IMG/VR virus record: IMGVR_UViG_3300017971_000185
Location: 310,001-374,000 of that record
Reading direction: 5' to 3' (one strand)
DNA length: 64,000 nucleotides
Part shown: one piece after another, positions 1 to 64,000 of the stretch
Position numbering within the stretch: position 1 is the first letter of the stretch
Layout of the letters: the number at the start of each line of letters is the position of its first letter
The notes under the pieces: generated by a model
The model's input: only the letters and a program-made list of their open reading frames with translations
Told to the model about the DNA's origin: nothing
Databases searched by the model: none
Made by a program: the position numbers and the translations under genes

Positions 1-44
1 TGGTTGCCTCTGCCTTGAGAGACGCGAGGTGTTCTTCCATTGAG

Positions 45-386
45 TCAGGCACAGGCGGACTCCTCTTCTTCGCGGAGATACTGTTGTCCCACGCACTCGG
101 CGAGTTTGCGGTTGTGCTCCTCGGCGTCCCACTCGGTACACAATTTCTCGCGGCCTGTTTCTCTCATCGATCTGTTGTAGTCGCGGACGTGAGCGGGAGG
201 ATTCTTGCGGTGCAATCGTCCTCTGCCCCAAGCCCGAAGTGTGTAGAGACCCGTCACCACGTCGGCGTAGCGCCAGGGTGAGTAGTTACGGGCCTTGCAG
301 AATTTCGTCCACTCGTCCCAAGAGGTACGGTGGAGTTTCTCGGCTGCGTGTATGTCGTCTACGAGTTTCTTGATGTCGATTTGCAT
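45..386 (-). CDS. hypothetical protein, co-oriented downstream of the Pth2-like gene
   Basis: 113-aa ORF with an SD-like GAGGA before the ATG, starting just after the Pth-like stop. Confidence 0.6.
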   Translation of the reverse strand: MQIDIKKLVDDIHAAEKLHRTSWDEWTKFCKARNYSPWRYADVVTGLYTLRAWGRGRLHRKNPPAHVRDYNRSMRETGREKLCTEWDAEEHNRKLAECVGQQYLREEEESACA

Positions 387-392
387 GTTTCC

Positions 393-689
393 TCAGCGCA
401 GCAACGGCAAGCCGCCGACTGCCTTTTTGATGGGTTGACGGTCGGCTACCGGCGGAATGCCGATTGCCATGATCTCTCCGCACCACGGCTCATCGGGTTC
501 CCGAATTGCGTGGTGTGGAATGTTGAAAAGCCGCAGCTTGTCCTCGATGAAGGACAAGTGCGGCTCGTCTCTCGCAGCTAGCGCTACGGCATGTGTCCCC
601 GGAGGCAGTTGCCCCGGCGACGATTCTCCGGCAGCGTGGATGACCATCGCTGCCAGGACGCCCAACGGAAGGTCGCGGCGGACGATCAC
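393..689 (-). CDS. Pth2-like peptidyl-tRNA hydrolase (phage type); true start uncertain
   Basis: Motifs (HY)VIVRRDL, AAMVIHAAGES, IREPD and MAIGI.P match the Pth2 pattern. Confidence 0.65.
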   Translation of the reverse strand: MIVRRDLPLGVLAAMVIHAAGESSPGQLPPGTHAVALAARDEPHLSFIEDKLRLFNIPHHAIREPDEPWCGEIMAIGIPPVADRQPIKKAVGGLPLLR

Positions 690-707
690 GTAGTGCGTCC
701 AGAACGC

Positions 708-781
708 GCGCTGAGAGGGGGTCGAACCCTCGACCTTCCGGGCGAATACCCCGGCTGCTCGGCCTACTGAGCTTCCAGCGC
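708..781 (-). ncRNA. tRNA-like cloverleaf with a non-canonical anticodon loop, in the 5' region of the Pth-like gene
   Basis: Acceptor GCGCTGG/TCAGCGC, D arm GCTC/GAGC, stem CCGGG/CCCGG with loop GTATTCG, T arm GAGGG-TTCGACC-CCCTC. Confidence 0.7.
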
Positions 782-1376
782 TGGCGTCTGCGGAGTCGCC
801 TGGGGCGCTTCCGCGTGAATTCCGAGGTCCCTCAAGGGGCTGACTGTCATTCGGACTTCATCTGGGTCTCGACTCTAAGACCGGCCCCCGGTGGTGTCAA
901 GGCCGCGCGAGTCGCGCTGTAAACTTCTTACCCACGGCTACCAAGGGATCCCGTCCGCGATTCCCGCGTAGAGGTGAGCCGTCTCAGGGCGTGGGCCGTA
1001 AAGGGTGCCGCTACTTTGAAGGAGGCAACACGGACGCCGGTACGCTGCGCAGGCTTGATTTGGTGCTCGGGGTTCTCAAGTATGCTGTCGACCACGGTCA
1101 ACGAGTGGTCTGGAATTAGCGCCGCTTTGGCACCTTGTTGATCAGCCACAGGGCCATGCGCTCCAGAAGTCCCAGCGGTCGTACTCTCAATTGTGTTGTG
1201 GAGCGGGCAAGGATTTTGACGTAATCCCCGTTCGTCAATTGAATGATATTTCCACGTCGGTAGTCGTGGCCGTCAGGATGTGGAATCCAAGGCATCTTGT
1301 ACTTGGGGAGTTGCATAGACCAAATAGAAAGGGCTTCCCCGTGAGGAAGCCCCGTGCTCGATGACGCGGCCAAAAA

Positions 1377-1946
1377 GTGACCGGCCTCGGTGCGGATACC
1401 TGGCCCGTATCCGACACTTCGCGCCCCGCTGCTTTTGGATCTACGATCCGGCCTTACAGCGATTGGGAGGAGTATAGATGGCCTGGGGGGCGCCCGTCAA
1501 CGCGCCTGGCGCGCGAAGGTTGGTCTATTTTGTGCCGATTCGGCGTATTCTGTAGGTGGATGATGGTCGAATTGGAACATCCTCTGGAGTCGATCGCGGC
1601 TGTGATGGCGTTCTCCACTCTAGACATGAAGCGGAAGTCCCAAGCAGCTTGGGAGGGGGATCGTGTGTGGAACAGCATTGCAGTTTCGCCGGACAGGCCC
1701 CCGATTGATTGGTTGTCCGATCCAAGACTCGCGTGGGTTTGGGGTGTCGTCCACGGCTGGGGTCCAGAAGACGAGGACTGGCATAGAGCGGCCAACGTAA
1801 TCGGTTGGGATGATAGCACTCTCGATCGTTTGCGACGACTTCATCGCAAGTACCGGAATCTTCGTGCTAGTCAGATTGTACGTTCCTACATGAAGATGAT
1901 CGGCATTGCAGAGGAGACTGCTCGTGATCTGGGAGATCTTCCATGA
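1377..1946 (+). CDS. hypothetical protein
   Basis: 189-aa ORF coupled to the next ORF by an ATGA overlap at 1943. Confidence 0.5.
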   Translation: MTGLGADTWPVSDTSRPAAFGSTIRPYSDWEEYRWPGGRPSTRLAREGWSILCRFGVFCRWMMVELEHPLESIAAVMAFSTLDMKRKSQAAWEGDRVWNSIAVSPDRPPIDWLSDPRLAWVWGVVHGWGPEDEDWHRAANVIGWDDSTLDRLRRLHRKYRNLRASQIVRSYMKMIGIAEETARDLGDLP

Positions 1947-2308
1947 ATGAACAGAAGCAAACGTGGTTTCCTCTCGACGCCAGCACGACGGAACAGCATC
2001 GTGCTTGGGGGCTTTTGGTGTACCGCAATGACGGACAGACACGAGGGCACGTAGCGGGCACCATTGTGATGGCTCGCATGGGTGAGGCCAGTGGGGTGGT
2101 GTTTGTGCCGCATGAGCTAATGCCCGCGCCTCGAAAGGGATGACAGTCGAGCACATCCAGAGCGCCGTGGTTCACTCCTGGCGCTGCACGGTCTGCAAGT
2201 ACGAGTGGGATGTCTACGGAGGAGACCCCTACGACTACGACCCGGATGAGGAGCCGGTAGGTCCGGTGCCGGACAGTTGTCCTCGTTGCGGGCCTTGGCA
2301 GCCTACCG

Positions 2309-2998
2309 TCACTCGATAGGAGCCCAGGCCCACTCTGCGGTAGCCGTGAATTTCGCCCGGAAGGGGAACGTGATCTGTCGCGTGTCTGCCCTGATTCGTC
2401 TGGGAGGAACGGCGAGGTTGTCCCAATCGGGGAACAGGATGTCCCAAGCCCCTACGTTGCTCTCTTGAGCCATCCAGTCTTCCCAAGTCTCCTCATCATC
2501 GATCACGCGCCCTACTCTCGGCCACTCGGCGTGCTCGATGATCACCCAGGACCAGACCTTGGGGAAGTGCCGGTTGAGCACCATGGTCTCTAGCTTGCTC
2601 TCGATGATGAGAAAGTCACGTCCGCTTACCCGCGTCCGCATGGCTCGCCGCATGCTTTTCAGGGGGTAGCGGATCACTCCAGTCGTGTAGGCTGCGACGG
2701 TGCCCTTCACATCGCGTCGTTCGTGCTGAGCTTTTTCTGCGTCATCGGCAAGATTCTGAAAAGTGCTCTTGTCGGCTTGCGTCACTTGCCGAACAATGTA
2801 GTTGTCTGCGTCGTTCGCCGCAGCGATCAGAGCCTTGACCAGCTTGGGAAGGATGGTTCGCGCCTGATCTTCGAATACTTCTTTCGCGAGCGACTGGAGC
2901 GCCGAAGGAGGGGCTGCCTTCTTGAGCAAAGGAAGCAAGCCTTCCCGAAGTTGCGGTTGTTGCTGGGCGAGCCGGAGAATGCTGCGTCGTAGGCTCAT
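2309..2998 (-). CDS. hypothetical protein with N-terminal LR..I.RLA...P.L...LLPLLK motif
   Basis: 229-aa ORF; motif shared with 60716..61114. Confidence 0.6.
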   Translation of the reverse strand: MSLRRSILRLAQQQPQLREGLLPLLKKAAPPSALQSLAKEVFEDQARTILPKLVKALIAAANDADNYIVRQVTQADKSTFQNLADDAEKAQHERRDVKGTVAAYTTGVIRYPLKSMRRAMRTRVSGRDFLIIESKLETMVLNRHFPKVWSWVIIEHAEWPRVGRVIDDEETWEDWMAQESNVGAWDILFPDWDNLAVPPRRIRADTRQITFPFRAKFTATAEWAWAPIE

Positions 2999-3514
2999 GG
3001 TCCTACTTCACGATCTTCCATAGCCTACCTATCGAGAGGCTGTTTGGGGTAAGGTGTTCTATCATGGTGTTGGAAGCACTACCGAAGACGGAGCGCATTC
3101 GGCGGCTGATAAAGAAGGCGGATTTGGCAGTTGAGCTTGCGAGGCTGTCGCTCCCAGCGCACTCGAGTCTTGAGGAAGTTGAGGAGAAAGCTCTCAAGTA
3201 CATGAGTCTCACGAACAAGGAGATTCAGGCTCGGATTCGGAAGAAGCAGAAGTAACGTGGATTCGTGGGCGTGTGTGTAAGATGAGAGATGCGTGGGACG
3301 TGGAGGGCGAGGAGTCCGTAGCTCTCGTGAAGTGGTGTGACAAGCGGAAGTGCCTCCGAATCGGCGTACCACAAGGCGGCTGCCGAGGAGCTAGCGGTGC
3401 AAACGGGAGAGCAGAAACCCCGATAACGCTCGGGGCCGGCGGCCCGTCTCTACCCGTTTGCGAGGTCGGCTTTGGACGGAGCCGAGGTCAACCTATCCTC
3501 GCTCCAGTATACCC

Positions 3515-3543
3515 TTGCATTTGCTCAGGGAGTCGTGTAGAAG
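3515..3543 (+). promoter_or_regulatory. sigma70-like promoter of the Ile2/Arg/Val tRNA operon
   Basis: TTGCAT-N17-TAGAAG. Confidence 0.55.
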
Positions 3544-3559
3544 GTGATCAGAGGTCAAC

Positions 3560-3658
3560 ATGTTCATCCTCAGCCGTCGAATATCCAAGCCTGTCGCCCC
3601 CGTTCCCAGCGGTATGGGTGTCGTCGTCGTGCGCTTGGCGTTTGACAGGCGACGGTGA
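3560..3658 (+). CDS. leader peptide MFILSRRISKPVAPVPSGMGVVVVRLAFDRRR
   Basis: SD GAGGT; contains ATA, GTC x4, GTT, AGG and CGG, matching the downstream CAT(Ile2), GAC, CCT and CCG anticodons. Confidence 0.7.
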   Translation: MFILSRRISKPVAPVPSGMGVVVVRLAFDRRR

Positions 3659-3691
3659 ACGCCAGGCTCAAGGACCGCGGAACGGGCGTAT

Positions 3692-3765
3692 AGGCCCGTA
3701 GCTCAGTCGGTTAGAGCGTGGGGCTCATAACCCCGTGGTCCTCGGTTCAATCCCGAGCGGGCCTA
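3692..3765 (+). tRNA. tRNA with CAT anticodon, probably tRNA-Ile2 (lysidine type)
   Basis: Cloverleaf AGGCCCG/CGGGCCT, loop CT-CAT-AA; initiator and elongator Met tRNAs are present elsewhere. Confidence 0.85.
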
Positions 3766-3780
3766 CGAAAAGCATTCAAG

Positions 3781-3854
3781 GAGGACGTATCGGCCCAGTC
3801 TCCTAAACTGGCAAGCCGTAATGGATGATGGGGGTTCGAGTCCCTCCGTCCTCA
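3781..3854 (+). tRNA. atypical tRNA-Arg(CCT) lacking a normal D arm
   Basis: Acceptor GAGGACG/CGTCCTC, anticodon arm CCAGT-CTCCTAA-ACTGG, T arm GGGGG-TTCGAGT-CCCTC; D region reduced to TATCGGC. Confidence 0.65.
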
Positions 3855-3862
3855 CTATACCG

Positions 3863-3888
3863 AGGTTCAAATCCTGCCGGGGACGCCA
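3863..3888 (+). pseudogene. orphan 3' tRNA fragment (T loop, 3' acceptor strand, CCA)
   Basis: AGGTTCAAATCCTGCCGGGGACGCCA with no matching 5' half nearby. Confidence 0.5.
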
Positions 3889-3897
3889 AGGAGAAAC

Positions 3898-4170
3898 ATG
3901 AAGAGACGCACGTTCATAGGCAGCCTGTTCGCGGCCCTTGGAGCGATCTGCTTCCCTTGGAAGAGACGCAAGCGCAAGAAGTCTCTAGAGGAGATCAAGC
4001 AGGAGATCCTCATGGAGTACTTTCGTTCTCCTCAAGCACGAGGGAAACTGGCTGTAGGTATGGCTTTCCCTCTCCGAATGCGTCGCAACTATGCAGAGAT
4101 TGGCAAGAGGATCTTTCTTGTGGAGGAATTGCCATCGGGCGCTCTCCCCTTCTACGACAGGGAGCCATGA
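3898..4170 (+). CDS. small protein: Tat-like N-terminus plus a segment resembling a phage major capsid protein N-terminus
   Basis: SD AAGGAG; MKRRTFIGSLFAALG followed by ARGKLAVGMAFPLRMRRNY...FLVEELPSGALPFYD. Confidence 0.5.
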   Translation: MKRRTFIGSLFAALGAICFPWKRRKRKKSLEEIKQEILMEYFRSPQARGKLAVGMAFPLRMRRNYAEIGKRIFLVEELPSGALPFYDREP

Positions 4171-4357
4171 AAGAGCACTGTACCAGACATCTCCGAAAAG
4201 GGATCAAGAAGCCAGCCGTGTACATCCTCGAAGGCGGGCTATGCGAGACTTGTTGGATCGATTGGTGGATCGAAGGACTGCACATCGAGAACCCGAGAGA
4301 ACGAGCCAAAGTACGTCGAGAGACAAAAGCTGCCTTAAGGAGAAGACGCAAGCGAAA

Positions 4358-4434
4358 GGCCGGGTAGCTCAGATGGTTAGAGCACCATCCCGACACGGTG
4401 GGGGTCCTCGGTTCGATCCCGAGCCCGGTCACCA
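4358..4434 (+). tRNA. tRNA-Val(GAC)
   Basis: Cloverleaf with CCA; loop CC-GAC-AC (C33). Confidence 0.9.
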
Positions 4435-4435
4435 C

Positions 4436-4510
4436 GTTCCTGTAGCTCAGCCCGGACAGAGCGTCACGTTCCGAACGTGAGGGGCGTAGGTTCAAATCCT
4501 ACCAGGAACG
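4436..4510 (+). tRNA. tRNA-Arg(CCG)
   Basis: GTTCCTG/CAGGAAC; loop TT-CCG-AA. Confidence 0.92.
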
Positions 4511-5559
4511 CAAGTATACTTTCTGCCGAAACTCACGTAGACAAGAGCGTGTGGAGACGACACAAACCTCTTCAACGAGCTACTGTAGGAGGTAAGCTAT
4601 GGGCATGCCCCAAAAGGGTTCCCGTACGCGCTTGAAGGATGAAGATGCCGTCGTGTCCCTCTTCGTCATGCGCGACGCCAGCTTCTAGTTGTACGTTTCC
4701 GCCATCGGGAGGCACACGGAATTCTTGCTCCTCTCCGAACCGGCTGCCCGCTTCGCCCGGCTCACCCGGCTCGCCTCCAAGGTCCGCCTGGATCTTGCCT
4801 TCGCCGCCCGGCGTGAGAATGACATCATCAGGATGGGATTCTTGTGGGTTTGTGATCTCTGGCACGTTCCACTCTACCAACCAGAGGTATCGGGATTTGC
4901 CAGCATGGCGTGGCGCTCAGCCACACGTCGGGAGCGTCTGAGGCATCGTGGCTTGCCGTCGATGGGTTTGCCGTCGAGGTACACGAGGTAGTCGTCTGTT
5001 CGCTGTTGTTTCACCGGACGAATTTCGTAGCCCTTCCACGTGTACGTGTACGACGTGTTTCCTTTATCCAGGCGAGGGACCCACGTAGCCATGCTTCTCT
5101 CAAGAGAACACAATACGCTCAGTACCGATCCAGATGGTGTAGAATAGGGCAGTGGACGATTACCGCAAGATCGACGCAGCGGTTCCCGTAGCGAGGAAGA
5201 AGAACCTCACCATCCGCATGGCTTGCTTCAGCGAAGAAGAAGCACGAGCACTAGAGGACTACGCGAAGAACAAGTACCCGGATGTTTCGTTCCAATTCAC
5301 TTGGCTCACGTTTTTCGATCCCAATGAAACAGACGCTAACAACTGAAGAAGTGCTACGACAGCGCGTTCAAGGTGCCATCCGCGAGGAGATTCGGTTGCG
5401 CATAGTATGGGAAAATGCGGTAGAGCGTGCCAAGACAGGCGCTCCTGGTGCGCGGCATGCCGAAGAGGACGCTGCGTATGCCCTCGGCCTAGCTCGCAAA
5501 CAAGTGAACGAGCAAATGCGGCAGTTGATGGAGCACTGTCGCCGGAGGTACGGATACGG

Positions 5560-6489
5560 CTAGTAGAGGTTTCTGATCTCAGGCGCAGCCGTGAACAGGC
5601 GGCAATGCGTTCCCGGTGTATAGTACCGTAACTGCAAACCGTTGCGAGCTAGTGCATGGTGGACGGGAGGATCCGAGATGCGCGTCGTGTTCTGCTGACA
5701 GGCGAACGTCGTTGTCCACGTTGCGTTGAAGGACGGGATGTACTCGTAAGCGGTTCGCGTCACACGGAAGGCTGAGCGGATGGTCTTGATGATTTCGACG
5801 TGGTGAGCATCGAGGGGACCGCTCAGGCGGATGCCTCCTGTCTGTGCGGCAAAGATGCCTCTGTCACGCAGTTTCCCGCCAATGGCCGAGAAGAAGTCCT
5901 TGGTGAACAACCGCTCAGAGAGATTGTTGCTGTCGCCCGTGTCATCGTAGGGCTCAGTGAGATCGGAGATGATCACGTTCCAAGTCTGGTTCTCGTTGAG
6001 CACAGTGGACGCGTCGGAGATGCGGACGGTAACGCGCTCGTCCTCGAATGCGCCGTGTGTCCATTCGGGAAAGAGCACCTTGAAGGTCTCGATCATGTCT
6101 TCATCGATCTCGACCAAGCAGACTTCTTTCACGTCGGGCCACTTGAGCACTTCGCGGAGAGCACAGCCATCGCCGCCACCGAGGATGAGCACACGCCCGA
6201 TGTTCTGGGCCATGACCATGGCCGGATGCACGAGCATGTCGTGGTAGATATACTCGTCACTCTCCGCAACCTGGATGCGCCCGTCTAGAATCAGAGTGCG
6301 TCCGAGGTCCGCGAAGTCTGCTAGCTGGATGAGTTGGTACTCGCTTTGCTTTTCGTAGAGGAGATCGCGGATACCCCACAGAGCGAAGAAGGATTCGCTC
6401 TCTGCCTCAAGAAACCAGCGCGGCTGTCGAGTCTCCAGCAAGTGCGGCAGAGATTCCAACGGACTAAAGATTCGGTTGGCTGGTATCAC
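5560..6489 (-). CDS. speE: polyamine aminopropyltransferase (spermidine synthase family)
   Basis: QSEYQ, LILDGRIQ, YHDMLVHP, VLILGGGDG, VEID and DLTEP motifs; GTG start overlaps the upstream TGA. Confidence 0.92.
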   Translation of the reverse strand: MIPANRIFSPLESLPHLLETRQPRWFLEAESESFFALWGIRDLLYEKQSEYQLIQLADFADLGRTLILDGRIQVAESDEYIYHDMLVHPAMVMAQNIGRVLILGGGDGCALREVLKWPDVKEVCLVEIDEDMIETFKVLFPEWTHGAFEDERVTVRISDASTVLNENQTWNVIISDLTEPYDDTGDSNNLSERLFTKDFFSAIGGKLRDRGIFAAQTGGIRLSGPLDAHHVEIIKTIRSAFRVTRTAYEYIPSFNATWTTTFACQQNTTRISDPPVHHALARNGLQLRYYTPGTHCRLFTAAPEIRNLY

Positions 6490-6691
6490 CAACGGAGTCC
6501 CTCCTTGCGCCGTTGTTCTTGCTCCTCGCAGACGCTCCGAAGCTGGCTCCAATTGCGGATGACGTTGAGATCGTCCAGGGCTTCTTTGGTTTCCTGGGTC
6601 ATCGTGGCTTGGAAAGGCAGCCGATCGTCGTTGCGGAAGCTCTCGCTCGCGTAGTTGAAGGTCGTGATGTTTTGCCGTCTCACACTCTACC

Positions 6692-7120
6692 CTACATCTG
6701 ATGGCCCATCTGGGAGACCACGTTTTGGAACGATTGCTGGAGAAGGGCGTAGAGAATCTCCGCTGCGTTTTCCTTGATGAGCTTTTCGATGCGAATGCCC
6801 GCCATTTGCTTTCCGTCTTCCCAGAATTCCGTCCATTCCTCGGACTCCAGCATTTTCTTGATCTTCGCGCGTGCTTGTTCTTCTAGTACTGAGTGGACGA
6901 TCTGCTGGAGTAGTGGGGGTCGTTCTCTCGCCCGCCCGTACTGATCCTGTTCGGTGTGCCTGTTGAGAAAGGTGTTGATGTGCTCTTGGAGTACCTTTTC
7001 CCACATCTCATCGGGCATCAACTCTGCGAGATCGAGATGGATCTTGTCCTTGAGTTTTTGCGCGAGGGTCATTGCATCGTGGGAAGATTCGTCCTGGGGA
7101 GTGAGGCTGTGGTTTCCCAT
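6692..7120 (-). CDS. hypothetical protein
   Basis: 142-aa ORF in a run of coupled minus-strand genes. Confidence 0.55.
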   Translation of the reverse strand: MGNHSLTPQDESSHDAMTLAQKLKDKIHLDLAELMPDEMWEKVLQEHINTFLNRHTEQDQYGRARERPPLLQQIVHSVLEEQARAKIKKMLESEEWTEFWEDGKQMAGIRIEKLIKENAAEILYALLQQSFQNVVSQMGHQM

Positions 7121-7633
7121 GCAGTCTCTTTACTCCCCTAGCGTGGGGTTGGGAGCAACCTGCGCAACTTCATCCACCAGATGGTCCAGAACCGTAGTTT
7201 GTGGACTACCAGTCCACGTTTGTCCCGTCCTATGATTTTGGCCCAGCCCTTGTCTGTCCAGACGATGGCCCCGTCCTCGAAGAGTTTGTGGGAGGACACC
7301 GGTACTCTGAAGCGGCGTCTATGCATTCTCCTTGCCATGGTGTAGGCTGTGAGGAATGTCCGTTACCTCACTCGTCATCGGGATTGTCGTCGCTGTCGTC
7401 GGGCTTGTGTTCTTCCTTGCTGTCCGATGGCTCCGGGGCTGGCTCGGGGCTGGGGGTGGGCTCATCTTCAGTGTCTCGCGCCCGTGTTCTGATCACCCGC
7501 GCTTTGGGCGGAACCAGGGGCGGACTGGCATCAAGTGAGGCTCTGCTCTTAGCTAGCCGTCCTCGAATGTAGGATCTCGGGCGAACGTTGCGGCTGTAGC
7601 TTGGGGGTCTCATGTACCCCGGCAACGCATACA

Positions 7634-8260
7634 CTAACTATCGTCAGGAGCCGCTGCGATGCGGTAGTTGTCGCTGTTCTTTGGCTTGTGCCTGTCGAGA
7701 AACTCCGCAAACTGTTCGCGCGTGTGTGTTCGTCCGCACTCTCGATCCCAACTACTCAACCTAGCTTGGTAATTTTTCCAGTATTGGTCGAGTTCTTCCT
7801 TGTAGCCTGGAAGATCCGAGATCTCATCTCCCTGAAGCGCTCGGACGATCATCTGCTCCCCGTGTTCGGGGAAGTAGAGGATCTCGTGTTTGGGGTGTTG
7901 CAAGATCTCCTCCAGGTTAGGCCAAGGCCACCATTGGCATGGTAGCTCTCCGCCCCAATCGTCGCTCGTGCCTCCGTTGAGCGCGAACAACCAGCTTTGG
8001 AATTCCTCCAGGTCGAATTTCACGCGAAGCTGCGAGCCGCACTCCGGGCAGTACTCGCTGTCGGCCTTCTTGCAGCAGTCGCGGTATGGCGTTGAGGACT
8101 GGAGAAGCTCATCAGCATACTTGAGGATGAATCCGTGAGCTAGATCCTGAAGGGCATCAATCCCGCGTTCGAATGGAGGACCATGGTTGTCGAAGAACAG
8201 CGTCGCCGTGTGGGCCGACTCCACGTAGCCCATGGTCATACAGATGAGATTGGTTCGCAT
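7634..8260 (-). CDS. hypothetical protein with zinc ribbon (YCPECG)
   Basis: 208-aa ORF. Confidence 0.55.
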   Translation of the reverse strand: MRTNLICMTMGYVESAHTATLFFDNHGPPFERGIDALQDLAHGFILKYADELLQSSTPYRDCCKKADSEYCPECGSQLRVKFDLEEFQSWLFALNGGTSDDWGGELPCQWWPWPNLEEILQHPKHEILYFPEHGEQMIVRALQGDEISDLPGYKEELDQYWKNYQARLSSWDRECGRTHTREQFAEFLDRHKPKNSDNYRIAAAPDDS

Positions 8261-8539
8261 AGGAGAAATCTACCCCACGCGAGCGTACCTGTGAGCCTAC
8301 GAATCTATGGGATGGGGCCCAGCGCCGCGGCGATCACTTCATCCACGTTGTCGTAGGAGAGGTAGAGCGCGTTGTTCTGGTAGGGTACGAGGTACTCGGC
8401 AATCCGACTGGACACTTCCTTGACCATCCGTGCGTGTCCTCTTCGGATGTCCCAGGCCATGAGCTTGATCTCGCCCTCGGTGACAGTGAGCCCATACTTC
8501 TGTTGAATGCCGTCGATGACCTGCTGAGACATGGGGGTC

Positions 8540-8992
8540 CTAGCTGGGGGAAGGGATAGACTCGTTAGGGAAGCAGTGCTGTAGGAGCGGGAGGGGATCG
8601 ATGTTGCGCTCTTTTCTCCAGATACCTACGTGAAGGTGTGAGCCTGTGGTGCGTCCCGAATCTCCCACCGATCCGATGCTCTCACCTGACTTTACTTGTT
8701 CGCCCTTCACGACAGCTATCTGATCCAGGTGGGCATACAAGATCCTGAAGTCGCCTGACTGAATCATGACGTAATTGCCGAATCCGCGGTTTGAGGGGCG
8801 TGTGGCTGTCACTTTTCCGCCCCAGATCGCCCTCACCTCAGTGCCCTTGGGAGCCCCAATGTCCAGGCCCTTGTGCCATCTTCGGCGGTTGCTTGCGATG
8901 GGATCTCTACGCGGCCCCCAAAAAGATGTTATGTGGCCGTCTGTGGGGCAGGAAGGCAACAATTGCAGCCAAAGGAGGATTCCCAGGAACAC
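8540..8992 (-). CDS. M23 family metallopeptidase
   Basis: HKGLD, YAHL and TGSHLH zinc-binding motifs; signal-like N-terminus. Confidence 0.9.
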   Translation of the reverse strand: MFLGILLWLQLLPSCPTDGHITSFWGPRRDPIASNRRRWHKGLDIGAPKGTEVRAIWGGKVTATRPSNRGFGNYVMIQSGDFRILYAHLDQIAVVKGEQVKSGESIGSVGDSGRTTGSHLHVGIWRKERNIDPLPLLQHCFPNESIPSPS

Positions 8993-9057
8993 GTAATCTT
9001 CACTTTCGTCTGGAGAGGTTGTTCACTTTTACTCCCGGTTCGCGTATAAGAGCCTCA

Positions 9058-9771
9058 GTGCATTCAAACTCGCGGGACCAATATCTGCCTTTTCGGAAGG
9101 TGTACGACCTCTACAAGACGATGGTGAGGTATCCTGTGTCGGAAGGTGCGGTCCGGCGTTGGGTCAACCAAGGCAAGATACCGGCGTTCAAGCGAGGTAA
9201 CCGGTGGACGTTCTGCGTCAAGGATCTCGTTCGCTACCACGTGAACAATCTGGGCCAGGGGCCTTCTTACAAGAAGGCTCCCCCGCGCACGACGCGAATT
9301 CGGCCGGTTGCTGATCACGAGCTAGACCCGGTCGAGTGGGAGCCTCACGTCAGGAAGTTTCTCAAGGGACGTACGGTCGTGAGACCACGGCAGATCTGCG
9401 ATCTCGTTGGCGTCGCTCAGGACAGGTTGGGGCCTGAGGTTCGAAACCAGATGGATAGGGTCAAGACGCTGCTCCGGCATCTCGGATGGGAGAGGATGCC
9501 CGAACCCAAGAGCTATGACTGGTCTCCCATTGCGATCGTTCGCAAGGCCAGTGCCAAGAAGCGGGCGCCTGCTCGCACACAGAAACAGATCGAACAACAG
9601 AAACGACAATTGGTACGCCTCCTGAAACGTGAAGGAGGAGCCTATACCGCGGACGAGCTTGCTGAGAAGATGGGGTTGACACGCATTCAGGTTCAACGTC
9701 GTCTTCTTCGTCCGCTGGTCAAGGAAGGCAAAGTCCTCTATATGGGGGCGCAACTCTACTATCACCCCTGA
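9058..9771 (+). CDS. multi-HTH DNA-binding protein (excisionase/MerR-like N-terminus, wHTH C-terminus)
   Basis: VSEGAVRRWVNQGKIPAFKRGNRW; YTADELAEKMGLT...LVKEGKV; start uncertain. Confidence 0.65.
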   Translation: MHSNSRDQYLPFRKVYDLYKTMVRYPVSEGAVRRWVNQGKIPAFKRGNRWTFCVKDLVRYHVNNLGQGPSYKKAPPRTTRIRPVADHELDPVEWEPHVRKFLKGRTVVRPRQICDLVGVAQDRLGPEVRNQMDRVKTLLRHLGWERMPEPKSYDWSPIAIVRKASAKKRAPARTQKQIEQQKRQLVRLLKREGGAYTADELAEKMGLTRIQVQRRLLRPLVKEGKVLYMGAQLYYHP

Positions 9772-9791
9772 CAGACACAGGAACAACAGAC

Positions 9792-10856
9792 ATGCCCAAG
9801 AAGACCAAGAAGCAAAAGACCAAGAAAAAGAAGACTTCCGCCGCGCGAGCCACCAAGGTGAGGAAGCCTCCCAAGAGGAAAACCCCCGGATTGAGCGGTG
9901 CAGAACGAGCCGCCAAGAAACGAGCCGCACGCAAGAAGTTGACTGCGGACAACCGACGCAAGAAGTACGCTAAGCGCACGACGGAGTTTGGCGCACGAAT
10001 CACTCTGACTCGCGCGAAGGGTCTCCTCTCTCTGAATTATGAGGGACAGCGGAACCTCCGTCCCACCAGAGTCGATCAATTCTGTGGCATTCTCCGTCGC
10101 GGGTTGTGGATTGAGTCCGGTGAGCCCATCATCATCGACTGGTTTGGGAACCTGATCAACGGGCAGCATCGGCTGGCTGCCATCGTCAAGACCGGAATCA
10201 CCGCCAAGATCGACATCACCTATGGCGTTCCGCCAAAGGCGTTTGATGTGATCGATACTGGTGCCGTGCGTGCTCTCTACGACATCCTGCCTGTGGAGTT
10301 TCCCAAGCAGGTTTCGGCGCTGTATCGCGTCTACCTGGATTTCAAGACCACCGAGGGAGCGACTTACACCAGCTTTGGTCGACGGAGTGCTTCGGCCTTC
10401 CGTGAGGATCGGACCGGAGCCATCCAGTGGGCGCAGCGGAACGAAAAGCTCTTGACCAAGATCGTCAAGACGTGTCATGTGGACAAGGACGCTCGCGCAT
10501 TGCTCCGTCCTCCCGCAGTGTTTAACGCGTTCTACTTCCTCGTCGCTCGCAAGGCACCCAAGGAAGCGGACACGTTCTTCCGCACTCTGATCGACGGCGT
10601 GGAGTTTGAGTTGAAGGGGCTCGACCCCATCTACCAGCTTCGGCAGAATCTCGTGATGTTCAACGACAAGTACAAGAACAAGCGAGGGACTGCGGTGCCT
10701 CTGTGGATGATCGGAGGCATGCTCATCAAGGCGTGGAATGCCTACATGAAACGTGCGCCCGTTCGCCAGCTTCGGATGATGTCGAGCGAGAAGTGGCCTG
10801 AGATCACGAGTCGGACTACTCGGGCTCGGAAGTCTGCGAGGAAAGCCGCCGCGTAG
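9792..10856 (+). CDS. ParB/Srx-like domain protein with a basic N-terminal tail
   Basis: GEPIIID..GNLINGQHRLAAIV, FDVIDTGAVR. Confidence 0.7.
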   Translation: MPKKTKKQKTKKKKTSAARATKVRKPPKRKTPGLSGAERAAKKRAARKKLTADNRRKKYAKRTTEFGARITLTRAKGLLSLNYEGQRNLRPTRVDQFCGILRRGLWIESGEPIIIDWFGNLINGQHRLAAIVKTGITAKIDITYGVPPKAFDVIDTGAVRALYDILPVEFPKQVSALYRVYLDFKTTEGATYTSFGRRSASAFREDRTGAIQWAQRNEKLLTKIVKTCHVDKDARALLRPPAVFNAFYFLVARKAPKEADTFFRTLIDGVEFELKGLDPIYQLRQNLVMFNDKYKNKRGTAVPLWMIGGMLIKAWNAYMKRAPVRQLRMMSSEKWPEITSRTTRARKSARKAAA

Positions 10857-11529
10857 GCACGTCGATCTCGCCTGAGATCGGGGCCAAGCACGGGGCACCC
10901 TTCGGCCGCATCTTGAGCGGCCCCAGGAGCCGTTTTCCGATCAGGACGGCGGCTTCGATGTCGCCAATGTGGAGCGCCTTCTGGAGCGCCAGAGACGGAT
11001 CTACCTGTCCGTTGGTTCTAGTCAGAACGAGCAAGTCGGCTATGCGCTGCCGGACAGGTGGCTCACGTCTCCAGAAGGATCGTGCGGAGCCACGCATCAT
11101 GTCAGCCACTTGAAGATGGCTGGGTAGGTTCCGTCGTTGGGGAAGAGAAAGCAGAATCTCACGTTGGTGAACGTGCCTGTCAGAGTGCGGCCCCATTGGT
11201 CTCGACAGGTCACTGTGGAAATCATCGTGCCCTCGATCCAGTAGTTGCCGTCTTCGCAGAATCCTGAGTGTGCGGCATGACCCGCAAAGCTCGTGTAGGA
11301 GATATCCGTCCGCACGTTGTCGCCGGGTTCTCCAATCCTCGCAAACCACTGCGCCTCTTGGAGATAGAAGTCTCCGGTTTTGATGATCTGTTCGGCCGTC
11401 GTAAACGCGTGTTGGTGGCGATACGTGATCGGAGTGGGTGGGTGCGGTGTCATGTTTCCCTCGACTGCGGACGCACCACGGCTGTCGGAGAGAGAAAGAT
11501 CTCCGTCGCGAACCCAGACAACTGACTAC

Positions 11530-11739
11530 CTACTTCTTCTCCTCGGCCTTCTTTTCGTCGGCCTTTTTCTCCTCAGCTTTTGCCTCCGGCTTCGCGTCGG
11601 CCTTCTTCTCCTCGGCCTTCTCTTCGGCCTTTGCCTCAGCTTTTGCGTCGGCTTTTTCGTCAGCCTTTTTCTCTTCCTTGGCCGTCTCGGGACAACCCGC
11701 GAGCAGCAGTGTGAACAGGGCTACTGTGGTCTTGCGCAT
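11530..11739 (-). CDS. small Lys/Ala/Glu-repeat lipoprotein
   Basis: Lipobox LLAGC followed by KAEEK-type repeats. Confidence 0.7.
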   Translation of the reverse strand: MRKTTVALFTLLLAGCPETAKEEKKADEKADAKAEAKAEEKAEEKKADAKPEAKAEEKKADEKKAEEKK

Positions 11740-11826
11740 GATTTGCTCCTGAGTGGGGGGATACTATAGCCTACCCACCGTACCGCACAAAACTGGCGCT
11801 ATCTCGTCTATCTCTGACCCTTTCCC

Positions 11827-12123
11827 ATGATGAAGTGCAGGTACTACACACTAGCCCTTGCTCTATCGTTCGGCATTCCCGGATGCTCAACTAGCGACGA
11901 TGACGACGATGGAGGCACTGGAGAAACCGGTTCGGAAACAGGCTCGGAGACCGAAACCCCGACCAACGACGGAACGGGAACCCCGACCAACGACGGAACG
12001 GGAACCCCGACCGATGACGGGACAGAGACTCCGACCGATGACGGGACAGAGACCAACACGCCGACCGACGGAACGGAGACCAACACCCCGACTGACGGAA
12101 CGCCGACAGGCAGCGGTAGTTGA
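11827..12123 (+). CDS. small acidic lipoprotein with TPT(N/D)DGT repeats
   Basis: Signal peptide ending PGC; 24-nt tandem repeats. Confidence 0.65.
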   Translation: MMKCRYYTLALALSFGIPGCSTSDDDDDGGTGETGSETGSETETPTNDGTGTPTNDGTGTPTDDGTETPTDDGTETNTPTDGTETNTPTDGTPTGSGS

Positions 12124-12304
12124 GGTTAGCGACAGCGCCGCTTGCTGAGCAGAACGTGGCGGTATGCCCAGAGAACACTGAGCACCGAATTGCGGCCAGG
12201 ATCTCGGGGCAAATGCAGTTTCCGTGAGAGAGTAGCCTCTCTTGCGAGATCGATGGGAAAGTACATTCAGCGTGGTGCTGTGCCTATAATTGTTCTCTGA
12301 TTGA

Positions 12305-12709
12305 GTGTCCGGGAAGCGCAAGCCTAGCGAGTACGGGTTGCATGGAAGAATTCAGCACTCGGTGACTCGCGTGCAGCCCGGAGCGCCTTCGGCGCAGATT
12401 CACGACGTTACGCCCATTCAGCCGATCGTGATCCAGGTGCCGCGCGAGCGCGAGCCTTCGGGGCCGAAAAATTCGCATCATCGAGGACCAGAGTGGTGGT
12501 TTGTGGGGGTTGTGGTCCTGATAGCGGTCATTTTGTCGGGATCGATCTCGGTATATGTTGCATCGCAATTCCTAGATGAGTACTCCAGTCGCATCGAGCA
12601 ACTGGACCAGAAGATCGAGGAGCTGGACCGCAAGATTCAATTGCACGACATGACTCTCACCCGGATCGAGGCCCAGGTTGAACATCTCAACGAACGTCGA
12701 AACCGTTAG
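12305..12709 (+). CDS. membrane-anchored coiled-coil protein
   Basis: One transmembrane segment followed by heptad repeats. Confidence 0.5.
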   Translation: MSGKRKPSEYGLHGRIQHSVTRVQPGAPSAQIHDVTPIQPIVIQVPREREPSGPKNSHHRGPEWWFVGVVVLIAVILSGSISVYVASQFLDEYSSRIEQLDQKIEELDRKIQLHDMTLTRIEAQVEHLNERRNR

Positions 12710-13296
12710 TCCGTGTCCTCGTTGCGGATCTGTGGACTACACACGCAAGCTGGGTTTGGTCATCGCCGGAACGTCGGTCACTGTGTGTAACCTCTGTGCG
12801 CCCTCTGAAATCAAGATCCCTCTGGAAGTCAAAGAGCAAGACATGACCGTGTCCACGGGTGTCTTTCATGCTCGTCTAGATTGGGAGCACGACAACCCGA
12901 TTCGATCGACTTCGTGGGAGCGTCCTGTCTGGCGAAGGATCGTCAACTGGCTCGGGCTTCCGCTGCACCAGATCTAGTCGCGGCTCGGTAAGTCTTTGGG
13001 TCCGAGCGGTTGCGTGATCGCGTTGGGATCCACGTCGTCGTCGTCGTCGTCGCCTCCGCCGACTTCACCAATTGAGAGATTGAAGCCCTCGGATGCGGAG
13101 ATCCTTTGGATGACCAGCGGCGGTAGATCGAACATCTCGACAAGCTCACAGACCGTGTAGCGCTTGTCGCCCACGTCCCAGGAGCGTAGCTCGCGCAGAA
13201 GCCGATCGATCTTGGCTTTGGTGTCCGCATCCATGGGCTCTCTAGAGGGGAATTATAGGCGCGTGAGGCGGTTTTGGCGCGAGGCCCGCGCCAAAA

Positions 13297-13327
13297 TGTA
13301 AACTTCTTGGAGGAATCCGCGTAGAGG
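13297..13327 (+). promoter_or_regulatory. recurrent phage promoter TGTAAACTT-N12-CGCGTAGAGG (ECF-sigma-like)
   Basis: Near-identical copies at 42247, 61162 and 41516, each upstream of an ORF. Confidence 0.7.
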
Positions 13328-13340
13328 GGTTGGAGAGCAA

Positions 13341-14087
13341 ATGGCACGCAAAGCAACAGCACTTACCAAGCCCGATCTCGACGTTCTTGCACTTCCCGAG
13401 GATGTCACCCTTCTTCCCGACAACAGCACGCACCAGCATCGCTTCGACTTCACATCATCGAGCGGTCGCGTCTATCGGGTCGCGCAGCGGAAGTACAACC
13501 CCAAGACTGGCAAGGGCGGCTGGTGGGCTTGCTCGTGCCCGAGTTTCATTCACGGCCGCAAGGGCTCGAAGGACTGCAAGCACCTTCGTGACTTCGGTCT
13601 CCCCGGCAATCACGAGCGTTTCGAGATTGGCGAGATCTCCGTGGGCGCACTCGACGGCGAAGTGGGCGCAACCACGATGAGGGACTCCGAGCGGGCCGGT
13701 CGCAAGTCGGCACAGAAGACTCAACTTCGCGCAATCGCTGGCGGCGAAGGCAAGGTCGTGGACCCGTCGAGCGGCGCGGCAGATCTCAGCCTGCTCATCA
13801 CCGATCCAAACACGTACTCACTTCGGGATGAGATCAAGAAGCTGGGTGGCCGACCCCGTTACCAAAATAGCAAGTTTCAGGGCTGGCTCATGCCGAACGC
13901 AGCGGCCAAGGCCAAGGTCGAGGCCCTTTTGGCAGAGTCGTCCAAGGCGGCTGCCCCGAAGGCTGAATCCAAGGCACTCCCGGCTGTGAAGCCGACCAAC
14001 GTCGAAATGAAGAACGGCCAGATCGTCGTGACCTTCGATGCGAAGGACCAGGCGGCGGTGTTCGCCCTCCTGAGCAAGATCTCCTAG
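13341..14087 (+). CDS. SWIM zinc-finger protein
   Basis: WACSCPSF...DCKHL. Confidence 0.7.
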   Translation: MARKATALTKPDLDVLALPEDVTLLPDNSTHQHRFDFTSSSGRVYRVAQRKYNPKTGKGGWWACSCPSFIHGRKGSKDCKHLRDFGLPGNHERFEIGEISVGALDGEVGATTMRDSERAGRKSAQKTQLRAIAGGEGKVVDPSSGAADLSLLITDPNTYSLRDEIKKLGGRPRYQNSKFQGWLMPNAAAKAKVEALLAESSKAAAPKAESKALPAVKPTNVEMKNGQIVVTFDAKDQAAVFALLSKIS

Positions 14088-14310
14088 CGTCTGTGCTAAC
14101 CTCCCCCCGGCCCGAGTCAATGGTGGCTCAGGCCGGGTTAACTTTTTCTCTGATCTCGCGTATATGACTCCCGCAGGCACACTAGCTCGTGGTAGCTGTC
14201 AGGACCCAATGCTTGGAGGTCGCAAAGCTGCGGCGCGACAACGCAAGGCGATAGCAGGCTTGTTTGGGCTGGAGCTTGCTTCCTGATCGTTTCCGCTGTA
14301 CACCTGGGGA

Positions 14311-14653
14311 TCGGTCGAGAGGATGAGGAGATCGCAGCCGCAAGGCTGAGGAAAGTCCGGGCTCCGTAGAGCAGCGTGCTTGGGAAATCCAAGTCGGGGC
14401 GACCCGCAGGAAAGTGCCGCAGAAAGCAAACCGCCGATGGCCTTCGGGCACAGGCAAGGGTGAAAGGGTGGGGTAAGAGCCCACCGGGTTCCTGGCGACA
14501 GGGATCGCATGGTAAACCCCACGCGGAGCAAGACAAACAGAGAGCGCTGAAGTTGCTCGCCTAGCTCTCGGGTTGTCGCAAAGATGAATGATCGCCACCT
14601 GGCAAGGGCAACCGACCCAGGGACAGAACCCGGCTTACGACCCTCTCGGCCGA
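14311..14653 (+). ncRNA. rnpB: RNase P RNA (bacterial type A)
   Basis: GAGGAAAGTCCGGGCTCC, GGAAAGTGCCGCAGAAA, GGTAAACCCCAC..GGAGCAAG and ACAGAACCCGGCTTA; P1 TCGGTCGAGAGG/CCTCTCGGCCGA. Confidence 0.95.
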
Positions 14654-14749
14654 TTATTTTCCGTAGCGGTTCAAAAACGGAGCGCTCGCTATACGACTTC
14701 AGCGGCTCTTGGAAGAAAACGGTGTCGGCATTGGTCCGGGGGAATCGCC

Positions 14750-15256
14750 CTAGGACCCGGTGCTTCCGAATCCTCCCTTGCCTCGCTCTGTTTCGGGCAA
14801 CTCTTCAACTTGACGAACACCCCTCGGGGTGGCGACGGCAGCGATGACAAGCTGAGCGATGCGGTCTCCATGCTTGACTGAAAACCCGACGTTGCTGTGG
14901 TTGATCAGAATGACGCCGACTTCTCCTCTGTAGTCCGCGTCGATTGTTCCTGGCGCATTGAGCACTGTGATCTTGTGCTTGAGCGCTAACCCTGACCGCG
15001 GGCGTATTTGTGCTTCAAAGCCAGGCGGGAGAGCCATGGCTATTCCGGTGGGTATGAGTCCTGTCGCGCCCGGAGAGATGATGCAATCCTCGCAGCAGGC
15101 GAACAAGTCTAGCCCGGCCGCATTCGGGCTCATTCGTTTCGGGAGAATGGCTGCGTCGTTGAGCTTCTTGAAAAGGACATTCCAAGAGCCGTCATCGTTG
15201 TAGAATTCGCTACCGAGCATGACTGTATATACTCCGGTCGTTTGGGGTATAGGCAC
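14750..15256 (-). CDS. dut: dUTP diphosphatase
   Basis: AGLDL, RSGLA, GTIDADYRGE, RIAQL and RGKGGFGSTG motifs. Confidence 0.95.
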   Translation of the reverse strand: MPIPQTTGVYTVMLGSEFYNDDGSWNVLFKKLNDAAILPKRMSPNAAGLDLFACCEDCIISPGATGLIPTGIAMALPPGFEAQIRPRSGLALKHKITVLNAPGTIDADYRGEVGVILINHSNVGFSVKHGDRIAQLVIAAVATPRGVRQVEELPETERGKGGFGSTGS

Positions 15257-15574
15257 CCATGCGGCAGCCTCTATTTCAGGCCAAGCTGGCGCGCGTTCCT
15301 ACGCTGCTCACGGCTCAGCGGTTTCTGGCTGATCTCTTCGACTACGAACCGGATGAGATGTTTGCAGCGTTGATGTCTGGCGTGGGAGCGCAGCCGTTGC
15401 ATTCTTGGCCTGGCTGGGTCCCAAGGGTCTCGGGTTGGGAGAGTGTTGAGGTTGCCTACGATGAGTTTCGGTTTGTGAGAGCCGACCTGGAGATTCGGGT
15501 AGCCTATGATCGTGGTGAACGGACCTGGACGATCGTGGGTACTCTGTTTGGGGATTTGCCGTGGGTGGTAGTGG

Positions 15575-16090
15575 ATGGCTAGGCCGACCAAAATCATCTC
15601 TGGAGGGCAAACGGGTGTTGATCGTGGCGCGCTCGATGCCGCCATGGATTTGGGCATCGACCATGGTGGCTGGTGTCCGCCAGAACGATACGCCGAGGAC
15701 GGCCGCATCCCTGAGCACTACGACGTAGAGGAAGTGTCAACAGACCACTTCATCGACCACGGATACGACTATGGAGACTACAGGGAGCACTACCGTCTCA
15801 GGACGATGCTGAATGTCAAGACTGCGGACGCGACCCTGATCTTGACACAGGGGCCAGGTAAGCTGACTCCGGGCACGCGATTGACGCTCACCTTCGTGCG
15901 GGGCGCAGGAAAGCCATGCCTCATGCTCCCCTTCGCAGACGAGGATGCCCCGTGGCGTATCAAAACTTGGGTCGAGGATCAACAGATTACGTGCCTGAAT
16001 GTCGCTGGCCCCCGAGAGAGCAAGATTTCGGGCATTCAGGAGAAGACGCGGAGTCTTCTGATGAAGGCTTTTTCTGGCTCCGGCGGGTAG
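15575..16090 (+). CDS. SLOG-superfamily protein (putative molybdenum-carrier family)
   Basis: IISGGQTGVDRGALD, RT..NV..ADATL, LNVAGPRES. Confidence 0.8.
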   Translation: MARPTKIISGGQTGVDRGALDAAMDLGIDHGGWCPPERYAEDGRIPEHYDVEEVSTDHFIDHGYDYGDYREHYRLRTMLNVKTADATLILTQGPGKLTPGTRLTLTFVRGAGKPCLMLPFADEDAPWRIKTWVEDQQITCLNVAGPRESKISGIQEKTRSLLMKAFSGSGG

Positions 16091-16252
16091 GATTGGCGTG
16101 AGCTTGTCAAACCTCCCGTTTAGGGATACAAGGACGCCTGTTCATTTTTGCCTCAAAAGGCGTAAGTAGGAGACAAGCCTTTGTTACACCAAGGTAAGTG
16201 AATCGGAGGCGTCCTAAACGCCGACCAAATCAAACAGGAGAGATAGGAACAC

Positions 16253-16834
16253 ATGCCCGACGACAACTTTGTCCAAGATCTGGAAGATGGCGTTGAGAAG
16301 GATGCTGAAGAACGCAAACGCTCCGACATCCTCAACCGGCTTGCCACGGTGAACCCCACGCTGGAGGATCTCTTCAACGTCTGTCAGAACAGCAAGCTCG
16401 GCGACGTGATGAAGACTTTTACCTTGGACGACCTTGTATCGACGCGCCAGCCGGTCGTTGACGATGATGACGACGATGACGTGTCGGCGCCAGCACCAAG
16501 GAAAAAGCGCGGCAAGAAGAAGGCCGCCAAGAAGACCGCCAAGAAAAAGGTCGCCAAGAAGAAGGTCGCCAAGAAGAAGGCCGCCAAGAAGAAGGTCGCC
16601 AAGAAAGCGCCGAAGACCGGCAAGGCACGCAAGGCTCGTCAAAACTACGATGAGCTAGCCAAGGAAGTTCACGCCTATATGAAGAAGGCTAAGGAGCCCA
16701 TCTCGACTGGTACGATTGTGTCCGAGTTTGGCGTCAGCGGATCGCAGGCGCGCAAGGTGGCTGAGATTCTCGTTGCGGAGAAGAAGGCCAAGCGGCAGGG
16801 CGCGGGACGGGGCACGAAGTACGAGTTGAAGTAG
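16253..16834 (+). CDS. histone H1-like DNA-binding protein with C-terminal wHTH
   Basis: AKKKVAKKK repeats; GAGRGTKY end. Confidence 0.7.
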   Translation: MPDDNFVQDLEDGVEKDAEERKRSDILNRLATVNPTLEDLFNVCQNSKLGDVMKTFTLDDLVSTRQPVVDDDDDDDVSAPAPRKKRGKKKAAKKTAKKKVAKKKVAKKKAAKKKVAKKAPKTGKARKARQNYDELAKEVHAYMKKAKEPISTGTIVSEFGVSGSQARKVAEILVAEKKAKRQGAGRGTKYELK

Positions 16835-16857
16835 CCGCTACACAGCAGATTCAACGA

Positions 16858-16892
16858 GGAAAACCCGGCCAGCGGAGCCGGGTTTTCCGTTT
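16858..16892 (+). terminator. intrinsic terminator
   Basis: GGAAAACCCGGC/GCCGGGTTTTCC hairpin followed by GTTT. Confidence 0.6.
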
Positions 16893-16907
16893 ATAGGTTC
16901 ACCCAAG

Positions 16908-17492
16908 ATGGTGAAACGAGCAGCCTCACTCCTGTTGTGCGCGTGTGCGGTGACGCAAACTCCCTCCACGGCGATTCCCGAGTACAATCGCAAGGAGTGG
17001 AAGCACTGGATCGATGAAGATCGAGACTGCCAGGACACGCGACAGGAAGTGCTGATTGCTGAGTCCGAGATTCCCGTCACCTTCAAGACCGAGCGTCAGT
17101 GCCGGGTCATCTCGGGTCGCTGGGTTGATCCCTACACAAACAAGATGATCACTGATCCGGGGTTGCTCGACATCGATCACGTGGTTGCGCTCCGCGATGC
17201 GCATGATTCGGGCGGCCATGCTTGGGACGCTGACAAGAAACGAGACTTCGCGAACGATCTCTTCGATCCCGCTCATCTGATGGCCGTCGATCGTTCGGTC
17301 AATCGCAGTAAAGGTTCCCGAGGCCCCGATGCATGGTTACCACCAAACCCAGCTTACCGGTGCGAGTACATCCGAAGCTGGGTGGCGATCATGGGGCAGT
17401 GGGATCTGGACATGACGATTCCCGAAGCCACGATGATTGAGTACATGCTCCGCGTCTGTGATTCAGGTTGTGTGCCTCCGTTGCCGCAGTAG
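16908..17492 (+). CDS. secreted HNH-type nuclease (DUF1524-like)
   Basis: DCQDTRQEVL, DIDHVVAL..AH.SG, NRSKG..GPDAWLP. Confidence 0.8.
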   Translation: MVKRAASLLLCACAVTQTPSTAIPEYNRKEWKHWIDEDRDCQDTRQEVLIAESEIPVTFKTERQCRVISGRWVDPYTNKMITDPGLLDIDHVVALRDAHDSGGHAWDADKKRDFANDLFDPAHLMAVDRSVNRSKGSRGPDAWLPPNPAYRCEYIRSWVAIMGQWDLDMTIPEATMIEYMLRVCDSGCVPPLPQ

Positions 17493-17869
17493 AGTTGGTC
17501 ATGCTCATTCCTGACGACGTGAAAGTACTCTGCAAACACTACGAGCAGTATGTTCCGGTGATCAGGGATCTGGTCACCGAGGCCAATGCGATCATCGAGT
17601 CCCAAGGTCTCACCGAGCTTTGGATCGAGGAGTATAGCGAGCCAGAGCCCTCGATGGGGATCACACCGCTCAAGAACGGCCGAGTCGGGGTCATGGTCTG
17701 GGCTCCCGTGATCAAGGAATTCGATCAAGTGCTCGCGTTTCTCCGTCACAAGGACATCGGTCTGTTCCGTGTGCCGGGCGAATCGATCGGTCGTGTCGAT
17801 GGGATCAGGCTGAGTGGCCCTGACTTCATCGTGCTTCGCGATCTCGCAGACATCCTCGGGAAGTTGTAG

Positions 17870-18478
17870 ATGCCGCGTCCGACGAAACTCGTGTTCGTTG
17901 ACCTGGAAACCACCGGGTTCGATGAAAGCTATCACGAGATCATCGAGGTCGCGATCGTTGCTCAGAACAAGATGCCGCTTCTGCATACGAAGGTTCGGCC
18001 AAAGCATCTCGATGAAGCGATGGCGAAAGACCCGGCCGGAACCAAGCAAGCGTTGGAGCTAAACGGCTACAACGAGTTGGAGTGGAAGAACGAACCGACT
18101 TGGGTCGAGATCGCTCCCCGAGTACGAAGTCTCCTGACGGATGTGGTCATCGTCGGGCACCATCCTGGTTTCGATCTTCGCTTCATCAACGCGTGGCTCA
18201 AACGCACCGAGGTCGGGAATGGAGGAATCCCCTACCACGGGATAGACACGGCCACGCTCGCTCACGAGCACTTGATCCCGTGTGGGGCCAAGAGTGTGAG
18301 TCTGGGGGCTACATGCGCGTTTCTCGGCATTTCCAACGTGGGAGCCCACACGGCGCTCTCTGACGCCCTACGCTGCCGGGCCGTCTACTATGCCCTTCTG
18401 CGTGCAGGGCCTCTGAGGCGGCTCTGGTGGCGTCTGGCGGGGCCGTGGAGGCTACGGAGAGCCCATGCTCGACATTGA
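17870..18478 (+). CDS. DnaQ-like DEDDh 3'-5' exonuclease
   Basis: VDLETTG, GH..FD, AHTALSDA. Confidence 0.88.
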   Translation: MPRPTKLVFVDLETTGFDESYHEIIEVAIVAQNKMPLLHTKVRPKHLDEAMAKDPAGTKQALELNGYNELEWKNEPTWVEIAPRVRSLLTDVVIVGHHPGFDLRFINAWLKRTEVGNGGIPYHGIDTATLAHEHLIPCGAKSVSLGATCAFLGISNVGAHTALSDALRCRAVYYALLRAGPLRRLWWRLAGPWRLRRAHARH

Positions 18479-18714
18479 CGCCTGTTTCGACCGGTGGCGC
18501 GCGCGACAAGCGCAGATTGCCCATCTTCTGACGCGGCTGGAGGAAGAGGCCGCGGCTCAGGCGATGCTTCTGGAGGGGTTGCGAACTGTTTGGGTGAAAC
18601 GTGGGTATAGTTTCTCGAAGCTGCGTTTTTCTGCCTATACAACGCAGGAAAGGAGAGACGCGATGTCCAAGATCAAGGTGATTCGCGTCAGCGCCACCGA
18701 ATTCGAGACCGAAG

Positions 18715-19461
18715 ATGGCAAGGTCTTCCCCCACCCGATCCCCTTCCAAGACGGCAAAGTCCCGTCCGTCGAAGAATTCCAGGCGATCCACGACCAGTGG
18801 CGGGAAATCTTTCAATCCCAAGGACTCCTCCCAGGAGCGCCTCCTGGGCCCGGGAAAGACCGCTGAGCTTCTCGGCGTCCACATCAGCACTCTCCGCCGA
18901 TGGGACGAAGACGGCACCCTGGAGGCCGTCAGGACACCCGGAGGATGGCGAAAATACCGCCTCTCCGACATCGAAAGGTTCCAAGGCCGAGAATCTCCTG
19001 AACGTGAAAAACAGGAGATTCGGGCGGTCGCCTATTGCCGGGTCAGCAGCCACGACCAGAAACAAAAAGGAGACCTCGAACGCCAGTCAGATCGCGTCGT
19101 CGCCCACGTCGCCCGCCAAGGCTACAAGCTGGTGGACGCACTCGAAGAAGTCGGCTCGGGAATGTCGGATACGAGACCGAAGCTCCATCGGCTGTTCAAG
19201 CTAGTGGGCGATCACGAGGTCGATGTCGTGGTCGTCGAGCACAAGGACCGCCTGTGCCGGTTCAATTTCGGTTTCCTCCAAGCGTACTTCCAGAGCCACG
19301 GGGTCGAGGTGGAGTGGATCGAGGATGTGCTCGGTAGAAGCTACGAGGAGGAACTTGTGGAGGACATGCTGTCGTTGATGTCGAGTTTCTCGGCTCGCAT
19401 CTACGGCAAGCGCAGCGCGGAGAACCGTCGCAAGAAACGAAAGAAGGAGAAAGCAGCATGA
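18715..19461 (+). CDS. tnpA: IS607 serine-recombinase transposase
   Basis: MerR-like HTH (LGVHISTLRRWD), YCRVSSHDQ, DRLCRF, ELVEDM..SFSARIYG. Confidence 0.92.
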   Translation: MARSSPTRSPSKTAKSRPSKNSRRSTTSGGKSFNPKDSSQERLLGPGKTAELLGVHISTLRRWDEDGTLEAVRTPGGWRKYRLSDIERFQGRESPEREKQEIRAVAYCRVSSHDQKQKGDLERQSDRVVAHVARQGYKLVDALEEVGSGMSDTRPKLHRLFKLVGDHEVDVVVVEHKDRLCRFNFGFLQAYFQSHGVEVEWIEDVLGRSYEEELVEDMLSLMSSFSARIYGKRSAENRRKKRKKEKAA

Positions 19462-19973
19462 CTCCAGCACAGAAGATTCTGAAAGAGATCAAGGAACAAG
19501 GCGTCATCAGGAGACTCAATGTCATCGTGAAATGCGACGGCCCATGGTCTCCTGTGCGAGTGTCCGGGACCGTGCTCCAGTGGGTCACGCACGAGGTAGC
19601 TGAGGTGTGTCGTCAGGACACCGACGAATTGGGTTACGCTTTCCTCGCACCAACCCGCGATGGGGGAGGCTGGTGGTGGCGACGGTGGGACGAGGAAACG
19701 AAGTCCAAGTTGAGGGCCGCTGCGGAACACGGGTTCCGCGTCCAGATCAACCGGGAACTGGGGTGCCTGGAATTCCGTGCTGTCGAGAAAGCTCAGGAGC
19801 AGGCCCTCCGGGATCTGAAAGACCGCAACGAACGTGAAATGCTTCTTCGCATGAGAGGTGAGAAGCTTTTCGGGAAGATCGCCGAGGAACTCAACGTGTT
19901 CTTCCCGGAGGAACGCACCAGGGAGACGTGGGTGCAGATCTGCGTTGCTCTCGCTCTCGCGGAAGGGAAATGA
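19458..19973 (+). CDS. hypothetical cargo protein inside the IS607 element
   Basis: ATGA overlap with tnpA. Confidence 0.55.
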   Translation: MTPAQKILKEIKEQGVIRRLNVIVKCDGPWSPVRVSGTVLQWVTHEVAEVCRQDTDELGYAFLAPTRDGGGWWWRRWDEETKSKLRAAAEHGFRVQINRELGCLEFRAVEKAQEQALRDLKDRNEREMLLRMRGEKLFGKIAEELNVFFPEERTRETWVQICVALALAEGK

Positions 19974-20181
19974 CAATGACCACCTTCAAAGATCTTGATG
20001 ACGTGCAGCTTCTTCAGGCGCTCCAAGATGCCGAGAACGAGGCACAACGTATTCGGCAGGAGATCCGATTCCGTGGTGTTTCAAGATACGGCTCGCTGTT
20101 TGATGCTGTCGGAGACGCCACCCGTGAAGCACTTGACTGGCCATCCATGATGGAGCGGTCTCGGAAATCTGAACTGGACCG

Positions 20182-21609
20182 ATGAAGAAGTCTCGTCACC
20201 TCTACCTCCACCCGGAGACCAATCCGGGCAAGATTGCCGCCCTGGAGGCCCTTCACGTCGAGTACGTCAGGTACGTGCGCATCTGCGTGCAGATCATGCT
20301 CGACAACCAGAGGCTCTCCCTCAAACGGTCGGAGAAGCAAGTCTTCTTCCCGAAGGCCGAGAACCTCACCAGCCAGATCCAGAAGAACGCCCGAGACCAC
20401 GCCATCCAAATCGTGAGTACGTGGGCCAAGGCCACCTACGAGCGTGCCGTCAAGAAGCACCTCACCCGAGCACACAGGTTCGGCCAACTTTCCCAGGACG
20501 AACGACACGCCCTCTGCACGGTTGGAAAGCACCTGATCTCAGTGCCTTGGAAGCACGTCACCCAGGAGACCATCGACGCCTACTGGGCACTCCTGCTCGA
20601 CCCAGAGGTCTCTGGTAACCAGCCACGGGTGTCCGAACGCATCCCGATGCGGATGTCGGAGAACACATGCACACTGGCCGACACTGACGAGGCCATCCAC
20701 GCTCCCATGTGGATCAAGATTTCCACGCTGGTCAGCCGGAAAGTCGTCTGGCTTCCGCTCGCAGGGAATCCCTACGTCAAGTCGGCCAACGACGTGTCGA
20801 AGGGAGTCCACGCAAGGAAAGACAAGCGTGGGCGCTGGAGGTTCGAGGTTGTTGAACGCAAGGAGTGGATCGTTCCCGAACTTCAACCCGATGCGCCCAG
20901 GATCGGTGTCGATGTCGGCCTGAACGTCGTGGCCGCCACCTCGGATGGCCGGACGTTCGGAGCAAGTCTCAAACCCAAGTTCGACCGCCTCTACGAGCGC
21001 GTCAGGAACCTTCGTGCGAACCGTCAACGACAGGGTTTCAAGGAGAACAGCCCTCGGCTCAACCGGCTCGAAGACAAACTCACCAGGATGGTAAAGACGA
21101 TCACCGGGGAGGTGGCCAACAGGCTCATCAAGAGCGCACCCGAAGGCACGGTTTTCGTGATCGAAGACTTGGACCTGCGTGGGTGCCGTGGTCAGAAGAG
21201 GTTCGCGTACCGGGCCCTGGCCCACAGCTTGGAGACGAAAGCGCCCACCTTGAAGGTGAATCCGGCGTACACGTCTCAGACTTGCCCTTCCTGTGGTTAC
21301 GTCTCTCGACGTAACCGATCAGGAACCGATTTCGTCTGCCGCTCATGTGGCAGGCGTTCTCATGCCGACGTGGTGGGAGGGATCAACCTGCTGAGACGTT
21401 CTCAGGACGAACAGGTTGACCTCAACGATCACCATCGAGACGTGAGGGAGTTGCTGCGAAAACGATACCGGGCCCGTAGGGCCGGGGACAGTTCCGCAGG
21501 ACTCTGCCGAAAGGCACCCGCGCCTGAACCGTCAGGCCGGAGGCTCACTACCGGAGTATCTCCCCCGAGGAGAGGACGGCACAGCCTCGAATCCGATGCT
21601 TACCTTTGA
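20182..21609 (+). CDS. tnpB: TnpB RNA-guided RuvC nuclease
   Basis: GVDVG, IEDL, PAYTSQTCPSCG, CRSCG..HADVVGGIN; catalytic D/E/D intact. Confidence 0.9.
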   Translation: MKKSRHLYLHPETNPGKIAALEALHVEYVRYVRICVQIMLDNQRLSLKRSEKQVFFPKAENLTSQIQKNARDHAIQIVSTWAKATYERAVKKHLTRAHRFGQLSQDERHALCTVGKHLISVPWKHVTQETIDAYWALLLDPEVSGNQPRVSERIPMRMSENTCTLADTDEAIHAPMWIKISTLVSRKVVWLPLAGNPYVKSANDVSKGVHARKDKRGRWRFEVVERKEWIVPELQPDAPRIGVDVGLNVVAATSDGRTFGASLKPKFDRLYERVRNLRANRQRQGFKENSPRLNRLEDKLTRMVKTITGEVANRLIKSAPEGTVFVIEDLDLRGCRGQKRFAYRALAHSLETKAPTLKVNPAYTSQTCPSCGYVSRRNRSGTDFVCRSCGRRSHADVVGGINLLRRSQDEQVDLNDHHRDVRELLRKRYRARRAGDSSAGLCRKAPAPEPSGRRLTTGVSPPRRGRHSLESDAYL

Positions 21610-23277
21610 GTAGGTTTTGGAGTACGGTATAAGGTAGGACACAGAGGCACGAATGGACGTTCCCGGTTGAGTGAGGCCAAACTAGATGCCCCGCAAGATG
21701 CGTAAGAGTATCTCAGTAAAAGGACTGACCTATTTTCGACTTCAGCGCTTGGCTGAGGAAAGGGGCGTGGGTATCGGTGGTCTGGTTGAAGAGTGGGCGA
21801 GAGAGGACATGCTCAAGAAGCATCCTCCACAACCGCACATTCTCTACGAGGTTCGGACCGGCCTGAAGGCGGGCACGAGCAAAGACACGATGATCCATGT
21901 CGTTGCTCCCTCGGTAGAGAAAGCGACAATGTGGGCCGAGATGGAATTGCAGGCGGCCACGGGAAGTCTCATCGTCATGCCTTCGCAGCGTCCGTTCAAC
22001 CCGGACAAGATCACCTACGCCCACATCGGCGTAGTAAACTCCAGCGAGCTAGCGGAGATCTGTCGATGACCGATCGAGTACATGCGTTGACCGTGATCCT
22101 TGAACGCGAGTACCGGGATGATGACGTTGAGGCAATCGTCAACGCGATCAAGATGATGCGTGGTGTTCTTGATGTGAAGCCGCACATCATCGAGGACATC
22201 GATTTCTACTCGTCGCGGGAGCAGGCCAAGTTTGAGCTACGACAGGAGATGCGCGAGGTTTTGTGGCCCGGCATTGCGAAGCGGAAAGGGTAACCATGCG
22301 CTTGGCGTGTTTCTGTTGGGGTGTGGCGAAAGATGGCCACACCTTGCATACGAACACCGCTGCACGACAGAAGAGGCGAAAACCGCTCTGGCGGCTTGGG
22401 TAGCGGCGTGCATCAAGGACGCGAACCCCATGTCTGATGAAGAGCCTGAGGATTGGATCTATCAGTGCGAGAACACGGGGAAACGTATCTTGTGTGAGGA
22501 GGTTCCCGTAGTGGTCTACATACCTAGCGGGTCGAGCAACTGGAAGAAAGTGTCCTGCGCGAAGGCTCACGAATCGATCAGGGACGTTTGTCCCAGGTAG
22601 GCCATGCGGACACGAGACGTGCTGCTGGTACTTGTCGCCGGTTTCTGCCTTGGCGTCACCTACACCGTTAGCGTGCTCTACCTATCGCGGAGCCGAGAGC
22701 GTATGCCTGGGACTAAGCCCATGATGCTGTCGTGGAATGGGTCGCCTGTAGACTGCATCCCGCTTTGTGGGTGTTTCACACCGATTCTTGACGATGGTGA
22801 CGTGGCGATCGTGCATGGCTTTACCGTGGCCACAGATCTGAACGCCCCAACATCAGCCAACCCAGCTTTCTTCGCTCGCTGTACGGTCTGCGGCCAAACC
22901 CTGAAGCGTTGGGTTGAGGTTCCTGACCGGTAGAGTGACGGTATGTTTGACGATGAGTCCATGATCGTCGTGCATGTGGGCTACGCATGGGACGGTCAGG
23001 ACGGCTGGACGTTTGCGCTGAGCCCTGAAACAGCGCATCGTCTTGAGGAAACGAAGACCCATCGGGCGACACGAGTTTTCGTTGGGAACGGCAACCCCGG
23101 TGATACAGACCCGAGGCAGTACGCTCACCTAGGCGATGGCGTGGGTCCTGAGAAGAAATGGAAGCGATGGAAGATCATCGCCTCGATGTTGACGGGAATT
23201 CCAGAAGCCGATCTGCCAACGTGCATGTTTCGTCGGATGCCCGAGGACACGTTGCTGGAGACGCTGGAAAAAAGCGC

Positions 23278-23306
23278 TTGACTTTGGCTCTGTCTGTCCG
23301 TACAAC
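23278..23306 (+). promoter_or_regulatory. sigma70-like promoter of the Pro/Arg/Leu/Tyr tRNA operon
   Basis: TTGACT-N17-TACAAC. Confidence 0.7.
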
Positions 23307-23326
23307 TGCATCTGAGGCGGAAAGCC

Positions 23327-23446
23327 ATGACACAAATGCGGAACACACTCGGGTTGAGCACCTACCAGTCATTACTGGCGGGGAGGCTCCCCTTGCGTCC
23401 GTATTTGCGCCCGCTGCCGCCACCCCGACTTAGGGGCGCCCTCTAG
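23327..23446 (+). CDS. leader peptide MTQMRNTLGLSTYQSLLAGRLPLRPYLRPLPPPRLRGAL
   Basis: 24 of 39 codons are Leu, Pro, Arg or Tyr, the amino acids of the downstream tRNAs. Confidence 0.75.
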   Translation: MTQMRNTLGLSTYQSLLAGRLPLRPYLRPLPPPRLRGAL

Positions 23447-23487
23447 GCTAGAGGGCAGGCGACAGCGGGAGAGACAGCCCGCGCACG

Positions 23488-23564
23488 CGAGGCGTAGCGC
23501 AATCTGGTAGCGCGTTCGGTTTGGGTCCGAAAGGATGCTGGTTCAAATCCAGTCGCCTCGACCA
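23488..23564 (+). tRNA. tRNA-Pro(TGG)
   Basis: Cloverleaf with CCA. Confidence 0.93.
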
Positions 23565-23565
23565 C

Positions 23566-23644
23566 GCCCCTGTAGCTCAGTGGACTCAGAGCATCGGTCT
23601 ACGGAACCGAGTTGTCGGAGGTTCGAATCCTTCCAGGGGTGCCA
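23566..23644 (+). tRNA. tRNA-Arg(ACG)
   Basis: Cloverleaf with CCA. Confidence 0.93.
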
Positions 23645-23646
23645 AA

Positions 23647-23724
23647 CGAGGCGTGGCTCAGTCTGGCTAGAGCGCCGCGTTCGGGACGCGGAGAACGGTG
23701 GTTCGAATCCACTCGCCTCGACCA
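23647..23724 (+). tRNA. tRNA-Pro(CGG)
   Basis: Cloverleaf with CCA. Confidence 0.93.
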
Positions 23725-23764
23725 AAGGAGTACAAAGAGGAAGAGGAACAAAGGAACAACGAAA

Positions 23765-23839
23765 CGGGATGTGGCTCAGTCTGGTTAGAGCACCGGTCTG
23801 GGGGACCGGGGATCACTGGTTCGAATCCAGTCATCCCGA
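23765..23839 (+). tRNA. tRNA-Pro(GGG)
   Basis: Cloverleaf. Confidence 0.92.
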
Positions 23840-23870
23840 CGAAGGTAGTGGTCGGGGTAGGATGTGGGTG

Positions 23871-24452
23871 ATGGCGTCCGACCACAAACGATGTAATCGG
23901 TGTGGGACTACAAAACCCACATCTGCTTTTTCCTACAAAACAGTCTACGGAGGTCGGTATCTCCGAACAGCTTGTCGGATCTGTGAGAACAAGAAACGAA
24001 GTGAAAGGAGGAAACGTTCGCCAAGCGCGGCGGACAAAGTAAGAGAGCAAAGACAACTGGATAGAAGATCGCGTATGCGGGCCGCAGGCATCGATTTGCC
24101 AAGATGGATCCTAACGGATTCGCGAGCGTCCGATCGAAAGAAAGGGCTTTCTAACGACTTGACCAAGTCGTTTATCGCAGAACGGATAGCGCAGGGCTGT
24201 TGCTATTGTGGCGACAAGACGATCCGTATGACCTTGGATCGGATTGACAACAACCAAGGACACACCCGAAACAATGTTGTACCGGCCTGCATTCGATGCA
24301 ACTACATCCGAAGGGACATGCCTTTCGAAGCATGGTTGCTTGTCACGGGAGCGATTCGGGAAGCTCGGAAGAGAGGGTTGTTCGGAGAATGGACTGGAAG
24401 AGCACGCAAGCCGCGGATGGCGTCAAAAGCGCGGGTGGTGAAATTCAGGTAA
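23871..24452 (+). CDS. HNH-type homing endonuclease inside the tRNA cluster
   Basis: CNRCG..CRIC; CCYCG..TLDRIDN..GHTRNNVVPACIRCN. Confidence 0.8.
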   Translation: MASDHKRCNRCGTTKPTSAFSYKTVYGGRYLRTACRICENKKRSERRKRSPSAADKVREQRQLDRRSRMRAAGIDLPRWILTDSRASDRKKGLSNDLTKSFIAERIAQGCCYCGDKTIRMTLDRIDNNQGHTRNNVVPACIRCNYIRRDMPFEAWLLVTGAIREARKRGLFGEWTGRARKPRMASKARVVKFR

Positions 24453-24514
24453 ACACGCAGCCTTGAGGTGGCTGTGCCCAACAGGGTTTGAGGGTTCGAG
24501 TCCCTCCTCGCGCA
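24429..24514 (+). tRNA. tRNA-Leu(GAG)
   Basis: Type II cloverleaf. Confidence 0.92.
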
Positions 24515-24526
24515 CGAGCGACATGA

Positions 24527-24602
24527 GCGCAGGTAGCCCAACTCAGGTAGAGGCGCTGGATTTAGGTTCCAGAGGTTGCGGGTTCGACTCCCGCCTTGCG
24601 CA
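24527..24602 (+). tRNA. tRNA-Leu(TAG), short variable loop
   Basis: Loop TT-TAG-GT; no long variable arm. Confidence 0.88.
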
Positions 24603-24610
24603 CGGATTCT

Positions 24611-24696
24611 TGGTCGGTATGCAAGAGGTTAAAGCAAGCAGTCTGTAAAACTGCCGCGTTCGCGCTTCGTGGGTTCAAATCCCTCCCGGCCAGCCA
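24611..24696 (+). tRNA. tRNA-Tyr(GTA)
   Basis: Type II cloverleaf, loop CT-GTA-AA; unusual T1-A72 and G73. Confidence 0.88.
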
Positions 24697-24722
24697 GATT
24701 CGGAGTAGAAAGGAGAAGAAAC

Positions 24723-25898
24723 ATGACACAGAAGCAGCACATCAACGTAGGAACCATCGGACACGTGGACCACGGGAAGACCACCCTCACGGCGGCCATC
24801 ACGATGGTCATGGCAGCGATCAACGGAGGCGAGATCAAGACCTTCGATCAGATCGACAAGGCGCCCGAGGAGCGTGAGCGAGGAATCACAATCAACACGG
24901 CGCACGTCGAGTACGAGTCGGAGACTCGCAACTACGCGCACATCGACTGCCCAGGCCACGCCGACTACATCAAGAACATGATCGTCGGTGCGTCCCAGAT
25001 GGACGGCGCGGTACTGCTTGTGGACGCTTCTCAGGGGCCGCAGCACCAGACGCGTGAGCACGTTCTCCTGGCGAAACAGGTGGGCGTCTCGCACATGGTG
25101 GTGTTCATCAACAAGGTGGATATTGCAGATCCCGAGATGCTGGAGCTTGTAGAGATGGAGGTTCAAGATGCTCTTGCCCAGATGGGCTTCGAGGACACTC
25201 CGTTTATTCGGGGCTCCGCGCTCAAGGCACTGGAGGCCGCGAGCGAGGGGAAGATGGACGATCCCGAGATCGAGCCAGTCAAGGCGCTCATCGCCGCGAT
25301 GGACGAGCACCTTCCGGTGCCCAAGCGAGATCGGGAGAGTCCGTTTCTCATGCCCATCGAGAATGTCCACACGATTCCAGGCAGGGGCACGGTCGTGACA
25401 GGTCGTGTGGAGAGGGGCATTCTCACCAAGGGGCAGACGGTGGAGATCGTGGGTCGGACGGACGGGAAGCCCCTGGCTGCGGTCGTCACGGGAATCCAAG
25501 CGTTCCACAAGGACATCCCCGAGGCGGCGGCGGGTCTCAACATCGGCATGCTCCTACGTGGCATCGATCGGGATGAAGTCCTGCGTGGTCAGGTAGCAGT
25601 TGCTCCTGGCTCCTTGCTTCCTCACGAGAAAGGCAAGGCCGAGATCTTCACACTCACAGCCAAGGAGGGTGGTCGTCACACTTCGTTCTCTGGCGGATAC
25701 AGGCCACAATTCTACTTTGGCGCCACTGACGTGACTGCGGCAGTCGTGCCGGAGGATGGGAAAGTCGTCGAGCCTGGCGATCGGGCCACGGTGGACTTTG
25801 AGCTAGTGAGTCCGGTTGCTTGCGAGCCCGGCATGAGGTTCGCCATCCGCGAGGGTGGCAAGACCGTAGGTGCTGGGATGGTCACGGAGGTAGTCTAA
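24723..25898 (+). CDS. tuf: elongation factor Tu
   Basis: [50 protein letters not shown]; SD AAGGAG. Confidence 0.97.
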
Positions 25899-25925
25899 CA
25901 ACCTGGAGGGCTGAGGCCCTCCTCT

Positions 25926-26012
25926 GCTCGAATGGCGGAATCTTCGGTAGACGCGCACGGTTCAGGTCCGTGTACCCTCACGGGTGTAGGGGTTCGAGTC
26001 CCCTTTCGAGCA
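25926..26012 (+). tRNA. tRNA-Leu(CAG)
   Basis: Type II cloverleaf. Confidence 0.92.
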
Positions 26013-26093
26013 CTAAAGGGGTAATGGAGGCAGATGACCAAAACATGCCAAACGTGTAAATTTTGGAAGCATTCGATGGTGAAGAGAAAAAGC

Positions 26094-26163
26094 AAGCAAA
26101 GGACCCTGTACTTCTCCATTGGTTCTCAAAGCAAAGGACCCTGTACTTCTCCATTGGTTCTCA
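26094..26163 (+). repeat. 35-nt tandem duplication inside a degenerate small ORF
   Basis: AAGCAAAGGACCCTGTACTTCTCCATTGGTTCTCA x2. Confidence 0.85.
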
Positions 26164-26281
26164 GAGGGTACGGGCACGCCGAACCTCCCGAGAGAGGGCT
26201 TCTCGTGGAAAATGACGAAGAGTGGGGGCATCCTCACGGGGCCTTACTTCGGCTGTGTCAACCACGAAGAGTGATTATCGA

Positions 26282-26368
26282 GGCCAGGTGGCGAAGTTGG
26301 TAGACGCAGCGGATTCAAAATCCGCCGCCCTCACGGGCATGAGGGTTCGACTCCCTCCCTGGCTACCA
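26282..26368 (+). tRNA. tRNA-Leu(CAA)
   Basis: Type II cloverleaf with CCA. Confidence 0.93.
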
Positions 26369-26375
26369 CTCTGGT

Positions 26376-26617
26376 AGAATCGAGACATCATGGCAGTCAA
26401 GATGGACCCACTTGGCCGGAGGATCATGAGGTTTTTTCGTCAGCTTGGATATGAGGACGGTACGCAGGTTGCATTGCACGCGGGGTTGCTGGGCTGCCTC
26501 GTGATTTGTGCGCTGTTCATAAATTACTGCGGTGCCAAGCCAACGACCGAAAACGATCCAGCTTCGCGGGCGCGTATTCGACGAGAATCGAGACATCATG
26601 GCAGTCAAGACGGACCC
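26376..26617 (+). repeat. 34-nt direct repeats at 26376 and 26584
   Basis: AGAATCGAGACATCATGGCAGTCAAGA(T/C)GGACCC. Confidence 0.85.
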
Positions 26618-26637
26618 GGCAATTTTTCGTTGCAAGA

Positions 26638-26829
26638 CTATCCTGAGTAACCGTCTTTTCCCCATCCAACGCCGCCAGGAGCCAACATGAAGTTGCTGAC
26701 TCCCATAATTTGTTCCATCGTGCCCTTTGAGTCGCACGCGGCACACTTGGCCGGAGGAGGATCGTTCATCTTCTGGATTTCCTCGACTACGTGTCCGCAT
26801 TTACGGCACTTGTAGACGTAGATGGGCAA
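26638..26829 (-). CDS. FmdB-family zinc-ribbon protein
   Basis: MPIYVYKCRKCGH...CAAC...GWGKDGY. Confidence 0.85.
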   Translation of the reverse strand: MPIYVYKCRKCGHVVEEIQKMNDPPPAKCAACDSKGTMEQIMGVSNFMLAPGGVGWGKDGYSG

Positions 26830-26849
26830 CGATCACACCATACCGAGAC

Positions 26850-26922
26850 GCGCAGGTACGCCAACGGTGAGCGGGCCGACTTAAAATCGGCTGTCCTGCG
26901 GGTTCGACTCCCGCCCTGCGTA
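26850..26922 (+). tRNA. tRNA-Leu(TAA), short variable loop
   Basis: Loop CT-TAA-AA. Confidence 0.85.
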
Positions 26923-26969
26923 CTCCTTGTATACTTTCACCCGGATCTGGCGTAGATTGTCATGTCCAG

Positions 26970-28268
26970 ATGAGAGCGAGGAAGAAACTACGCGCAGCGC
27001 GAGCGCGAGCGCATTGGGAGAGGGTTTCCCAGGCCCGAGCGGAGCAGCGGGAGAAGTCTCGCGTGGAAACAGCAAAACGTGATACTGCCATTCGCAAGGC
27101 TTTCGAAACTAAGTCAGATCGCGCGAAGGAGCTTCTCCTCAAGCACGACATTCTGGGTGAGTTTGGTGCGGCGCTTCTCAAGAAGGCTCCGAAGCTGGCG
27201 GACGAGCGGTACGCTTTTGGTCTTCGGTTTCTCAAGGCGCGTCAGCAATCGTGGGAACGTCCTCTGGAGGACTGGAAGCCCAAGGGGAAGGCCGCCGACA
27301 CGCAGTTCCGATCGTTGGTACGGCATCTCATCGTGAAGTACTCGGTGCCGCAGTTTCTCTACTCCGTCTTCTGGGACGACACTGACGGGTTGCGGCATCG
27401 GGGGTCGTTTTTGTTTTACTATCTCGCTCAGGGAGGTAGCCTGCGAAAGGCAGTCAAGCCGGACTTCTCCTATGAGCTTCGGGGTGAGTGGGTCCATGCG
27501 TATCGGCCGTTGTTGCCCGTGCCGCTCACGAAGCGGATGTGTCACACGTTCACGCAAAGCACGAGCGAGCACACGTTGGTGTCGGCTGTGCGTCATGCGC
27601 AGATCGAAGCGTTCGGCGGCGGCCAGCGGGTTGCGGAGCGAGTGTGCGCGACGCACCTAGGGCGAGATCTGGCTGGGGGGTCGTTGGCAGAGGAGTTTTG
27701 GCAGTCGGTTCTCCAGTGGGTGTGTAACCAGACGATGCTGGACCCGGCGCGGATCGGGAACATCGTGGATTGGGTTCGGCACAGGCGGATGGAGGATGCA
27801 AACACATTCTCCATGAAGGGCCGTACTGCCGTCTCTGTGCTGCGTGAAGTCGAGCGATGGCACACGGACCTGGCTGCGCAACGAGACGCTCTGAAGGGCA
27901 TCTACGAGTCCTCAGGCATCAAGCCCTATCGTGGCGTGCGCAAGGTCAGGCTGCCGACAGGAGCAGATCACAAGGAGATCTGGACCATCACCGAGATCTT
28001 GAACGGTAAGGAGTTGCGCGAAGAGGGACGAGCCCACCGCCACTGTGTGGTGAGCTATGCGCGGAGCATCGAGGATGGCGGAACGTCGATCTGGAGTCTT
28101 CAAGTAGATGGCGTGCGCAGGGTGACGATCGAGGTCAACAATCGCACGCGACAGATCGTACAAGCAGCCGGAAAGTTCAATCGCCGTGCGACTCCGGTTG
28201 AGAAGAAAACCATCGATCAGTGGGTAGCCAAGAACGGGCTTGCCAAGAACAAATGGCTGCGGTGGTAG
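26970..28268 (+). CDS. PcfJ-domain protein
   Basis: FSMKGRT..WH, ELREEGRAHRHCVVSY, TIEV..IVQA.GKFN. Confidence 0.85.
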   Translation: MRARKKLRAARARAHWERVSQARAEQREKSRVETAKRDTAIRKAFETKSDRAKELLLKHDILGEFGAALLKKAPKLADERYAFGLRFLKARQQSWERPLEDWKPKGKAADTQFRSLVRHLIVKYSVPQFLYSVFWDDTDGLRHRGSFLFYYLAQGGSLRKAVKPDFSYELRGEWVHAYRPLLPVPLTKRMCHTFTQSTSEHTLVSAVRHAQIEAFGGGQRVAERVCATHLGRDLAGGSLAEEFWQSVLQWVCNQTMLDPARIGNIVDWVRHRRMEDANTFSMKGRTAVSVLREVERWHTDLAAQRDALKGIYESSGIKPYRGVRKVRLPTGADHKEIWTITEILNGKELREEGRAHRHCVVSYARSIEDGGTSIWSLQVDGVRRVTIEVNNRTRQIVQAAGKFNRRATPVEKKTIDQWVAKNGLAKNKWLRW

Positions 28269-28307
28269 CTTGTCTATCCTGGCGGATAAGTCAGGAGGCC
28301 CCGTGGA

Positions 28308-28652
28308 TTGCTCGGACGACACGCCATTATCGACGGCAACGGCGCAGACGCCGCGTTGCTCGATGATCCAGGGCGCCTTGAGGCGCTCCTGAAGGCTGCT
28401 GTCGAGGAGACCGGGGCGACCGTCCTGAGTTGTCACAGTCACCAATTCGAGCCCCAGGGCGTGACTGTCGCGATTATCCTGGCCGAGAGCCACGCGACCA
28501 TCCACACGTATCCCGAGCACGGCTGCTACATGGCCGACGTGTTCACTTGCGGGAGCCTCGATCCGACCGCCGCTGTCGAAATCCTGAAAACCTCATTTGG
28601 CGGGGACGCCCGTGTTCTCCAGCTATCGCGAGGAGTGACTTCCAATGATTAG
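28308..28652 (+). CDS. speD: S-adenosylmethionine decarboxylase proenzyme
   Basis: HQFEPQGVT..LAESHATIHTYPEHG..DVFTCG; SD AGGAGG. Confidence 0.93.
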   Translation: MLGRHAIIDGNGADAALLDDPGRLEALLKAAVEETGATVLSCHSHQFEPQGVTVAIILAESHATIHTYPEHGCYMADVFTCGSLDPTAAVEILKTSFGGDARVLQLSRGVTSND

Positions 28653-28685
28653 TGCGGGGCTCGGATGTAGCTAGGGCGACTGTAG

Positions 28686-29243
28686 CTACGTTTGCTTCTC
28701 TGTACCATGGTTGAATTTTGATTCGTGTTCGGCGTGTTCGAATGAGAGAACAGTGTGGTCGTGCAGGAAAGCGATTTCTTCGCCTGTTAGTGGCCGGACA
28801 ACGACTCGCGGGCCGTACACGGTTAGCGTATTCTTGCGGTCGGGGACATGAGCCAGGATCTCTCTAGAGCGTAGATGATTCCACATCATGTCGTAGCCGC
28901 AAGCACTCCCGTCTGTGTTTTTGCCGAGATAGATGATGATCTCAGCGTCGGCCAGGATATCCACGATGCCGCATCTCCAGTTGACGATCCAAGACGCGAG
29001 CACTACCTTTGCTCGTTCGGTCAGGTTGTGGAAGTAGGACTGAAGACCTTGAACACGAGAGTCAGGAGAGTCGGGCAGCGGGTGTCTGTCCACCGCGATG
29101 ACTCTGTGTGCGCCGAGGTCAACAAGAGTCAGGGCCATTTTCAGGTCGCCTGCGCCCAAGTCCATTACGGTCTGGCCATGGACGAATCTTCGCACCACGC
29201 GGGCTTGGGGGCTGGATAGGGGGCTGGATAGGCGTCCGCTCAT
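28686..29243 (-). CDS. SAM-dependent methyltransferase-like protein
   Basis: VMDLGAGD, VIAVD. Confidence 0.6.
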   Translation of the reverse strand: MSGRLSSPLSSPQARVVRRFVHGQTVMDLGAGDLKMALTLVDLGAHRVIAVDRHPLPDSPDSRVQGLQSYFHNLTERAKVVLASWIVNWRCGIVDILADAEIIIYLGKNTDGSACGYDMMWNHLRSREILAHVPDRKNTLTVYGPRVVVRPLTGEEIAFLHDHTVLSFEHAEHESKFNHGTEKQT

Positions 29244-29948
29244 GTAAGGCTCAGGTCCACCTGTCGTCGCCCGGCGGGAGGGATTCGAGCCATTTCGTAG
29301 CATCGCACGGGGATACTTGTGGGAGCCCAAGCGCTTCTTTGTGGTGTACGAAGGTGCCATCCTGTCCTAGCGTGGCCTGCCCCCGCTCGACGCACCTGGC
29401 ACACATCGTGCGGGCGACTTCGTGGGCTATTCGGTCTGCGAAACGTTCGGCAGCATCACAGTCTCCCTTGTTCCACACGGCTCGGTTGTTTTGCATCATG
29501 CCTCCGCGAAGGAACGCGATCACTTCGCGAATGCCGTCGAGCCTACCTGTCTTGTACACGTCGCGAAGATGCTGATCTGCGAAGGCAGCGTCTATGTCGA
29601 TGTGCGGTTTCATTGCATCCCCCTTTCTCGTTCGGCTGCTTCCAAAATGGAAGCCATGGCTCCCGAATACGGACCTGATATCCTGTATCTGAACATGGTG
29701 CAGTTGTTGGGATCGTTCGGTTGCCGGAAGGCTTTGCGAGCATTCGCGCACAAGTTGTTCGAAGTCGTTACGCGCTCCCGAATCTGTAGGATATCCAGCA
29801 GCCGTCTGAGTCTGACCAAAAGAAGCCAAGCCCCTCAACAGCAGCAATGTCTTCTTCGGCCATCTGTTCCTTGGCTAGTCAGGTGCGAGAGATCATGGCG
29901 AGTAGCTGCCTGTTTGTTCGTACCATTGTCTCGCATTCCCAGTTGGCC

Positions 29949-30626
29949 CTAGTACCTGTAATTCTTGTGTGGCTTGCGAACGCGCACGAGCCATTCGGAG
30001 TTGTTCTTCTCGTTCACGCCAGGCTTGAGAAGGCCGCCGGGGTCTTTGAGAACGAGACCTTCGATCTCATCCATGTCAACGAGCCGGTTGAAAAGCTCGC
30101 CTGCCTCATCGGCGTTGGCGGGAGTGAAGGTTTCAGCCAGCCAGACGTTCTGTGCGGCTACCAGAGCGACTTTCCGGCCCGTGTCCTCTTCGTACTTGGT
30201 CGGGTTCCCGAGCGTTTCTCGGAGCCGTGAGAGCCTCTCCTGGTAGGCCGTGCCCGTCAGGTAGCTCCCGTTGTGAACGAGGATGTCCCAGAGCACGATC
30301 CGGTCTTTGAGGCTGACCGTTTTAGAGTGCAGGATTTCGCCATCGAATACCTGCCACTTTCCGCGCTCCAGGAGGTCGCTGTCAAGCAGAGACTTGAGTG
30401 CTTGATGCGTCTCCGGGTGCTCGTGAATCAGGTAGAGTTTGTGTTCCTCGCGGTGGCGGCTGCGAAGATGCACTTCGCCATCTGGATCGAGGAAGATAGT
30501 CGTGCGTGTCCCATTGAATTTGAATTGGGCCAGCCAGCCTGGAAATTTCCCCAAGTCGCGGGGGTGGACGGAGCCCTCCGGTCGTGGGGGCCACATCACA
30601 AACATCTTCTTGTATGGGATGCTCAT
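29949..30626 (-). CDS. ATP-dependent ligase-type nucleotidyltransferase, adenylation domain only
   Basis: KFNG, FDGE, WDIL and EGLVLK motifs; no OB domain. Confidence 0.8.
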   Translation of the reverse strand: MSIPYKKMFVMWPPRPEGSVHPRDLGKFPGWLAQFKFNGTRTTIFLDPDGEVHLRSRHREEHKLYLIHEHPETHQALKSLLDSDLLERGKWQVFDGEILHSKTVSLKDRIVLWDILVHNGSYLTGTAYQERLSRLRETLGNPTKYEEDTGRKVALVAAQNVWLAETFTPANADEAGELFNRLVDMDEIEGLVLKDPGGLLKPGVNEKNNSEWLVRVRKPHKNYRY

Positions 30627-31029
30627 GTGGATTGCTTGGAAGGATACCAGCCGCCGCGCGCCAGCGTCTTGAGCCGTTCCTCACGGATGGGTTTGCAGAG
30701 CCAGTGGTCGCACTCGCGCTTTTGGTGCGAACGGCACCCGAAGATCTGGTGAAGGTGCTCCTCGATGTCGGGATACTGTCGAGTCTTGTCGCCCTCGCTC
30801 ACGCGAATGGCAAGGGCAGTCTCGATGTCCCCGTCGCGGAGGCACTGGATGATGTCGGAGATGCAAGAACGCCCGCCACCGTGAAACTCATCCATTCGCT
30901 GTAGCTCAGCGATTTGCTCCTCGGAGACGGGATATCTTGGCTTGTGCATCGTGCTTTTCAGAGAATGGAGAGCGCCCCGGTCCTCCCGAAAACTGAAGCG
31001 AGAGGACCGGGGCAGGAGATGACCACCCT

Positions 31030-31854
31030 CTAACCCTTGCCCTGCAACGTCGCCATCGAGGTTTCGTTGATCAGGGCGAAACACTCGTCGGGATCCTTGC
31101 CGCCAAGGTCCGCCTTCTTGACTTGCGGCACGGGCTTCAGAATCTCCATGATGGCCTGGATCTTCTCGGCAAGCTCACCGTCCGCCTCGCACTCCTCCGC
31201 GATGCCGGGGAGAGCCTCCATGATGCCATCCTTGGCCGTGACCTTGGGACGGAAGATCTGCCCCACGTGCTCGGAGGCTCCGTCCTTGACCTTGACCTTG
31301 GAGAGATCGGCGCCGCACTGGCTGCAAAACTTCACGTTGCCCATCTTGGTGTCGCACTTGGGGCACATCTTGTGGCCGCCAACGAGATTCTGGATGGCTT
31401 CCTGAAGGTCATCCATGTAGCCCAGAGTCTTCACGGCGTCCATGTCGATCTCGATGCCGGAAGTCTCGATGTACTCGGAGAGATCGGCTCCGATCATCTC
31501 CAGCGCCTCTTGCTTCTCGGCCGTGACCGTGATCCGCCGAGTCATGGTGTACTGGAAGGTGCTCTCGTTGCCGCTGCAATTGCACATGTCGGGGCGCTTG
31601 CCCGTCTCTGCAAACTGCTCGCACCACCACTGGAGCAAGTGAGCCTTGACGCGCTTCTCGGCAAGCTCACCCTTCTTCTTGAGATCGTCCTTGATCACCT
31701 TGTACGCCATCGCAATGTCAGCGACTTGGCGTAGCTCCTTGGGAAGATCAACTTCCGCGCGGACCTTGGCGCTCTTGCCCTTGGATTTGGTCTGGGCTGC
31801 CTTTCCTCCGAAGAGGCCATCGACGGCGGCAGCGGTAGCTTTCTTCTTTGCCAT
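31030..31854 (-). CDS. hypothetical protein with a double zinc ribbon
   Basis: CPKC..FCSQCG; SD GAGGAG; phage promoter motif upstream. Confidence 0.65.
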   Translation of the reverse strand: MAKKKATAAAVDGLFGGKAAQTKSKGKSAKVRAEVDLPKELRQVADIAMAYKVIKDDLKKKGELAEKRVKAHLLQWWCEQFAETGKRPDMCNCSGNESTFQYTMTRRITVTAEKQEALEMIGADLSEYIETSGIEIDMDAVKTLGYMDDLQEAIQNLVGGHKMCPKCDTKMGNVKFCSQCGADLSKVKVKDGASEHVGQIFRPKVTAKDGIMEALPGIAEECEADGELAEKIQAIMEILKPVPQVKKADLGGKDPDECFALINETSMATLQGKG

Positions 31855-32405
31855 GTGGTCTTTTCTCCTCTAGAGGCTCTACGCGAGAATGGCCCGATAG
31901 TATACTTTTGGGGGTAAGGTACTTGAAAAGATTGGGGTTTTTCGAGCGCTTTGCTGACGCTCGATCCTTTTGGCGTAGGATAGGACACATGGCCGGTGGA
32001 GGAATCCCAGTCCAGTATCTCATTCCCGAGCGCTACGTGGAGACCAAGGTTTGCCGCTGCGCTGACCATCCCGACGCTCGCGCTTCCTTATTTGAGATTG
32101 CCTTCCGTGTCGCGTGTCCTGTGTGCGGCAAACCAATGGAGCGGATCTCCAAGTGGATTGATGCCTGGACCTTAACTCTGGAGCCTGGTTGGACCGGAGA
32201 CCCGCACCCTCCGAAGGGTGCCGTCTCTATTAAAGGAAGCTGAGCCCGTGGCTCGCACTACCGCCGGTAGTGTGGGGCATGTCGGCAAACAGCGATCACG
32301 TGGTGGGATTGGTACAACGCCAACCAGGCCAGCTATCGGTGGGAGGTCATCAAGGAGGCGGAGTTTCCCGCAAACATGCGCGCGCGAGCGTGATCCAATT
32401 TCTGC

Positions 32406-32434
32406 TTGACTTCCAGCAGGAAGAGGCGTACACC
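32406..32434 (+). promoter_or_regulatory. sigma70-like promoter of the Thr/Asp/Val tRNA operon
   Basis: TTGACT-N17-TACACC. Confidence 0.6.
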
Positions 32435-32482
32435 CGTTCTAGTCGCTCCCCTTGGCAGGACAGCGACGGAAACATTCACGCC

Positions 32483-32578
32483 ATGACGAAACGCACCACA
32501 ACAACAGCTATGCTCAGTGCCCGAGTGGCCCTGCATGGCTTTGTACGTCCAAATATGGACGATACGACCCCGTGTTGA
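32483..32578 (+). CDS. leader peptide MTKRTTTTAMLSARVALHGFVRPNMDDTTPC
   Basis: 7 Thr codons (ACG, ACC, ACA) plus GAC/GAT and GTA/GTG. Confidence 0.75.
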   Translation: MTKRTTTTAMLSARVALHGFVRPNMDDTTPC

Positions 32579-32656
32579 GCGTTTCCCCGGCGTGAACCAA
32601 GACAAAGAGACAAAGCGCCGGGGGCCGCCGGTACGGGCAGGGCTGCCTAGCCGAAC

Positions 32657-32728
32657 GCTAGCGTAGCTCAACGGTAGAGCAGAGCACTTGTAATGCTCAG
32701 GTTGTCGGTTCAAATCCGACCGCTAGCT
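32657..32728 (+). tRNA. tRNA-Thr(TGT)
   Basis: Cloverleaf. Confidence 0.93.
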
Positions 32729-32741
32729 CAGAAAGGAGAAC

Positions 32742-32814
32742 GCCGCTGAAGCACAACAGGTCGTGCGTCTGATTCGTAATCAGGAGGTAGAGGGTTCGAG
32801 TCCCTCCGGCGGCT
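32742..32814 (+). tRNA. tRNA-Thr(CGT)
   Basis: Cloverleaf. Confidence 0.9.
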
Positions 32815-32826
32815 CAAGTTGAAATT

Positions 32827-32899
32827 GCCGATGTAGCTAAGTGGGAAGGCGCCGCCTTGGTACGGCGGAGATTCGTGGGTTCGATTCCCACCATCGGCT
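32827..32899 (+). tRNA. tRNA-Thr(GGT)
   Basis: Cloverleaf. Confidence 0.92.
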
Positions 32900-32901
32900 C
32901 T

Positions 32902-33049
32902 GGGAGACACAGGATCTCGTTTCGAGGTCACAAGCACGGTAAGACGCAGCATTCATAACGCTGAGACTGTGGGTTCAATCCCCACCCCCGCTTTCATGGC
33001 GGGGTAGTCAAATCGCAAGAACACCTGACACACTCTCCTGTGTCCTCCC
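32902..33049 (+). ncRNA. Y-like RNA: tRNA mimic opened in the D loop, acceptor stem closed, CACAAGC/CACTC module
   Basis: Outer stem GGGAGACACAGGA/TCCTGTGTCCTCCC; order 3' D strand, anticodon arm (CAT), T arm, CCCCGC-loop-GCGGGG, 5' D strand. Confidence 0.75.
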
Positions 33050-33094
33050 GACCCTTCCAGACTTCAACCCGCAACCCGAAAGGAGGACAATCTG

Positions 33095-33220
33095 ATGCCT
33101 GACGATGATGACGATGACGATGATCGCTTGCCCGCGTTGGTGAAGTCTGGTCTATCACGCTTGGTTGTCAGCCAAGAGGTCATGGGTTCAAATCCCATAC
33201 GCGGGGCTGGAGGTCCGTAA
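33095..33220 (+). CDS. leader peptide MPDDDDDDDDRL..., reading through tRNA-Asp
   Basis: SD AAGGAGG; 8 consecutive GAC/GAT codons ending 6 nt before tRNA-Asp. Confidence 0.8.
   Translation: MPDDDDDDDDRLPALVKSGLSRLVVSQEVMGSNPIRGAGGP
33131..33206 (+). tRNA. tRNA-Asp(GTC)
   Basis: Cloverleaf, loop TT-GTC-AG, G73. Confidence 0.9.
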
Positions 33221-33284
33221 CTCAGTTGGTCAGAGTGCCGCCCTTACAAGACGGAAGTCGCCGGTTCAACTCCGGCCGGGCCTA
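33211..33284 (+). tRNA. tRNA-Val(TAC)
   Basis: Cloverleaf, loop CT-TAC-AA. Confidence 0.88.
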
Positions 33285-33325
33285 CAAAGGAAGGTTTTGG
33301 AGTATATACAGGAAGGAGCGAAACC

Positions 33326-33865
33326 ATGAACGGAGAAGCATTTGCATTTTCCGACGAATCGCGCAAAGCTCAGTTTGGCGCGACTAAAGTCTGTTCTAGG
33401 TGTCGTAGGGAGCTTCCTGTTGCCGACTTTTCGTATGCGAGCCGTGTAAAGCTCTATGCCTGGTGTCGCGACTGCGCACGGACTTATCAGCGGGAAGTCT
33501 ATCGGACGTTTGAGGGGCAGATGAAGCATCGGGTTCGTGCGGCGCGAGGAAGGGCTCAGCGATTTGGTTTAGATTTCGATCTTGCCGTTCAGGATCTTCT
33601 TGAGTTGTGGGACGAACAGGACGGGAAGTGTGCAATTTCAGGATTGCCCATGGTCATCGATAGCGAAGAGGAGAAAGGGAAGCAAGCGTTTCGTCCGTCC
33701 GTTGACCGCATCGTTCCGAAACGCGGATACGTTCGGGGGAACATTCGGCTGGTGACGACTATCGTAAACTTCGGGATCAACAAGTGGGGTCTCGATCCGT
33801 TTCTTGCCATGTGCGAAGGTGTTGTTCAAACCATAGGCGAAAGGAAGGCATACCATGACTGTTGA
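33326..33865 (+). CDS. HNH-like endonuclease
   Basis: CSRC..CRDC; GKCAISG..PSVDRI....GY..GNIRLV..VN. Confidence 0.75.
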   Translation: MNGEAFAFSDESRKAQFGATKVCSRCRRELPVADFSYASRVKLYAWCRDCARTYQREVYRTFEGQMKHRVRAARGRAQRFGLDFDLAVQDLLELWDEQDGKCAISGLPMVIDSEEEKGKQAFRPSVDRIVPKRGYVRGNIRLVTTIVNFGINKWGLDPFLAMCEGVVQTIGERKAYHDC

Positions 33866-35747
33866 AAACCTGGGGCCTGCTGAAAAGATCATCCAAGCTC
33901 TTTTGACGCACACGGACCATCTCTACCACAACCGACCGGGAATCGTGGTTGCCGACCGGCGTACCACGACTGGCGTGCGGTGGGATCCTGTCACGTGGAA
34001 GGCAGGCGAGAACGGTGAGCGTACCGTCTACCGTTTGGTGAAGGCGGGACGTAAGCAGCGTCGTGTCGAGATCGGCACGATGAACGGCGAGAACCGCAAG
34101 ATCATGAAGGACGGAGCCGAGGTAGGCGAGTACCGTCCGAGCGGCTTGTACCCCGAAGTCGCCATTTGGTTCTACAAGCAAGTTGCCGAAGTGTGGAAGC
34201 TGGACAACGAGTTTGCCGCACGTTGGGCATCGTTCGCGTTCCGTCAGGACCACCGCGATCTCAAGGTCGTTCTGGCCGCCTTCCTCTTGGTCCAGTCGCG
34301 TAAGGGCGATCCCGTCATGGACGGCATGGTCCGTCTGTTCGCGGATGAGGACTACAGGGACGTGGGCGAGGCGATGATCTTGCTCCAAGAGAAGGGCAAG
34401 GATCTCAACCCGAAGCTGTTGCTCCGCATCTGGGAGGTTCTCTCGTTGCCGGAGATCGCGGCTGTCAACCGCGAGCTTGGTTTCGGCAAGTCGGCAAAGC
34501 GTCCATTCCTGGGTCGTTGGAGCAGGGCGGTCGAGAAGTGGCTCCGCTACCGTGAAGAGAACCCGAAGATGCTGGAGGGTCTCGTCAAGGCCGGATTCAG
34601 AACCACGGTGATGACGCTTGCCCGGAAGATCGGCTACAAGCCCACGACTGATCGGTTCTTCGAAGTCCTGCGCTGGAAGCAGAAGCAGGCCGAAGATGGC
34701 CGTCGTGAGATGGCGATTGGCAAGGAAGTCAAGGCGGCCGAGTCTTGGGCGGATCTCGATGAAATGTCGATCTGCGAGATCATCGAGAAGACCAAGCCGA
34801 ATTGGAAGCGGATCGTTGGTTTGCTTCCTTCCGAGGTTGGCGTGACCCGTGCAATCATGGCTGCGGCCATCGAGGCAGGCTCTCTGTCGGACAAGGACAT
34901 CATCATCCTGACGCCGACGTTGGAGGAGCTTGGGCTGCTCAAGGTCCAAGAGATCAAGGAACGTCTCGACTCGGCCCTGGCTCGGGCGAACGACATGCGT
35001 GCGGCCAACATCGCTCGCAACGTCCGTGACAAGGAGACCAAGGAGACGCTGGAGGCGGGTGCCGACAAGGCCGCTCAGAAGGTGGTCGAGGAAGTCGCAC
35101 GCGACATCACCATCGACTTCATCGTTGACATTTCGGCTTCGATGGAAGGCGCCCTGGATGCGGCCAAGCCGCTCATCGCCAAGTTTCTCCAGGCCCTTCC
35201 GGCTGATTACGTCAATGTTGCCGTGTTCAACACGGCAGGCCGTGAGGTCAAGGTCAAGCACAACTCGACCAAGGGCGTCGAGGCCGCTTTCCGCGGCATC
35301 AAGGCCGGAGGAGGCACTGACTACGGTGCGGGTGTGCGGGCAGTCCAGAAGCACGCGACCCCGGAAGGCCACGATCGCATCATGGTCTTCATTGGGGATG
35401 AGGAAGCACGGCCGTTCGATGAGGCTGTGAGGGTGTCGGGTCTCAACCCGGTTGCCTTCGGATTCCTCAAGACGGTTCCCTTCGGAGGAGCCGCAGCGTG
35501 GCGTTATCGGCACTACGGGCCGGACGGCAACATCGCAGTGCGGGAGACGGCTGCTCGTCTCAACATCCCATGCTTCATGATCGATGACCGCACTTTCGAG
35601 GACCCCTACGCAATCACTCGCACTCTCCAGGCTTTGATTGCGGCGACTCCGGTTGGGGAAGTGACTCAGGCTCGTCCGCGTCCGCGCGTGACGCTCGTTG
35701 ATCAGATTCTCAACACTGAGTTGCTTGCTAAGCCCGCATGGGCATGA
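33855..35747 (+). CDS. Ro60/TROVE-like protein with a C-terminal vWA domain
   Basis: Long helical N-terminal region, then MIDAS motifs VDISASM, GGTD and IGDE; TROVE assignment inferred from architecture and context. Confidence 0.65.
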   Translation: MTVENLGPAEKIIQALLTHTDHLYHNRPGIVVADRRTTTGVRWDPVTWKAGENGERTVYRLVKAGRKQRRVEIGTMNGENRKIMKDGAEVGEYRPSGLYPEVAIWFYKQVAEVWKLDNEFAARWASFAFRQDHRDLKVVLAAFLLVQSRKGDPVMDGMVRLFADEDYRDVGEAMILLQEKGKDLNPKLLLRIWEVLSLPEIAAVNRELGFGKSAKRPFLGRWSRAVEKWLRYREENPKMLEGLVKAGFRTTVMTLARKIGYKPTTDRFFEVLRWKQKQAEDGRREMAIGKEVKAAESWADLDEMSICEIIEKTKPNWKRIVGLLPSEVGVTRAIMAAAIEAGSLSDKDIIILTPTLEELGLLKVQEIKERLDSALARANDMRAANIARNVRDKETKETLEAGADKAAQKVVEEVARDITIDFIVDISASMEGALDAAKPLIAKFLQALPADYVNVAVFNTAGREVKVKHNSTKGVEAAFRGIKAGGGTDYGAGVRAVQKHATPEGHDRIMVFIGDEEARPFDEAVRVSGLNPVAFGFLKTVPFGGAAAWRYRHYGPDGNIAVRETAARLNIPCFMIDDRTFEDPYAITRTLQALIAATPVGEVTQARPRPRVTLVDQILNTELLAKPAWA

Positions 35748-35754
35748 GGTCGTC

Positions 35755-36684
35755 ATGGGTTGGAGGGATCTACTTTCGACAGGGGAAGAGAATGTAACTC
35801 TTCCCTGGACCGGTGGTGGGTCCCTCCACTCGGCCTCGCGGGTATTCAAGCTGGACAAGCGACCCCGTGAGTTTGGCTGGTACACCTTCCAGATCAACGG
35901 GACCAAGGCCAACGAGCCCAAGCCAGCAGAAGCCGATCCCGATTTGCTCAAGCACACGGTCGTCGGTTACCTCGTTGGAGATCGTCTAGTACCCGACGAT
36001 ACCCGGATCGATCCCGACCCTGGGAAAATCGTCAACTATTCCGAGAAAGTGTACATTCTTTCCGAGGAATTGGAACGTTTCTCTCGCATTCGTGCGGGAA
36101 GGGTGTATCCTGAGGGTCCGCTCATTTTCCGAGAGCAGGTTTTTCCTCTCGGACCGGAAGATGAAGTAATGGACGCTTTCCTCGACAACCGAAGCGAAGT
36201 ACACAGCATCCCCGGAGTCGTTCCGGCTCTCGATGCTGCCTTTCGAATGGAGGTTTACCAACGCGATCAAGCTGAGAAACGACGCCAGGAAATCGCTCGC
36301 AAACGAGCCGAGGAAGAGGCCCGCAGGCTACAGGAGCAGCGTCGCAAGGAGCTACGCGAAAAGCTCGGAGATGGCCAAGGGCGTCGGGCCATGGCTCATC
36401 AGGGAGACTTCAAGGAAGCGGCTCAGGCAGCGCTCCAAGTGGGCGGTGCCGTGTATCTCGACCACCGCTGCATCCGCGGAGGCGAGTGGGCCGTGAAGTA
36501 TCGTGTCGATGGACACCGACTGGAGTGCGTTTGCACAACGCACATGCAGATCATCGACGCGGGCATTTGCCTGGAGGATCACCACACGGGCGAGAGAGGC
36601 GACACTTACTTCACCCTGGAGAGTTTGCCTGCGGTCATTCGACAAGCCCTCCGCGAAGACAGACTCGTGTATAGGCACGTATGA
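35755..36684 (+). CDS. putative E2-like conjugating protein
   Basis: In an operon with JAB, Ubl and E1; C-terminal IIDAGICL resembles the UBC G.ICL active-site Cys. Confidence 0.5.
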   Translation: MGWRDLLSTGEENVTLPWTGGGSLHSASRVFKLDKRPREFGWYTFQINGTKANEPKPAEADPDLLKHTVVGYLVGDRLVPDDTRIDPDPGKIVNYSEKVYILSEELERFSRIRAGRVYPEGPLIFREQVFPLGPEDEVMDAFLDNRSEVHSIPGVVPALDAAFRMEVYQRDQAEKRRQEIARKRAEEEARRLQEQRRKELREKLGDGQGRRAMAHQGDFKEAAQAALQVGGAVYLDHRCIRGGEWAVKYRVDGHRLECVCTTHMQIIDAGICLEDHHTGERGDTYFTLESLPAVIRQALREDRLVYRHV

Positions 36685-37253
36685 TGGACTTCGACATCAA
36701 AGCTGTTGGTACTGATCTTCTTCTCGTTGGGGGCGTCTGGGCAGGCGACCACAGCACGTACATCTGTGTGTTTCCCGAATTCCACGGGATTCCCGAGGAC
36801 ATCCACGTGCTCAGCATGTCCGGCGATGAGTGGAAGAAGTTGATCAGGCAGTCCGATCTCGTAGAGAAGGAAGTGCTGGAAAAGGCCGAGGACGGGAAAC
36901 TGATCAAGGCCGTTGCGAGGAAGTGTCAGCGCAGCATCGATCAGAACGTCTCCTGGGCGGTCTACAGGCGAGACGAGTTTCGTTGTCGGTACTGCGGCAA
37001 CGACAAGGTTCCGCTCACCGTCGATCATCTCGTTTTGTGGGAGGAGTGCGGCCCATCAATTGAGGACAACTTGGTTGCTTGCTGCCGTCGTTGCAATAAG
37101 ACGCGCGGCAACATGCAGTACGCGGATTGGCTCAAGCATCCGTACTACCGGAAGGTGTCCCAAAACCTGACTGCGCTGACCAGGACCGACAACGAAGAGC
37201 TAGTCGAAACCCTCGATGCGATTCCACGCGTGATTAAGAAGAGGAAGCGATGA
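36681..37253 (+). CDS. HNH endonuclease
   Basis: RDEFRCRYCG..LTVDHL..NLVACCRRCN. Confidence 0.85.
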   Translation: MMDFDIKAVGTDLLLVGGVWAGDHSTYICVFPEFHGIPEDIHVLSMSGDEWKKLIRQSDLVEKEVLEKAEDGKLIKAVARKCQRSIDQNVSWAVYRRDEFRCRYCGNDKVPLTVDHLVLWEECGPSIEDNLVACCRRCNKTRGNMQYADWLKHPYYRKVSQNLTALTRTDNEELVETLDAIPRVIKKRKR

Positions 37254-37636
37254 TCGAAGCAGGCGTAGTCGTGACCGGATGGGGTCCAATGTACTGGCAT
37301 CTGCCGAAGGGAAGGTCCGGCGGCAGCATTCCAGACAGCAGGAAACTGTGGGATGTGTTGTGGGATCTGCGGCAGGAAGCGTTCCTGGGATTCGCCCACA
37401 GCCATCCTGGGTCTGGTAAGCCAGGTCCGTCCATGACCGATCTGACCACGTTTGCTGCCGTGGAGCTTGGGTTGGGACGAAGGCTGACGTGGTGGATCGT
37501 GAATTCTGATTCGATGATCGGTCTGCAATGGGAGGGACCGGAGAAGTACGACTACAACGAGTTTTCTGTGAACACGCCACCATGGGCTCGAAAGCTGATG
37601 GTGCTTTCAGAGAGAGAGGAAGAAAATGGAAGCTAA
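37250..37636 (+). CDS. JAB/MPN+ metalloprotease (deubiquitinase-like)
   Basis: N-terminal E, HSHP......PS.TD JAMM motif. Confidence 0.85.
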   Translation: MIEAGVVVTGWGPMYWHLPKGRSGGSIPDSRKLWDVLWDLRQEAFLGFAHSHPGSGKPGPSMTDLTTFAAVELGLGRRLTWWIVNSDSMIGLQWEGPEKYDYNEFSVNTPPWARKLMVLSEREEENGS

Positions 37637-37883
37637 CGAAGCACGAGTGAACATCACTTACCGCGGCCAAAACGGCGACCTGCCTGACCCGGTGAATAAG
37701 GACGCCACCGAAGCCGACATCAAGTCGTGGGTTACGGAAGCCGTAGCCAATGGGTCGGTTCCGGGCATCCCGGCGGATGCCACCGCGGATTTCACCGACT
37801 TCGTGGTGGACCGTTTTGAGGCCAACCAGGAGCGCGAGTGGTGTTTAATCCAGGTCCGCCCCAAAACCCCATTTGGGTCGTGA
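37626..37883 (+). CDS. ubiquitin-like (beta-grasp) protein
   Basis: 85 aa between JAB and E1; C-terminus RPKTPFG-S. Confidence 0.65.
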   Translation: MEANEARVNITYRGQNGDLPDPVNKDATEADIKSWVTEAVANGSVPGIPADATADFTDFVVDRFEANQEREWCLIQVRPKTPFGS

Positions 37884-38156
37884 TGCTGGGAATCCTTTAT
37901 TGGTTGTTCGGCTTCGCCACAGCTTGTGTGATTCTATGGCCGTTGCGTCGCAAGAGGACGTGGAACGAGAAGGATGGCTGGTGTGGCGACCCGGCTTGTC
38001 AGGTATGCGTGCGTCCGTCAGGGGCGCGGTGGGGGTCCGAGTGACGATTGAGGGAATCGCAGAATGGGCGCATGAGTGGCGCGCATGGCTAGCTCTTGCG
38101 TTCCTGGCAACGGTTCTCTTCCTCTGGGACCGAAGGATCCACAAGTGGAGGAAGCG

Positions 38157-38729
38157 ATGAAGATCACGATCATCGGAGCGGGAGCACTCGGGTCGCACTT
38201 GGTGCAGGCTCTACGGAACGAGGACGTGACCCTCAAGGTCGTGGATCACGACAGGGTCGAGATGCGCAACGTTGCGTCTCAGTTTCACTTCAAGCAGAGC
38301 GTGAGCAAGAAGAAGACCGACTCGCTCAAGCAGGCCATGCAATTCTGCTACGGCCGCAAGATTGAGGTTGTGGGGAACAAACTCACATCCAACAACTGCG
38401 AGCAACTCCTGAGCGGGGCAGATCTCTTGGTGGACTGTCTGGACAACGGAGAGGCTCGTAGGCTCGTCCAGGGCTTTGCCCGGTCCAAGAACGTCCCCTG
38501 TCTCCACGGGGCTCTGGCGGCCGATGGGGGCTTTGGGCGGGTCATCTGGAGCGCCGATTTCGTGATCGATGAGGAGGATGTCGCGGGAGCCGCTACCTGC
38601 GAGGGCGGCGAATTCCTGCCATTCATCGGAATCGTCGCGTTCTACATGGCTTACGCCGTCCAGCGGTTCGTCAAGGACAGCCGGATGACGGGCTACTCCA
38701 TCTCTCCAGCGGGGGTCGAAAAAATCTGA
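38157..38729 (+). CDS. ThiF/E1-like adenylyltransferase
   Basis: IIGAGALGS, DHDRVE.RN..SQ, DCLDN..AR; candidate catalytic Cys in ATCE. Confidence 0.9.
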   Translation: MKITIIGAGALGSHLVQALRNEDVTLKVVDHDRVEMRNVASQFHFKQSVSKKKTDSLKQAMQFCYGRKIEVVGNKLTSNNCEQLLSGADLLVDCLDNGEARRLVQGFARSKNVPCLHGALAADGGFGRVIWSADFVIDEEDVAGAATCEGGEFLPFIGIVAFYMAYAVQRFVKDSRMTGYSISPAGVEKI

Positions 38730-38738
38730 CAGACCCCC

Positions 38739-38767
38739 TTGACAGGCGGCCTTTCTTCCTTCAGACT
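38739..38767 (+). promoter_or_regulatory. sigma70-like promoter of the ncRNA array
   Basis: TTGACA-N17-CAGACT. Confidence 0.55.
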
Positions 38768-38774
38768 GCCGCCC

Positions 38775-38838
38775 TGGCTCGTTCCAAACGCGTAGATCTC
38801 ACAAGCTCGTGACCCAGATCCCGCTCTCGGAAGGACCA
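38775..38838 (+). ncRNA. minimal CACAAGC module without a tRNA domain
   Basis: TTCC..GATCT-CACAAGC-..-AGATC..CTCTC-GGAA. Confidence 0.55.
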
Positions 38839-38845
38839 AAACCAA

Positions 38846-38973
38846 GCCGGACATGACCCGTGGGGGTCACCCGATTTTCCATCGGTAACGATCCGACAGC
38901 ACCACTCGCCCCTCAAGAGGGGCTCACGGATGATGTCCACAAGCACTGCCAGGTTCGACTCCTGGGTCCGGCG
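38846..38973 (+). ncRNA. tRNA mimic type A1 (open acceptor, module inserted in the variable loop)
   Basis: GCCGGAC/GTCCGGC; D, anticodon and T arms; GACA..CACTC-hairpin-..TGTC-CACAAGC insert. Confidence 0.75.
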
Positions 38974-38974
38974 C

Positions 38975-39104
38975 TGAAGCAACCAACCAGACAGGGCTCA
39001 CACGCAAAGTAGCTCATTGGGTAGAGCATCGGTATCGCAAACCGAGGGTAGCTGGTTCAAGTCCAGTCCTTGCAACAAACAAGCTCTTCAACTCGGTTGC
39101 TTCA
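38975..39104 (+). ncRNA. Y-like RNA type B1 (whole tRNA mimic nested inside the module)
   Basis: Outer stem TGAAGCAACC/GGTTGCTTCA; loop ATCGCAA. Confidence 0.75.
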
Positions 39105-39144
39105 CCCATTTTCTGACAATCTTTCTGGCGATCATGCGCAACAC

Positions 39145-39272
39145 GGCGGACCAGGCCCGGTGGGGGCCAACCGACTTACACTCGGCAACGATCCGACACC
39201 AACACTCGCCTCTTTCGAGGCTCCTCGGTTGAATGTCCACAAGCTAGCCTGGTTCGATTCCAGGGTCCGCCT
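39145..39272 (+). ncRNA. tRNA mimic type A2
   Basis: Paralog of A1 with compensatory changes (GGCGGAC/GTCCGCC; CCTGG/CCAGG). Confidence 0.75.
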
Positions 39273-39274
39273 CT

Positions 39275-39404
39275 GAAGCGACCAAACCCGAAAGGGCTCA
39301 CAAGCAAAGAAGCTCATTTGGCTGAGCGTCTCGATCATAACGAGAAGGTAGCTGGTTCAACTCCAGTCCTTGCACTCTGTTCAGCCCCTCAACTCGGTCG
39401 CTTC
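39275..39404 (+). ncRNA. Y-like RNA type B2
   Basis: Paralog of B1; GAAGCGACC/GGTCGCTTC; loop ATCATAA. Confidence 0.75.
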
Positions 39405-39412
39405 CACTATTC

Positions 39413-39556
39413 GATCAACGCCAACAGATCAATCTCACAAGCATTGTTGGTTCGATTCCAACCCCCGCCACTCATGGCGGGGTAGCCAAATGGTAAAGGC
39501 ACCGGTACAAGGAACCGGCGTGAAAACGCAATCAGGTTTTTCACTCGGCGTTGATC
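39413..39556 (+). ncRNA. Y-like RNA type C1 (permuted: T arm, closed acceptor, D arm, anticodon arm)
   Basis: GATCAACGCC/GGCGTTGATC; CCCCGCCA-CTCA-TGGCGGGG. Confidence 0.8.
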
Positions 39557-39612
39557 AACTTTCCCTTCTCGGGTGCGGCTCTCGCGAGCCCCCGATTTTC
39601 ACCCCAACAGTA

Positions 39613-39765
39613 TTGGTCAATGCCAACAGATCAACCTCACAAGCATCATGTTGGTTCGAGTCCAACCTCCCCCACCCATGGGGGAGTAGCCTAACTGGAA
39701 AAGGCACCAGACGTGTAAATCTGGCGTGTAAACGCAATCAAGGTTTCTCACTCGGCGTTGACCAA
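39613..39765 (+). ncRNA. Y-like RNA type C2
   Basis: TTGGTCAATGCC/GGCGTTGACCAA; CTCCCCCA-CCCA-TGGGGGAG. Confidence 0.8.
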
Positions 39766-39769
39766 GTTT

Positions 39770-39853
39770 TTCTCCCCGAGCGACGGCGCTTTCGCCAACT
39801 CCGTCAGGACCGGAAGGTAGCAGCGGTAACGGAGGACCGGGTGCTCGGGGGAA
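39770..39853 (+). ncRNA. ffs: small SRP RNA (4.5S-like)
   Basis: Helix-8 motif GTCAGGACCGGAAGGTAGCAGC inside a hairpin closed by CCCCGAGC/GCTCGGGG. Confidence 0.85.
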
Positions 39854-39905
39854 CGTTTCACCGAGCCGGGGTCGTCGGTGGGCGCTTATCGCCGCGGAGA
39901 GGCGT

Positions 39906-40085
39906 CTGATCCGGTTCCGGGGTTTGGAGTCGCGTCCAAACCTCGGGCCGGGGAACCCCGCATGATGATTTTCCTTGACCCTTTCTTGGAGGTTCGGCAC
40001 ACTCAACACATCGTAATCCCGAGGGCGGTCGCCCCATCTACGGAACCGGCCTCGAATCTCTAACCCCAACCAGAGCACGGATCAG
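39906..40085 (+). ncRNA. 6S-like RNA candidate
   Basis: 180-nt rod: CTGATCCG/CGGATCAG, GGGGTT/AACCCC, central bubble, GGGCCGG/CCGGCCT. Confidence 0.4.
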
Positions 40086-40087
40086 TG

Positions 40088-40156
40088 ATGGACGACGACA
40101 TTAGCGACATTATCCGACATGGGTTCGTAGCTCAGTTGGTTAGAGCGCTGCCCTGA
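40088..40156 (+). CDS. leader peptide MDDDISDIIRHGFVAQLVRALP, reading into tRNA-Ile
   Basis: ATT..ATT ATC ending 6 nt before tRNA-Ile(GAT); stop lies in the anticodon loop. Confidence 0.6.
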   Translation: MDDDISDIIRHGFVAQLVRALP

Positions 40157-40194
40157 TAAGGCAGAGGTCGCTGGTTCAACTCCAGCCGAGCCTA
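40121..40194 (+). tRNA. tRNA-Ile(GAT)
   Basis: Cloverleaf. Confidence 0.93.
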
Positions 40195-40342
40195 CAGATT
40201 TCCGCAGCCAACAACTGCGGGCCAACACGACCGATAGCGGAAGGAATCCAGCAGCGCAGGGGACGACGATTGATATGTAGAATCGGGCCCTGTTTGACAA
40301 TCTCCGCCGAACCAAGTGCTTGGAACAGAAAGTCCCCTATGA

Positions 40343-40419
<77 letters not shown>

Positions 40420-40485
40420 AGGAGATCCATGACGCGCAAGATCACATACGATGAGCGAATGCCAAGGGCAGATCTACAGATCTGC

Positions 40486-40562
40486 ACCGGGATAGCTCAG
40501 GTGGTCAGAGCGGGGGTCTCATAATCCCCAGGTCGCCGGTTCAACTCCGGCTCCCGGTACCA
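40486..40562 (+). tRNA. elongator tRNA-Met(CAT)
   Basis: Cloverleaf with CCA. Confidence 0.88.
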
Positions 40563-40737
40563 TGAGCGAGATTCCAGACTGTCTCAAATCGCTTCCCCCA
40601 GAGGAGCTAGCGAAAGTCAAACCGATTTCGAAGGAAGAAGTAGACGAGGCCCTGCGGCAAGGGGCCGAAGACAGACGACGGGCCGAGAAGTACGTCAACG
40701 CCGTCGTGATCCCCAACATCCCTTTCAGGTAAGCGCC

Positions 40738-41114
<377 letters not shown>

Positions 41115-41597
41115 CTCCTTGAACGGGAGAGTCGTTCGATGGAATTCGTCAGTGCCGAGCTTGGCTTGGAAAGGCCCTCACCTTGTCATCCCGAGCAGTA
41201 CGTCGTCACCATCGGGCGCGCAGACGAGCCCGTGTCATCCGCATCCTCAGCATCTGGTTTGGTTCGCTACGAGATCATCCCGATTTCGAGGAGAACGATC
41301 CCTGGGTCTATCGCCGCATCAACGGGATCACCACGTGCTCGTGCATCCTGTGCTGCAACATCCGTCGAGCCCGAGGGTTCAAAGGCCCTGTGAGGACTCG
41401 TCAAGAGCGTCTTGCCGAGATTGCTCAGCGAGAGCAGCTAGAGGAGATTCCCTAGCTTTTCAGGCCCGGTTGGCGAATGGTCGCAGGCTCGGGTTGCCTC
41501 CGCGCTGATTGCGCGTGCAACTTTCTTTGGAATTTCGCGTAGAGGTTGTCAGGTCAAGCGAGCCCATTCCGTCTAGCAGTCAAGGAGGCAGAAACCA

Positions 41598-42220
41598 TGA
41601 CTACAATCGGCGTCAACAGCTTCGTGACCAGGCAGACGGCAGACAGCGAATTCACGCACTTTGAGGGTGACGGCGGTTTCGAGCGCGTCGGTGAGTTGGT
41701 CCTGGAGCATTTCTCTATGGCCAAGGCTGGCTACCGGGATGGCGTCGTGTTGGTGCCCGTGCCGCCAGATGGCTTCTACTGTGGTGTGGTCACGCTCAAG
41801 GAAGGCGACAGGCTCGTAGGTCGGTACGAGGCTCGGCGTGAGGGCGAGGAGCCTCGCCAGGAAGTCCGAGTCGTGCGTGCTCGTGTTTTTCGGCCTGGTC
41901 CCAAAGGGATGGAGCCGTCTTGGGAAATTCCGGCGGAGGGAGCAGGTAAAGAACCGTGTCTCCATGTGGACGTGGTGCTCTACCGCCGAGACGTTCTTGA
42001 GAGCAACGGAGAGGAGTGTACGGGCTGCGACTGGGACATCGTGAGCATCAACGGGCGCACCACCGATGAAGAAGCTCCCATCGCGCCGATGACTCTCATC
42101 GCCAATCACTTCGAGCTAGACGGCGGGACGGCGACCGGCATGACGCCTGAGAAATTCGAGGCGAAGTTGCGCGAGTCGGTCCTGTATTGGAAGGACAAGG
42201 CTCTGCTGGCGAGCGAGTGA
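41598..42220 (+). CDS. DUF3228-like protein
   Basis: GYRDGV, YEARREGEEP, DVVLYRRDVL, P..PMT..NH..GGT; SD AAGGAGG. Confidence 0.65.
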
Positions 42221-42284
42221 GTTGCGCTTTTCCCGCACTTTCGGTGTGTAAACTTCTTCGCGAAACCCGCGTAGAGGGTGTGAG

Positions 42285-43106
42285 ATGGCACTCGCTCACT
42301 TCAGCAAGCTCGGTCCTGCTCCGTTCACCGTCGCTGACATGATTGGCCCGGATGACGCGATCTACGGTGGCTCGGACCCATTCGAGGGCGTCGAGGGTGC
42401 CCATGACCGTTGCGAGTGCTGCGGCAAGAAGCTGTCCTGGCGAGTGCTTCTCGTTGATGGCGCTGGCAAGCCTCATGTCGTTGGCCGATCCTGCGCCGCG
42501 CAGGCTGAGGATTTGAAGGGTGTTTCGCTACGGGACGCAGAGTTGAAGGCGAAGCGCCGGGTGCTCGACACTTGGATGACGAGCGAGCATGGTGCGGCTT
42601 TTCGCGAGTGGGCATCGAAGGTGCCTCATCCGAAGGGTTGGAGTGGTCGCTCGCTGCTCGATGACCTTCGGTACTGGACTCGACGCAAAGGCGCGGATGC
42701 CCTTCCAAAGATCCGCAAGGCGCTCAAGGCGTTTGGTGCGGGCGATGCTGCTGAGCTACTGGAGGAGGAGCGCAAGGCCGAGGCTCACAGGGAAGCGAAG
42801 AAAAGGCGCAAGGCTGCCTACGACATTCGGTACAGGCTCCGTTCCAAGTTGGAAGAGGAGAAGAGGACGGATCCTTGGGAAGTACATGAGTGGTTCAAGG
42901 CGCGCCATCTGAATGATTTGGACGCGGACCCTGCATTCCTTGCCAAGTACAACGCACAGGAAGAGGCGAAGCTGAGGAAGCTCTATGGTGAGCCGAAGGA
43001 TTGGGATGCACGGTTCGCTGCTCTTGAAGCCATGACGGACGATGAGCTTTGGACCGCGGCCGAGAAGGCTGGTTGGGTGTATCGAGGAAGGCTCAACGGG
43101 TGCTGA
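42285..43106 (+). CDS. hypothetical protein with CECCG/VGRSC motifs
   Basis: 273-aa ORF directly after the phage promoter at 42247. Confidence 0.6.
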   Translation: MALAHFSKLGPAPFTVADMIGPDDAIYGGSDPFEGVEGAHDRCECCGKKLSWRVLLVDGAGKPHVVGRSCAAQAEDLKGVSLRDAELKAKRRVLDTWMTSEHGAAFREWASKVPHPKGWSGRSLLDDLRYWTRRKGADALPKIRKALKAFGAGDAAELLEEERKAEAHREAKKRRKAAYDIRYRLRSKLEEEKRTDPWEVHEWFKARHLNDLDADPAFLAKYNAQEEAKLRKLYGEPKDWDARFAALEAMTDDELWTAAEKAGWVYRGRLNGC

Positions 43107-43123
43107 GCGAGAGGCTCGGTAAC

Positions 43124-43603
43124 ATGCCTTCTGTGGCTGAGCTATCCTTCCAGACGGCGATCTCGCGGACACGTCTCTCGGCTCCCTCGGCTTACTTGCT
43201 GGATCAGGGGTTGCTGAAGGGGCGCATCCTCGACTTCGGCTGTGGGAAAGGCGACCTAGCCAAGTTTCTGGACGGAGACATCGAGGAGTACGATCCCCAC
43301 TATGCCCCGAAGCGGCCACGGGGGAAGTTTGATGTGGTCGTCTGCAACTACATCCTCAACGTTCTTCCCGAGAAAGATCAGCGCAAGGCTCTCCGAGATG
43401 CGCTTTCGTTTCTCCGCAAGGATGGTGTTCTCTACGTGACCGTTCGTCGCGATCTGGAGAAAGAGGCCACCACCACACTCGGGAAACGGCAGTTTCATGT
43501 GGACTTGCGGATGCCGTCCCTTGTGCATCGCCGTGGGCGATTCGAGATCTACGCCATCAGCGCCGAGCATGTGCGTAAATCAGCAGCCAGATGGCGGCCC
43601 TGA
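43124..43603 (+). CDS. class I SAM-dependent methyltransferase
   Basis: ILDFGCGKG, YDP, FDVVVCNYILNV; start uncertain. Confidence 0.8.
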   Translation: MPSVAELSFQTAISRTRLSAPSAYLLDQGLLKGRILDFGCGKGDLAKFLDGDIEEYDPHYAPKRPRGKFDVVVCNYILNVLPEKDQRKALRDALSFLRKDGVLYVTVRRDLEKEATTTLGKRQFHVDLRMPSLVHRRGRFEIYAISAEHVRKSAARWRP

Positions 43604-43609
43604 CGATGC

Positions 43610-43638
43610 TTGACAACGGCCTGGAGACCAGCTACAAG
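43610..43638 (+). promoter_or_regulatory. sigma70-like promoter of the tRNA-Lys operon
   Basis: TTGACA-N17-TACAAG. Confidence 0.7.
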
Positions 43639-43647
43639 GTCTTAGTC

Positions 43648-43680
43648 ATGTCCGGTATCCGTCTGAAACGCAAGACCTAG
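43648..43680 (+). CDS. leader peptide MSGIRLKRKT (probably leaderless mRNA)
   Basis: Contains both AAA and AAG; pairs with the 5' end of tRNA-Lys. Confidence 0.65.
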   Translation: MSGIRLKRKT

Positions 43681-43719
43681 CCCGAGGGAAGTCCCCTTGG
43701 GCTGGTAGAAGTGCGTTTT

Positions 43720-43795
43720 GGGCCGGTAGCTCAGTAGGCAGAGCGGCGGACTCTTAATCCGCAGGTCGAGGGATCGTCACCCTCCCGGCTCTCCA
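43720..43795 (+). tRNA. tRNA-Lys(CTT) with atypical T loop ATCGTCA
   Basis: Cloverleaf with CCA. Confidence 0.88.
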
Positions 43796-43874
43796 ACGAG
43801 GATAGTGCCGAACCTGCATGCAGTCGGTGCCCCTCGGGTGCGGATCGAGTGCAAGGCGAAGATCCGCACCACCT

Positions 43875-43947
43875 GGGCTCGTAGCTCAATCGGTAGAGCG
43901 ACGGACTTTTAATCCGTAGGTTTTCGGTTCGATTCCGAACGGGCTCG
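43875..43947 (+). tRNA. tRNA-Lys(TTT)
   Basis: Cloverleaf. Confidence 0.92.
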
Positions 43948-44580
43948 CTGTTTTTGAAAGAGAGCTTTGAGTGCTGGAGAAGGTTCCTTCGGCGGACTGT
44001 TGAGGATCTCCAGCAGCCGTTTCATCGCGGGCTCGGGAAGCCGGATGATGGGGTCGATGACCCACTTCTCGCTCTCGTCTCGCTCACTCGACATCGCTTA
44101 GAATCTTACCACCCATAGAGCCTGGTTTTAGCGATCTCGATCGCTCGCTGAAGCGTTAAGCCGTCTCCTTGTTCTTTGCGGCCTCCGGCGTCGGTTAGCT
44201 CGACTTGCCAATGCCCGCACTCTTGCCAGATCGTGACTTGGGTACGGCAGCTAGGTCGATAGCTCGGGTTCATCTGGCCCTTGCGCCTGGCATCCTCGCG
44301 GACCGAACGGCAGAAGAACAGATGGAGTGTGTCTTCGATGGTCGGCGTCAGCCTTCCGATTGGGTCGATGCGCATGTGCATGTCCGGTGGTGAAGCAAGT
44401 GGCGTACCGGACGTGATTTCGCGGGCTTAGGTCGCTCAGCGTCGGTTGTGGCGGGGGATTGCCGCCTGCCTGTCGGCAAATTCACCGACAGGGTAGCCAA
44501 TTGGAGAGGGCTCGGGTATAGTCTGGAGCGTGGCGGTGACGCCACGTTCTCACCAACGGCCAAAGCCAAAGGGTGGGTCA

Positions 44581-45780
44581 ATGACCAAGAGCCGCAAACA
44601 GCGACAAGCTGATCAGCTTGGAATGCCGATTGGGACTGCGCGAAGCAAGCTCCAACGGAAGATCATCTGGGACCTTCTGGTTCGCCAGGGGGAAAACCAA
44701 TGCGCTCGCTGCGACGATTGGATCAACTCAGCCGAGGACTTGGCCATCACCCACATCGAGCCCTGGCTCGATAACGACCCAGAGTTGTTCTGGGATCACA
44801 ACAACGTCGCCTTCATGCACCCGACCTGTGCCGAGGAGTATGCATCAGAGAGGGAGGCTGCACGGCGGCAGAAAGAGCGCGACATGGAAATCGTAAGAGT
44901 AGGAATCATCAACGAGCGAGGAGAATGGCTCCCAGGTTGCTTCCACGATGGGAAGGTCTACGTCGTCGGCAAACATGGTAGCCGGTACAGCATCCACTTG
45001 CGCAATCTCACCGGAGAGCGCATCGAGGTCGTGCTCACGGTCGATGGGCGCGATGTGATCACGGGAGAGGAAGGCTCCACGAAGAATCGTGGATACATCC
45101 TTCACGCTTTCGAGACATGCACGATCGAGGGCTGGAGAACGAGCGACGAAACCGTTGCGGCCTTCCGTTTCGGAGCAGACAAGGACAAGGCGTACTCGAC
45201 ACAGCTAGGAACCGGAGCCCATCTCGGGGTGATCGGTGTGGCTGTCTTTCAGGAGTACTTCAGGCCGCAGTCTTCGTTCACCATCCTGCGGAGTTGCGGA
45301 TACTCCAGCGACTCCATACCTGTCGGCGCGAGCGCGGAGAGCGTGAAGATTTCGGCTTCGACAGAGACGAGTGGCGGAGCAACCTATTCTGTTTCGTGCA
45401 ACAACGTCAGCGACGAACCGATGTTGGGGTTCTCCGACGAGTCACGCAGGGCGTCACGCAGGGAGCGAGAGGAGCGGGCTCAGGCCCCGCTCCGTCGTCG
45501 CAGTATGAGGCGGAAACGGTTGGTCGAGGAACAGGAGCCTCGCGAGGAAGTCAAGCTCGGAACCAAGTTTGGAGAGGAGCGTCGGTCGAAGGTAGGCAAG
45601 ACGACTTTCACACGTCGGACTACGGAGGCTGCCTGGACGCTCACCATCGAGTACGACACGTTCAAGAACCTCAAGAGACGGGGCATTCCGATCAAGCGGA
45701 CGCAGCCGAAGAAGGAAGCGCCCACACCGAGTGCCTTCCCTGCCGACAACGAGTACTGCAAGGCTCCGCCGCGGAGGTAG
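44581..45780 (+). CDS. fusion of a degenerate HNH-like domain with an uncharacterised beta-rich domain
   Basis: CARC..HIEPW..NVAFMH; VLTVDGRDVITG..IEGWRTS..AAFRF..GVIGVAVF. Confidence 0.65.
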   Translation: MTKSRKQRQADQLGMPIGTARSKLQRKIIWDLLVRQGENQCARCDDWINSAEDLAITHIEPWLDNDPELFWDHNNVAFMHPTCAEEYASEREAARRQKERDMEIVRVGIINERGEWLPGCFHDGKVYVVGKHGSRYSIHLRNLTGERIEVVLTVDGRDVITGEEGSTKNRGYILHAFETCTIEGWRTSDETVAAFRFGADKDKAYSTQLGTGAHLGVIGVAVFQEYFRPQSSFTILRSCGYSSDSIPVGASAESVKISASTETSGGATYSVSCNNVSDEPMLGFSDESRRASRREREERAQAPLRRRSMRRKRLVEEQEPREEVKLGTKFGEERRSKVGKTTFTRRTTEAAWTLTIEYDTFKNLKRRGIPIKRTQPKKEAPTPSAFPADNEYCKAPPRR

Positions 45781-47468
45781 CATGAAACGTCGAACGTGTC
45801 CCAAGTGTTTGTCTGGCTGGATCACGGTCCGATACGAGAAGACCCACATCCGTGAACGTCTCCGGTACACCTGCACGAGTTGCGGATATACGTGGACGGG
45901 GCCGTGCGCGGACGAGCGTGACTCGATCTGGCCGCCTCCATCTGGTCCGTGGCAGCCTTCCGGGCCATGGCGACCAAGGCCCAAGCGTCGGGTGGTTCGG
46001 ACGAAAGCCGCTCCCGAGATACCCTGTCCTGACTGTGGGTGTACAGGAGCGCACTTCTGTACAGGCAAGCCGTTGCCCGAGGAGACCATCTACGTGCTAG
46101 AGAGGTAGCATGAGAATCAAGGTCGATCTGAAAGTGCAAATAGACGACGGTCCCGTGAAGGAGTCCACTCTTCGCATGGGGGACAGGGACTACCCTGCGG
46201 AGCAGATTGCTCCTCTCACGGTCGCCGCCGTTACCTACACGATCAACCAACTCCTCGACCAAGATGTCCTGGTTGTGGGACGCGAGCCTTCTTTCGAGGA
46301 GCTTCGCAACGTGTTGCACAGCAGTCTGCATCCGTCATCTGAGGAAATGCGCAAGATTCGGAAGGCCGTGGAGGAGAGCCATGCCACAGATCGCAATCGG
46401 TGATCCAGACCCGCCCGAGACGCCAGGATCAGGGAAAACGTACATTCCGTACTACCCGTATCCCTTCGTTCCGTTCCCGTACATTCCATTCGTGCCCGAT
46501 CCGTATCCGTGGACGCCAGTGCCGAGGGAGAACAGGTGCCCCAGATGCGGGATCAAGTGGGAGGGAGTCATGGGCTATGTTTGCGGAGATCCCAACTGCC
46601 CCATGCAGCCGCGCATCACGTGGTGAAACGGGGTAGACTCCCCACATGCTCGATCGGAAAGAGCTACAGCACTGGCTCAGCGCGAGTATGACCTTCTACG
46701 CCGGGGCCTCCTGCGCAGCGTTTGCGTTCGGGGAACACTTTGAGGGGTTCGTGGGAGTCGCCCTGATCTTGGTGACCTTCGTGGTGTTGGTGACGATGAA
46801 AGGTTCCGACAAAGATGCCGACAAGGACGTTCAACGGTAACGAGATCGAGTGGCTCATGCAGTCGGATCGCGTCGTCCAGACGACGCCCGTGGAGGGGCT
46901 GGAGGGCGGTTACCAGATGAAGGAAGTGGTCGTGGATCATCCAGATGGAAAGCTCTATCGGTTCACGTACTACTACGACACCGAGCACGGCATGACCATG
47001 AGCAGCGAAGAACCTGACGGGAAATTCGAGGCTATCGAAGTCAAGGCTGTTCCTATCACGACGTATCGCTACGAGCCGGTGTAGGCATGTCACAGGATCG
47101 GTTTGTTACCTTCGACAAGCGCAAGCCGACGCGCGATGAGGTCGAGTCTGTGCTTCGCAACTACTTCGATGAAGCTGCGGACATCAAATGGGCCGACGAT
47201 CGCTGGATTGCTACTCTCCCCGGCAAGTGGAGTTTTCCGTTTGTCGAGATCGTTGGGTATTCGCCCCGACCGCGGGAGATAGCGGAGCGTTGGATCGAGG
47301 TCTATGTCGGGAAGCGGTCTAAGGTAGGAAACCTGGACGTGATCACGCGCCAGCAGGATGAATACACCAACGTTCTCGCTGACGGGCTGGCGCGGATGTT
47401 TGCTCGGTATTGGGAAGGCAAGCTGGACGACGGGTCCTAGACACTCCGGCGGCGGCTGAAGAAAGGGC

Positions 47469-47497
47469 TTGACGGGCCGCCTAACGTCCGCTACAAG
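47469..47497 (+). promoter_or_regulatory. sigma70-like promoter of the tRNA-Glu/Asn operon
   Basis: TTGACG-N17-TACAAG; same GCTACAAGG..GTCATG layout as the Lys operon. Confidence 0.7.
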
Positions 47498-47506
47498 GGT
47501 GTTGTC

Positions 47507-47593
47507 ATGTTGAGTCGTCTGAATACCAGCCCGCGCAGGCCCGCTCTCGTTGAACGAGAGCGCGAGGCTGAAGTACGCCTGCGCGGGGAGTAA
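47507..47593 (+). CDS. leader peptide MLSRLNTSPRRPALVEREREAEVRLRGE
   Basis: 5 Glu codons (GAA and GAG) in the 3' half. Confidence 0.75.
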   Translation: MLSRLNTSPRRPALVEREREAEVRLRGE

Positions 47594-47645
47594 CACAGAC
47601 GGTTCCAGACAACAGAGACCGCTGCCCCGCGCAGGAGCTTCACGC

Positions 47646-47718
47646 GCGGGCATCTTCCAAATGGTCAGGATCTCGGCCTTTCAAGCCGAAGATACGGGTT
47701 CAAGCCCCGTTGTCCGCA
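47646..47718 (+). tRNA. tRNA-Glu(TTC)
   Basis: Cloverleaf, loop CT-TTC-AA. Confidence 0.88.
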
Positions 47719-47721
47719 CCT

Positions 47722-47794
47722 GTCCCTGTCGTCTAGTGGCCTAGGATTCTGGAACCTCACTCCAGAGACGCCGGTTCAAATCCGGCCAGGGGCG
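47722..47794 (+). tRNA. tRNA-Glu(CTC)
   Basis: Cloverleaf, loop AC-CTC-AC. Confidence 0.85.
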
Positions 47795-48446
47795 CAGCAT
47801 CCAACATTCCCATGATCTCGTACCAGAGGTCTGCATTGCGAGTCCCAATGGTTAGAGTGCCGTGGTAATCCTGTCTTCGAATCCGACGTTTGCTTGAACT
47901 AGGAAGAACAACCCACGTCCGCTCGTTTTTCAACCTCGAAAGGTTTAGACGGCGTTTCCACCAACGAAGGTGTTTCTCAACATCGTAACCCGGAGCGATA
48001 CACAGTCGGATTGTGAGATCCTGATTCCGCAACCCGAAGCCTCGGAGCCATTTCAGGAAAACTTCGTGTATTCGGGGGTCCATGTTAGACATTGAGAGAT
48101 CGCCAGGTTCTCTCTTGGACCCTTCACCCCAATACAACCCCAGCCCCAACATTAGGAGGTCACGTCCCGTTCCATTTCCAAGGCGATCGGCACCCATTCG
48201 TCGCTGTTTTGTGCGAAGGGCTTTGCGAAGCGCCTGACGTTTCTTGTTCGACCGTCGAAGCGCACGGCTCTGAGGAGCGCGCGCATTGTTGTCGATTTGA
48301 TCGCGTTGCTCCGGCGTAAGTTCGATGTCGTGGCACCAGCGGTGGACGCTGCCGGGCGAAACTCCTAAAGCCTTCGCAATCTGTTTCATGGATCCCCCAC
48401 GTAGCCGCATTTGCCGAGCCTTTTCATGTTCTTCTGGCTTTGCCAT
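47757..48446 (-). CDS. HTH plus LAGLIDADG-like protein, antisense within the tRNA operon
   Basis: SMKQIAKALGVSPGSVHRW; LGLGLYWGEGSK..SNMDP. Confidence 0.65.
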   Translation of the reverse strand: MAKPEEHEKARQMRLRGGSMKQIAKALGVSPGSVHRWCHDIELTPEQRDQIDNNARAPQSRALRRSNKKRQALRKALRTKQRRMGADRLGNGTGRDLLMLGLGLYWGEGSKREPGDLSMSNMDPRIHEVFLKWLRGFGLRNQDLTIRLCIAPGYDVEKHLRWWKRRLNLSRLKNERTWVVLPSSSKRRIRRQDYHGTLTIGTRNADLWYEIMGMLDAAPLAGFEPASLE

Positions 48447-48496
48447 CTCAAACCCACGATACCCACCTACACACCATTGGTCCGAGGGTTCTTTTT

Positions 48497-48572
48497 GACT
48501 CCGTAGCTCAGTCTGGCCAGAGCGGGAGGCCGTTAACCTCTGCTAGCGTAGGTTCGAATCCTACCGGGGTCG
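48497..48572 (+). tRNA. tRNA-Asn(GTT), atypical copy
   Basis: Loop CC-GTT-AA; G1-C72. Confidence 0.85.
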
Positions 48573-48583
48573 CCGATTCACAT

Positions 48584-48656
48584 TCCAGGGTAGCTCAGTT
48601 GGCGGAGCGTCGCACTGTTAATGCGAATGTCGTGGGTTCGAGTCCCACCCCTGGAG
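48584..48656 (+). tRNA. tRNA-Asn(GTT)
   Basis: Canonical U1-A72, G73. Confidence 0.93.
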
Positions 48657-48705
48657 CTATTAAGACCTTACCAGACTTTACTGCGATATGGAGTAAACCA
48701 TCATC

Positions 48706-49506
48706 ATGGGCAGCAAAAGCTCACTTGGGGACCGCATGAAGCGATACGAGCAAGTGCCGCGCACATCGCTCACGCCCCGGACTCCCATGATTATCCGCAT
48801 CGATGGGCGGGCGTTTCACACGTACACGAAGAACATGCAGAAGCCGTGGGACCCGGTTCTGCGGGATGCTCTCACGGCCGCTGCACAGGAGCTTCTGCGC
48901 GAGATTGCTGGAGCGAAGCTGGCTTACCTCCAGTCGGACGAGATCTCTGTGCTCGTGACCGACTACGACAAGCTCACGTCGCAAGCGTGGTTCGACAAGG
49001 TGGCCCAGAAGATCTGCTCCGTGTCGGCGTCTATCACCACAGCCGTCTTCAACCGCGGCGTACTGGAGACTTTCCTTGGGCGCTACGATGTTCGCGAGTT
49101 GAAGGGGGCTGACGGCAGTCTCGACACAGCGATGCTTCCTCCTCCGGCACATTTCGACAGCCGATGTTTCGTGGTCCCGCGTGAGGATGTCACCAACTAC
49201 TTCGTGTGGCGCCAGCAGGACAGCACGCGAAACTCCGTCTCGGCTCTCGCGCAATCGCACTTCTCACATGAGGAGCTACAAGGCAAGAAGTGGGGTCAGA
49301 TGCAGGAGCTACTGTTCCAGGAGAAGGAGATCAACTGGAACGACTGCGAGACCTGGCAGAAGCGTGGTTGGTGTGTCTTGCGGAGCACTGTGGAGATCGA
49401 ACCGGGCAAGATGCGAGTGATCGTTGAGCCGGACCTGGAGGTCCCTGTTTTCTCCAACTATCGCGCGTACATCGAGAAGTATCTTCATTTGGACACGGAC
49501 GCCTAG
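48706..49506 (+). CDS. thg1: tRNA(His) guanylyltransferase Thg1-like protein
   Basis: IIRIDGRAFHTYT, YLQSDEIS, FDSR, YFVWRQQD..RNS. Confidence 0.92.
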   Translation: MGSKSSLGDRMKRYEQVPRTSLTPRTPMIIRIDGRAFHTYTKNMQKPWDPVLRDALTAAAQELLREIAGAKLAYLQSDEISVLVTDYDKLTSQAWFDKVAQKICSVSASITTAVFNRGVLETFLGRYDVRELKGADGSLDTAMLPPPAHFDSRCFVVPREDVTNYFVWRQQDSTRNSVSALAQSHFSHEELQGKKWGQMQELLFQEKEINWNDCETWQKRGWCVLRSTVEIEPGKMRVIVEPDLEVPVFSNYRAYIEKYLHLDTDA

Positions 49507-49526
49507 TCGTTGGGGTATATCTAGGC

Positions 49527-50132
49527 ATGGAGACAGGAATCCGCGTTCCCACACTCGGTTTCATCACTGGCGGCACCGGGGAGTCGAACCTCGGAATCCC
49601 TCCGCAGGAGTACGAGACGTTCGCATACGATTCCGCACTTCTGAGGGCAGGGATCCAAAACTTCAACGTCATGGAGTACACGTCGGTGCTTCCGAAGGAG
49701 CTACACGGCAACATCCATGACATCAGTCAGGTTTCGCGTCACTTCCACCATGGCGGTGTCTTGGAAGTGATCATGGCCGGCACGGGGGCTGCTCAGAAGG
49801 ACTACGCCGCCATCGCTACGGGCATTGGGATCTGTTGGGCTCGCGAGCGTCCTCCCACGGGACGGGATTGCGACTCGGAGATCATTGGTGGGTTCGCGGC
49901 CGAGTTTGTCCAGCGATACACGGCCCAGATAGATGCTCAGATAGCCCAGGCCGAAGCCCACATGTGGCTCACGAAGTCCCTGACCCATGAGTTGAAGATC
50001 CGCAAGCTCTTCAAGCACGGGGAGTTTGAGTTTTTCGTCAACTGGACGAACATCAGCGAGCGATTCGGCTACTGCCTCACGGCTCTGGGCTTCTTGAATT
50101 TCATGTGGACAGAGCCGATTGGGTTAGTTTAG
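49527..50132 (+). CDS. pyruvoyl-dependent arginine decarboxylase-like protein
   Basis: GTGES, YDSALLRAGIQNFNVMEYTSVLP (T-S cleavage site). Confidence 0.8.
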   Translation: METGIRVPTLGFITGGTGESNLGIPPQEYETFAYDSALLRAGIQNFNVMEYTSVLPKELHGNIHDISQVSRHFHHGGVLEVIMAGTGAAQKDYAAIATGIGICWARERPPTGRDCDSEIIGGFAAEFVQRYTAQIDAQIAQAEAHMWLTKSLTHELKIRKLFKHGEFEFFVNWTNISERFGYCLTALGFLNFMWTEPIGLV

Positions 50133-50141
50133 GATTCCAGC

Positions 50142-50663
50142 ATGAGTTACATCATGGTCGATATCGAGGCCGATGGCCCGATCCCTGGCGACTACTCGAT
50201 GATCTGCTTCGGGGCAGTAGTCGTGCGTCCGGGGTTGAAGGACACGTTCTACGGGACCTGCAAACCGATCTCAGACAAGTGGGTCCCCGAGGCTCTAGCC
50301 GTCAGCGGGTTCTCTCGCGAACAGACGTTGGCCTTTGACGATCCCGAGGGGACGATGCGGGAGTTTGCTTCGTGGCTCAAGGTCAGGAGCGAAGGAAAGC
50401 CTCGCTTCATCGCGGACAACAACGGTTTCGACTGGATGTTCGTGTGCTGGTATTTCCAGCACTTCTTGGGGAACAACCCGTTCGGTTTCTCGTCCACGAA
50501 TCTGGGATCGCTCTACAAGGGGCTCGTCAGGGACGTTCGCAAAAACTTCAAGCATCTGCGGAAGACCAAGCACACACACCACCCGGTCGATGACGCCAAA
50601 GGCAACGCTGAGGCTCTGCTCCACATGAAGGAGAAGATGGGTCTCAGGATCCCACTGGACTGA
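50142..50663 (+). CDS. DEDDh 3'-5' exoribonuclease (Rv2179c-like)
   Basis: VDIEADGP, FDWMF, HHPVDDA. Confidence 0.85.
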   Translation: MSYIMVDIEADGPIPGDYSMICFGAVVVRPGLKDTFYGTCKPISDKWVPEALAVSGFSREQTLAFDDPEGTMREFASWLKVRSEGKPRFIADNNGFDWMFVCWYFQHFLGNNPFGFSSTNLGSLYKGLVRDVRKNFKHLRKTKHTHHPVDDAKGNAEALLHMKEKMGLRIPLD

Positions 50664-50673
50664 AGCCGTCATT

Positions 50674-51330
50674 ATGCTGAGCCATAAACGGATGTCGCTA
50701 GACGCGCTCGATGTCACTCCGGCGGAGATGGCGGACATCTTTCGAGAGAACCCCAGTTTGTATGCGATGTTGAAGGGCTATGTAGGGGAGCGGAAGCTAA
50801 GAGACTTTCTTTTGGAGCATGAGGACGTGGATGCCTGCGAGAAAATGGATGATCACAATCGAGAACATAAGTACGATTTGCAGGTTCGGTATCGCGGGCA
50901 GCACTTCAAAGTTGAATCGAAAGGGATACAGACGAACACGATCCGACGTACAGGATTGCCTTCGGTACATTGGGGGGCGTGGCAGTACAACACCAGCAAT
51001 CGCCGACAGATCCGAGTTGGAGGGGTTCGGCTTGACACGTCGAGTATTCCGTTTGGGATGTGTGACGTGGTGGCCGTCCCTTTATGGGATTTTCATGGCC
51101 GCTGGGAGTTTGCATTTGTACTCAATCGGGATCTGAAGCCGTCGAATTCTCAGTCCTTTCCGCACGAGGTTCGCCATCTGTTGGTTGCGACTTCGCAGCG
51201 TATCCGATACCCTCTCGTGGAACCATATCGCTCTGAGCCCTTCTCTCTGTTTGATGAGCTTTTTGCGGGGAAGTGCGCGGAAGCCAAACACACGGTGCTG
51301 GGTTTCTTTGGAAAGGAAGCCAAGGCATGA
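50674..51330 (+). CDS. PD-(D/E)XK restriction-endonuclease-like protein
   Basis: LKGYVGE, YDL..KVESK. Confidence 0.6.
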   Translation: MLSHKRMSLDALDVTPAEMADIFRENPSLYAMLKGYVGERKLRDFLLEHEDVDACEKMDDHNREHKYDLQVRYRGQHFKVESKGIQTNTIRRTGLPSVHWGAWQYNTSNRRQIRVGGVRLDTSSIPFGMCDVVAVPLWDFHGRWEFAFVLNRDLKPSNSQSFPHEVRHLLVATSQRIRYPLVEPYRSEPFSLFDELFAGKCAEAKHTVLGFFGKEAKA

Positions 51331-52400
51331 CCAGCCCGTATAGAAGCCCGACCGGACTCGACTACGAGCAGCGTGTGAAGGATCTGATGGAAGCCTGGGC
51401 TCCGCCGCATGCCAAGATCTAATGAAGCGGGGATGGCGTTTGAGCGATGGGCAAGGTCTTACCTGGGTCCGCAACGACAAGCCAGGACTCCTCTTGTCCG
51501 ACGAGAAGGCGAGAAGCCTCTACAACCGACGCACGCACATCGAGAGCGGTCTCCGGTCAGCGGGAGACTATCGGGACTGGCAACAATGTGATCGGCTGGA
51601 GAAGCAGCTAGAGGAGTTGCCGACCTACGAGGAAGCAGGACGGGATCGCAGCGTACCTCCAGATCCGTGGTGAGAACGATGAGCCATTTCCGATGTCCGC
51701 GGTGTTCGTTTACCTACCCTGACGATGGTCAGGTTTACTTGTGGCCCAATGTGGGAACAGGAACAACCTGGCACCTATACAAGTGCCCAGGGTGCGAACG
51801 TTTGTTTGCTTGTGAGATGCCAGGCGGCTACATCCCTGAAGCGGCAAAGAACGATCCGACAATCGAGGTTGTCGAATTCAAGGACTTGACCGCGCCAGGT
51901 ACGCGCTAGCAACTCTCTCGGCAGAGGCCCTGTGCTGCCCTTTGTGCTTTCGCTTGCGATAGGGACGCAGGGACTTTTGCTTCTTGGACGGGATGACTGT
52001 TCCGCGTCCAGCGCCAGCTAGCCCCGCCTGCCCCATTTCCTTGCGCTCTTTGTGAAGAGCCTTCTCGATCGCCTGTTGGTCGATCGACTTCGGCTTCTTC
52101 CGTTTGCCGGGGCCAAGTTTGGTCCGCCGAGCCCGAGCACGATCTCTACGGCTGCGGCGTTCCTTCTTGCCCGCAGTGGCCATGGCCTACTCGGGAACGG
52201 CTTTGGTGCAGCCCTTGGTTCTACAGACTAGCTCCCCCGTTTCGTCACGAGCCATTTTGTAGCCACAAGCCTGACAGGTTTCGGCTGCTTGTTTGGGGAA
52301 GTTGTTGATGTCTTCGGCCGCGATCTGTTTCGCGGGTGCTGTACCGGTTTTGAGAAACGCCATGTGGTCCCTCCCTACCAGGGGTTGTGTGATAGACGGA

Positions 52401-53033
52401 CTACTCAGAGTCCGGGTTGCTATGGTGGGCGACTACAGCATGGCAAAATTCCACTAGGCAATCGTCTGTAAAGCGATTCTTGGCGAAATTAGCGATGCAT
52501 GCTACGAAGCGCACGTTTCCTTTGACGTAGCCGAGGGCGTTCTCAATGCGATCCAGGCTAGGCTTCCAGGGGTCATTTTTGCGTTGTTCCCATGCCACCA
52601 CGGTCGGCGGCAACGTCAATTGGATTCCAGAGATTGCGCAGCGGCCTTGCTGTTTTTCCCACAGGGTCTTGAGGTAAGGAAGATCGATATTGACATGATG
52701 TTTTCGCTGTCGAGCTTTGCGTAAGAAGTATCGAAAGGGCGAGAATTCATCGCGACGATTGTCCGCGCGAAGCCTGCTTGTATCGCAGTCGGGCTTGAGA
52801 GGCGCAGCGCCGTGCGCGCCAAAACACTTCAAGGTGCAGTAGAATTTCCGATGGGGGTTGCGTTTTCGCTGGCGTTTGATTTCAGAGGGATCTTTCTCGA
52901 ACAATCGCCCGCAACCGTCACAGGAGATCTGTTCTAACAAACGCAACCGTGTGACTGTAGGCTGCTGTCGGAACGCTGTCAAGCCTAGTCCGCCTATAGA
53001 GGCTCCTATGTAGTAGGCCGCGAAGAACGCCAC
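52401..53033 (-). CDS. HNH-like endonuclease
   Basis: GRCAISG..PSLDRIENALGYVKGNVRFV..AN; start uncertain. Confidence 0.75.
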   Translation of the reverse strand: MAFFAAYYIGASIGGLGLTAFRQQPTVTRLRLLEQISCDGCGRLFEKDPSEIKRQRKRNPHRKFYCTLKCFGAHGAAPLKPDCDTSRLRADNRRDEFSPFRYFLRKARQRKHHVNIDLPYLKTLWEKQQGRCAISGIQLTLPPTVVAWEQRKNDPWKPSLDRIENALGYVKGNVRFVACIANFAKNRFTDDCLVEFCHAVVAHHSNPDSE

Positions 53034-53047
53034 ATAGGAGGCGCCAG

Positions 53048-53608
53048 ATGGGCTGGAACCCGTTTCGAGTATTCAGAAAGAACCGCAAGCTGAGCAAAAA
53101 CTTCCTCAAGTGGGCGGGCCAGGACACGTACCTGTATGACGATAAGATCCCTTCGGATCCCCAGAAGTCTCTGGATCTTGCCAAAGCGCTTCTGAAGAAA
53201 GCCGGGTACAAATTCTGTCGGCGCAAAGGCACCTTTGAGCACGGCCGCAAGTTCACCATGACGCTGCGTAGGCGGATTGCACTTTCCGCCAATTGGGACA
53301 AGTACAGCACGGCCAAGCAAGCTGAGATTCTGTGGCACGAGCTAGTACACGTTCGCCAGCGCAAGAGATGGGGTCACGCGAAGTTTCTGCGTCGGTACAT
53401 AACGGCCGAGGGACGCTGGCTCATCGAGGTTCCTGCCTACAGGGAGTCGATCCGGGCCAAGAAGGCCCTGGAGAGCTATAGCTCCAGCAAGGTCAAGAAG
53501 TACGCCGAGTGGAAGGTAGATTCCCTACGCAAGAATTACAAGCTGGGAAGGCTCCACAAGGGCCAGTATGAGAAGGAGACCGAGAAGATCTGGATGAGAG
53601 AGGCGTAG
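53048..53608 (+). CDS. zincin-like metalloprotein (HExxH)
   Basis: ILWHELVHVRQ..IEVPAY. Confidence 0.65.
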   Translation: MGWNPFRVFRKNRKLSKNFLKWAGQDTYLYDDKIPSDPQKSLDLAKALLKKAGYKFCRRKGTFEHGRKFTMTLRRRIALSANWDKYSTAKQAEILWHELVHVRQRKRWGHAKFLRRYITAEGRWLIEVPAYRESIRAKKALESYSSSKVKKYAEWKVDSLRKNYKLGRLHKGQYEKETEKIWMREA

Positions 53609-53661
53609 AGTCCAACAGTCAACAGTGGGCCGTACAGCGCGGCCTGGACAGGAGACAGACC

Positions 53662-54117
53662 ATGAGTACGCGAGGCGCAGTAATCGCGGGCAACGACAGT
53701 GTACTGAAAGCAGTACAGAGGGAACGTGCCGCAAAGGCAGGGATCGACACAGAGTACGAGACGCAATTCGTGCTCGAAAGGGACCGCAACCTGCCTTTAC
53801 GGTTCTGGGGGGACAAGATAGGCAGCGGGGTTCGCCAGTTTGAGGACGACAAGGGTTGTGACCGCGGCACGGAAGTGATCATTTATGCCACAACCTCTGG
53901 CAAGATCGTCACTGAGGTTCACCAGTGGAATAATGACCCAAACGGTGAGAGCCGGAGCAGACGCGATGCTGCGGCCCATTCTCGACCGGAAGATGCCCTG
54001 GAGTGGCTCAGGCAGGACGGAAAAGGGTCTCTAGGCCCCGCTAGCAAGGCAGCATGGCTAGAAGCGTGTGAGACGTTTGAACCACTCAAACGCTTTGCCG
54101 TGGAAGATGTGGACTAG
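53662..54117 (+). CDS. hypothetical protein
   Basis: SD AGGAG; repeated leader hairpin upstream. Confidence 0.6.
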   Translation: MSTRGAVIAGNDSVLKAVQRERAAKAGIDTEYETQFVLERDRNLPLRFWGDKIGSGVRQFEDDKGCDRGTEVIIYATTSGKIVTEVHQWNNDPNGESRSRRDAAAHSRPEDALEWLRQDGKGSLGPASKAAWLEACETFEPLKRFAVEDVD

Positions 54118-54125
54118 GATTTAGA

Positions 54126-54400
54126 CGCGTTCAAGTCCCATGCGCCTTAAGGCGTATCGAGATTAGACGGGCCAACAGCATGGATCCGGCTTCTGAGCCC
54201 GATCTCTAGCGTTCTGCGGGTTATGATCGTATGGATCGTGCCTGCGGAGTGAACGTGTCGGCATATCGCTAGGAGATATGACTAAGACTCAGCTATCCAT
54301 GACCAAGCAATGAGATAGGTGTTGTGGCCTCGTCGGAAGCACCTGAAATCATTGGCTTTTCCAAGCAACACCTTGACTCATGCTTTGGTCTTGAACCGTT
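54126..54400 (+). ncRNA. unidentified, highly structured RNA of about 270 nt
   Basis: GTTCAAG/CTTGAAC closing stem; CATGGAT/ATCCATG, ATCTCTAGCG/CGCTAGGAGAT, AGGTGTTG/CAACACCT; G-U pairs favour the + strand. Confidence 0.5.
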
Positions 54401-54468
54401 TCTTATCAAGACGATAACATAAAAAGTCCTGGCGCTGGCCCCCGCACGATCATATAATCCAACTTGTT

Positions 54469-55014
54469 ATGGCTTACGGTGCCATACAGGATCGCTTCTG
54501 GAAGCATGTCCGCAAACAGTCTGATGGCTGCTGGGTCTGGACGGCATCTCTTGATGATGGGTACGGACGGTTCCGTATCAGTCCCTATGAGCGTGTCTAT
54601 GCGCATGTGTGGCTGTATGAGCGCGAGATAGGAGCTGTCCCAGATGGGTACGTCGTTGACCACACATGCCGCAACCGAGCCTGTGTAAATCCCGCTCATC
54701 TGGAAGCCGTGACGAGCGCTGAGAATACGAGACGGGGAGCCTCCACGCCAGGGCAGAACGCTCGTAAGACCCATTGTCATCGGGGTCACGAGTTTACAGC
54801 CGCCAACACCATCTGGAAGGGGAGTCGGCGGAATTGCCGCGAATGCCGACGACTGGACAGAGAAGCTAAGCGGCAAGCTGTCCAGAAGCGACAACCCAAG
54901 CGTCCTCACGCGGCCCAGATCGCAAGAGATCGCAAGAAGGGGCTGACTTGGCAGGAGATCGGTGAGAAGTACGGGGTCGCTGAATCAACGATTCGGAAGT
55001 ACGCCAAACGTTAG
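54469..55014 (+). CDS. HNH homing endonuclease with C-terminal HTH
   Basis: CWVWT..GYGRF, DHTCRNRACVNPAHLEAVT..EN, THCHRGH. Confidence 0.9.
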   Translation: MAYGAIQDRFWKHVRKQSDGCWVWTASLDDGYGRFRISPYERVYAHVWLYEREIGAVPDGYVVDHTCRNRACVNPAHLEAVTSAENTRRGASTPGQNARKTHCHRGHEFTAANTIWKGSRRNCRECRRLDREAKRQAVQKRQPKRPHAAQIARDRKKGLTWQEIGEKYGVAESTIRKYAKR

Positions 55015-56265
55015 CTAGCCTATTGAACGATGGGGTTAGAACGTGGGTCGTACAGCGCGGCCCGAAACAGGAGACAAACAATGAGAAACCCCACCGGTTG
55101 TGATGTCGTGCTTCGTTGGTTCCTAGCGCACCGAGAGGAGCGTCGTGCCTTGCTTGCTAAGTTGCCTCCCGAGGAGAAACCCAAGGAGATCCGGGTAGGT
55201 CTCGGAGGCAGGTTTCCCGTCGTGTTTACGGATGATTGCCACGATTGTCCGCACCGGAAGTGATTGATGGGTTGGGCTGATCGAAGCATTGCCGTCAAGG
55301 CTGTTCAAGGCCACGGCAAGAAACGTCGCTTCTTGATCGGAAACAACCGTGGAGGCATCAACGGCTGGGTCAGTCGCAACGGCGTGTTTGGGGTCGTTAC
55401 GAAGGTCGCAGATTGAGGCTATAGGTAGCGGTTGGTATGGACCCGTCCCTGAGACACGAGCCGGTTCTGGACGGCAGCGAGGAGCCGTACAAATTCATCG
55501 TGCGGGCTGAGGGCATCCCCTCGCGGGGTTCTGCCGGATCGGTCCTCGCGATCACAGGTCATGTCTGTCGGCACTGTGGGTGTCTCTACGACCCTGTGGT
55601 GGAGGCGATTTGCGCGACGCGATGGTTCCGGGCAGAGGAACGGAGACGCCATGTCTGACGAGGTCTCGTGGCCCAGCTCGTTAGATATCGATTGCTCTAT
55701 CTCATGCCATCTGAGGGCACCCGCTACGAAAGTGCCTCTAGTGAGTTTCGCACGTTGCGGGGTTTGATCGTCTTCATCAAGAAGATACAAGAGGACGGAG
55801 GATCGGTGCGAAGTGTCGAAAAATGGGAACAGACCGAATGGACCCCACAGGAGTTGCGGATGGTCCGGTCTTTGTTGGGTGTGGAGTTGCCGGGTAGAAT
55901 CAAAACATGAGCCTCCTTCATGATCTACTCGACGCCTTACCCGAGTGGGAACGAAAGCATGCCCTTGCCCGTCTCGATCATGAGCTTTCTCCTGCTGCAC
56001 AGGAGGCCGATTGGATTGTCATAGAGCAGCCTTACGGGACTGTTCTGCATCCCGGTCCGCAGGCGGAAGCCGACCTGTATCGGAGACGGTGTGATACGCG
56101 CCGTCGCGTTTACGAGGAGCTAGTCAAGGAGCTAGGTGTTGAGGACAAGCTAGCGATCGAGCAGGACCCGCGATGGAGATACCCGCTCGGAGATGGCATT
56201 GAGCCTTCTGCGCCGGTCCTCTTGGGTCGCGTGTGGGTAGTGGTTGACGCTCGGTAAGGTGTGGC

Positions 56266-56880
56266 ATGGCAATTACTCGGAGGGCTTTTGGCAAGCTGCT
56301 TGGAGCAGTAGGGGCGGCGCTCGGCACCGGCTTCGTTCCGTTGGATGTCCTGGCGCGTCCCTCTGTTCTGGAATCGCTCTTGCCGTTTGTGGGCACCTAC
56401 GAATTCCGTCGTCTCATTCCGCGTGAGAATTCGATTTACGGAGCCGTTTCCAACGATGGCTCAGAGATCTGGAAAACCATTGAAGGACGTGATCCTGAAT
56501 CAGGGATTCGCACACCCGGCACCCGCGAAACTACCACCCTTGCCAAAATGCTTGCGGGAACGTTCAAAACCTCACCAGACGGGACATTCGCCGTTGTCAT
56601 AGTTGGTCCCGGTCTGGCAGGCCACGCCAAGAACGTCCGAACGAAAGGCGTGCAAGTGGTGGTCGAGAAATCACAGCCGGACCGTGATGTGTTCGTGATT
56701 GCCGGACTCAACAAGCCGATCAAGGCTCTCGAAGATCTCGATCCGCGATGCCTGGCACGAGTCACGTTGGGGCATCATGGGCCTTTCATCGGAGCCACAC
56801 GCGACGATTACCCCACAGGATGGAAGGCTTCTAGGCCCTGGGCTCCAGTCCTGTTGTACCGGCCCGATCGGGGCAGTTGA
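56266..56880 (+). CDS. hypothetical protein with a Tat-like signal
   Basis: MAITRRAFGKLLGAVGAALG. Confidence 0.5.
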   Translation: MAITRRAFGKLLGAVGAALGTGFVPLDVLARPSVLESLLPFVGTYEFRRLIPRENSIYGAVSNDGSEIWKTIEGRDPESGIRTPGTRETTTLAKMLAGTFKTSPDGTFAVVIVGPGLAGHAKNVRTKGVQVVVEKSQPDRDVFVIAGLNKPIKALEDLDPRCLARVTLGHHGPFIGATRDDYPTGWKASRPWAPVLLYRPDRGS

Positions 56881-56883
56881 CGC

Positions 56884-56912
56884 TTGACAAGGGCTCAGAG
56901 GGCGCGTAGAGT
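56884..56912 (+). promoter_or_regulatory. sigma70-like promoter of the Arg/Ser/Gly/Ala/Trp/Cys tRNA operon
   Basis: TTGACA-N17-TAGAGT. Confidence 0.75.
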
Positions 56913-56927
56913 CTCCCTGAGGTCAAA

Positions 56928-57080
56928 ATGTTTACCCCAGTCCAAACCATCGTTGAGAACGCACGCTACGCAGCACCCGCCATTGCGGCTGCCGCCGCGG
57001 GATCGTGTGCCTCCGATTGGTCAGGACTCGGTACACGGCCCAGTAGTGGTGCTCTGTCCAGGCAGAGACGCTCCGTTTAG
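56928..57080 (+). CDS. leader peptide MFTPVQTIVENARYAAPAIAAAAAGSCASDWSGLGTRPSSGALSRQRRSV
   Basis: SD GAGGT; 11 Ala, 7 Ser, 4 Gly, plus TGT, TGG and AGG/AGA. Confidence 0.75.
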   Translation: MFTPVQTIVENARYAAPAIAAAAAGSCASDWSGLGTRPSSGALSRQRRSV

Positions 57081-57085
57081 CACGC

Positions 57086-57161
57086 GGGGCACTAGCTCAA
57101 AGGACAGAGCTTCCGGCTTCTAACCGGACGGGTGCGGGTTCAAATCCCGCGTGCCCTACCA
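57086..57161 (+). tRNA. tRNA-Arg(TCT)
   Basis: Cloverleaf with CCA. Confidence 0.92.
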
Positions 57162-57200
57162 CTACTGGGCGGAACCAAGGACGCCGCCCAACGACAACCT

Positions 57201-57289
57201 GGAGCGGTGGCCGAGTCTGGCTGAAGGCATCGCCCTGCTAAGGCGACATACCCGCAAGGGTATCGAGGGTTCAAATCCCTCCCGCTCCG
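57201..57289 (+). tRNA. tRNA-Ser(GCT)
   Basis: Type II cloverleaf. Confidence 0.93.
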
Positions 57290-57298
57290 CAAAATCAA

Positions 57299-57385
57299 GG
57301 AACGGTGGCCGAGTCTGGCTGAAGGCGCTCGACTGGAAATCGAGTGTAGGGAAACCTACCGGGGGTTCAAATCCCTCCCGTTCCG
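57299..57385 (+). tRNA. tRNA-Ser(GGA)
   Basis: Type II cloverleaf. Confidence 0.93.
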
Positions 57386-57402
57386 CCCGAAAGGAGAATC
57401 TA

Positions 57403-57641
<239 letters not shown>

Positions 57642-57673
57642 ACATTTTCACAACAACCCAAACCAAGAACCAA

Positions 57674-57762
57674 GGAGAGTTGGCCGAGTCTGGCTGAAGG
57701 CGTCGCATTCGAAATGCGAAGTGGGTGAAAGCTCACCAGGGGTTCGAATCCCTTACTCTCCG
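57674..57762 (+). tRNA. tRNA-Ser(CGA)
   Basis: Type II cloverleaf. Confidence 0.93.
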
Positions 57763-57767
57763 CCCAC

Positions 57768-57838
57768 GCGCGCGAAGTGTTATGGCTGCACGCTTCCCTG
57801 CCTAGGAAGAAGTAGGGGTTCGATTCCCCTTGCGCGCT
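57768..57838 (+). tRNA. tRNA-Gly(GCC)
   Basis: Cloverleaf, U73. Confidence 0.88.
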
Positions 57839-58100
57839 CGAAAGGAACAAGCCATGAACGAAGGAGGCAAGTAAGGAAAAACTGGCGTCAGTGCCGCCTA
57901 GAACGAAGGGAAGGAAGCTGCACAGTCGAGCACACATGCTGGTTGCCTGAGAAAGTGGTCAAGGTGGGGAAGGTCGTGAAGGTCATGGGGGCAACCTGGA
58001 AGATCACCGCAGCGTGGACAATCCTTTCGTACCGGCCCGACTGGCGAAGGGCTATCCGAAAGCATCGGCACGAAACAGGAGACGATCAACCGAAGAAGTC

Positions 58101-58172
58101 GCGTGTGTAGCTCAGTTGGCAGAGCATCAGCTTCCATGCTGAGGGTCGCGGGTTCGATCCCCGCCACATGCT
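58101..58172 (+). tRNA. tRNA-Gly-type body with a 6-nt anticodon loop (probably a defective Gly(CCC))
   Basis: TCAGC-TTCCAT-GCTGA. Confidence 0.65.
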
Positions 58173-58191
58173 CGAAAGGAAGAACATGAAC

Positions 58192-58264
58192 GCGGGAGTA
58201 GCTCAACTGGTAGAGCGTCAGCCTTCCAAGCTGAATGTAGCGGGTTCGACCCCCGTCTCCCGCT
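58192..58264 (+). tRNA. tRNA-Gly(TCC)
   Basis: Cloverleaf. Confidence 0.93.
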
Positions 58265-58267
58265 CAA

Positions 58268-58340
58268 GGGGCCTTAGCTCAGTTGGGAGAGCGGTGGCTT
58301 TGCAAGCCACAGGCCGCCGGTTCGATTCCGGCAGGCTCCA
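58268..58340 (+). tRNA. tRNA-Ala(TGC)
   Basis: G3:U70. Confidence 0.93.
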
Positions 58341-58559
58341 CGGAAGAACATGAGTCAACGAATCAACCATCGTCGGGAAGGAAAGAGGCATCAAGACAAC
58401 GGGCCTCGATGGAAGAGCAGAAACCCCATGGCGGGGGCAAACTCGACACACGTAGCACGCGCACGAAGGGGATGGCGAAACATCCTACGACGGAGGAAAA
58501 GGCGAAAGATCAAAGATGTGATTCAGCAGCATCTAGCCGAGATGGGGTAGTAGCGAACA

Positions 58560-58934
58560 ATGGCACAGATCACCAAAGAACAGGTCATTGACTATCTGGG
58601 GGCCCTCTCGCCTTCGGAAATGGCTATCCTCATCGAGAACCTGGAAGAGACGTGGGGCATGGAGATGTCCCGGCCAACTCAGCAAGCACCGAAGGTCGAG
58701 CAAGAGAAGGAGGAAGAACAGACGGAATTCGAGGTCATACTTGAGAGTTTCGGAGACAAGAAGATCGACGTGATCAAGACCGTTCGCCAGGAGAAGCCGG
58801 GGATGGGTCTCAAGGAAGCAAAGGAGTTTGTCGAGTCTGCGCCGGTTACGATCGGTGAGGCGCTCTCAAAGGAGGAAGCAGAGGAAGCCAAGGCCAAGCT
58901 GGAGGAGGCAGGCGCAACGATCACGATCAAGTAA
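58560..58934 (+). CDS. rplL: 50S ribosomal protein L7/L12
   Basis: EEQTEFEVIL..GDKKIDVIK.VR...GLKEAKEFVESAP..SKEEAE..KAKLEEAGA. Confidence 0.95.
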   Translation: MAQITKEQVIDYLGALSPSEMAILIENLEETWGMEMSRPTQQAPKVEQEKEEEQTEFEVILESFGDKKIDVIKTVRQEKPGMGLKEAKEFVESAPVTIGEALSKEEAEEAKAKLEEAGATITIK

Positions 58935-59007
58935 GGGGCAGTAGCTCAGATGGGAGAGCGCGTGTCTGGCAGACACGAAGTCAGGGGTTCGATCCCCCTC
59001 TGCTCCA
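58935..59007 (+). tRNA. tRNA-Ala(GGC)
   Basis: G3:U70. Confidence 0.93.
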
Positions 59008-59013
59008 CAATCA

Positions 59014-59072
59014 AGGGACGTAGCTCAATGGAAGAGTGCCGGAAGCTGCGGGTTCGAATCCCGTCGTCTCCA
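59014..59072 (+). ncRNA. anticodon-arm-less tRNA-Ala-like RNA
   Basis: Acceptor with G3:U70 and A73; D and T arms present; only GCCGGAAGCT between them. Confidence 0.65.
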
Positions 59073-59086
59073 CAAAGGCAAGCAAC

Positions 59087-59644
59087 ATGAGGAAGGACAA
59101 ACACACACGGACATCGAAGCTGTTGTCCATGCTTCTGCGCCATCGGCCAGAGGCCGCGGGTCTCGTGTTGGATGAGGCCGGCTGGGTTGGTGTGGATGAG
59201 TTGCTCGCGGGAATCGGGAACAAACGAGGATTCGAAGTGACTAAAGACTTGCTTCGGCAAGTCGTAGATACCAACAACAAGAGGAGGTTTGAATTCAACG
59301 AAGACGGGACCAAGATTAGAGCCAGACAAGGCCATAGCGTGCGTGTGGATCTGGGGCACGAAGCCCAGGAGCCGCCCGAGTACCTGTACCACGGAACGGC
59401 AACTCGAAACCTCGCAGCGATTCGCGAGGGAGGGCTTCAGAAGATGAGCCGACACGCGGTTCATCTCTCACTCGATCTACCAACGGCAACCAGTGTTGGA
59501 TCTCGGCACGGGAAGCCAGCCATTCTCAAGATCCGGGCGAAGCAGATGCACGATGATGGCCACGTGTTCTACCTGACGGAGAACAAGGTCTGGTACACCG
59601 ACAACATCCCCGTCGCCTACATCATCTTTCCAGAGGACTCGTGA
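59087..59644 (+). CDS. kptA: RNA 2'-phosphotransferase
   Basis: SKLLSMLLRH.P, KRRF, IRARQGHS, LYHGT, R.AVHLS. Confidence 0.95.
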   Translation: MRKDKHTRTSKLLSMLLRHRPEAAGLVLDEAGWVGVDELLAGIGNKRGFEVTKDLLRQVVDTNNKRRFEFNEDGTKIRARQGHSVRVDLGHEAQEPPEYLYHGTATRNLAAIREGGLQKMSRHAVHLSLDLPTATSVGSRHGKPAILKIRAKQMHDDGHVFYLTENKVWYTDNIPVAYIIFPEDS

Positions 59645-59719
59645 GGGGCAGTAGCTCAGTTTCGGGAGAGCGCCACGTTCGCAACGTGGAAGTCAGGGGT
59701 TCGATTCCCCTCTGCTCCA
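59645..59719 (+). tRNA. tRNA-Ala(CGC)
   Basis: G3:U70. Confidence 0.92.
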
Positions 59720-60034
59720 CAATATTTCGTCACCATCGAAAAGGACAGAAGGAACAACATGTAATCATCAACAAGGAGGTCGTCATCATGCGTACCGTAT
59801 ATGCAGACCTGAACATGCGTAACCGAACCCGTGACTGGAAGATCCCGCTCGGAGGCAATACCGTTTCCCTGCGTGCGATTGCAAAGCCGGGCACGGTGGT
59901 CCGTGTGACTGACGACGATCTAGAGGTCGAGGCTATGGTCGAGATCCGCAACGGGATGCTCGTTGCGGACGCCCGCTGGAACACGCTGGCGTATGTCCAC
60001 TAGACCAGGCCCGGCTAAGCAAGGAGGAAAGCGT

Positions 60035-60067
60035 ATGGAACACGAACGATGGCGAGGCTGTCCGTAA
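60035..60067 (+). CDS. leader peptide MEHERWRGCP
   Basis: SD AAGGAGG; TGG and TGT codons; stop lies in the loop of a GCTGTCC/GGACAGC hairpin, just before tRNA-Trp and tRNA-Cys. Confidence 0.7.
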   Translation: MEHERWRGCP

Positions 60068-60075
60068 GGACAGCT

Positions 60076-60148
60076 AGGGCGTTAGCTCAGTTGGGAGAGC
60101 GACGGACTCCAAATCCGTAGGTCGCGGGTTCGATCCCTGCACGCCCTG
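60076..60148 (+). tRNA. tRNA-Trp(CCA)
   Basis: Cloverleaf. Confidence 0.93.
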
Positions 60149-60152
60149 CCGC

Positions 60153-60224
60153 GGCTCCGTAGCCAAGTGGGAAGGTAGCGCTCTGCAAAAGCGCCATTCG
60201 TCGGTTCGACTCCGACCGGAGCCT
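60153..60224 (+). tRNA. tRNA-Cys(GCA)
   Basis: Cloverleaf, U73. Confidence 0.93.
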
Positions 60225-60295
60225 CCGCGATGAAACAACCGAACGACAACTAGCCCCCAGGGGTCTCGCTGCTCCTGGGCAACAGGAGCAAGACG

Positions 60296-60730
60296 ATGAC
60301 CAGCCTGGCATACAAGACTACCTACGACACTCTGACTACCGAGGGTCTCCCGAAGCGGGGGACTCGTGACTGGTACCTGGCAAAGCGAGCCAGGAAGCTG
60401 GGAAGGGTGAAGGGTCGGGGGCGAGTCGCCAAGTTTCGAGAGATCGCGCGGTACAAGCCCGTGTTGATTGCTGATCTTATTCTTGGGCGATTGCCCCGTA
60501 TCCTAGAGAGCGAATTCTGGTTCTACGTCTGGCACGTGGACGGTTTGTGCGTCTACTGCAAGGCCAAGCTCACCAAGCAAAACCACACTCTGGATCACGT
60601 AATCCCGCGTGCCCAGGGCGGTGGTCAGCTTGGTCGCCAGAACCTCATGCCCTGCTGTCAGGCGTGCAACTGGACCAAGGCCGACAAGCCTCTATTGGTG
60701 TTCCTGTCCGAGCGACTAGAACACCTTTAG
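60296..60730 (+). CDS. HNH endonuclease
   Basis: CVYC..TLDHVIPRAQGG..NLMPCCQACN..K. Confidence 0.85.
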   Translation: MTSLAYKTTYDTLTTEGLPKRGTRDWYLAKRARKLGRVKGRGRVAKFREIARYKPVLIADLILGRLPRILESEFWFYVWHVDGLCVYCKAKLTKQNHTLDHVIPRAQGGGQLGRQNLMPCCQACNWTKADKPLLVFLSERLEHL

Positions 60731-61114
60731 GATCTCGTTGATCGTGGCCTGCGTGTACTCTTCGACCGCATCACGGCCGGCAGACAGAGTATCGGGGCTA
60801 TTCGCTCCGGCGTCTCGATGCTTGTAGCCTACACGCTTGAGATTCTCCAGCGACTTGTGGACTGCACGCGCGAGCGCCTTGCCTAGCTTGTCGATCTCAT
60901 TGTTGCCTTTCACCAAGGCGGCGGTGAGATCGCGAGCGGCATCATGGGTGCCTTCGTAGTCCGAGTCGAGGCCCCATGCTTCGGGCTTGCTACGGTAGAT
61001 GCTCGGATACTGCGCTTGCTTGAGCAGCGGAAGGATCGCTTCTTGGATATTGGGGTTTTCGTGAGCCAGCCTGATCAACTGGCCGCGGAGGCTGCGTTTG
61101 CGTGTGCCTGCCAT
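60716..61114 (-). CDS. hypothetical protein with N-terminal LR..LIRLA...P.....LPLLK motif
   Basis: Motif shared with 2309..2998. Confidence 0.6.
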   Translation of the reverse strand: MAGTRKRSLRGQLIRLAHENPNIQEAILPLLKQAQYPSIYRSKPEAWGLDSDYEGTHDAARDLTAALVKGNNEIDKLGKALARAVHKSLENLKRVGYKHRDAGANSPDTLSAGRDAVEEYTQATINEILKVF

Positions 61115-61205
61115 GGTCTACCTACGGTGCGCGATAGGCGAATTAGGCGCGGGGTTTGCGCTGTAAACTTCTGTGGGAATCCCGCGTAGAGGGTCGGAGA
61201 GAGGA

Positions 61206-61598
61206 ATGGCAAGAACCACTTCAGATCCATGCGGCCGATGCGGCGGAAGCGGCTATCTTCCGCAGTATCGTCATGTCGAGGGCGGTGTTTGCTTTCGGTG
61301 CCGGGGAAGCGGCATTGATCCTGGGGGTCGCCGTGGGGGTCGCCGGGCCAAGAGGCTCTCAGACGAAGCCAGGGGCTTCCTGGCGGCGTTGGTGGAGAGC
61401 AGAATCTCGCTGCCCCCGCAAGAGCCGGAGCCGCTGGACGAGCTTCTGGGCGCTGGGCTCGTTGCTCCCGTGAGGGTGGTGGACAAGACCGGGAAAAAGC
61501 GCTCCGAGTACTACGCGACGGAGCGTGGGCACGAGAGCTATCAAAAGGCTGTAGAGGCGGGGTTGATTCGGGCCCGGCCAGGGGAATGGGTGCAGTGA
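61206..61598 (+). CDS. DnaJ-type CxxCxGxG zinc-finger protein
   Basis: CGRCGGSG..CFRCRGSG; directly after the phage promoter at 61162. Confidence 0.65.
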   Translation: MARTTSDPCGRCGGSGYLPQYRHVEGGVCFRCRGSGIDPGGRRGGRRAKRLSDEARGFLAALVESRISLPPQEPEPLDELLGAGLVAPVRVVDKTGKKRSEYYATERGHESYQKAVEAGLIRARPGEWVQ

Positions 61599-62586
61599 TG
61601 AAGATCCTTCCGTCCTATTTGAGAGCGAAAGCCCTCGATGCGCTGGCACGGCTTGACGGCTTGCCGCCTTACGATGGGCCTTCCAACATCTGTCGGAACG
61701 ACGGCTACTACGCGCAGTCCATCGAACAGACGTTTGGCATGTCCATCGTGGATCTGCGCAAGAGTGTGGAGAGAGACAATGGATGACGTAGCTCGAATTC
61801 GTGAGGCGCAGGAGCATCTCTACGTTGCTGTCCTGCAATCGCTCAAGACGGATGATGACATCATCATGGGGCACGTTCGCGATGCTCTGGATCAACTGGA
61901 TCAGGTTCTCGGCGGCAACTATCCGGCGCGAACCCGTGAGATGCTCGAAAGGAAGGGGCTGAGATGAGCGAGTCACCGAGAGGTAGTATCAAGTCTCCGA
62001 TTCGTCCGTTTGGCGACGCTTATTGGGAGCGAGTCGAGCGCAGCAGGGACGGACAGACAGGAGCCGAATGTTGTCTTTGCGGCAGACCGGGACGTGGTGT
62101 TGGTCGTTTCTTCATCGCGATTGATCTGGGCGATCATTCGCTCTATCCGGCCACTTTCGACGTGGATACTCTGGGTGGAGACTTCTCTGTTGAGCGCGTA
62201 GGGAGCACTTGTGCTCGGAAACTTCGCGGGCTCGGGGCGCTACGCGACGTAGACGGAAACCCTGTGGATTGAGACCCGGATCAGGCGTAGAATCCACTGA
62301 TGCTGCGCCGATTCCGACAGTGGGTTCGCCAATGGCTCGACGTTCCGACTGTGGGGCGTGAGTCCGAGGACTTTGCTCGGAGTGAGACAATGGCTGTAGT
62401 GGGTGCTCTGGTGCAGCAGTGTCCCTCGTTGATCTACTATCCTGAGCTTATTCGCTTCATGGTCGGCGGCATCGGCGGCATCAACGGAATCTACGAGTTT
62501 ACCCACGTGGCGACTGGCCGCTGGGTCTGGACCGGAGGCCGCTGGGTTCACGAGTCGCGGCAGAAACCGGGTCTGAAGGTGGTGAA

Positions 62587-63312
62587 ATGACACAAGACGA
62601 GCAGAGACAACAGTTGTTCGATGCGCTGCCCGGTGACATCCGTCAGCAGTTTCATGATCTTCTACAGAGTCGCCAAATTTCCATCTACTGGTCCGATGGC
62701 GAGTACGGCGCGAGACCGTTGACGCATAGTGAAATGTCGGCCATTCTCGATCTCTTGATCGACTCGATCGGATCGGAGGTTGCGCTTCGCTTCACGAAGG
62801 AAGCGAGGTTCCGGTCTCCGCGGGATGAACCAACCGGGGAGGAGTTGGAAGAGGTCATCAAGGCGGGATGGGACCGCACGAAACTCTGGCCCTCGCAGAA
62901 GCCGGAGCCCGTGGAGATCACGGACGTGAGAGCAAAGCTCTGGCAGAGAGGGCAGCTTGCTTCCTATCTGTACTCGACAGATTGGCAATTCCAGAACGAA
63001 GACCGTCCCTTTATCGCTGTGTCTCGTTCTCCAGGGTATCTGGCGCACCTAGAGACGGGGGTTCTTGACGCACAGTCCTACGAAGGGCTGCTGCGCCAGA
63101 TAGACTTCGGCCGGTGGGGGTTTCCATTCGACGGCGTGGTGTACGAGCGTTTTTTCAATCGGGGTTCGCAGGTCTGGTTCAAGATCAGAGGATCGTTCAA
63201 TTTTTGGCGAAAGTACTGGCCTGATGACGACGTGTTGATGAAGGCTCGCAAAACCGTTCTGCCTCCGGGGGCAGAGATCAACGATGGTGACAGGGGCAGG
63301 GGCAGGGGATGA
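62587..63312 (+). CDS. hypothetical protein
   Basis: 241-aa ORF with an ATGA overlap. Confidence 0.55.
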   Translation: MTQDEQRQQLFDALPGDIRQQFHDLLQSRQISIYWSDGEYGARPLTHSEMSAILDLLIDSIGSEVALRFTKEARFRSPRDEPTGEELEEVIKAGWDRTKLWPSQKPEPVEITDVRAKLWQRGQLASYLYSTDWQFQNEDRPFIAVSRSPGYLAHLETGVLDAQSYEGLLRQIDFGRWGFPFDGVVYERFFNRGSQVWFKIRGSFNFWRKYWPDDDVLMKARKTVLPPGAEINDGDRGRGRG

Positions 63313-63636
63313 CCAAAATTCTCCGCTTTCTCCGTTTCTTTTCCCTGCGCTGTTATCCGTTTTTGGCTTGTAGCAGGCATGGGCGTTGCTGGACACATTC
63401 GGAGTGGGCAGACGATGGAGATCACAGACGAGATCGGTAGGGAGATCTGGAACAAGCTGATCGAGCACTGTGGCGCTCGCGACATGCCTGAGTGGGAGCT
63501 TGCCAGTACGTTCACTCGTGCGCTTCGTGAGTACTTCATAGAGCGTCGTGAGAAGGTCGGCCGTGCTAGCTGGCCTTTCGAGTGGCGCTTTCAAGGAGTG
63601 CTAGGGTTTCGCCACCAAGACGGCGATGGGTTCTAC

Positions 63637-64000
63637 GTCAACTACCTCCGGCTAAAGCCGGAGGCTTGTACCTGAGATCTCCCCATGGAGTTGTCCCGAT
63701 ACCTTGATCTCCTGACGGAGACCGTTTGGCCGATTGACTGCGGCCCTGGCACGGATGTTCCGCGCCGCGATGATGTCGGCAGGCCCAGCGTGCCCGCACG
63801 ACTCACAACAAAACCTGTCCCTCGTCGGCCTGTTCTTCCTCGAACAATGCCCGCACTCAGGACAGGTCTGGCTCGTGTACGCGGGATCGACGGCAACCAC
63901 GGGAACCCCAGCCAACAACGCCTTGTACTCGATGAATGCGCGCTGTTGATGAAAGGACCAGCCGTGCAGTCGTGCTCGCTGTCGGCGGCGGGCCGTTACC
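63637..64000 (-). mobile_element. tnpB: IS200/IS605-family element: right end and tnpB C-terminus (partial; continues beyond the window)
   Basis: VDPAYTSQTCPECG..CESCG..ADIIAARNI; terminal hairpin CCTCCGGC-TAAA-GCCGGAGG next to a GTCAAC end. Confidence 0.85.

Follow-up and report, generated by a model that had tools for sequence, protein, structure and literature searches.

The tRNA unit and its leader ORF

We analysed a window of 64,000 nucleotides (positions 310,001 to 374,000 of the IMG/VR record IMGVR_UViG_3300017971_000185) from a 497-kb phage. Near its start lies a promoter-like site followed by a 32-codon ORF, 33 nt upstream of a tRNA with anticodon CAT, and after this tRNA come an aberrant Arg(CCT) element, two small genes, tRNA-Val(GAC) and tRNA-Arg(CCG). 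The initial annotation had noticed that the codons ATA, GTC, AGG and CGG of this ORF correspond to the anticodons found downstream, and all the sequence features on which this rested were confirmed at their positions (Table 1). The tRNAs were called with ARAGORN and with the tRNA model of Rfam. The relatives compared here are G001 (230 kb), G002 (619 kb), G003, L027 and the group L010, L011 and L014, and they were found through the 90-aa neighbour gene and through a motif of the Glu/Asn leader. IMG/VR scans with flanking proteins and DNA patterns mostly returned the same phage, the scan with GTCGTCGT...AGGCGACGGTGA gave only chance hits in coding DNA, and a single metagenome scan returned only the phage itself. 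The phage is present in sediment and seawater samples.

Table 1. Features of the CAT/Arg(CCT)/Val/Arg unit and of the other leader-tRNA units in the window (window coordinates)
Position	Strand	Feature	Observations
3515-3543	+	sigma-70-like promoter, TTGCAT-17 nt-TAGAAG	Same position: TTGCAA-17-TAGAAC in L010/L011, TTGACA/TATTCT in L014; counterparts in G001 (TTGACT-17-TATGTT) and G002 (TTGACG-17-TATATC); predicted from sequence
3550-3554	+	Shine-Dalgarno-like AGAGG, 5 nt before the ATG	CAGAGGTCA invariant in window, L010, L011 and L014; GGAGA in G001 and AGGAC in G002 at the same place
3560-3658	+	leader ORF, 32 codons plus TGA (3656-3658)	Cognate codons ATA 3581-3583, GTC 3593-3595 and 3620-3628 (followed by GTG 3629-3631), GTT 3602-3604, AGG 3647-3649, CGG 3653-3655; AGG CGA CGG TGA at 3647-3658; CCCGTTCC at 3599-3606; listed as a 32-aa gene in public gene calls on other copies
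3659-3691	+	spacer	GGAACGGG at 3679-3686, present only in window and L014; anti-acceptor ACGGGC at 3682-3687; CGGGC a few nt upstream of the tRNA kept in all six versions
3692-3766	+	tRNA with anticodon CAT, best read as tRNA-Ile2	68.4 bits; GCCCGT at 3694-3699 in the acceptor strand
3781-3854	+	aberrant tRNA-Arg(CCT)-like element, no D arm, 18-nt variable region	35.7 bits; not called by ARAGORN; fold z = -2.0, extending the anticodon stem by CGGC:GCCG; variant G3783A breaks an acceptor pair
3848-3889	+	remnant of the ancestral canonical tRNA-Arg(CCT)	5' acceptor GTCCTC, 9 unrelated nt, then T arm 3' part, acceptor 3' strand and CCA; shares 3848-3853 with the element above; from alignment with the canonical tRNAs of L010, L011, L014 and G001
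3898-4170	+	90-aa protein gene of unknown function, conserved in the clade	Homologues at 41-64% identity, no Pfam domain; same position between the tRNAs in L010, L011 and L014
4167-4367	+	66-aa ORF whose stop codon lies inside tRNA-Val (tRNA nt 8-10)	Same 10-nt overlap in L010 (gene 5279-5500, tRNA 5491-5567)
4358-4434	+	tRNA-Val(GAC)	ARAGORN and Rfam
4436-4511	+	tRNA-Arg(CCG)	ARAGORN and Rfam
23278-23446	+	promoter-like site plus leader ORF (23327-23446) of the Pro/Arg(ACG)/Pro/Pro/Leu/Leu/Tyr unit	17 of 38 codons cognate; counterparts in G001 and G002
32406-32578	+	promoter-like site plus leader ORF (32483-32578) of the Thr x3/Asp/Val(TAC) unit	11 of 30 cognate; counterpart in G002
39962-40063	+	leader ORF of the Ile(GAT)/CAT/CAT/His/Phe unit	8 of 32 cognate; no promoter match found; the weakest unit
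43610-43680	+	promoter-like site plus 10-codon leader (43648-43680) of the Lys(CTT)/Lys(TTT) unit	Followed by a hairpin plus UUUU; counterpart in G002
47469-47593	+	promoter-like site plus leader ORF (47507-47593) of the Glu x2/Asn x2 unit	11-nt segment at the ORF end complementary to near-identical segments inside the ORF and in the spacer; counterparts in G001, L027, G002 and G003
56884-57080	+	promoter-like site plus 50-codon leader (56928-57080) of the Arg(TCT)/Ser x4/Gly x3/Ala x3-4/Trp/Cys unit	26 of 49 cognate; ends 5 nt before the first tRNA; counterparts in G001, G002 and G003

Regarding the probability of such a match by chance, ATA is 6% of the Ile codons in the long ORFs of the phage, and only 0.6-1.1% of the 28-36-codon ORFs in the genome contain all four codons. 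In this leader 9 of 31 codons are cognate to the unit against 8.5% expected (P about 9e-4). As signs of translation, the Shine-Dalgarno-like motif, start, stop and frame are kept in the six versions compared (window, L010, L011, L014, G001 and G002) and the indels are multiples of three. In the five aligned versions the invariant residues include the Ile encoded by ATA, three Val and the terminal three Arg, while most of the others vary.

Codon content of leaders across units and phages

Eight tRNA units in this phage have a short leader ORF each, most of them with a sigma-70-like promoter. Taken together, 82 of 223 leader codons (37%) are read by the tRNAs of the leader's own unit, whereas the other two frames give 13% and 16% and the reverse strand 18%. 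The true pairing of leaders and units is the unique best of 40,320 permutations, and the most enriched unit of every leader is its own (8 of 8). We chose the leader ORFs by a near-mechanical rule, although after having seen them, and the units were delimited by the next promoter or leader. Nevertheless, the result holds when only the first contiguous tRNA cluster of each unit is used, and also when only exact Watson-Crick codons are counted. The codon specificity within the Arg family is loose, since all leaders are Arg-rich near the C terminus.

The same test gave the same result in two related phages, with 69 of 170 codons and the unique best of 720 permutations in G001, and 89 of 206 codons and the unique best of 40,320 in G002. 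Matching leaders also occur in three more lineages, namely G003, L027 and L010/L011/L014. In an out-of-sample check, the Gln unit outside the window had the same promoter type and an 8-codon leader with CAA CAA CAG. The promoter pattern TTGACN-17-TA[CG]A[ACG]N occurs only 11 times in 497 kb, and 6 of these sites lie directly before leader-tRNA units. However, an unrelated phage tRNA array (L006) showed no such leaders, so this is a feature of the clade and not a general property of phage tRNA arrays.

G002 represents a natural experiment, because its equivalent unit has only tRNA(CAT) and Arg(CCT). Its leader keeps ATA, has three AGG and ends AGG CGA AGG TGA, with no CGG and no GTC run. In this phage Val(GAC) sits in the Thr/Asp/Val unit, whose leader has gained GTC GTC GTG GCC GTC GTA, and Arg(CCG) sits in the Pro/Arg unit, whose leader has two CGG. 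Thus, leader content tracks tRNA content.

Identity of the tRNAs and folding of the leader RNA

The interpretation given in the initial annotation was only partly supported. Its core idea, that the codons of the leader correspond to the downstream tRNAs, holds, although the support is genome-wide and comparative. The Ile2 identity proposed for the CAT tRNA is also supported. ATA is kept in all six leader versions, and the tRNA at the same position in G001, after the homologous leader, carries anticodon TAT. The CAT tRNA is 72% identical to this tRNA-Ile(TAT), 71% to the tRNA-Ile(GAT) of the phage and 74% to an E. coli tRNA annotated Ile (the nearest E. coli matches are annotated tRNA-Ile), against 56-65% to the other three CAT tRNAs of the window. 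Its acceptor AGGCCCG, paired with CGGGCCT, has the C4-G69 and C5-G68 pairs which E. coli TilS uses in tRNAs of the ileX/ileY type. The lysidine modification of the CAU anticodon, the charging with isoleucine and therefore the decoding of ATA are inferred from the sequence, and they would depend on a TilS of the host, because in the search for a phage TilS the only PP-loop hit was a PAPS-reductase/DUF3440 protein.

In contrast, function of the D-armless Arg(CCT), which the initial annotation took to be supported by the AGG codon, is not supported. Relatives have a canonical tRNA-Arg(CCT) at that place (65-69 bits), so the AGG codon is inherited rather than evidence for this element. The element keeps a seven-pair acceptor stem, an anticodon arm with a 7-nt CCT loop and a T arm with a TTCRA loop. 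However, only 4 nt stand where the model expects the 15 nt of the D arm with its G18 G19 loop, and about 18 nt separate the anticodon and T arms instead of the 4-5-nt variable region of the Arg class. It is a scrambled derivative lying next to a remnant of the canonical gene that it replaced, no relative shares it, and one natural variant puts an A.C mismatch in its acceptor stem. Mitochondrial tRNAs lacking the D arm, such as metazoan mt-tRNA-Ser(AGY), likewise keep an acceptor stem, a canonical anticodon loop and a T arm, and the element is predicted to have an extended anticodon helix, but it differs from them in its 18-nt variable region and in the neighbouring remnant. We also considered a permuted tmRNA at 3830-3891, which was rejected because the match reached 18.7 bits against a 47-bit threshold and ARAGORN found no tmRNA.

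Regarding the hairpin switch, the initial annotation had proposed that GGAACGGG pairs with CCCGTTCC or, alternatively, ACGGGC with the tRNA acceptor strand, and had set folding under ribosome constraints as a check. In the constrained folding of this phage the switch behaves as proposed. The anti-acceptor hairpin persists (P 0.90-0.99) with no ribosome or with one held at ATA or GTC, and it opens (P 0.28-0.02) only with a ribosome at AGG/CGA/CGG or at the stop. Nevertheless, the CCCGTTCC:GGAACGGG pairing is missing in L010, L011 and G001, and the ribosome dependence was not reproduced in orthologues or in other units. An 8-bp perfect complement between ORF and spacer occurs in 6.5% of shuffled ORFs, and the anti-acceptor duplex is no stronger than in shuffles (p = 0.19), so these hairpins are weaker evidence, and we rejected anti-acceptor pairing as a general mechanism.

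The stretch 3540-3770 folds better than shuffles (z = -2.6). The consensus fold pairs the start region with the stop region and GUCGUC with GGCGAC, and AGGCGACGGTGA is invariant at the nucleotide level in five versions. However, RNAalifold on five versions gave a covariation term of +2.4, which means no support from covariation. No terminator-like site was found in 2900-4900, no intrinsic terminator (hairpin with a U tract) lies between leader and tRNA in this unit, and only the Lys unit and the Gln unit of G001 have a hairpin followed by UUUU. The Glu/Asn unit has a conserved three-segment arrangement. No T-box was found with Rfam at gathering thresholds over the window, nor at E up to 1 over 3400-4600. 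DNA contigs, which we also compared, showed only identical copies and tRNAs of other organisms.

Leader ORFs as putative sensors of tRNA supply

The explanation that we favour, with fair confidence, is that the ORF at 3560-3658 is a translated leader of a promoter-proximal transcription unit, and one member of a family of leaders that precede tRNA units in a clade of huge phages. The most likely role is a sensor of tRNA supply read by the ribosome. In this view, how fast a ribosome passes ATA, GTC, AGG and CGG would depend on the availability of those charged tRNAs, and its position or dwell time on the leader would set how much of the downstream tRNA is made or matured. The analysis itself establishes the correspondence between codons and tRNAs, its frame specificity, the conservation of start, stop and frame, and the co-variation of leader content with tRNA content across phages. 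On the other hand, that the ORFs are translated, that stalling is the signal and that tRNA shortage raises tRNA output are inferences drawn without transcript, ribosome or peptide evidence, and loss of regulation on changing the codons is only expected from the model. The output step has only candidates at present: hairpins at or just after the stop codon acting on transcription, sequestration of the 5' acceptor strand of the first tRNA, or direct occlusion of the tRNA 5' end by the ribosome. A further difficulty is that the model does not say how a leader would control tRNAs lying after intervening protein genes.

Among other explanations, coincidence is for practical purposes refuted. The match was noticed post hoc, and the window offers many tRNA clusters and frames in which to look, but the permutation results in three phages, the frame specificity and the changes of the codons in step with tRNA content speak against it. 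It is also very improbable that the ORFs encode small functional peptides whose composition resembles the nearby tRNAs for another reason. Gene callers do list the 32-aa product, and the leaders share Arg-rich C termini. However, the peptide is poorly conserved apart from the Ile, Val and Arg positions (47-53% identity in L014 and G001, and five non-synonymous against two synonymous codon changes between window and L010), a profile search of 1.84 billion proteins found only the leader's own cluster, and the leaders of different units are unrelated in sequence.

An untranslated structured 5' leader, for instance a processing or stability element of the tRNA precursor or a protein-binding hairpin, with an incidental reading frame, would agree with the fold and the invariant stretches described above. 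Nevertheless we regard it as quite unlikely, since there is no compensatory covariation and structure alone does not explain why cognate codons are enriched only in the ORF frame, why start, stop and frame persist through indels, or why unrelated leaders each match their own tRNAs. A somewhat less remote, although still doubtful, possibility is that the leaders are translated and do sense tRNAs but with another sign or purpose. A ribosome reaching the end of the leader would then be needed to free or chaperone the 5' strand of the first tRNA, and tRNA maturation would be tied to ongoing translation, as a checkpoint or positive feedback, rather than raised by shortage. The constrained folding of this phage agrees with this. 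Moreover, in the Arg(TCT) unit the last sense codons pair with the tRNA 5' strand and the stop is 5 nt from the tRNA in three phages, and ORFs rich in His or Ile codons read straight into tRNA-His and tRNA-Ile. However, the switch is not seen in orthologues, the anti-acceptor pairing is not stronger than chance, and positive feedback would affect only the first tRNA and would not explain why the codons are matched so specifically to the tRNAs of each unit.

The closest known systems are the ribosome-mediated transcription attenuators of amino-acid operons (trpL, hisL, leuL, pheL, thrL, ilvL; PMC1183508, PMC3082878), in which a short ORF directly after the promoter is enriched in codons whose decoding speed reports the supply of particular charged tRNAs, the peptide itself is poorly conserved, and GC-rich self-complementary segments overlap the ORF. 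Here, however, the genes downstream are tRNA genes and not biosynthetic or synthetase genes, several kinds of codons are combined in one leader, one set per tRNA in the unit, instead of a run for one amino acid, no hairpin-plus-U-tract terminator precedes the first tRNA in this unit, and the setting is a phage. In tnaC-type control a ribosome held at the end of a leader ORF blocks Rho loading (PMC8429421). In our unit the most conserved cognate codons, AGG CGA CGG, are the last three before the stop, and therefore a slow ribosome would sit at the end of the ORF and cover the sequence just downstream, but tnaC senses free tryptophan through the nascent peptide and not codon supply. T-box riboswitches sense uncharged tRNA directly through a specifier codon and would also link the status of a tRNA to the expression of translation-related genes through a codon-like element in a 5' leader, although they regulate synthetase and amino-acid genes and not tRNA genes. 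The leaders described here have a Shine-Dalgarno-like motif, ATG, stop and a conserved frame, and many codons rather than one specifier.

Phage tRNAs are usually discussed as constitutive helpers for codon usage or as spares against host tRNA-cleaving defences, and how their expression is controlled is largely unknown. Full-text literature searches found no description of such leaders. The rule has practical uses as well, because leader content predicts which tRNAs belong to a transcription unit and what they decode, and here it argues that the CAT tRNA reads ATA. Leader ORFs matched codon by codon to the tRNAs behind them would mean that tRNA supply itself is sensed and regulated, using a logic known so far only for amino-acid and synthetase genes. 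We consider it more likely than not that this clade of huge phages regulates its tRNA genes unit by unit in this way, each unit reading out, through ribosome speed on a matched set of codons, whether the cell already has enough of those tRNAs, and adjusting their production. This would be the first attenuator-like control of tRNA genes by their own codons, and also a built-in way for a phage to respond to host tRNA shortage or tRNA-cleaving defences.

The leader ORF and its conservation

The window is bases 310001-374000 of a single-contig virus record of 497,194 bp with 57.7% GC. This is a huge phage with a nearly complete tRNA set, whose 46 tRNAs found by ARAGORN all lie between 310 and 376 kb. 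Identical or near-identical copies occur in at least 24 public contigs, which come from sediment and seawater metagenomes. The phage also carries a bacterial-type RNase P RNA and a small SRP RNA (see the table), and a phage-borne RNase P RNA next to about 46 tRNA genes may bear on how the tRNA precursors are processed.

Every feature that the initial annotation had described at the leader and its downstream tRNAs was found in its place. In the long ORFs of the phage ATA is rare (6% of Ile codons), AGG and CGG make up 10% and 23% of Arg codons respectively, and GTC is the commonest Val codon. Only 0.6-1.1% of the genome ORFs of 28-36 codons hold all four codons, which is suggestive but, for a match noticed post hoc, not decisive on its own.

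Coordinates of the features in the window (unless the genome is indicated)
Position	Strand	Feature	Details
707-781	minus	tRNA-like gene	38.3 bits; 9-nt anticodon loop; called Asn(att) by ARAGORN
872-900	minus	Promoter-like site of the 707-781 gene	TTGACA-17-TAGAGT; a 4-codon ORF also lies upstream of the gene
3560-3658		Leader ORF	32 codons plus TGA; ATA once, GTC four times (three in a row, followed by GTG); ends AGG CGA CGG TGA
3692-3766		tRNA(CAT)	Acceptor stem AGGCCCG/CGGGCCT, with C4-G69 and C5-G68
3781-3854		tRNA-like element without D arm	35.7 bits with the Rfam tRNA model; CCT anticodon loop
3783		Variant G3783A (contig L041)	A.C mismatch in the acceptor stem of the D-armless element
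3848-3853		Surviving 5' acceptor strand of the canonical tRNA-Arg(CCT)	GTCCTC
3862-3889		Surviving 3' part of the canonical tRNA-Arg(CCT)	T-arm 3' part, acceptor 3' strand and CCA
3898-4170		Small ORF	90 aa
4167-4367		Small ORF	66 aa; its stop codon TAG is nt 8-10 of tRNA-Val(GAC); the same 10-nt overlap occurs in contig L010
4358-4434		tRNA-Val(GAC)
4414		Variant C4414T (contig L041)	Changes the conserved T-loop C56 of tRNA-Val(GAC)
4436-4511		tRNA-Arg(CCG)
5560-6552	minus	Spermidine/spermine-synthase-like gene	Syntenic with relatives
14315-14653		RNase P RNA	Full-length, bacterial class A; 247 bits
about 26100-26180		Tandem duplication of about 36 nt	AAGCAAAGGACCCTGTACTTCTCCATTGGTTCTCA; upstream of tRNA-Leu(CAA)
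about 38850-39002 and about 39150-39302		Two similar stretches of about 150 nt	Precede tRNA-Ala(CGC) and a CAT tRNA; each ends in a T-arm-like CCAGGTTCGAYTCCWGG followed by an acceptor-like strand
39767-39859		Small SRP RNA	57.7 bits
40088-40120		Short ORF	ATT ATT ATC in its last codons; reads without a stop into tRNA-Ile(GAT) (40121)
40738-40786		Short ORF	CAT CAC CAT in its last codons; reads without a stop into tRNA-His (40787)
58101-58173		tRNA	58.8 bits; 6-nt anticodon loop; called tRNA-??? (cc) by ARAGORN
58560-58934		Ribosomal protein L7/L12-like gene	Among the tRNAs; ends at the first base of tRNA-Ala(GGC)
59014-59072		Truncated tRNA-like element	44.2 bits; acceptor, D and T arms, anticodon arm reduced to about two pairs; just after tRNA-Ala(GGC)
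genome 474002-475249		PAPS-reductase/DUF3440 protein

Homologues of the 90-aa gene (51-64% identity) led us to four related contigs (L010, L011, L014 and L015), in which the order is the same: tRNA(CAT), tRNA-Arg(CCT), the two small genes, tRNA-Val(GAC) and tRNA-Arg(CCG). The upstream sequence is otherwise unalignable there, yet a promoter-like site, CAGAGGTCA, ATG TTC, an in-frame ATA, a GTY GTC GTC GTS run and AGG CGA CGG TGA are conserved, and L014 differs by in-frame indels only. A more distant phage of 230 kb (G001) has a 32-codon leader with ATA, three GTC, four CGG, AGG and the same final AGG CGA CGG TGA, located 39 nt before its first tRNA. In a protein alignment of the five versions the invariant residues are M1, one Arg, the ATA-encoded Ile, two Pro, three Val and the terminal three Arg, whereas the rest of the peptide varies, with 47-53% identity for L014 and G001.

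Codon matching between leaders and tRNA units

When the ORFs and promoter-like sites upstream of each tRNA cluster were listed, other short ORFs appeared just downstream of TTGACA-17-TACAAG-like sites, and their codons match the tRNAs behind them. Pro/Arg/Leu/Tyr codons precede the Pro, Arg(ACG), Pro, Pro, Leu, Leu, Tyr unit; Thr/Asp/Val codons precede Thr x3, Asp, Val(TAC); Lys codons precede Lys x2; Glu/Asn codons precede Glu x2, Asn x2; Ala/Ser/Gly/Cys/Trp/Arg codons precede Arg(TCT), Ser x4, Gly x3, Ala, Trp, Cys; and Met/Ile/Phe/His codons precede Ile(GAT), CAT, CAT, His, Phe. We then predicted that the Gln tRNAs outside the window would have a Gln leader, and actually the same promoter type is followed there by an 8-codon ORF with CAA CAA CAG.

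Regarding the formal tests, 82 of 223 leader codons (37%) are read by the tRNAs of their own unit, whereas the other two frames give 13% and 16% and the reverse strand 18%. The true leader-unit pairing is the single best of 40,320 permutations, and the most enriched unit of each leader is its own (8 of 8). The result was the same when only the first contiguous cluster per unit, or only exact Watson-Crick codons, were counted. Furthermore, the promoter pattern occurs 11 times in the whole genome and 6 of these lie directly before such units.

The same test in G001 gave 69 of 170 cognate codons and the unique best of 720 pairings. A conserved motif of the Glu/Asn leader found two further phages, G002 (619 kb, 55 tRNAs) and G003, and G002 gave 89 of 206 and the unique best of 40,320. 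G003 and L027, another lineage, carry matching Glu/Asn, Gln and Arg/Ser/Gly/Ala leaders; L027 also has a Pfam-annotated L12 gene in its tRNA array. An unrelated phage with a dense tRNA array (L006) shows nothing similar.

The most telling case is G002, whose equivalent unit holds only tRNA(CAT) and tRNA-Arg(CCT). Its leader keeps ATA, has AGG three times and ends AGG CGA AGG TGA, with no CGG and no GTC run. In this phage tRNA-Val(GAC) belongs to the Thr/Asp/Val unit, whose leader carries GTC GTC GTG GCC GTC GTA, and tRNA-Arg(CCG) belongs to the Pro/Arg unit, whose leader has two CGG. Thus, leader content follows tRNA membership.

Identity of the CAT tRNA and the D-armless element

The counterpart of the CAT tRNA after the homologous leader in G001 has the same acceptor and D arm but the anticodon TAT, which reads ATA. 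The CAT tRNA is 72% identical to that tRNA, 71% to the tRNA-Ile(GAT) of the phage and 56-65% to the other three CAT tRNAs, one of which (40343) looks like an initiator tRNA in view of the E. coli initiator sequence. The best E. coli matches are annotated tRNA-Ile, and ATA is kept in all six leader versions, at slightly shifted but always in-frame positions. Therefore the Ile2 identity is well supported, although the modification cannot be seen in sequence and the phage has no TilS.

Relatives have a canonical tRNA-Arg(CCT) (65-69 bits) abutting the CAT tRNA. In the window only its 5' acceptor strand and its 3' part survive, and the 44 nt between them are replaced by 9 unrelated nt. Upstream of this remnant the D-armless element forms a separate tRNA-like fold, whose 3' acceptor strand re-uses the same GTCCTC and whose anticodon stem differs from the orthologues at three pairs, each still able to pair. 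It has a canonical anticodon loop and T arm and an 18-nt variable region, and it would be the only CCT anticodon in the genome. However, no relative shares it, ARAGORN rejects it, and a natural variant from another sample (contig L041) carries a mismatch in its acceptor stem. The initial annotation had taken the leader as support for the function of this element, but the conserved AGG codon predates the rearrangement and so says nothing about it. Among the other unusual elements, the tRNA with a 6-nt anticodon loop is probably Gly(CCC) by its position among the Gly tRNAs, and the two similar stretches of about 150 nt may be a repeated non-coding RNA or tRNA-derived elements.

RNA structure and the probable role of the leaders

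No terminator-like site lies between leader and tRNA in this unit. The consensus fold of five versions pairs the start region with the stop region, GUCGUC with GGCGAC, and CGGGC with the GCCCG of the tRNA, but without any covariation (term +2.4). The initial annotation had proposed two mutually exclusive pairings, and folding the window's leader under ribosome masks does reproduce them. With no ribosome, or with one held at ATA or at the GTC run, the anti-acceptor hairpin ACGGGC:GCCCGU has a probability of 0.90-0.99 and CCCGUUCC:GGAACGGG is below 0.07, whereas with a ribosome at AGG/CGA/CGG or at the stop CCCGUUCC:GGAACGGG rises to 0.57-0.79 and the anti-acceptor falls to 0.28-0.02. Nevertheless, several results weaken this switch as a mechanism: GGAACGGG is absent from L010, L011 and G001, an 8-bp complement arises in 6.5% of shuffled ORFs, the anti-acceptor duplex is no better than in shuffles, and the switch is not seen in orthologues or in other units. 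The interpretation of the initial annotation is partly supported: the correspondence of codons and tRNAs holds and the Ile2 identity is supported, but the function of the D-armless element is not supported and the switch folds as predicted in this phage but is not conserved.

Other units hint at other arrangements. The Lys unit has a hairpin plus UUUU whose 5' arm holds the Lys codons, and the Glu/Asn unit has an 11-nt segment at the ORF end that can pair with near-identical segments inside the ORF or in the spacer, invariant in three lineages. Both Gln leaders have strong hairpins immediately after the stop, different in sequence but the same in position. The Arg(TCT) leader ends 5 nt before the tRNA in three phages, with its last sense codons paired to the tRNA 5' strand. 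Finally, the ORFs rich in His or Ile codons that read straight into tRNA-His and tRNA-Ile, the former with a His-rich counterpart in G002, may be a second, nested kind of leader.

The system would work like a leader-peptide attenuator, but it lacks the terminator of that family in this unit and would regulate a different class of genes, and it is not a T-box according to the Rfam searches. Full-text literature searches found no description of leader ORFs matched to downstream tRNA genes, in phages or in cells. Our analysis shows the correspondence itself, its frame specificity, the conservation of SD, start, stop and frame, and the co-variation with tRNA content; on the other hand, that the leaders are translated, that stalling is the signal and the sign of the response are inferred without any expression data, which is the main uncertainty. 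Taking this into account, these ORFs are most likely translated leaders that report the supply of the tRNAs encoded behind them, with the logic of trp/his-type attenuators applied to tRNA genes.

Follow-up and report, generated by a model that had tools for sequence, protein, structure and literature searches.

A 74-nt tRNA-like gene lies at positions 3781-3854 on the plus strand of the window, a 64,000-nt stretch corresponding to bases 310001-374000 of the 497,194-bp IMG/VR virus record IMGVR_UViG_3300017971_000185. The record is that of a huge phage, estimated by CheckV to be 94% complete, with a G+C content of 57.7%. ARAGORN finds 46 tRNA genes in the genome, 44 of them in the window, and Rfam adds a bacterial type A RNase P RNA at 14315-14653 on the plus strand (RF00010, 247 bits), an SRP RNA at 39767-39859 and two tRNA hits that ARAGORN misses, one of which is the gene at 3781-3854. 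A canonical tRNA-Met at 3692-3766, called by ARAGORN and by Rfam at 68.4 bits, is located 14 nt upstream on the same strand and belongs to the same tRNA cluster, and a degenerate tRNA 3' fragment lies immediately downstream at 3855-3888. The next ORF, at 3898-4170, contains an unremarkable two AGG and two AGA codons. Pfam gave no match for the five flanking ORFs tested, and a scan of 3200-4700 for promoters and terminators found one weak promoter-like site, about what shuffled sequences give, and no terminator. The first-pass annotation had taken an AGG codon in an operon leader as a hint of function, but this is not supported as stated, since no leader ORF is evident and AAGGAGG at 3777-3783 is simply the 5' edge of the tRNA.

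The acceptor stem is formed by seven Watson-Crick pairs between GAGGACG (3781-3787) and CGTCCTC (3847-3853), followed by the discriminator A3854, and no CCA is encoded. Between the acceptor stem and the anticodon arm there are only seven nucleotides, TATCGGC (3788-3794), comprising T8 and A9 (3788-3789) and T-CGGC (3790-3794). The anticodon arm (3795-3811) is perfect, with the stem strands CCAGT (3795-3799) and ACTGG (3807-3811), and a 7-nt loop CTCCTAA (3800-3806) that has U33 and A37 and carries the anticodon CCT at 3802-3804, which would read AGG. It is followed by the 18-nt stretch CAAGCCGTAATGGATGAT (3812-3829), consisting of a CAA linker (3812-3814), GCCG (3815-3818) and TAATGGATGAT, and by a canonical T arm (3830-3846) with the stem strands GGGGG and CCCTC, including one G-T pair, and the loop TTCGAGT. 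The minimum-free-energy fold (-28 kcal/mol, z = -2.0) pairs CGGC at 3791-3794 with GCCG at 3815-3818, stacked under the anticodon stem with a CAA bulge, and leaves TAATGGATGAT single-stranded. The Rfam tRNA model (RF00005) scores the gene at 35.7 bits against a gathering score of 29, but only by skipping 15 model positions where the D arm should be. The gene is not an assembly artefact, as contigs from runs not flagged as the source cover it with no differences and a 372-kb contig from another sample carries it identically. The first-pass annotation, which described a tRNA-Arg(CCT) with its D loop apparently relocated to the variable region, is exact with respect to the sequence.

To determine whether this layout is conserved, relatives of the gene were sought. 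BLAST with the gene itself found nothing among 50,697 phage records, whereas motif patterns retrieved tRNAs with different acceptor and anticodon stems but the same layout. A pattern specifying only the anticodon loop, TAATGG and the T loop, which left both strands of the disputed helix free to vary, hit 54 viral contigs but only 6 of 185,579 species-representative bacterial and archaeal genomes; one of these hits, in Brucella cytisi, lies among PHROG-matching genes and another is on a contig carrying 27 canonical tRNAs. One member used as a BLAST query matched eight GenBank phage records, namely Limnohabitans phage DC31, Agrobacterium phage Atu_ph04 (two records), Streptomyces phages Enygma and Francob, Pseudomonas phages vB_PF_Y1-MI and Bitten, and Stenotrophomonas phage SOVA965, and in none of these is anything annotated under the match. 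In four of the six records examined, the gene sits inside the tRNA cluster, in three of them on the same strand as the annotated tRNAs, whereas vB_PF_Y1-MI lists its tRNAs on the opposite strand to the match. In DC31 the only nearby annotated tRNA is about 1.5 kb downstream, and the Atu_ph04 stretch carries no annotation at all. A covariance model built from 36 members (R1) then found 77 distinct members in 63 loci, in phage contigs, six cultured phages and a few probable prophages. In the window's own genome only 3781-3854 scores high with this model (82.8 bits, E 1.8e-19), with ordinary tRNAs reaching 31 bits or less. This copy was in the seed, so its score holds partly by construction, but non-seed members score 37-85 bits. 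ARAGORN calls only 1 of the 77 members, with wrong ends.

The family supports the pairing between the 5' CGG and the CCG downstream of the anticodon arm that had been proposed from the single sequence. RNAalifold on an unfitted MAFFT alignment of 36 members predicts the acceptor, anticodon and T stems and a three-pair helix joining nt 11-13 to the three nucleotides preceding TAATGG, which in the window copy are CGG (3791-3793) and CCG (3816-3818). Pair counting on this alignment gives 93.9% paired cells and a covariation score of 0.748, compared with 0.19 in shuffles and 0.14 or less with slid partners, and on the 77-member alignment the values are 96.7% and 0.884 against 0.21, although the covariance-model alignment leans toward the model structure. 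All seven acceptor pairs, all five anticodon stem pairs and the T stem pairs covary. The three pairs of the new helix read CG67/UA7/AU2/GC1, GC57/AU8/CG8/UA3/UG1 and GC43/CG18/AU2/UG2/other12, and in an alignment whose members were collected without constraining either strand they are kept through changes on both sides in 10, 20 and 22 sequences. There are more than ten Watson-Crick-compensated variants, and the strand combinations include CGG/CCG (37), CAC/GTG (7), CGC/GCG (5), CCC/GGG, CTG/CAG, CAG/CTG, CTC/GAG, AGC/GCT, AGG/CCT and CCG/CGG. The fourth pair of the window copy, C3794-G3815, forms in only 7 of 36 aligned members, and this position behaves like the usually non-Watson-Crick 26:44 pair. 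The alternative in which CCGTAATGG forms its own CC-GTAAT-GG mini-hairpin is rejected, since wherever those Cs change this pairing breaks without compensation while the long-range helix is compensated. The low Rfam score, the lack of an ARAGORN call and the neighboring degenerate fragment could point to a decaying pseudogene or a chance remnant of a rearrangement in this one genome, but this is very unlikely given that the same architecture occurs in 77 distinct sequences from unrelated phage lineages and hosts, with compensatory changes in all four helices and intact anticodon loops.

The unpaired nucleotides can be mapped onto the canonical tRNA core, although the numbering and the tertiary contacts are inferred from conservation. 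Reading Y-CGG-N (3790-3794) as positions 22-26 and N-CCG-T (3815-3819) as positions 44 and 10-13 gives one continuous helix of 5 + 1 + 3 + 1 layers, the same ten layers as the canonical anticodon stem, the 26:44 pair and the D stem, such that the anticodon-to-elbow distance would be kept. The T after CCG would then be position 13 and is followed directly by the proposed displaced D loop AATGGATGAT (3820-3829), assigned as A14 A15 T16 G18 G19 A20 .. A21 and then T48, which would pair with U8 and the T loop to rebuild the L-shaped core. The nearly invariant unpaired bases in the family are T8 and A9 (77/77), the T, A, A, T, G and G after the 3' strand (77, 77, 75, 74, 70 and 77 of 77), the A and T before the T stem (77 and 72 of 77), and T54, T55, C56 and A58 of the T loop. 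This invariance is partly built in, because the search patterns required TAATGG and GGTTCRANTCC, and TA at positions 8-9 was required by one filter and by the model seed; however, the 13 members found only by the model show small variants such as TAGTGG and TAACTGG that keep the A and the GG. In contrast, the stretch between the anticodon stem and the 3' strand of the D-stem equivalent (the CAA linker plus the base corresponding to G3815, 4 nt here) is 3-11 nt long in the A2 alignment with no sequence conservation, and in the window copy the linker forms a bulge at the place where a canonical variable loop leaves the helix. The proposed 15:48 pair is equivocal, with one supporting change (G/C in the member L095:5299-5377) and one contrary pairing (A with C in L152 and L138). 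In a canonical tRNA, position 9 would be expected to contact the 12:23 pair, position 21 to stack on the 8:14 pair, and positions 44-45 to lie beside position 10, so the three new joins (9 to 22, 43/44 to 10 and 21 to 48) likely connect residues that are already neighbors. The resulting chain order, 1-9 | 22-43 | short linker, 44 | 10-21 | 48-76, is what a tandem duplication of segment 10-45 followed by loss of the first 10-21 and the second 22-45 would give, which is a non-circular permutation. It remains possible, though unlikely, that the molecule is a D-armless tRNA with a looser boomerang shape, in which the helix forms but the conserved TAATGG...AT stretch is a protein-recognition or modification site, for example for ArgRS. 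Bacterial translation tolerates an engineered D-armless tRNA (PMC11551756), but the conserved unpaired bases coincide one-for-one with the canonical core set U8, A14, R15, G18, G19, A21 and Y48 together with a fully canonical T loop, and the stacked helix has the canonical number of layers.

The anticodons of the family are TCT (55), CCT (9), ACG (3), TCG (2), GCG (1), TAT (6) and TAC (1), nearly all in 7-nt loops with U33. The base directly after GG is A in 65 of 70 Arg-type members and T in all 7 Ile/Val-type members (Fisher p = 3e-7, not corrected for relatedness), and the non-Arg members carry five different helix variants, indicating that they form several lineages. This fits A20 as a major identity element for bacterial ArgRS (PMC9976931), and the three canonical Arg tRNAs of this phage also read GGA. 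Of the 63 loci, 42 are tRNA clusters, and no member has a separate canonical tRNA of the same anticodon in its locus. In Enygma the annotated Arg tRNAs within the 24-kb stretch examined (76-100 kb) are tcg and acg, and the unannotated member supplies tct; in the contig with 27 canonical tRNAs the canonical Arg tRNAs are ccg, acg and cct, and the member again supplies tct. In the present phage the canonical Arg tRNAs are ACG, CCG and TCT, the gene at 3781-3854 is the only CCT, and the set otherwise pairs U34 and C34 tRNAs for Lys, Glu, Gln and Leu-UUR. AGG accounts for about 10.5% of Arg codons, or 7.7 per thousand codons, in a crude ORF set. No ArgRS gene is in the phage, which excludes co-evolution with a dedicated synthetase for this genome and means that a host enzyme would have to charge the tRNA, presumably through C35, U36 and the A after GG. 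The phage does encode RNase P RNA, a likely 5'-processing activity for the tRNA set, and a CCA-adding-type nucleotidyltransferase domain at genome positions 454428-454883, which fits the tRNA genes here, including this one, that lack an encoded CCA.

A tRNA mimic not used for decoding, such as a decoy for a host tRNA-Arg-directed nuclease or toxin, a regulator or sponge for ArgRS or another tRNA-binding protein, or a processing or priming element inside tRNA operons, is also conceivable. Phages carry tRNAs that counter host tRNA-cleaving defences (bioRxiv 10.1101/2025.02.04.636281), and the window holds other aberrant tRNA-like genes, one with a 6-nt anticodon loop at 58101-58173 and one without an anticodon arm at 59014-59072. 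This explanation is doubtful, since a decoy would not need seven different anticodons, a correlation of the anticodon with the ArgRS identity base, the filling of otherwise empty anticodon slots in large, nearly complete tRNA sets, and the strictly kept 7/5 acceptor/T-arm geometry needed by EF-Tu, all together. The most likely reading, to which we assign a probability of about 0.7, is that 3781-3854 is an intact gene for a functional elongator tRNA-Arg(CCU) of a phage-borne class that has escaped annotation, in which the segment matching canonical positions 10-21 lies after the anticodon arm instead of before it. The structural interpretation is supported by strong covariation, whereas the retained L shape is inferred, as are transcription, RNase P cleavage, CCA addition, charging by the host ArgRS and reading of AGG on the ribosome, because all 12 runs containing the locus are DNA metagenomes from sediment or seawater. 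No selective reason for the rearrangement is known. One speculative and rather improbable possibility is that the class is an adaptation, in which the re-threaded core of tRNAs mostly for AGA/AGG is still accepted by host ArgRS, EF-Tu and the ribosome but is no longer recognized by host defence nucleases, toxins, or modification and turnover enzymes that read the D-arm and variable-loop face, which would amount to a structural counter-defence and a natural orthogonal tRNA scaffold.

No description of such a tRNA was found in the literature searched, which did not cover most subscription journals, so a prior description elsewhere cannot be excluded; a review of non-canonical tRNAs (PMC7609411) and the allo-tRNA paper (PMC5389517) do not mention this layout, and Rfam 15 has no dedicated family. 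A conserved, widespread tRNA class with a re-threaded core would show that the L shape, not the cloverleaf connectivity, is what the translation machinery requires, and would provide a natural test case for how ArgRS, RNase P, the CCA enzyme, EF-Tu and modification enzymes read tRNA. It would also correct phage annotation, in which the AGA/AGG decoding capacity of many phages would be underestimated, and could offer a new scaffold for orthogonal tRNAs.

When comparing the gene to known systems, D-armless mitochondrial tRNAs such as metazoan mt-tRNA-Ser(AGY) and nematode mt-tRNAs (PMC4013460, PMC7609411) likewise have only a short connector between the acceptor and anticodon stems, but they lose the D element altogether and usually the canonical T loop, and need adapted partners, whereas here the D element is kept but moved, the T loop is canonical and the setting is bacterial translation. 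The engineered mini HisT lacking the D arm shows that bacterial aaRS (HisRS), EF-Tu and ribosome, those of E. coli, can use a non-cloverleaf tRNA, but it is man-made and lacks the D element; the same 2024 paper states that no natural tRNA diverging from the cloverleaf is known in bacterial translation (PMC11551756). Class II tRNAs (Leu, Ser, Tyr) also have more than 10 nt between the anticodon and T arms, and the GTAATGG motif occurs in variable-arm hairpins of phage tRNA-Leu and tRNA-Ser, but they have a normal D arm and a self-contained variable hairpin, whereas here the extra segment pairs with the 5' connector. In the circularly permuted tRNA genes of Cyanidioschyzon merolae (PMC3978253) the 3' half precedes the 5' half and processing restores a normal tRNA, whereas here the acceptor strands are in normal order and no known bacterial pathway would re-sort the internal segment. 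The TYMV tRNA-like structure, a non-circular permutation, and bacterial Y RNA (YrlA) reach a tRNA-like shape with a different strand order (PMC11472068), but these are mimics that do not decode codons, whereas this family has true anticodon arms and acceptor ends and sits among tRNA genes. The same kind of rearrangement, in which a segment is moved within the chain while the three-dimensional positions are kept, was reported in 2023 for hairpin and hammerhead ribozymes as the first such cases in natural non-coding RNAs (PMC10085705), a different RNA class, with tRNA treated only as an example of gene-level circular permutation that processing restores. Canonical class I bacterial and phage tRNA-Arg shares with the gene the 7-bp acceptor stem, the 5-bp anticodon stem with a 7-nt loop, the 5-bp T stem with a TTCRANY loop, U8, the GG of the D loop followed by A20, the total length of 74 nt and the location in a tRNA cluster, but here there is no D hairpin between positions 9 and 26, and the 5' D-stem strand and the D loop are encoded after the anticodon arm, so that the secondary structure is a three-way junction with a long bulged helix and not a cloverleaf.

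The region immediately following the re-wired tRNA, window 3855-3888 (+), contains a degenerate fragment resembling a tRNA 3' end (…GAGGTTCAAATCCTGCCGGGGACGCCA), which is positioned directly after the re-wired gene and just before the RBS of ORF 3898-4170. Comparison with L006, the 372-kb relative, showed that the fragment is identical in that contig, and it matches no full tRNA in the genome. A 376-nt contig from the same sediment metagenome (run X2, contig record 15) matches the re-wired tRNA core over window 3786-3828 with 5 differences in 43 nt, and is probably a related phage's copy.

Two further aberrant tRNA-like genes are present in the window. At 58101-58173 (+), an otherwise normal tRNA (Rfam, 58.8 bits) has a 6-nt anticodon loop, TTCCAT, which ARAGORN reports as "tRNA-??? 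anticodon (cc)"; this gene lies where a Gly-CCC or similar tRNA might be expected in the cluster. At 59014-59072 (+), a 59-nt tRNA-like gene (Rfam, 44.2 bits, with no ARAGORN call) has an acceptor stem, a D arm, and a T arm but no anticodon arm, and similar elements without an anticodon arm appear in other phage contigs (designated L142, L032, and L187). The tRNA-Asn with anticodon ATT that is called on the minus strand at 706-781 (-) is reported by ARAGORN alone, with no Rfam hit at the gathering threshold, indicating that it is probably a false call. The phage additionally encodes RNase P RNA (14315-14653, 247 bits), SRP RNA (39767-39859, 57.7 bits), a homologue of ribosomal protein bL12 (58560-58934 (+), Pfam PF00542, 94 bits), and a spermidine synthase homologue (5560-6552 (-), PF01564, 126 bits).

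Among the re-wired tRNAs, single phage contigs were found to carry three members each, as observed for L013 (an 88.6-kb contig), which has TCT, CCT, and TAT anticodons, for L160, which has TCT, GCG, and TCG, and for L095, which has two TCT members, one of them in a loop that does not parse as 7 nt, and one TCG. The design has therefore diversified within genomes. Two family members, at L095:5533-5614 (+) and L140:11027-11102 (+), the latter on another contig, have anticodon loops that do not parse as 7 nt (TGTTCTAA and TCTTCTAC contexts), and these could have either 8-nt loops or shifted stems. In two cultured phages, HNH (homing) endonuclease genes lie just upstream of the re-wired tRNA, at 956-1492 of the SOVA965 stretch (L211) and at 916-1323 of the Bitten stretch (L212), which hints at mobility of the tRNA cassette, and in Bitten the tRNA locus tags skip number 0007 at exactly this spot. 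A phage tRNA-Arg(CCT) in a further contig, L009 (about 10160-10260 (+)), has a normal D arm together with a long, self-pairing variable arm and is class II-like, which is unusual for Arg and represents a different design from that of the re-wired tRNA.

What the first reader, a model, noticed from the sequence alone, without database searches (positions are those of the whole stretch)
14311..14653. Phage-like genome encoding its own RNase P RNA
A complete type A rnpB lies among phage genes (dUTPase, SWIM protein), downstream of a variant of the recurrent phage promoter near 14138-14164. With about 40 tRNAs and leader structures that hide tRNA 5' ends, it could be the processing step of the leader system (inference).
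Basis: partly seen in the sequence, partly recalled or inferred. Interest (0 to 1): 0.6.

Follow-up and report, generated by a model that had tools for sequence, protein, structure and literature searches.

The report
Huge phage encodes RNase P RNA
A 497-kb bacteriophage genome carries an intact gene for the catalytic RNA of RNase P, the ribozyme that trims every tRNA precursor; the gene was captured from the phage's probable myxobacterial host lineage and kept under selection beside 46 phage tRNA genes, so this "cellular-only" housekeeping RNA is now also viral.

Summary
Window 14315-14653 (+) is a full-length bacterial type-A RNase P RNA (RF00010, 247 bits, E 2e-79), and it is the only copy in a 497,194-bp IMG/VR virus record. 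That record has a large terminase, a major head protein and T4-like replication genes. The same locus assembles identically in about 9 independent sediment and seawater studies, so it is not a chimera. A 75-sequence tree nests the gene (support 99) inside the rnpB clade of one myxobacterial order, the one that holds a Nannocystaceae MAG. The phage's EF-Tu and SRP RNA point to the same lineage. The missing P18 and the P19-like hairpin are inherited donor traits. Changes relative to its nearest relatives are truncations of peripheral helices. Substitutions avoid host-invariant positions (7/142 versus 76/191, p=1e-14), which indicates a working ribozyme. The phage has no rnpA, so the RNA most likely pairs with host RnpA to mature phage tRNA precursors. 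rnpB is sporadic: 22 relatives lack it, yet at least five other viral records of 100-463 kb carry one inside a tRNA array. Expression and activity are untested. The "leader system" link is not supported. I found no published report.

The parts
14315..14653 (+). rnpB: type-A RNase P RNA, 339 nt. It has P1-P17 with both P4 strands, the L15 GGU motif, and complementary GAGC/GCUC segments able to form P6. P3 is minimal (5 bp plus a GCAA loop), P18 is absent, and a P19-like hairpin is present.
   Evidence: RF00010 at 247.4 bits, E 2.3e-79, full model. It is identical in the independent assembly L003. It nests in a myxobacterial-order rnpB clade. Purifying selection is shown.
14133..14174 (+). Copy of the phage-wide promoter-like motif (core ACTTT-N12-GCGTATA at 14141-14164). 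It is the presumed rnpB promoter, about 150 nt upstream of the mature 5' end.
   Evidence: 13 exact-pattern hits and 42 PWM hits in the genome against 0-1 in shuffles. This copy scores 35.3 bits and has no ORF for 1,095 nt downstream. Promoter function is inferred.
14106..14137 (+). GC-rich hairpin followed by a U-run. It looks like the terminator of the upstream gene and insulates rnpB as its own unit.
   Evidence: RNA fold gives -24.8 kcal/mol with z = -3.2.
14165..14314 (+). Putative 5' leader between the motif and the mature rnpB 5' end. It has no significant structure, and how it would be processed is unknown.
   Evidence: Fold z = -0.5. No sigma-70-like promoter was found in 13800-15400.
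13341..14087 (+). Upstream neighbour, a 248-aa protein that may carry a SWIM domain. It has its own copy of the motif ending near 13325.
   Evidence: Atlas look-alikes with SWIM score 0.83, a lead only. There are no PHROG or NCBIfam hits.
14750..15256 (-). dUTPase gene, convergent with rnpB.
   Evidence: TIGR00576 at 182.5 bits, E 1e-54, at window 14753-15178 (-).
3692..60226 (+). tRNA island holding 43 plus-strand tRNA genes (20 amino acids are covered once the two tRNA-Gln genes just outside the window are counted). These are the presumed substrates. Eight junctions have spacers of only 1-3 nt, and about 12 of the tRNAs encode CCA.
   Evidence: ARAGORN and Rfam.
39767..39859 (+). Small SRP (4.5S-type) RNA. 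It is a further candidate RNase P substrate and is also derived from the same host order.
   Evidence: RF00169 at 57.7 bits. It is 66-82% identical to SRP RNAs of the order against 62% or less elsewhere. RNase P matures pre-SRP RNA (PMC10731613).
24669..25898 (+). Full-length EF-Tu homologue in the same translation island.
   Evidence: TIGR00485 at 540 bits against a cut-off of 522. The nearest relatives are an order-specific divergent EF-Tu paralogue at 64-72% identity.

Best explanation
The 339-nt gene encodes a functional catalytic RNA subunit of RNase P that the phage captured from a chromosome of its host lineage, a myxobacterial order that includes Nannocystaceae. It is probably transcribed from a phage-specific promoter-like element. 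Because the phage has no RNase P protein gene, the RNA would assemble with the host's RnpA protein. The resulting holoenzyme would cut the 5' leaders from the phage's 46 densely packed tRNA precursors. It may also mature the phage SRP RNA and the tRNA-like RNAs. This would raise or safeguard tRNA-maturation capacity during infection. Shown: the gene's identity, its viral location, its donor lineage, its structural integrity and its purifying selection. Inferred: transcription, pairing with host RnpA, and the benefit to the phage.
For: The full-length RF00010 match shows all universally conserved blocks and few non-canonical pairs. The viral context is firm. The locus is identical in an independent 372-kb assembly and in runs from about 9 studies, and contigs there join both phage flanks to rnpB without a single difference. 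The gene nests within one bacterial order's rnpB clade with SH-aLRT 99, at 72-80% identity against 67% or less elsewhere. EF-Tu and SRP RNA come from the same lineage. The phage RNA differs at 7/142 host-invariant columns against 76/191 variable ones (Fisher p = 1e-14). That is no worse than the most divergent cellular member, and the P3 changes are compensatory. P18 loss is a donor trait and is known to be compatible with activity (PMC8457005). The L15 GGU motif is present and about 12 tRNAs encode CCA. Eight tRNA junctions have 1-3-nt spacers that demand endonucleolytic separation. rnpB sits against tRNA genes in seven other viral contigs, at least three of them huge phages with their own terminase. 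A high-scoring copy of the phage motif lies upstream with no ORF after it.
Against: There is no expression evidence, because no RNA run holds the locus. No rnpA is encoded, so function depends on an untested heterologous pairing. P3 is cut to 5 bp and P2 has an A.G mismatch. The motif lies about 150 nt upstream of the mature 5' end, which requires unexplained 5' processing, and no clear terminator follows the gene. All 22 searched relatives, 9 of them at least 90% complete, lack rnpB. The gene is therefore dispensable for this kind of phage. In this phage it is not adjacent to tRNAs; the nearest are about 9 kb away on either side.
Confidence: 0.7

Rival explanations
1. Passenger or decaying pseudogene. 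In this reading a host rnpB was picked up by illegitimate recombination, perhaps with neighbouring mobile DNA, and is carried without function.
For: The gene is sporadic: 22 relatives lack it. An IS607 TnpA/TnpB pair lies 4-7 kb downstream. There is no expression evidence. Peripheral helices are truncated.
Against: Divergence from the donor clade is 20-28%, yet only 5% of host-invariant positions changed against 40% of variable ones (p = 1e-14). Some of the changes are compensatory. All catalytic and substrate-binding blocks are intact. A phage-type upstream motif has been acquired. Other huge phages acquired rnpB from different lineages independently.
Confidence: 0.13
2. Decoy or regulator. 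In this reading the RNA mainly sequesters host RnpA, or competes for substrates, to depress host tRNA maturation. Alternatively it has a changed substrate preference and does not act as a general RNase P.
For: The phage has no rnpA of its own. P3 and P16/17 are remodelled. The phage brings a complete tRNA set plus unusual tRNA-like RNAs.
Against: A pure protein sponge would not need the specificity-domain elements (P10-P14, J11/12-J13/14), the L15 GGU motif or the P4 core. All of these are conserved. The phage's own tRNAs need the same enzyme.
Confidence: 0.1
3. Artefact. In this reading the contig is cellular or a provirus flank, or a bacterial rnpB was mis-joined into the phage assembly.
For: rnpB is normally a cellular marker. 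Assemblies do break inside it because of k-mers shared with bacterial rnpB genes. Every GenBank 'phage' hit to rnpB is a mislabelled or unverified bacterial record.
Against: The gene lies 324 kb into a 497-kb record, with phage genes on both sides. The locus is identical in a second IMG/VR assembly. In an independent seawater study, one contig runs from the upstream phage gene into rnpB and another from rnpB into the downstream genes, both with zero differences. The sequence is at most 80% identical to any sampled bacterial rnpB.
Confidence: 0.02
4. Integration-site remnant. In this reading the phage carries part of rnpB as an attP-type duplicate, as many elements do with tRNA or tmRNA genes.
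For: tRNA-like and small-RNA genes are common integration targets (general knowledge). A serine recombinase (IS607 TnpA) lies nearby.
Against: The gene is complete (model positions 1-367), not a 3' fragment. It is 20-28% diverged from host copies, so it could not restore a host gene by exact duplication. The record is classed linear, not provirus.
Confidence: 0.02

Closest known systems
Chromosomal type-A RNase P RNA of Nannocystaceae-related myxobacteria (Myxococcota, Polyangia)
   Same: Same family (RF00010) and the same lineage-specific architecture. P18 is absent and the same 10-nt insertion forms a P19-like hairpin. Identity is 72-80%, and the phage copy nests inside this clade.
   Different: It is encoded by a virus. 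P3 is reduced to 5 bp plus a GCAA loop, the P12 tip is altered and P16/17 is shortened, giving 339 nt against 369-392 nt in its nearest relatives (the order ranges 336-392). GC is 62% against 66%. It has a phage-type upstream motif and no linked rnpA.
Phage T4 tRNA gene cluster processed by host RNase P (classical system; my own knowledge)
   Same: A phage tRNA cluster is transcribed as multi-tRNA precursors with very short spacers, and RNase P must cut them apart.
   Different: T4 relies wholly on the host enzyme. This phage supplies the catalytic RNA itself and, as far as can be detected, borrows only the protein cofactor.
Translation-related genes of huge phages (tRNAs, tmRNA, aaRS, EF-G/Tu/Ts, ribosomal proteins; Al-Shayeb et al. 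2020, PMC7162821)
   Same: The same phenomenon of very large phages importing parts of the host translation apparatus. This phage also has EF-Tu, 46 tRNAs and a CCA-adding/PcnB-type domain.
   Different: That paper contains no mention of RNase P or rnpB, and six full-text searches found no report of a phage rnpB. An SRP RNA is likewise not mentioned there.
Extra, structurally divergent rnpB copies in Mycobacterium austroafricanum and M. sp. YC-RL4 (Behra et al. 2022, PMC9569102)
   Same: These are accessory RNase P RNA genes with conserved catalytic residues and altered peripheral or S-domain structure. They were proposed to be horizontally acquired.
   Different: They are located in bacterial chromosomes and were not attributed to a phage. 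Here the carrier is a demonstrable phage genome and the donor lineage is identified.
Natural P18-less type-A RNase P RNAs (Aquificales, Chlorobium; PMC8457005 citing Haas 1994 and Marszalkowski 2006)
   Same: A type-A RNA without the L18-P8 strut, known to remain active.
   Different: In this case P18 loss is shared with a third bacterial group, the myxobacterial donor order, which is itself worth noting.

Membership tests
Bacterial RNase P RNA, type A (Rfam RF00010) | Covariance-model score above the curated gathering threshold over the whole model | tested here: met
   247.4 bits against 100, model positions 1-367, not truncated. The whole-genome search gave the same result.
Bacterial RNase P RNA, type A (Rfam RF00010) | Universally conserved core: both strands of the P4 pseudoknot (GAGGAAAGUCCGG... 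/ ACAGAACCCGGCUUA) plus the J5/15 GGAGCAA and J18/2 AGAUGAAUG blocks | tested here: met
   All blocks are present and invariant in the alignment with 13 other RF00010 hits from viral contigs and with the CM consensus.
Bacterial RNase P RNA, type A (Rfam RF00010) | Type-A specificity domain (P10-P12, P13, P14) and P15-P17 with the L15 GGU motif that binds the tRNA 3'-CCA | tested here: met
   P13 and P14 are fully paired, and P15, P16 and GGGU are present. A few non-canonical pairs occur in distal P12 and P17. The complementary GAGC/GCUC segments that could form P6 were read directly from the sequence.
Bacterial RNase P RNA, type A (Rfam RF00010) | Helix P18 (the L18-P8 tertiary strut), typical of the family but not universal | tested here: not met
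   The 24-nt model segment is deleted. The same deletion occurs in the donor-order rnpB. P18 is naturally absent in Aquificales and Chlorobium (PMC8457005). This is therefore not disqualifying.
Bacterial RNase P RNA, type A (Rfam RF00010) | Catalytic activity: site-specific 5' cleavage of pre-tRNA | not testable with these tools
   It needs in-vitro cleavage or complementation assays. Purifying selection is indirect support only.
Bacterial RNase P holoenzyme (RNA plus RnpA) | A cognate rnpA protein gene in the same genome | tested here: not met
   TIGR00188 has no match at E <= 1 in the six-frame search of the 497-kb record, while the control found it in 10 of 14 reference genomes. A host-supplied protein is inferred.
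Tailed huge phage (Caudoviricetes, over 200 kb) | Virion and packaging hallmark genes on the same contig | tested here: met
   Large terminase (phrog_2, 7e-26) and major head protein (phrog_2522, 6e-48). There are about 80 TerL relatives on viral contigs. It is an IMG/VR record with CheckV 94%.
Phage-encoded auxiliary translation genes | Co-location with other translation genes and evidence of retention in the phage | tested here: met
   It sits in the same 66-kb island as 46 tRNAs, EF-Tu and SRP RNA. It is identical in independent assemblies and under purifying selection.

The most novel reading that the evidence does not exclude
The phage RNA could be the core of an orthogonal viral RNase P. 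It would be active alone, or with a phage-encoded cofactor unrelated to RnpA. It would be tuned to the phage's tightly packed tRNA arrays and tRNA-like (Y-RNA-like) transcripts. It would keep tRNA maturation running after the host enzyme is lost, either through phage-induced host shut-off or through a host defence that targets tRNA supply. Repeated independent capture of rnpB into the tRNA arrays of unrelated huge phages would then mark a general viral strategy.
Probability: 0.12. Interest if true: 0.85.

Novelty: new member of a known kind. Interest (0 to 1): 0.62.

Why it matters
RNase P RNA is treated as a universal cellular housekeeping gene, and one held paper uses it as a marker when completing microbial genomes (PMC8172020). 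My own expectation, not tested here, is that a viral-genome curator would read an rnpB hit as cellular contamination. Here it is shown to be a genuine gene under selection in a phage, and to recur in the tRNA arrays of other huge phages. That extends the virus-encoded translation toolkit from tRNAs, factors and tmRNA to the ribozyme that matures tRNAs. It also offers three things:
- A sharp host-prediction handle, because rnpB, SRP RNA and an EF-Tu paralogue all point to one myxobacterial order.
- Natural, streamlined P RNA variants for studying which peripheral helices are dispensable.
- A testable case of a hybrid holoenzyme made of a viral RNA and a host protein.

It also warns that filters which discard rnpB-bearing contigs may remove real huge phages.

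Tried and rejected
1. GenBank phages (INPHARED) by blastn. Six weak hits turned up, and all are mislabelled or unverified. The 'Microcystis phage MaAM05' hit lies among fabI, engB, mtgA and glyS, and a Salmonella record is bacterial. No bona fide deposited phage rnpB was found at this sensitivity.
2. PLSDB plasmids. The 45 hits are mostly chromosome-sized records filed as plasmids. I did not pursue them.
3. rnpA in the phage: none found.
5. EF-Tu in other rnpB-bearing phages: none. The island's contents are therefore lineage-specific.
6. TerL of this phage in the Nannocystaceae MAG: none. The 68-70% EF-Tu hit there is a cellular paralogue, not a binned phage.
7. rnpB in 22 TerL relatives: none. 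rnpB is therefore not a clade-wide core gene.
8. Sigma-70-type promoter and simple terminator scans around rnpB found nothing useful. The leader, the trailer and the whole RNA do not fold better than shuffles by MFE alone, which is usual for large pseudoknotted RNAs.
9. General leader-versus-acceptor pairing across 43 tRNAs is not significant.
10. RNA-seq evidence: no RNA run holds the locus.
11. A RNAalifold consensus of the host clade mis-predicts some long-range pairs. I did not count its 'broken pairs' as evidence and relied on the Rfam alignment instead.
12. The exact-motif scan of IMG/VR gives only a lower bound on the prevalence of viral rnpB.

Full report
**Observation.** Rfam's covariance model for bacterial type-A RNase P RNA (RF00010) matches window 14315-14653 on the + strand. 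The score is 247.4 bits against a gathering score of 100, with E 2.3e-79, and it covers model positions 1-367 without truncation. This is the only such match in the whole record. ARAGORN finds 44 tRNA genes in the window and 46 in the genome. All of them lie between genome positions 310.7 and 376.1 kb, and together they cover all 20 amino acids. Rfam also reports a small SRP RNA at 39767-39859.

**Is it a virus?** The window is bases 310,001-374,000 of a 497,194-bp IMG/VR virus record. The record is linear, CheckV rates it 94% complete, and its GC content is 57.7%. PHROG scans of genes outside the window found:
- a large terminase at genome 444,611-446,782 (phrog_2, 7e-26);
- a major head protein at 470,046-470,918 (phrog_2522, 6e-48);
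- a UvsX-type recombinase, sliding clamp, clamp loader, SbcCD-like nuclease, DnaB helicase, GroEL, DNA methyltransferases and many homing endonucleases.

The terminase has about 80 relatives on viral contigs, many of them 200-620 kb long.

**Is the junction real?**
- A second IMG/VR assembly (372 kb, from another sample) has a 100%-identical terminase and an identical rnpB.
- The 2.75-kb stretch covering the upstream gene, rnpB and the downstream genes is held completely by 11 DNA runs from about 9 studies of sediment and seawater.
- In one seawater study, a 2.5-kb contig runs from the upstream phage gene into rnpB, and a 19.6-kb contig runs from rnpB through the downstream genes. Both show zero differences.
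- Assemblies break only inside the conserved core, where k-mers are shared with bacterial rnpB genes.

A chimera is therefore excluded. No RNA run holds the locus, so expression is untested.

**Anatomy.** Upstream lies a 248-aa gene at 13341-14087 with SWIM-domain look-alikes, which is only a lead. Downstream lies a convergent dUTPase at 14753-15178 on the - strand (TIGR00576, 182.5 bits).

The upstream gene ends in a strong hairpin at 14106-14137 followed by a U-run (-24.8 kcal/mol, z = -3.2). Directly after it sits a copy of a phage-wide motif:
- The core ACTTT-N12-GCGTA(G/T)A occurs 13 times.
- A PWM built from those copies finds 42 sites against 0-1 in shuffles.
- The consensus is GTAAACTTYT-N8-ATCYCGCGTAGAGRGG, and it typically ends 7-24 nt before a start codon.
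- The rnpB copy scores 35.3 bits, ends at 14164, and has no ORF for 1,095 nt. That fits a promoter driving a non-coding RNA.

This copy lies about 150 nt upstream of the mature 5' end, and neither that leader nor the 3' trailer has significant structure. Promoter function and 5' processing are therefore inferred, not shown.

**The RNA itself.**
- It keeps both P4 strands, the J11/12-J13/14 elements, GGAGCAA, AGAUGAAUG and ACAGAACCCGGCUUA.
- P13 and P14 are fully paired. P15 and P16 carry the GGU motif that binds the tRNA 3'-CCA. Complementary GAGC/GCUC segments could form P6.
- P18 is absent, and a short hairpin (P19-like) is inserted before the 3' strand of P4.

**Origin.** I collected rnpB from 33 bacterial genomes across many phyla and from 29 more genomes of one order. 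The order was reached through a MAG titled 'uncultured Nannocystaceae bacterium' (Myxococcota, Polyangia, Nannocystales in NCBI's lineage). The tool does not name the GTDB order.
- The phage RNA is 72-80% identical to every sampled member of that order and 67% or less to everything else.
- In a 75-sequence maximum-likelihood tree it nests inside the order's clade with SH-aLRT 99. Its terminal branch is 0.31, within the range of cellular members.
- The order's own rnpB lacks P18 and has the same insertion. These features were therefore inherited and are not viral inventions. P18 loss is known to be tolerated in Aquificales and Chlorobium (PMC8457005).
- Relative to its nearest relatives, the changes are truncations of peripheral helices: P3 is cut to 5 bp plus a GCAA loop, the P12 tip is altered, and P16/17 is shortened.
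- The result is 339 nt, against 369-392 nt in the nearest relatives and 336-392 nt across the order.

Two further genes give the same answer. The phage EF-Tu (window 24669-25898; TIGR00485, 540 bits) is 64-72% identical to a divergent EF-Tu paralogue found in about half of the order's genomes. It is only 55-60% identical to canonical tuf genes anywhere. The phage SRP RNA is 66-82% identical to the order's SRP RNAs and 62% or less to others. The probable host is therefore a member of this myxobacterial order. My own knowledge of Nannocystaceae as marine and halotolerant myxobacteria fits the sediment and seawater occurrence.

**Is it functional?**
- Against the 30 cellular sequences of the donor order, the phage RNA differs at 7 of 142 invariant columns (5%) and at 76 of 191 variable columns (40%), with Fisher p = 1e-14.
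- The most divergent cellular member also differs at 7 invariant columns.
- Three of the seven phage changes rebuild P3 pairs, for example G-C to A-U.

This is the pattern of purifying selection on a working ribozyme, not of a decaying pseudogene.

The phage encodes no RnpA: TIGR00188 has no match at E <= 1, while the control worked. Bacterial P RNAs need that protein in vivo (established knowledge). The simplest mechanism is therefore a hybrid enzyme of phage RNA and host RnpA, which is plausible because the RNA comes from the host lineage.

The phage has plenty of substrates:
- 46 tRNA genes, with eight junctions of only 1-3 nt between neighbours and about 12 genes encoding CCA;
- an SRP RNA, whose precursor is a classical RNase P substrate (PMC10731613);
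- several tRNA-like units.

A CCA-adding/PcnB-type nucleotidyltransferase domain in a 1,510-aa ORF suggests that the phage also tends tRNA 3' ends.

**Distribution.**
- An exact 18-nt P4 motif occurs in only 19 of 2.9 million IMG/VR contigs, and 15 of these have RF00010 hits.
- The five large records checked (100-463 kb) carry rnpB well inside the contig, and three of them hold a homologue of this phage's terminase at 52%, 33% and 30% identity.
- In seven other viral contigs, those five among them, rnpB abuts tRNA genes, with 0-10 nt to the nearest tRNA in six and 68 nt in one. This suggests co-transcription within tRNA arrays.
- The related phage G003 (TerL 52%) has an rnpB that groups with a different Myxococcota sequence, not with this phage's copy. 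The other viral rnpBs fall elsewhere in the tree.
- All 22 searched TerL relatives lack rnpB, including 9 that are at least 90% complete and 230-620 kb long.

rnpB is therefore a rare accessory gene that has been captured repeatedly, not a clade core gene.

**The 'leader system'.** None of the 43 tRNA leaders is significantly complementary to its own acceptor 5' strand. Only the units at 39003 and 47646 (z < -3) and 39303 (z = -2.9) have leader-trailer helices. The first and the last of these three covary (GAAGCAACC/GGTTGCTTC against GAAGCGACC/GGTCGCTTC). The link between rnpB and a special leader mechanism is thus unsupported. Ordinary pre-tRNA processing is a sufficient rationale.

**Novelty.**
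- Six full-text searches and a reading of the main huge-phage paper found no report of a phage-encoded RNase P RNA.
- The nearest precedent is a pair of extra, divergent rnpB copies in two mycobacterial chromosomes, thought to be horizontally acquired (PMC9569102).
- All GenBank 'phage' hits are mislabelled or unverified bacterial records.

The RNA is a normal member of a known family in a new kind of carrier, so I rate it a new member of a known kind. Interest is moderately high because it crosses the line between cellular and viral gene sets and because it recurs.

**Limits.**
- There are no expression or activity data.
- The prevalence figures are lower bounds, because the scan used an exact motif.
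- The donor order's name rests on one MAG title.
- The tree used a quick search, but the key branch has SH-aLRT 99.

Noticed in passing
window 39767-39859 (+): The phage encodes a small SRP (4.5S-type) RNA (RF00169, 57.7 bits). It is 66-82% identical to SRP RNAs of the same myxobacterial order as rnpB and 62% or less to others. I did not search the phage for Ffh. The huge-phage paper I checked does not mention a phage SRP RNA.
   Followed up: partly
window 24669-25898 (+): A full-length EF-Tu (TIGR00485, 540 bits). Its closest relatives (64-72%) are a third, divergent EF-Tu paralogue present in about 20 of 41 genomes of the donor order, beside their canonical tuf copies at 55-59%. That order-specific EF-Tu paralogue is itself uncharacterised.
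   Followed up: partly
window 32967-33019, 39445-39497, 39649-39701, 57533-57585 (+): Four units share this layout: a T-arm, then a 3' acceptor strand, a 4-5-nt loop, the complementary 5' acceptor strand, and a D-arm. ARAGORN does not call them as tRNAs. Two of them (39445 and 39649) give weak partial matches to the tRNA-like module of YrlA (Y RNA-like, RF02553; 28 and 23 bits against a gathering score of 69). The closed acceptor-like stem covaries between copies.
   Followed up: partly
window 33855-35747 (+): A 630-aa protein that is highly conserved (60-86% identity) across huge-phage contigs, with only a vWA Pfam call. An AlphaFold model (pLDDT 74) has Ro60/TROVE proteins as its best full-length PDB fold matches, including Ro60 of Thermus phage phiLo and D. 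radiodurans Rsr. Foldseek E-values are 5e-8 to 6e-5 but TM-scores are only 0.3-0.47. It is possibly the Ro60-like partner of the Y-RNA-like units.
   Followed up: partly
window 38880-39110 and 39180-39410 (+): Two atypical tRNAs (Ala-cgc with a C1.A72 mismatch, and Met-cat) are each preceded by a conserved ~120-nt leader containing a T-arm-like hairpin. Each is enclosed by a covarying 9-10-bp leader-trailer helix.
   Followed up: partly
whole genome; window copies end at 4541, 9048, 13325, 14164, 26956, 41543, 42275, 61190 (+) and 31878 (-): A phage-wide promoter-like motif, GTAAACTTYT-N8-ATCYCGCGTAGAGRGG. It has 42 copies against 0-1 in shuffles and usually ends 7-24 nt before a start codon, so the mRNAs would have very short leaders. 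The polymerase or sigma factor that reads it is unknown.
   Followed up: partly
window 18715-19458 and 20182-21609 (+): An IS607-family serine transposase (NF033518, 194 bits) and a TnpB RNA-guided nuclease (NF040570, 101 bits) lie 4-7 kb downstream of rnpB. Together they look like a mobile element inside the phage genome.
   Followed up: no
L297 (G000:C1:454428-455138; outside the window): A CCA-adding/PcnB-type nucleotidyltransferase domain (TIGR01942, 80.5 bits) is embedded in a 1,510-aa ORF at genome 450,981-455,513.
   Followed up: no
L005:4030-4350 and L011:4462-4786: Two viral contigs (463 kb with CheckV 100%, and 101 kb) carry sister rnpB genes of 321-325 nt with a strongly reduced specificity domain (about 208 bits). 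Each is flanked within 10 nt by tRNA genes. They may be more derived viral P RNAs than the one studied here.
   Followed up: no
L061 (MW495066.1 111321-119473): The GenBank record 'Microcystis phage MaAM05' (274 kb) has an rnpB-like stretch among fabI, engB, mtgA and glyS. The record looks bacterial rather than phage.
   Followed up: partly
L186:1501-1892 and the other rnpB genes of the donor order: All sampled rnpB genes of this myxobacterial order appear to lack P18 and to share a P19-like insertion. This would be a third bacterial group with natural P18 loss, beside Aquificales and Chlorobium.
   Followed up: partly
window 58101-58173 (+) and 706-781 (-): ARAGORN reports one tRNA with an undetermined two-base anticodon (cc), which Rfam scores at 58.8 bits. 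It also reports a lone minus-strand tRNA-Asn with anticodon ATT that Rfam does not report.
   Followed up: no
L045:16046-19956 (genome 470,046-473,959): The major head protein ORF is only 290 aa and is followed at once by two LAGLIDADG/HNH homing-endonuclease ORFs. The capsid gene may be split by mobile elements.
   Followed up: no
window 5560-6552 (-) and 17870-18478 (+): A spermidine synthase homologue (speE, 189-220 bits, below the equivalog cut-offs) and a DnaQ-like DEDD 3'-5' exonuclease lie in the tRNA island.
   Followed up: no
H14 (NZ_CP022567.1 35722-35907): A 408-kb Rhizobium leguminosarum plasmid record has an rnpB-like stretch (76% identity over 57% of the query). Most other PLSDB hits are chromosome-sized records. 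Whether true plasmids carry rnpB was not examined.
   Followed up: no

Follow-up and report, generated by a model that had tools for sequence, protein, structure and literature searches.

What is a 39-codon reading frame crowded with Leu, Pro, Arg and Tyr codons doing between a promoter and a series of phage genes for tRNAs and elongation factor EF-Tu? The locus lies in a stretch of 64,000 nt (the window) of a 497-kb IMG/VR contig from a huge phage. About 44-46 tRNAs were counted on the contig with ARAGORN and Rfam, together with RNase P RNA and SRP RNA, and genes for EF-Tu, Thg1 and L7/L12 make up a translation island of the huge-phage kind. Searches with Thg1 and with the protein encoded at 56266-56880 returned only self, distant or chance matches. 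The tRNAs in this clade are grouped by amino acid, whereas the distant relative Rctr197k has no such sorting. The features of the locus are collected in Table 1.

Table 1. Features of the leader and of the genes downstream, in window coordinates.
Feature	Position	Strand	Basis or remark
Sigma-70-like promoter	23278..23306	+	TTGACT, 17 nt, TACAAC
GAGG, Shine-Dalgarno-like	23314..23317	+	9 nt 5' of ATG; at predicted transcript 5' end
Leader ORF	23327..23446	+	39 codons and TAG; 24/39 codons Leu/Pro/Arg/Tyr
Long imperfect hairpin	23331..23408	+	Minimum-energy and centroid fold; spans first two thirds of leader ORF
Control block, codons 20-36	23384..23434	+	17 consecutive Leu/Pro/Arg/Tyr codons; contains conserved core RLPLRPYL
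Three-way junction	23410..23469	+	Minimum-energy fold
tRNA-Pro(UGG), tRNA-Arg(ACG), tRNA-Pro(CGG), tRNA-Pro(GGG)	23488..23840	+	ARAGORN and Rfam
Endonuclease VII / HNH-type homing endonuclease ORF	23862..24452	+	phrog_1035, E = 1e-22
tRNA-Leu(GAG), tRNA(UAG), tRNA-Tyr(GUA)	24429..24696	+	ARAGORN and Rfam
tuf, full-length EF-Tu	24723..25898	+	Pfam GTP_EFTU, D2, D3
tRNA-Leu(CAG)	25926..26012	+	Rfam 46.7 bits; missed by ARAGORN
Small ORF without assigned function	between tRNA-Leu(CAG) and tRNA-Leu(CAA), within 25926..26368	+	
tRNA-Leu(CAA)	26282..26368	+	
tRNA, anticodon UAA	26850..26923	+	74 nt, class I shape

The promoter and the stop codon of the preceding gene (22943-23281) overlap. The promoter motif, TTGAC-N18-TACA, occurs five times in the window against 0.21 expected, and four of the five copies stand 5' of leader-plus-tRNA clusters. 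The motif also precedes the leader in four relatives (L021, L009, L155 and L156), where GAGG, GAGAG or AAGG is found at an equal distance from the start codon. The order of promoter, GAGG, ORF and tRNA-Pro (at 23488 in the window) is common to the window and these relatives. As is characteristic of attenuators, a short ORF with a start codon and a ribosome-binding site follows the promoter here and precedes the first gene.

An earlier note on this DNA had described the leader as 39 codons rich in Leu, Pro, Arg and Tyr, and the codon counts agree. Ten codons are Leu (three CTC, three TTG, two CTG, one TTA, one CTT), six are Pro (three CCG, two CCC, one CCA), six are Arg (CGT, CGC, CGA, CGG and two AGG) and two are Tyr. 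The share of these four residues is 0.615 against 0.288 +/- 0.085, which ranks the leader first among 330 small ATG ORFs of the window. The run of 17 in the control block is the longest in the six frames of the window, with a runner-up of 12, and the expected count of runs of at least 17 in the window is 8e-5. Strictly cognate codons account for 21 of the 39 (P = 5e-4), each of the ten downstream tRNAs is matched by at least one leader codon (P = 0.02), and codons 20-36 likewise hold at least one codon per downstream tRNA. Such clustering of cognate codons is typical of leader-peptide attenuators. The other five frames of the leader DNA have L/P/R/Y shares of only 0.18-0.32. GC or hairpin bias, the null model raised in the earlier note, was ruled out as the source of this composition by the six-frame comparison and the small-ORF nulls in five lineages; the enrichment is frame-specific and recurs in the four relatives. 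The further suggestion that the PPP run senses EF-P found no comparative support, because the run is confined to the window lineage. Alignment searches with the leader peptide and DNA-pattern searches of genome contigs and viral sequences gave only self, distant or chance matches.

Five lineages were compared, the window and the four relatives, whose EF-Tu proteins are 67-75% identical. Orthologous leader ORFs in the four relatives have 37-41 codons and 50-59% L/P/R/Y. The enrichment is confined to the ORF frame, one of six, in all five lineages, with z = 2.2-3.9 relative to the small ORFs at the loci of the lineage concerned. All five keep the promoter, the start, the length, the composition in that frame and a stop codon at a hairpin apex. 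The LRPYL core displays only synonymous differences among the window, L021 and L156; L155 is without PY, and L009 has PA replacing RP. A C-terminal motif, (R)LPG(V/R)(L/P), is common to four lineages and absent from the window. Between L021 and L009 the sole indel within the ORF is 3 nt long, and two of 1 and 2 nt follow the stop codon. The peptide shows no constraint in its N-terminal half; whole-leader dN/dS is about 0.65-1, a value that says nothing for so short an ORF with an unalignable N-terminal half. The comparison supports selection on the ORF as a codon-matched leader, specific to its frame and placed behind a conserved promoter and ahead of the first tRNA; 23327-23446 is probably translated.

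All ten tRNA genes and the tuf gene that had been placed downstream were found. However, a single operon of all ten is only putative, since a Zn-ribbon gene on the minus strand (26638-26829) parts the UAA tRNA from the rest. The five tRNAs assigned to Leu have the anticodons GAG, UAG, CAG, CAA and UAA, but in the UAG tRNA (77 nt) and the UAA tRNA the long variable arm typical of tRNA-Leu is missing. The homing endonuclease ORF, which is inserted among the tRNAs and overlaps the start of tRNA-Leu(GAG), has no Pfam match. The ribosome-binding site of tuf is 26 nt after tRNA-Tyr, which ends at 24696, and this adjacency is also found in L009, L021, L155 and L156. The nearest cellular relatives of the phage EF-Tu belong to Nannocystaceae/Myxococcota. 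The tRNA genes and tuf share a strand, and the promoter motif does not recur inside the unit, an arrangement that makes co-regulation of tuf with the tRNAs plausible and agrees with the earlier proposal of one signal for both. On the other side, tuf in the relatives stands behind its own Tyr-codon leader and tRNA-Tyr.

The G+C-rich leader RNA folds strongly, with z = -4.1 for the window fold and z = -4 to -5 for the leader folds overall. The pairing of the Pro run (23410-23421) with 23458-23469, noticed before, is present in the minimum-energy fold as the outer stem of the three-way junction, with 11 of 12 positions paired. The junction encloses two inner hairpins, 23423-23436 and 23438-23456, and the stop codon, already thought to sit in a hairpin, is at the apex of the latter. 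This stable junction is predicted to take in the last 12 codons as well as the stop codon. In a simulated ribosome footprint, the outer stem opens only when the P site is at codons 25-36. Neither reading of the sequence nor a consensus terminator scan found a U tract after 23469 in the window, and a canonical intrinsic terminator before the first tRNA was ruled out by the lack of a T run there. No antiterminator or other mutually exclusive pairing was found in the window, where the RNA forms two stable domains. Classical transcriptional attenuation is unproven because the window has neither the U-tract terminator nor the antiterminator pairing. No rut site is recognisable in the leader. In the relatives, the H1 and H2 hairpins show compensatory changes, the 3' arm of H2 is able to pair with two different 5' partners, and only a weak tail, GGTCGTTTAAG, is found 3' of H2. 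In the full-length fold, GAGGCG at the 5' end of the transcript also pairs with the 3' strand of the tRNA-Pro acceptor stem; we take this for coincidence, as the relatives do not keep the similarity.

The explanation we favour, to which we give slightly better than even chances, is that the leader (23278-23469) is a translated sensor of charged-tRNA supply heading a phage tRNA/EF-Tu transcription unit. How fast the ribosome passes the control block would report how much charged tRNA for Leu, Pro, Arg and Tyr is available. Pausing of the ribosome at codons 25-36 would keep the junction open, and a ribosome that has finished and departed would let it close. The state of the junction may then set the amount of downstream pre-tRNA/tuf transcript that is made or matured. 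The most likely sign would be negative feedback, in which shortage leads to more tRNA. As the output step, either transcription might escape termination or pausing at the junction, or the 5' flank of the first tRNA might become more or less accessible to RNase P or other RNases.

The same parts could work with the opposite sign, as in a pyrBI-type feed-forward. A ribosome that stays level with RNA polymerase and reaches the stop codon would block the hairpin, and ample charged tRNA would give more tRNA/EF-Tu transcript, shortage less. We consider this unlikely. The ORF does run into a terminal hairpin as the pyrBI type requires, with the stop codon at the apex in all five Pro/Leu-type and both Trp/Cys leaders, and the window holds no candidate for a separate terminator 3' of the hairpin structure. 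However, without a U tract the hairpin is not recognisable as an intrinsic terminator, positive feedback on tRNA supply has no obvious benefit, and the Asp, His, Ile and Tyr leaders, which read into the tRNA, have no hairpin at all.

Two further readings dispense with the sensing of tRNA supply. The leader might be an untranslated structured 5' leader of a pre-tRNA that serves in processing, stability or pausing, with the ORF and its composition as by-products. The very stable folds, the lack of a terminator and the N-terminal half that is not kept as a peptide would conform to this; so would a His run in L049 that is out of frame with its ATG, and the DNA has 58% GC, in which small ORFs are common. 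It leaves unaccounted for the enrichment in one frame of six in all five lineages, a 17-codon run of the rarity given above, the conserved start, ribosome-binding site and stop, the purely synonymous changes in LRPYL, the indels that respect the frame inside the ORF and not after it, and the strong AGGAGG sites on the matching Asp and Trp/Cys leaders. We regard it as distinctly unlikely. A sequence-specific arrest peptide or a functional Pro/Arg-rich micropeptide, independent of tRNA supply, appears slightly less likely still. The conserved core RLPLRPYL may echo YLPRP, the core of ribosome-binding proline-rich antimicrobial peptides; the amino acids of LRPYL are kept in three lineages and the C-terminal motif in four. 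Yet the substitutions in L155 and L009 fall within that core, the window is without the C-terminal motif, and the match of ten other leaders to their own tRNAs would be left unexplained.

Matched leaders were also found before other tRNA clusters of the window, for Thr, Asp, His, Ile, Lys, Glu, Arg/Ser/Gly/Ala and Trp/Cys, and before tuf in the relatives for Tyr; most of the clade's other tRNA clusters have such a leader. Cognate leaders recur in three lineages for Thr, three to four for Asp, two of three for His, two for Lys and two to three for Ile, in two each for Arg/Ser/Gly/Ala and Trp/Cys, and in five to six for Tyr. For Thr, Lys, Glu, Ser, Pro and Leu, each isoacceptor has a codon in its leader. 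An objective test of 23 tRNA heads in the window gave 6 matches against 2.2 expected (P = 0.017), and its strict first-tRNA version gave P = 0.03. With all 23 heads counted, the in-window statistics taken alone (P about 0.02-0.03) are modest. Matching leaders are missing at several of these heads, namely Phe, Asn, Ala (39003), Met (39303) and the internal Leu ones. No enrichment was found at 119 tRNA heads of more distant huge phages (5 with P < 0.05) or at 550 such heads (41 matches against about 27-33 expected), and a leader rule general to all huge phages is unsupported by both sets.

It is possible, though we rather doubt it, that feedback per amino acid operates across the clade, with a mini-ORF of own codons for each sorted tRNA unit and ribosome progress gating tRNA maturation or synthesis. 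Two designs occur side by side. In the units for Pro/Leu, Thr, Lys, Glu, Ser/Gly/Ala and Trp/Cys, the stop codon lies at the apex of a hairpin abutting the tRNA 5' end. In those for Asp, His, Ile and Tyr, the ORF is unstructured, has a strong ribosome-binding site and reads straight into the tRNA body. An unimpeded ribosome would there invade and unfold the tRNA, and a ribosome held up by shortage of that tRNA would not prevent its folding and its cleavage by RNase P.

Sensing by leader peptides is a textbook mechanism for amino-acid biosynthesis, known from the attenuators of amino-acid operons (thrL, leuL, hisL, trpL) and of pheST (pheM). The phage leader shares with them a short ORF between promoter and gene, a run of cognate codons and a 3' part lying in RNA hairpins, and the Thr leader of the phage begins MK(R/H)STT, as thrL does. 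In contrast, the genes that would be regulated are tRNAs and EF-Tu rather than biosynthetic enzymes or a synthetase, the leader mixes four amino acids, neither a U-tract terminator nor a 2:3 antiterminator was found, and the element is located in a phage as part of a multi-operon set. Rfam leader models (Thr_leader, Leu_leader, His_leader and others) gave no match at E <= 1 in 23200-23500 and 32380-32660, and no Rfam leader family reached its gathering score in the whole window. T-box riboswitches bind uncharged tRNA directly, without translation. They are alike in sensing tRNA status in cis for translation-related genes, whereas the phage leader is proposed to sense it through the ribosome; a T-box was ruled out, as Rfam gave neither a T-box match nor any other for the leader.

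In Salmonella mgtL/mgtP (mgtA/mgtCBR), Pro codons of the leader ORF sense translation speed, and tnaC is Rho-dependent. These systems resemble the proposed phage sensor in Pro-codon sensing and in not requiring an intrinsic terminator as output, but they control protein-coding genes. The E. coli tufB operon, thrU-tyrU-glyT-thrT-tufB, likewise has tRNA genes including tRNA-Tyr directly 5' of tuf on the same strand. It has no leader ORF, whereas the phage tuf lies behind a codon-matched leader, for Pro/Leu/Arg/Tyr in the window and for Tyr in the relatives. The tRNA arrays of huge or jumbo phages also combine many tRNAs with translation genes; those of Rctr197k and other huge phages are mixed and without matching leaders, unlike the amino-acid-sorted promoter-plus-leader units of this clade. 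No paper was found that describes codon-matched leaders before phage tRNA genes, and as far as we found, no report exists of leader-peptide sensing at tRNA genes themselves, at EF-Tu or in phages.

The leader elements, at under 200 nt, are directly amenable to reporter and in vitro systems. Leaders reading into a tRNA, if real, would couple translation to RNA processing in a new way. If the sensor proposed here is true, it would explain the sorting of tRNAs by amino acid in these phages and how a phage of about 500 kb doses a near-complete tRNA set during infection. With feedback per amino acid, if that also holds, the phage could replace just those tRNAs that run short or that host anticodon nucleases destroy. 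The leader would then show a route by which a virus may answer codon-specific translation stress or cleavage of tRNAs by its host.

The leader and the unit downstream of it were recovered as the earlier note had described them: an ORF of 39 codons (23327-23446) with 10 Leu, 6 Pro, 6 Arg and 2 Tyr, followed by ten tRNA genes and tuf, which encodes EF-Tu. One of the tRNAs, tRNA-Leu(CAG) (25926-26012), is absent from the ARAGORN output and scored 46.7 bits with Rfam. Folding returned a three-way junction whose outer stem is the proposed pairing of 23410-23421 with 23458-23469, and placed the stop codon at the apex of its second inner hairpin (23438-23456), which agrees with the claim that the stop lies in a hairpin; the predicted fold of 23310-23490 has z = -4.1. 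The last tRNA is cut off from the others by a minus-strand Zn-ribbon gene (26638-26829). An endonuclease VII/HNH homing-endonuclease gene (23862-24452) lies between tRNA-Pro(GGG) and tRNA-Leu(GAG) and overlaps the start of the latter, and another is found among the tRNA genes at about 39370-39909. The UAG and UAA tRNAs (24527-24603 and 26850-26923; 77 and 74 nt) have a class I shape without the long variable arm typical of bacterial tRNA-Leu, and their identity is uncertain. A 33-nt tandem duplication (about 26098-26163) is located within a small ORF (26034-26303), and the ORF at 26390-26650 is flanked by a direct repeat of about 30 nt (at about 26380 and 26585).

The L+P+R+Y share of the leader ORF (0.615, against 0.288 +/- 0.085) ranks first among the 330 small ATG ORFs in the window, and so does its L+P share. 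Codons 20-36 form an unbroken run of 17 L/P/R/Y codons, the longest over the six frames of the window, where the runner-up has 12 and 8e-5 runs of at least this length would be expected. The ten downstream tRNAs strictly decode 21 of the 39 leader codons (P = 5e-4), none of them lacks a codon in the leader (P = 0.02), and the L/P/R/Y share in the remaining five frames over the same DNA is 0.18-0.32. Because of this rank, the 17-codon run, the cognate counts and the low share in the other frames, GC-rich hairpin bias, which the earlier note had named as the explanation that could refute it, fails as the source of the composition.

Querying with EF-Tu and with a pattern built on the DNA of the leader core revealed the locus in four more lineages of related phages: L021/L037 (618-kb contig), L009/L038/L043/L044 (230-kb contig), L155 and L156. 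Their EF-Tu proteins are 67-75% identical to that of the window. All four possess a promoter (TTGACT, 17 nt, and a TAC/TAT-type -10 hexamer), a GAGG-like element in a short 5' UTR, and a leader ORF of 37-41 codons with 50-59% L/P/R/Y, a share that is top or near-top among the small ORFs of the respective locus (z = 2.2-3.9) and highest in the ORF frame. The N-terminal halves of the leader peptides are unalignable, and overall dN/dS is about 0.65-1. The LRPYL core common to the window, L021 and L156 displays five synonymous changes and zero replacement; between L021 and L009 the ORF contains a single indel, of 3 nt, and the indels after the stop are of 1 and 2 nt. The core RLPLRPYL (23384-23410; PYLPRLPR in L021, about 857-890) may resemble the YLPRP core of ribosome-binding proline-rich antimicrobial peptides. 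A hairpin (H1) holds the last codons and the stop in all four relatives, with the stop at or beside its apex; it is followed by a second hairpin (H2) with compensatory changes and then by the conserved tail GGTCGTTTAAGCCCCAG, which differs slightly in L155. In the window, the three-way junction takes the place of H1 and H2, and there is no U tract. The PPP run occurs only in the window lineage, and the suggestion that it senses EF-P was not borne out.

Translation of the DNA upstream of other tRNA clusters in the window uncovered further mini-ORFs rich in cognate residues (table), most of which are kept in relatives. The Thr leaders of L048 and L049 differ in their Thr positions, with a compensatory change in the hairpin inside the ORF and a conserved hairpin after the stop. 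Asp leaders are present in L048, L049 and L062, and an Ile leader in L049. The His leader is found in L048, the exception being L049, where the ATG and the His run are in different frames. The Lys leader recurs in L048/L146, and a second Lys-rich type occurs in L052, L062, L069 and L073. L149 possesses both the Arg/Ser/Gly/Ala and the Trp/Cys leaders, the stop-codon hairpin of the latter rebuilt from different sequence. In five loci, and probably in L033 as well, tRNA-Tyr and tuf stand behind a Tyr-rich leader of the form Y-x-Y or Y-x-Y-x-Y, which frequently follows an acidic DDD run. The window has two Tyr codons in its Pro/Leu/Arg/Tyr leader and no separate Tyr leader, and its Tyr-tuf unit appears to have been joined onto the Pro/Arg/Leu unit.

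Leaders and other features (window coordinates unless a related locus is named)
Feature	Location	Remarks
Met/Val/Arg leader	3560-3658	mini-ORF rich in cognate amino acid
Thr x3 leader	32483-32578	7 Thr, including a run of four
Asp leader	33095-33130	AGGAGG site; eight Asp codons, the last 6 nt before the tRNA; ORF continues into tRNA
Ile leader	40088-40120	
His leader	40738-40786	HHH, ending 7 nt before the tRNA
Lys x2 leader	43648-43680	one AAA and one AAG, for UUU and CUU tRNAs
Glu x2 leader	47507-47593	
Arg/Ser x4/Gly x3/Ala leader	56928-57080	27 of 50 codons cognate; all four Ser isoacceptors covered
Trp/Cys leader	60035-60067	ten codons, with one TGG and one TGT
Tyr-rich leader, L021	3563-3760	
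Tyr-rich leader, L155	6370-6540	
Tyr-rich leader, L009	3650-3695	
Tyr-rich leader, L156	4140-4184	
Tyr-rich leader, L154	1850-1915	
Class A RNase P RNA	14315-14653	full-length; 247 bits
TnpB/Cas12f-like protein	20182-21609	
Small SRP RNA	39767-39859	57.7 bits
Thg1	48706-49506	tRNA-His guanylyltransferase
PTS_2-RNA protein	59036-59644	Tpt1/KptA-like; assigned by synteny with L149

A promoter motif, TTGAC-N18-TACA, has five copies in the window, where 0.21 would be expected. Leader-tRNA units follow four of these copies (at 23278, 32406, 43610 and 47469), and a variant at 56884 lies upstream of the Arg/Ser unit. The fifth copy (52956-52982, minus strand) leads leftward into the ORF of a Cys-rich, zinc-finger-like protein without a leader, so this promoter type is not exclusive to tRNA units.

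In an objective test, all ORFs within 200 nt upstream of the 23 tRNA heads were scored for whether the most over-represented residue belongs to the cluster, and six heads matched against 2.2 expected (P = 0.017). Restricted to the first tRNA, the test placed six heads in the top two, where 2.4 were expected (P = 0.03); the combined P from a sliding-window test was 0.07. No matching leader was found at the Phe, Asn, Ala 39003, Met 39303 and internal Leu heads. General enrichment of matching leaders was not found in more distant huge phages, and the tRNA array of one such relative in GenBank, Rctr197k, is compact and mixed in order; the pattern of codon-matched leaders is thus real but specific to this lineage. 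Its chief support comes from conservation across lineages and not from the P value within the window.

The window is part of a 497-kb IMG/VR viral contig, with an identical second contig of 372 kb. It has a G+C content of 58% and 44-46 tRNA genes within its 64 kb, together with genes for EF-Tu, Thg1, an L7/L12 protein, TnpB and homing endonucleases; it comes from a huge phage that carries a translation island. The closest cellular EF-Tu and L7/L12 sequences belong to Nannocystaceae/Myxococcota, and by this affinity we would guess at a host there. The tRNA genes are unusual in being grouped by amino acid (five Leu; four Ser; three each of Pro, Thr and Gly; two each of Lys, Glu and Asn; and Ala). 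ARAGORN called a tmRNA in L149 (2550-2917, minus strand). A repeated element of about 135 nt, without a match in Rfam, lies directly 5' of a tRNA in the window (about 38860-39000 and 39160-39300), in L048 (about 16170-16310) and in L049 (about 17480-17620), and carries an acceptor-like stem (GGCGGAC/GTCCGCC) and a T arm about 100 nt apart. The window also encodes a conserved VWA protein of 630 aa (33855-35747). Since its relative in L153 is labelled TROVE/vWA_Ro60, the protein and the repeated element could be a Ro60 and Y-RNA-like pair.

No Rfam family matched the leader elements, and a full-text literature search turned up no account of leader ORFs in front of tRNA genes, in phages or in bacteria. 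The closest systems are the leader-peptide attenuators thrL, leuL, hisL and pheM, and by analogy the phage leader may work alike; it does not have the terminator of that class, and the genes that it would regulate are of another kind. Also among the closest are the Pro-codon leaders mgtL/mgtP and the tRNA-tuf operon of tufB.

Two types of leader can be distinguished. In type A (Pro/Leu, Thr, Lys, Glu and Trp/Cys) the ORF ends within a structure of very high stability (z = -3 to -6), whose 3' arm stops 0-18 nt short of the tRNA. The ORF of type B (Asp, His, Ile and some Tyr) is unstructured and continues into the tRNA; an acidic N-terminus and a strong ribosome-binding site are frequent in this type. 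Canonical terminators are absent from all leaders of both types. Since the region shows no excess of them (8 found, 6 expected), the lack of a U tract argues weakly against termination. The reading in the earlier note is retained in part: judged from its sequence, the leader is codon-matched, selected and probably translated, and transcriptional attenuation is not shown.

The best reading is that the leader may act as a ribosome-mediated sensor of charged-tRNA supply. When a ribosome footprint is modelled with the P site at codons 25-36, the junction loses its outer stem, and at earlier codons the stem is intact. Less probable rivals are coupling of the opposite sign, as in pyrBI, a purely structural RNA element, and an arrest peptide that acts by its specific sequence. 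In a sensor of charged tRNA, a stalled ribosome would hold the terminal structure open in type A and would stay outside the tRNA in type B. The open structure or free tRNA would favour the synthesis of the downstream tRNAs or the maturation of their 5' ends, and the net outcome would be negative feedback on tRNA supply.
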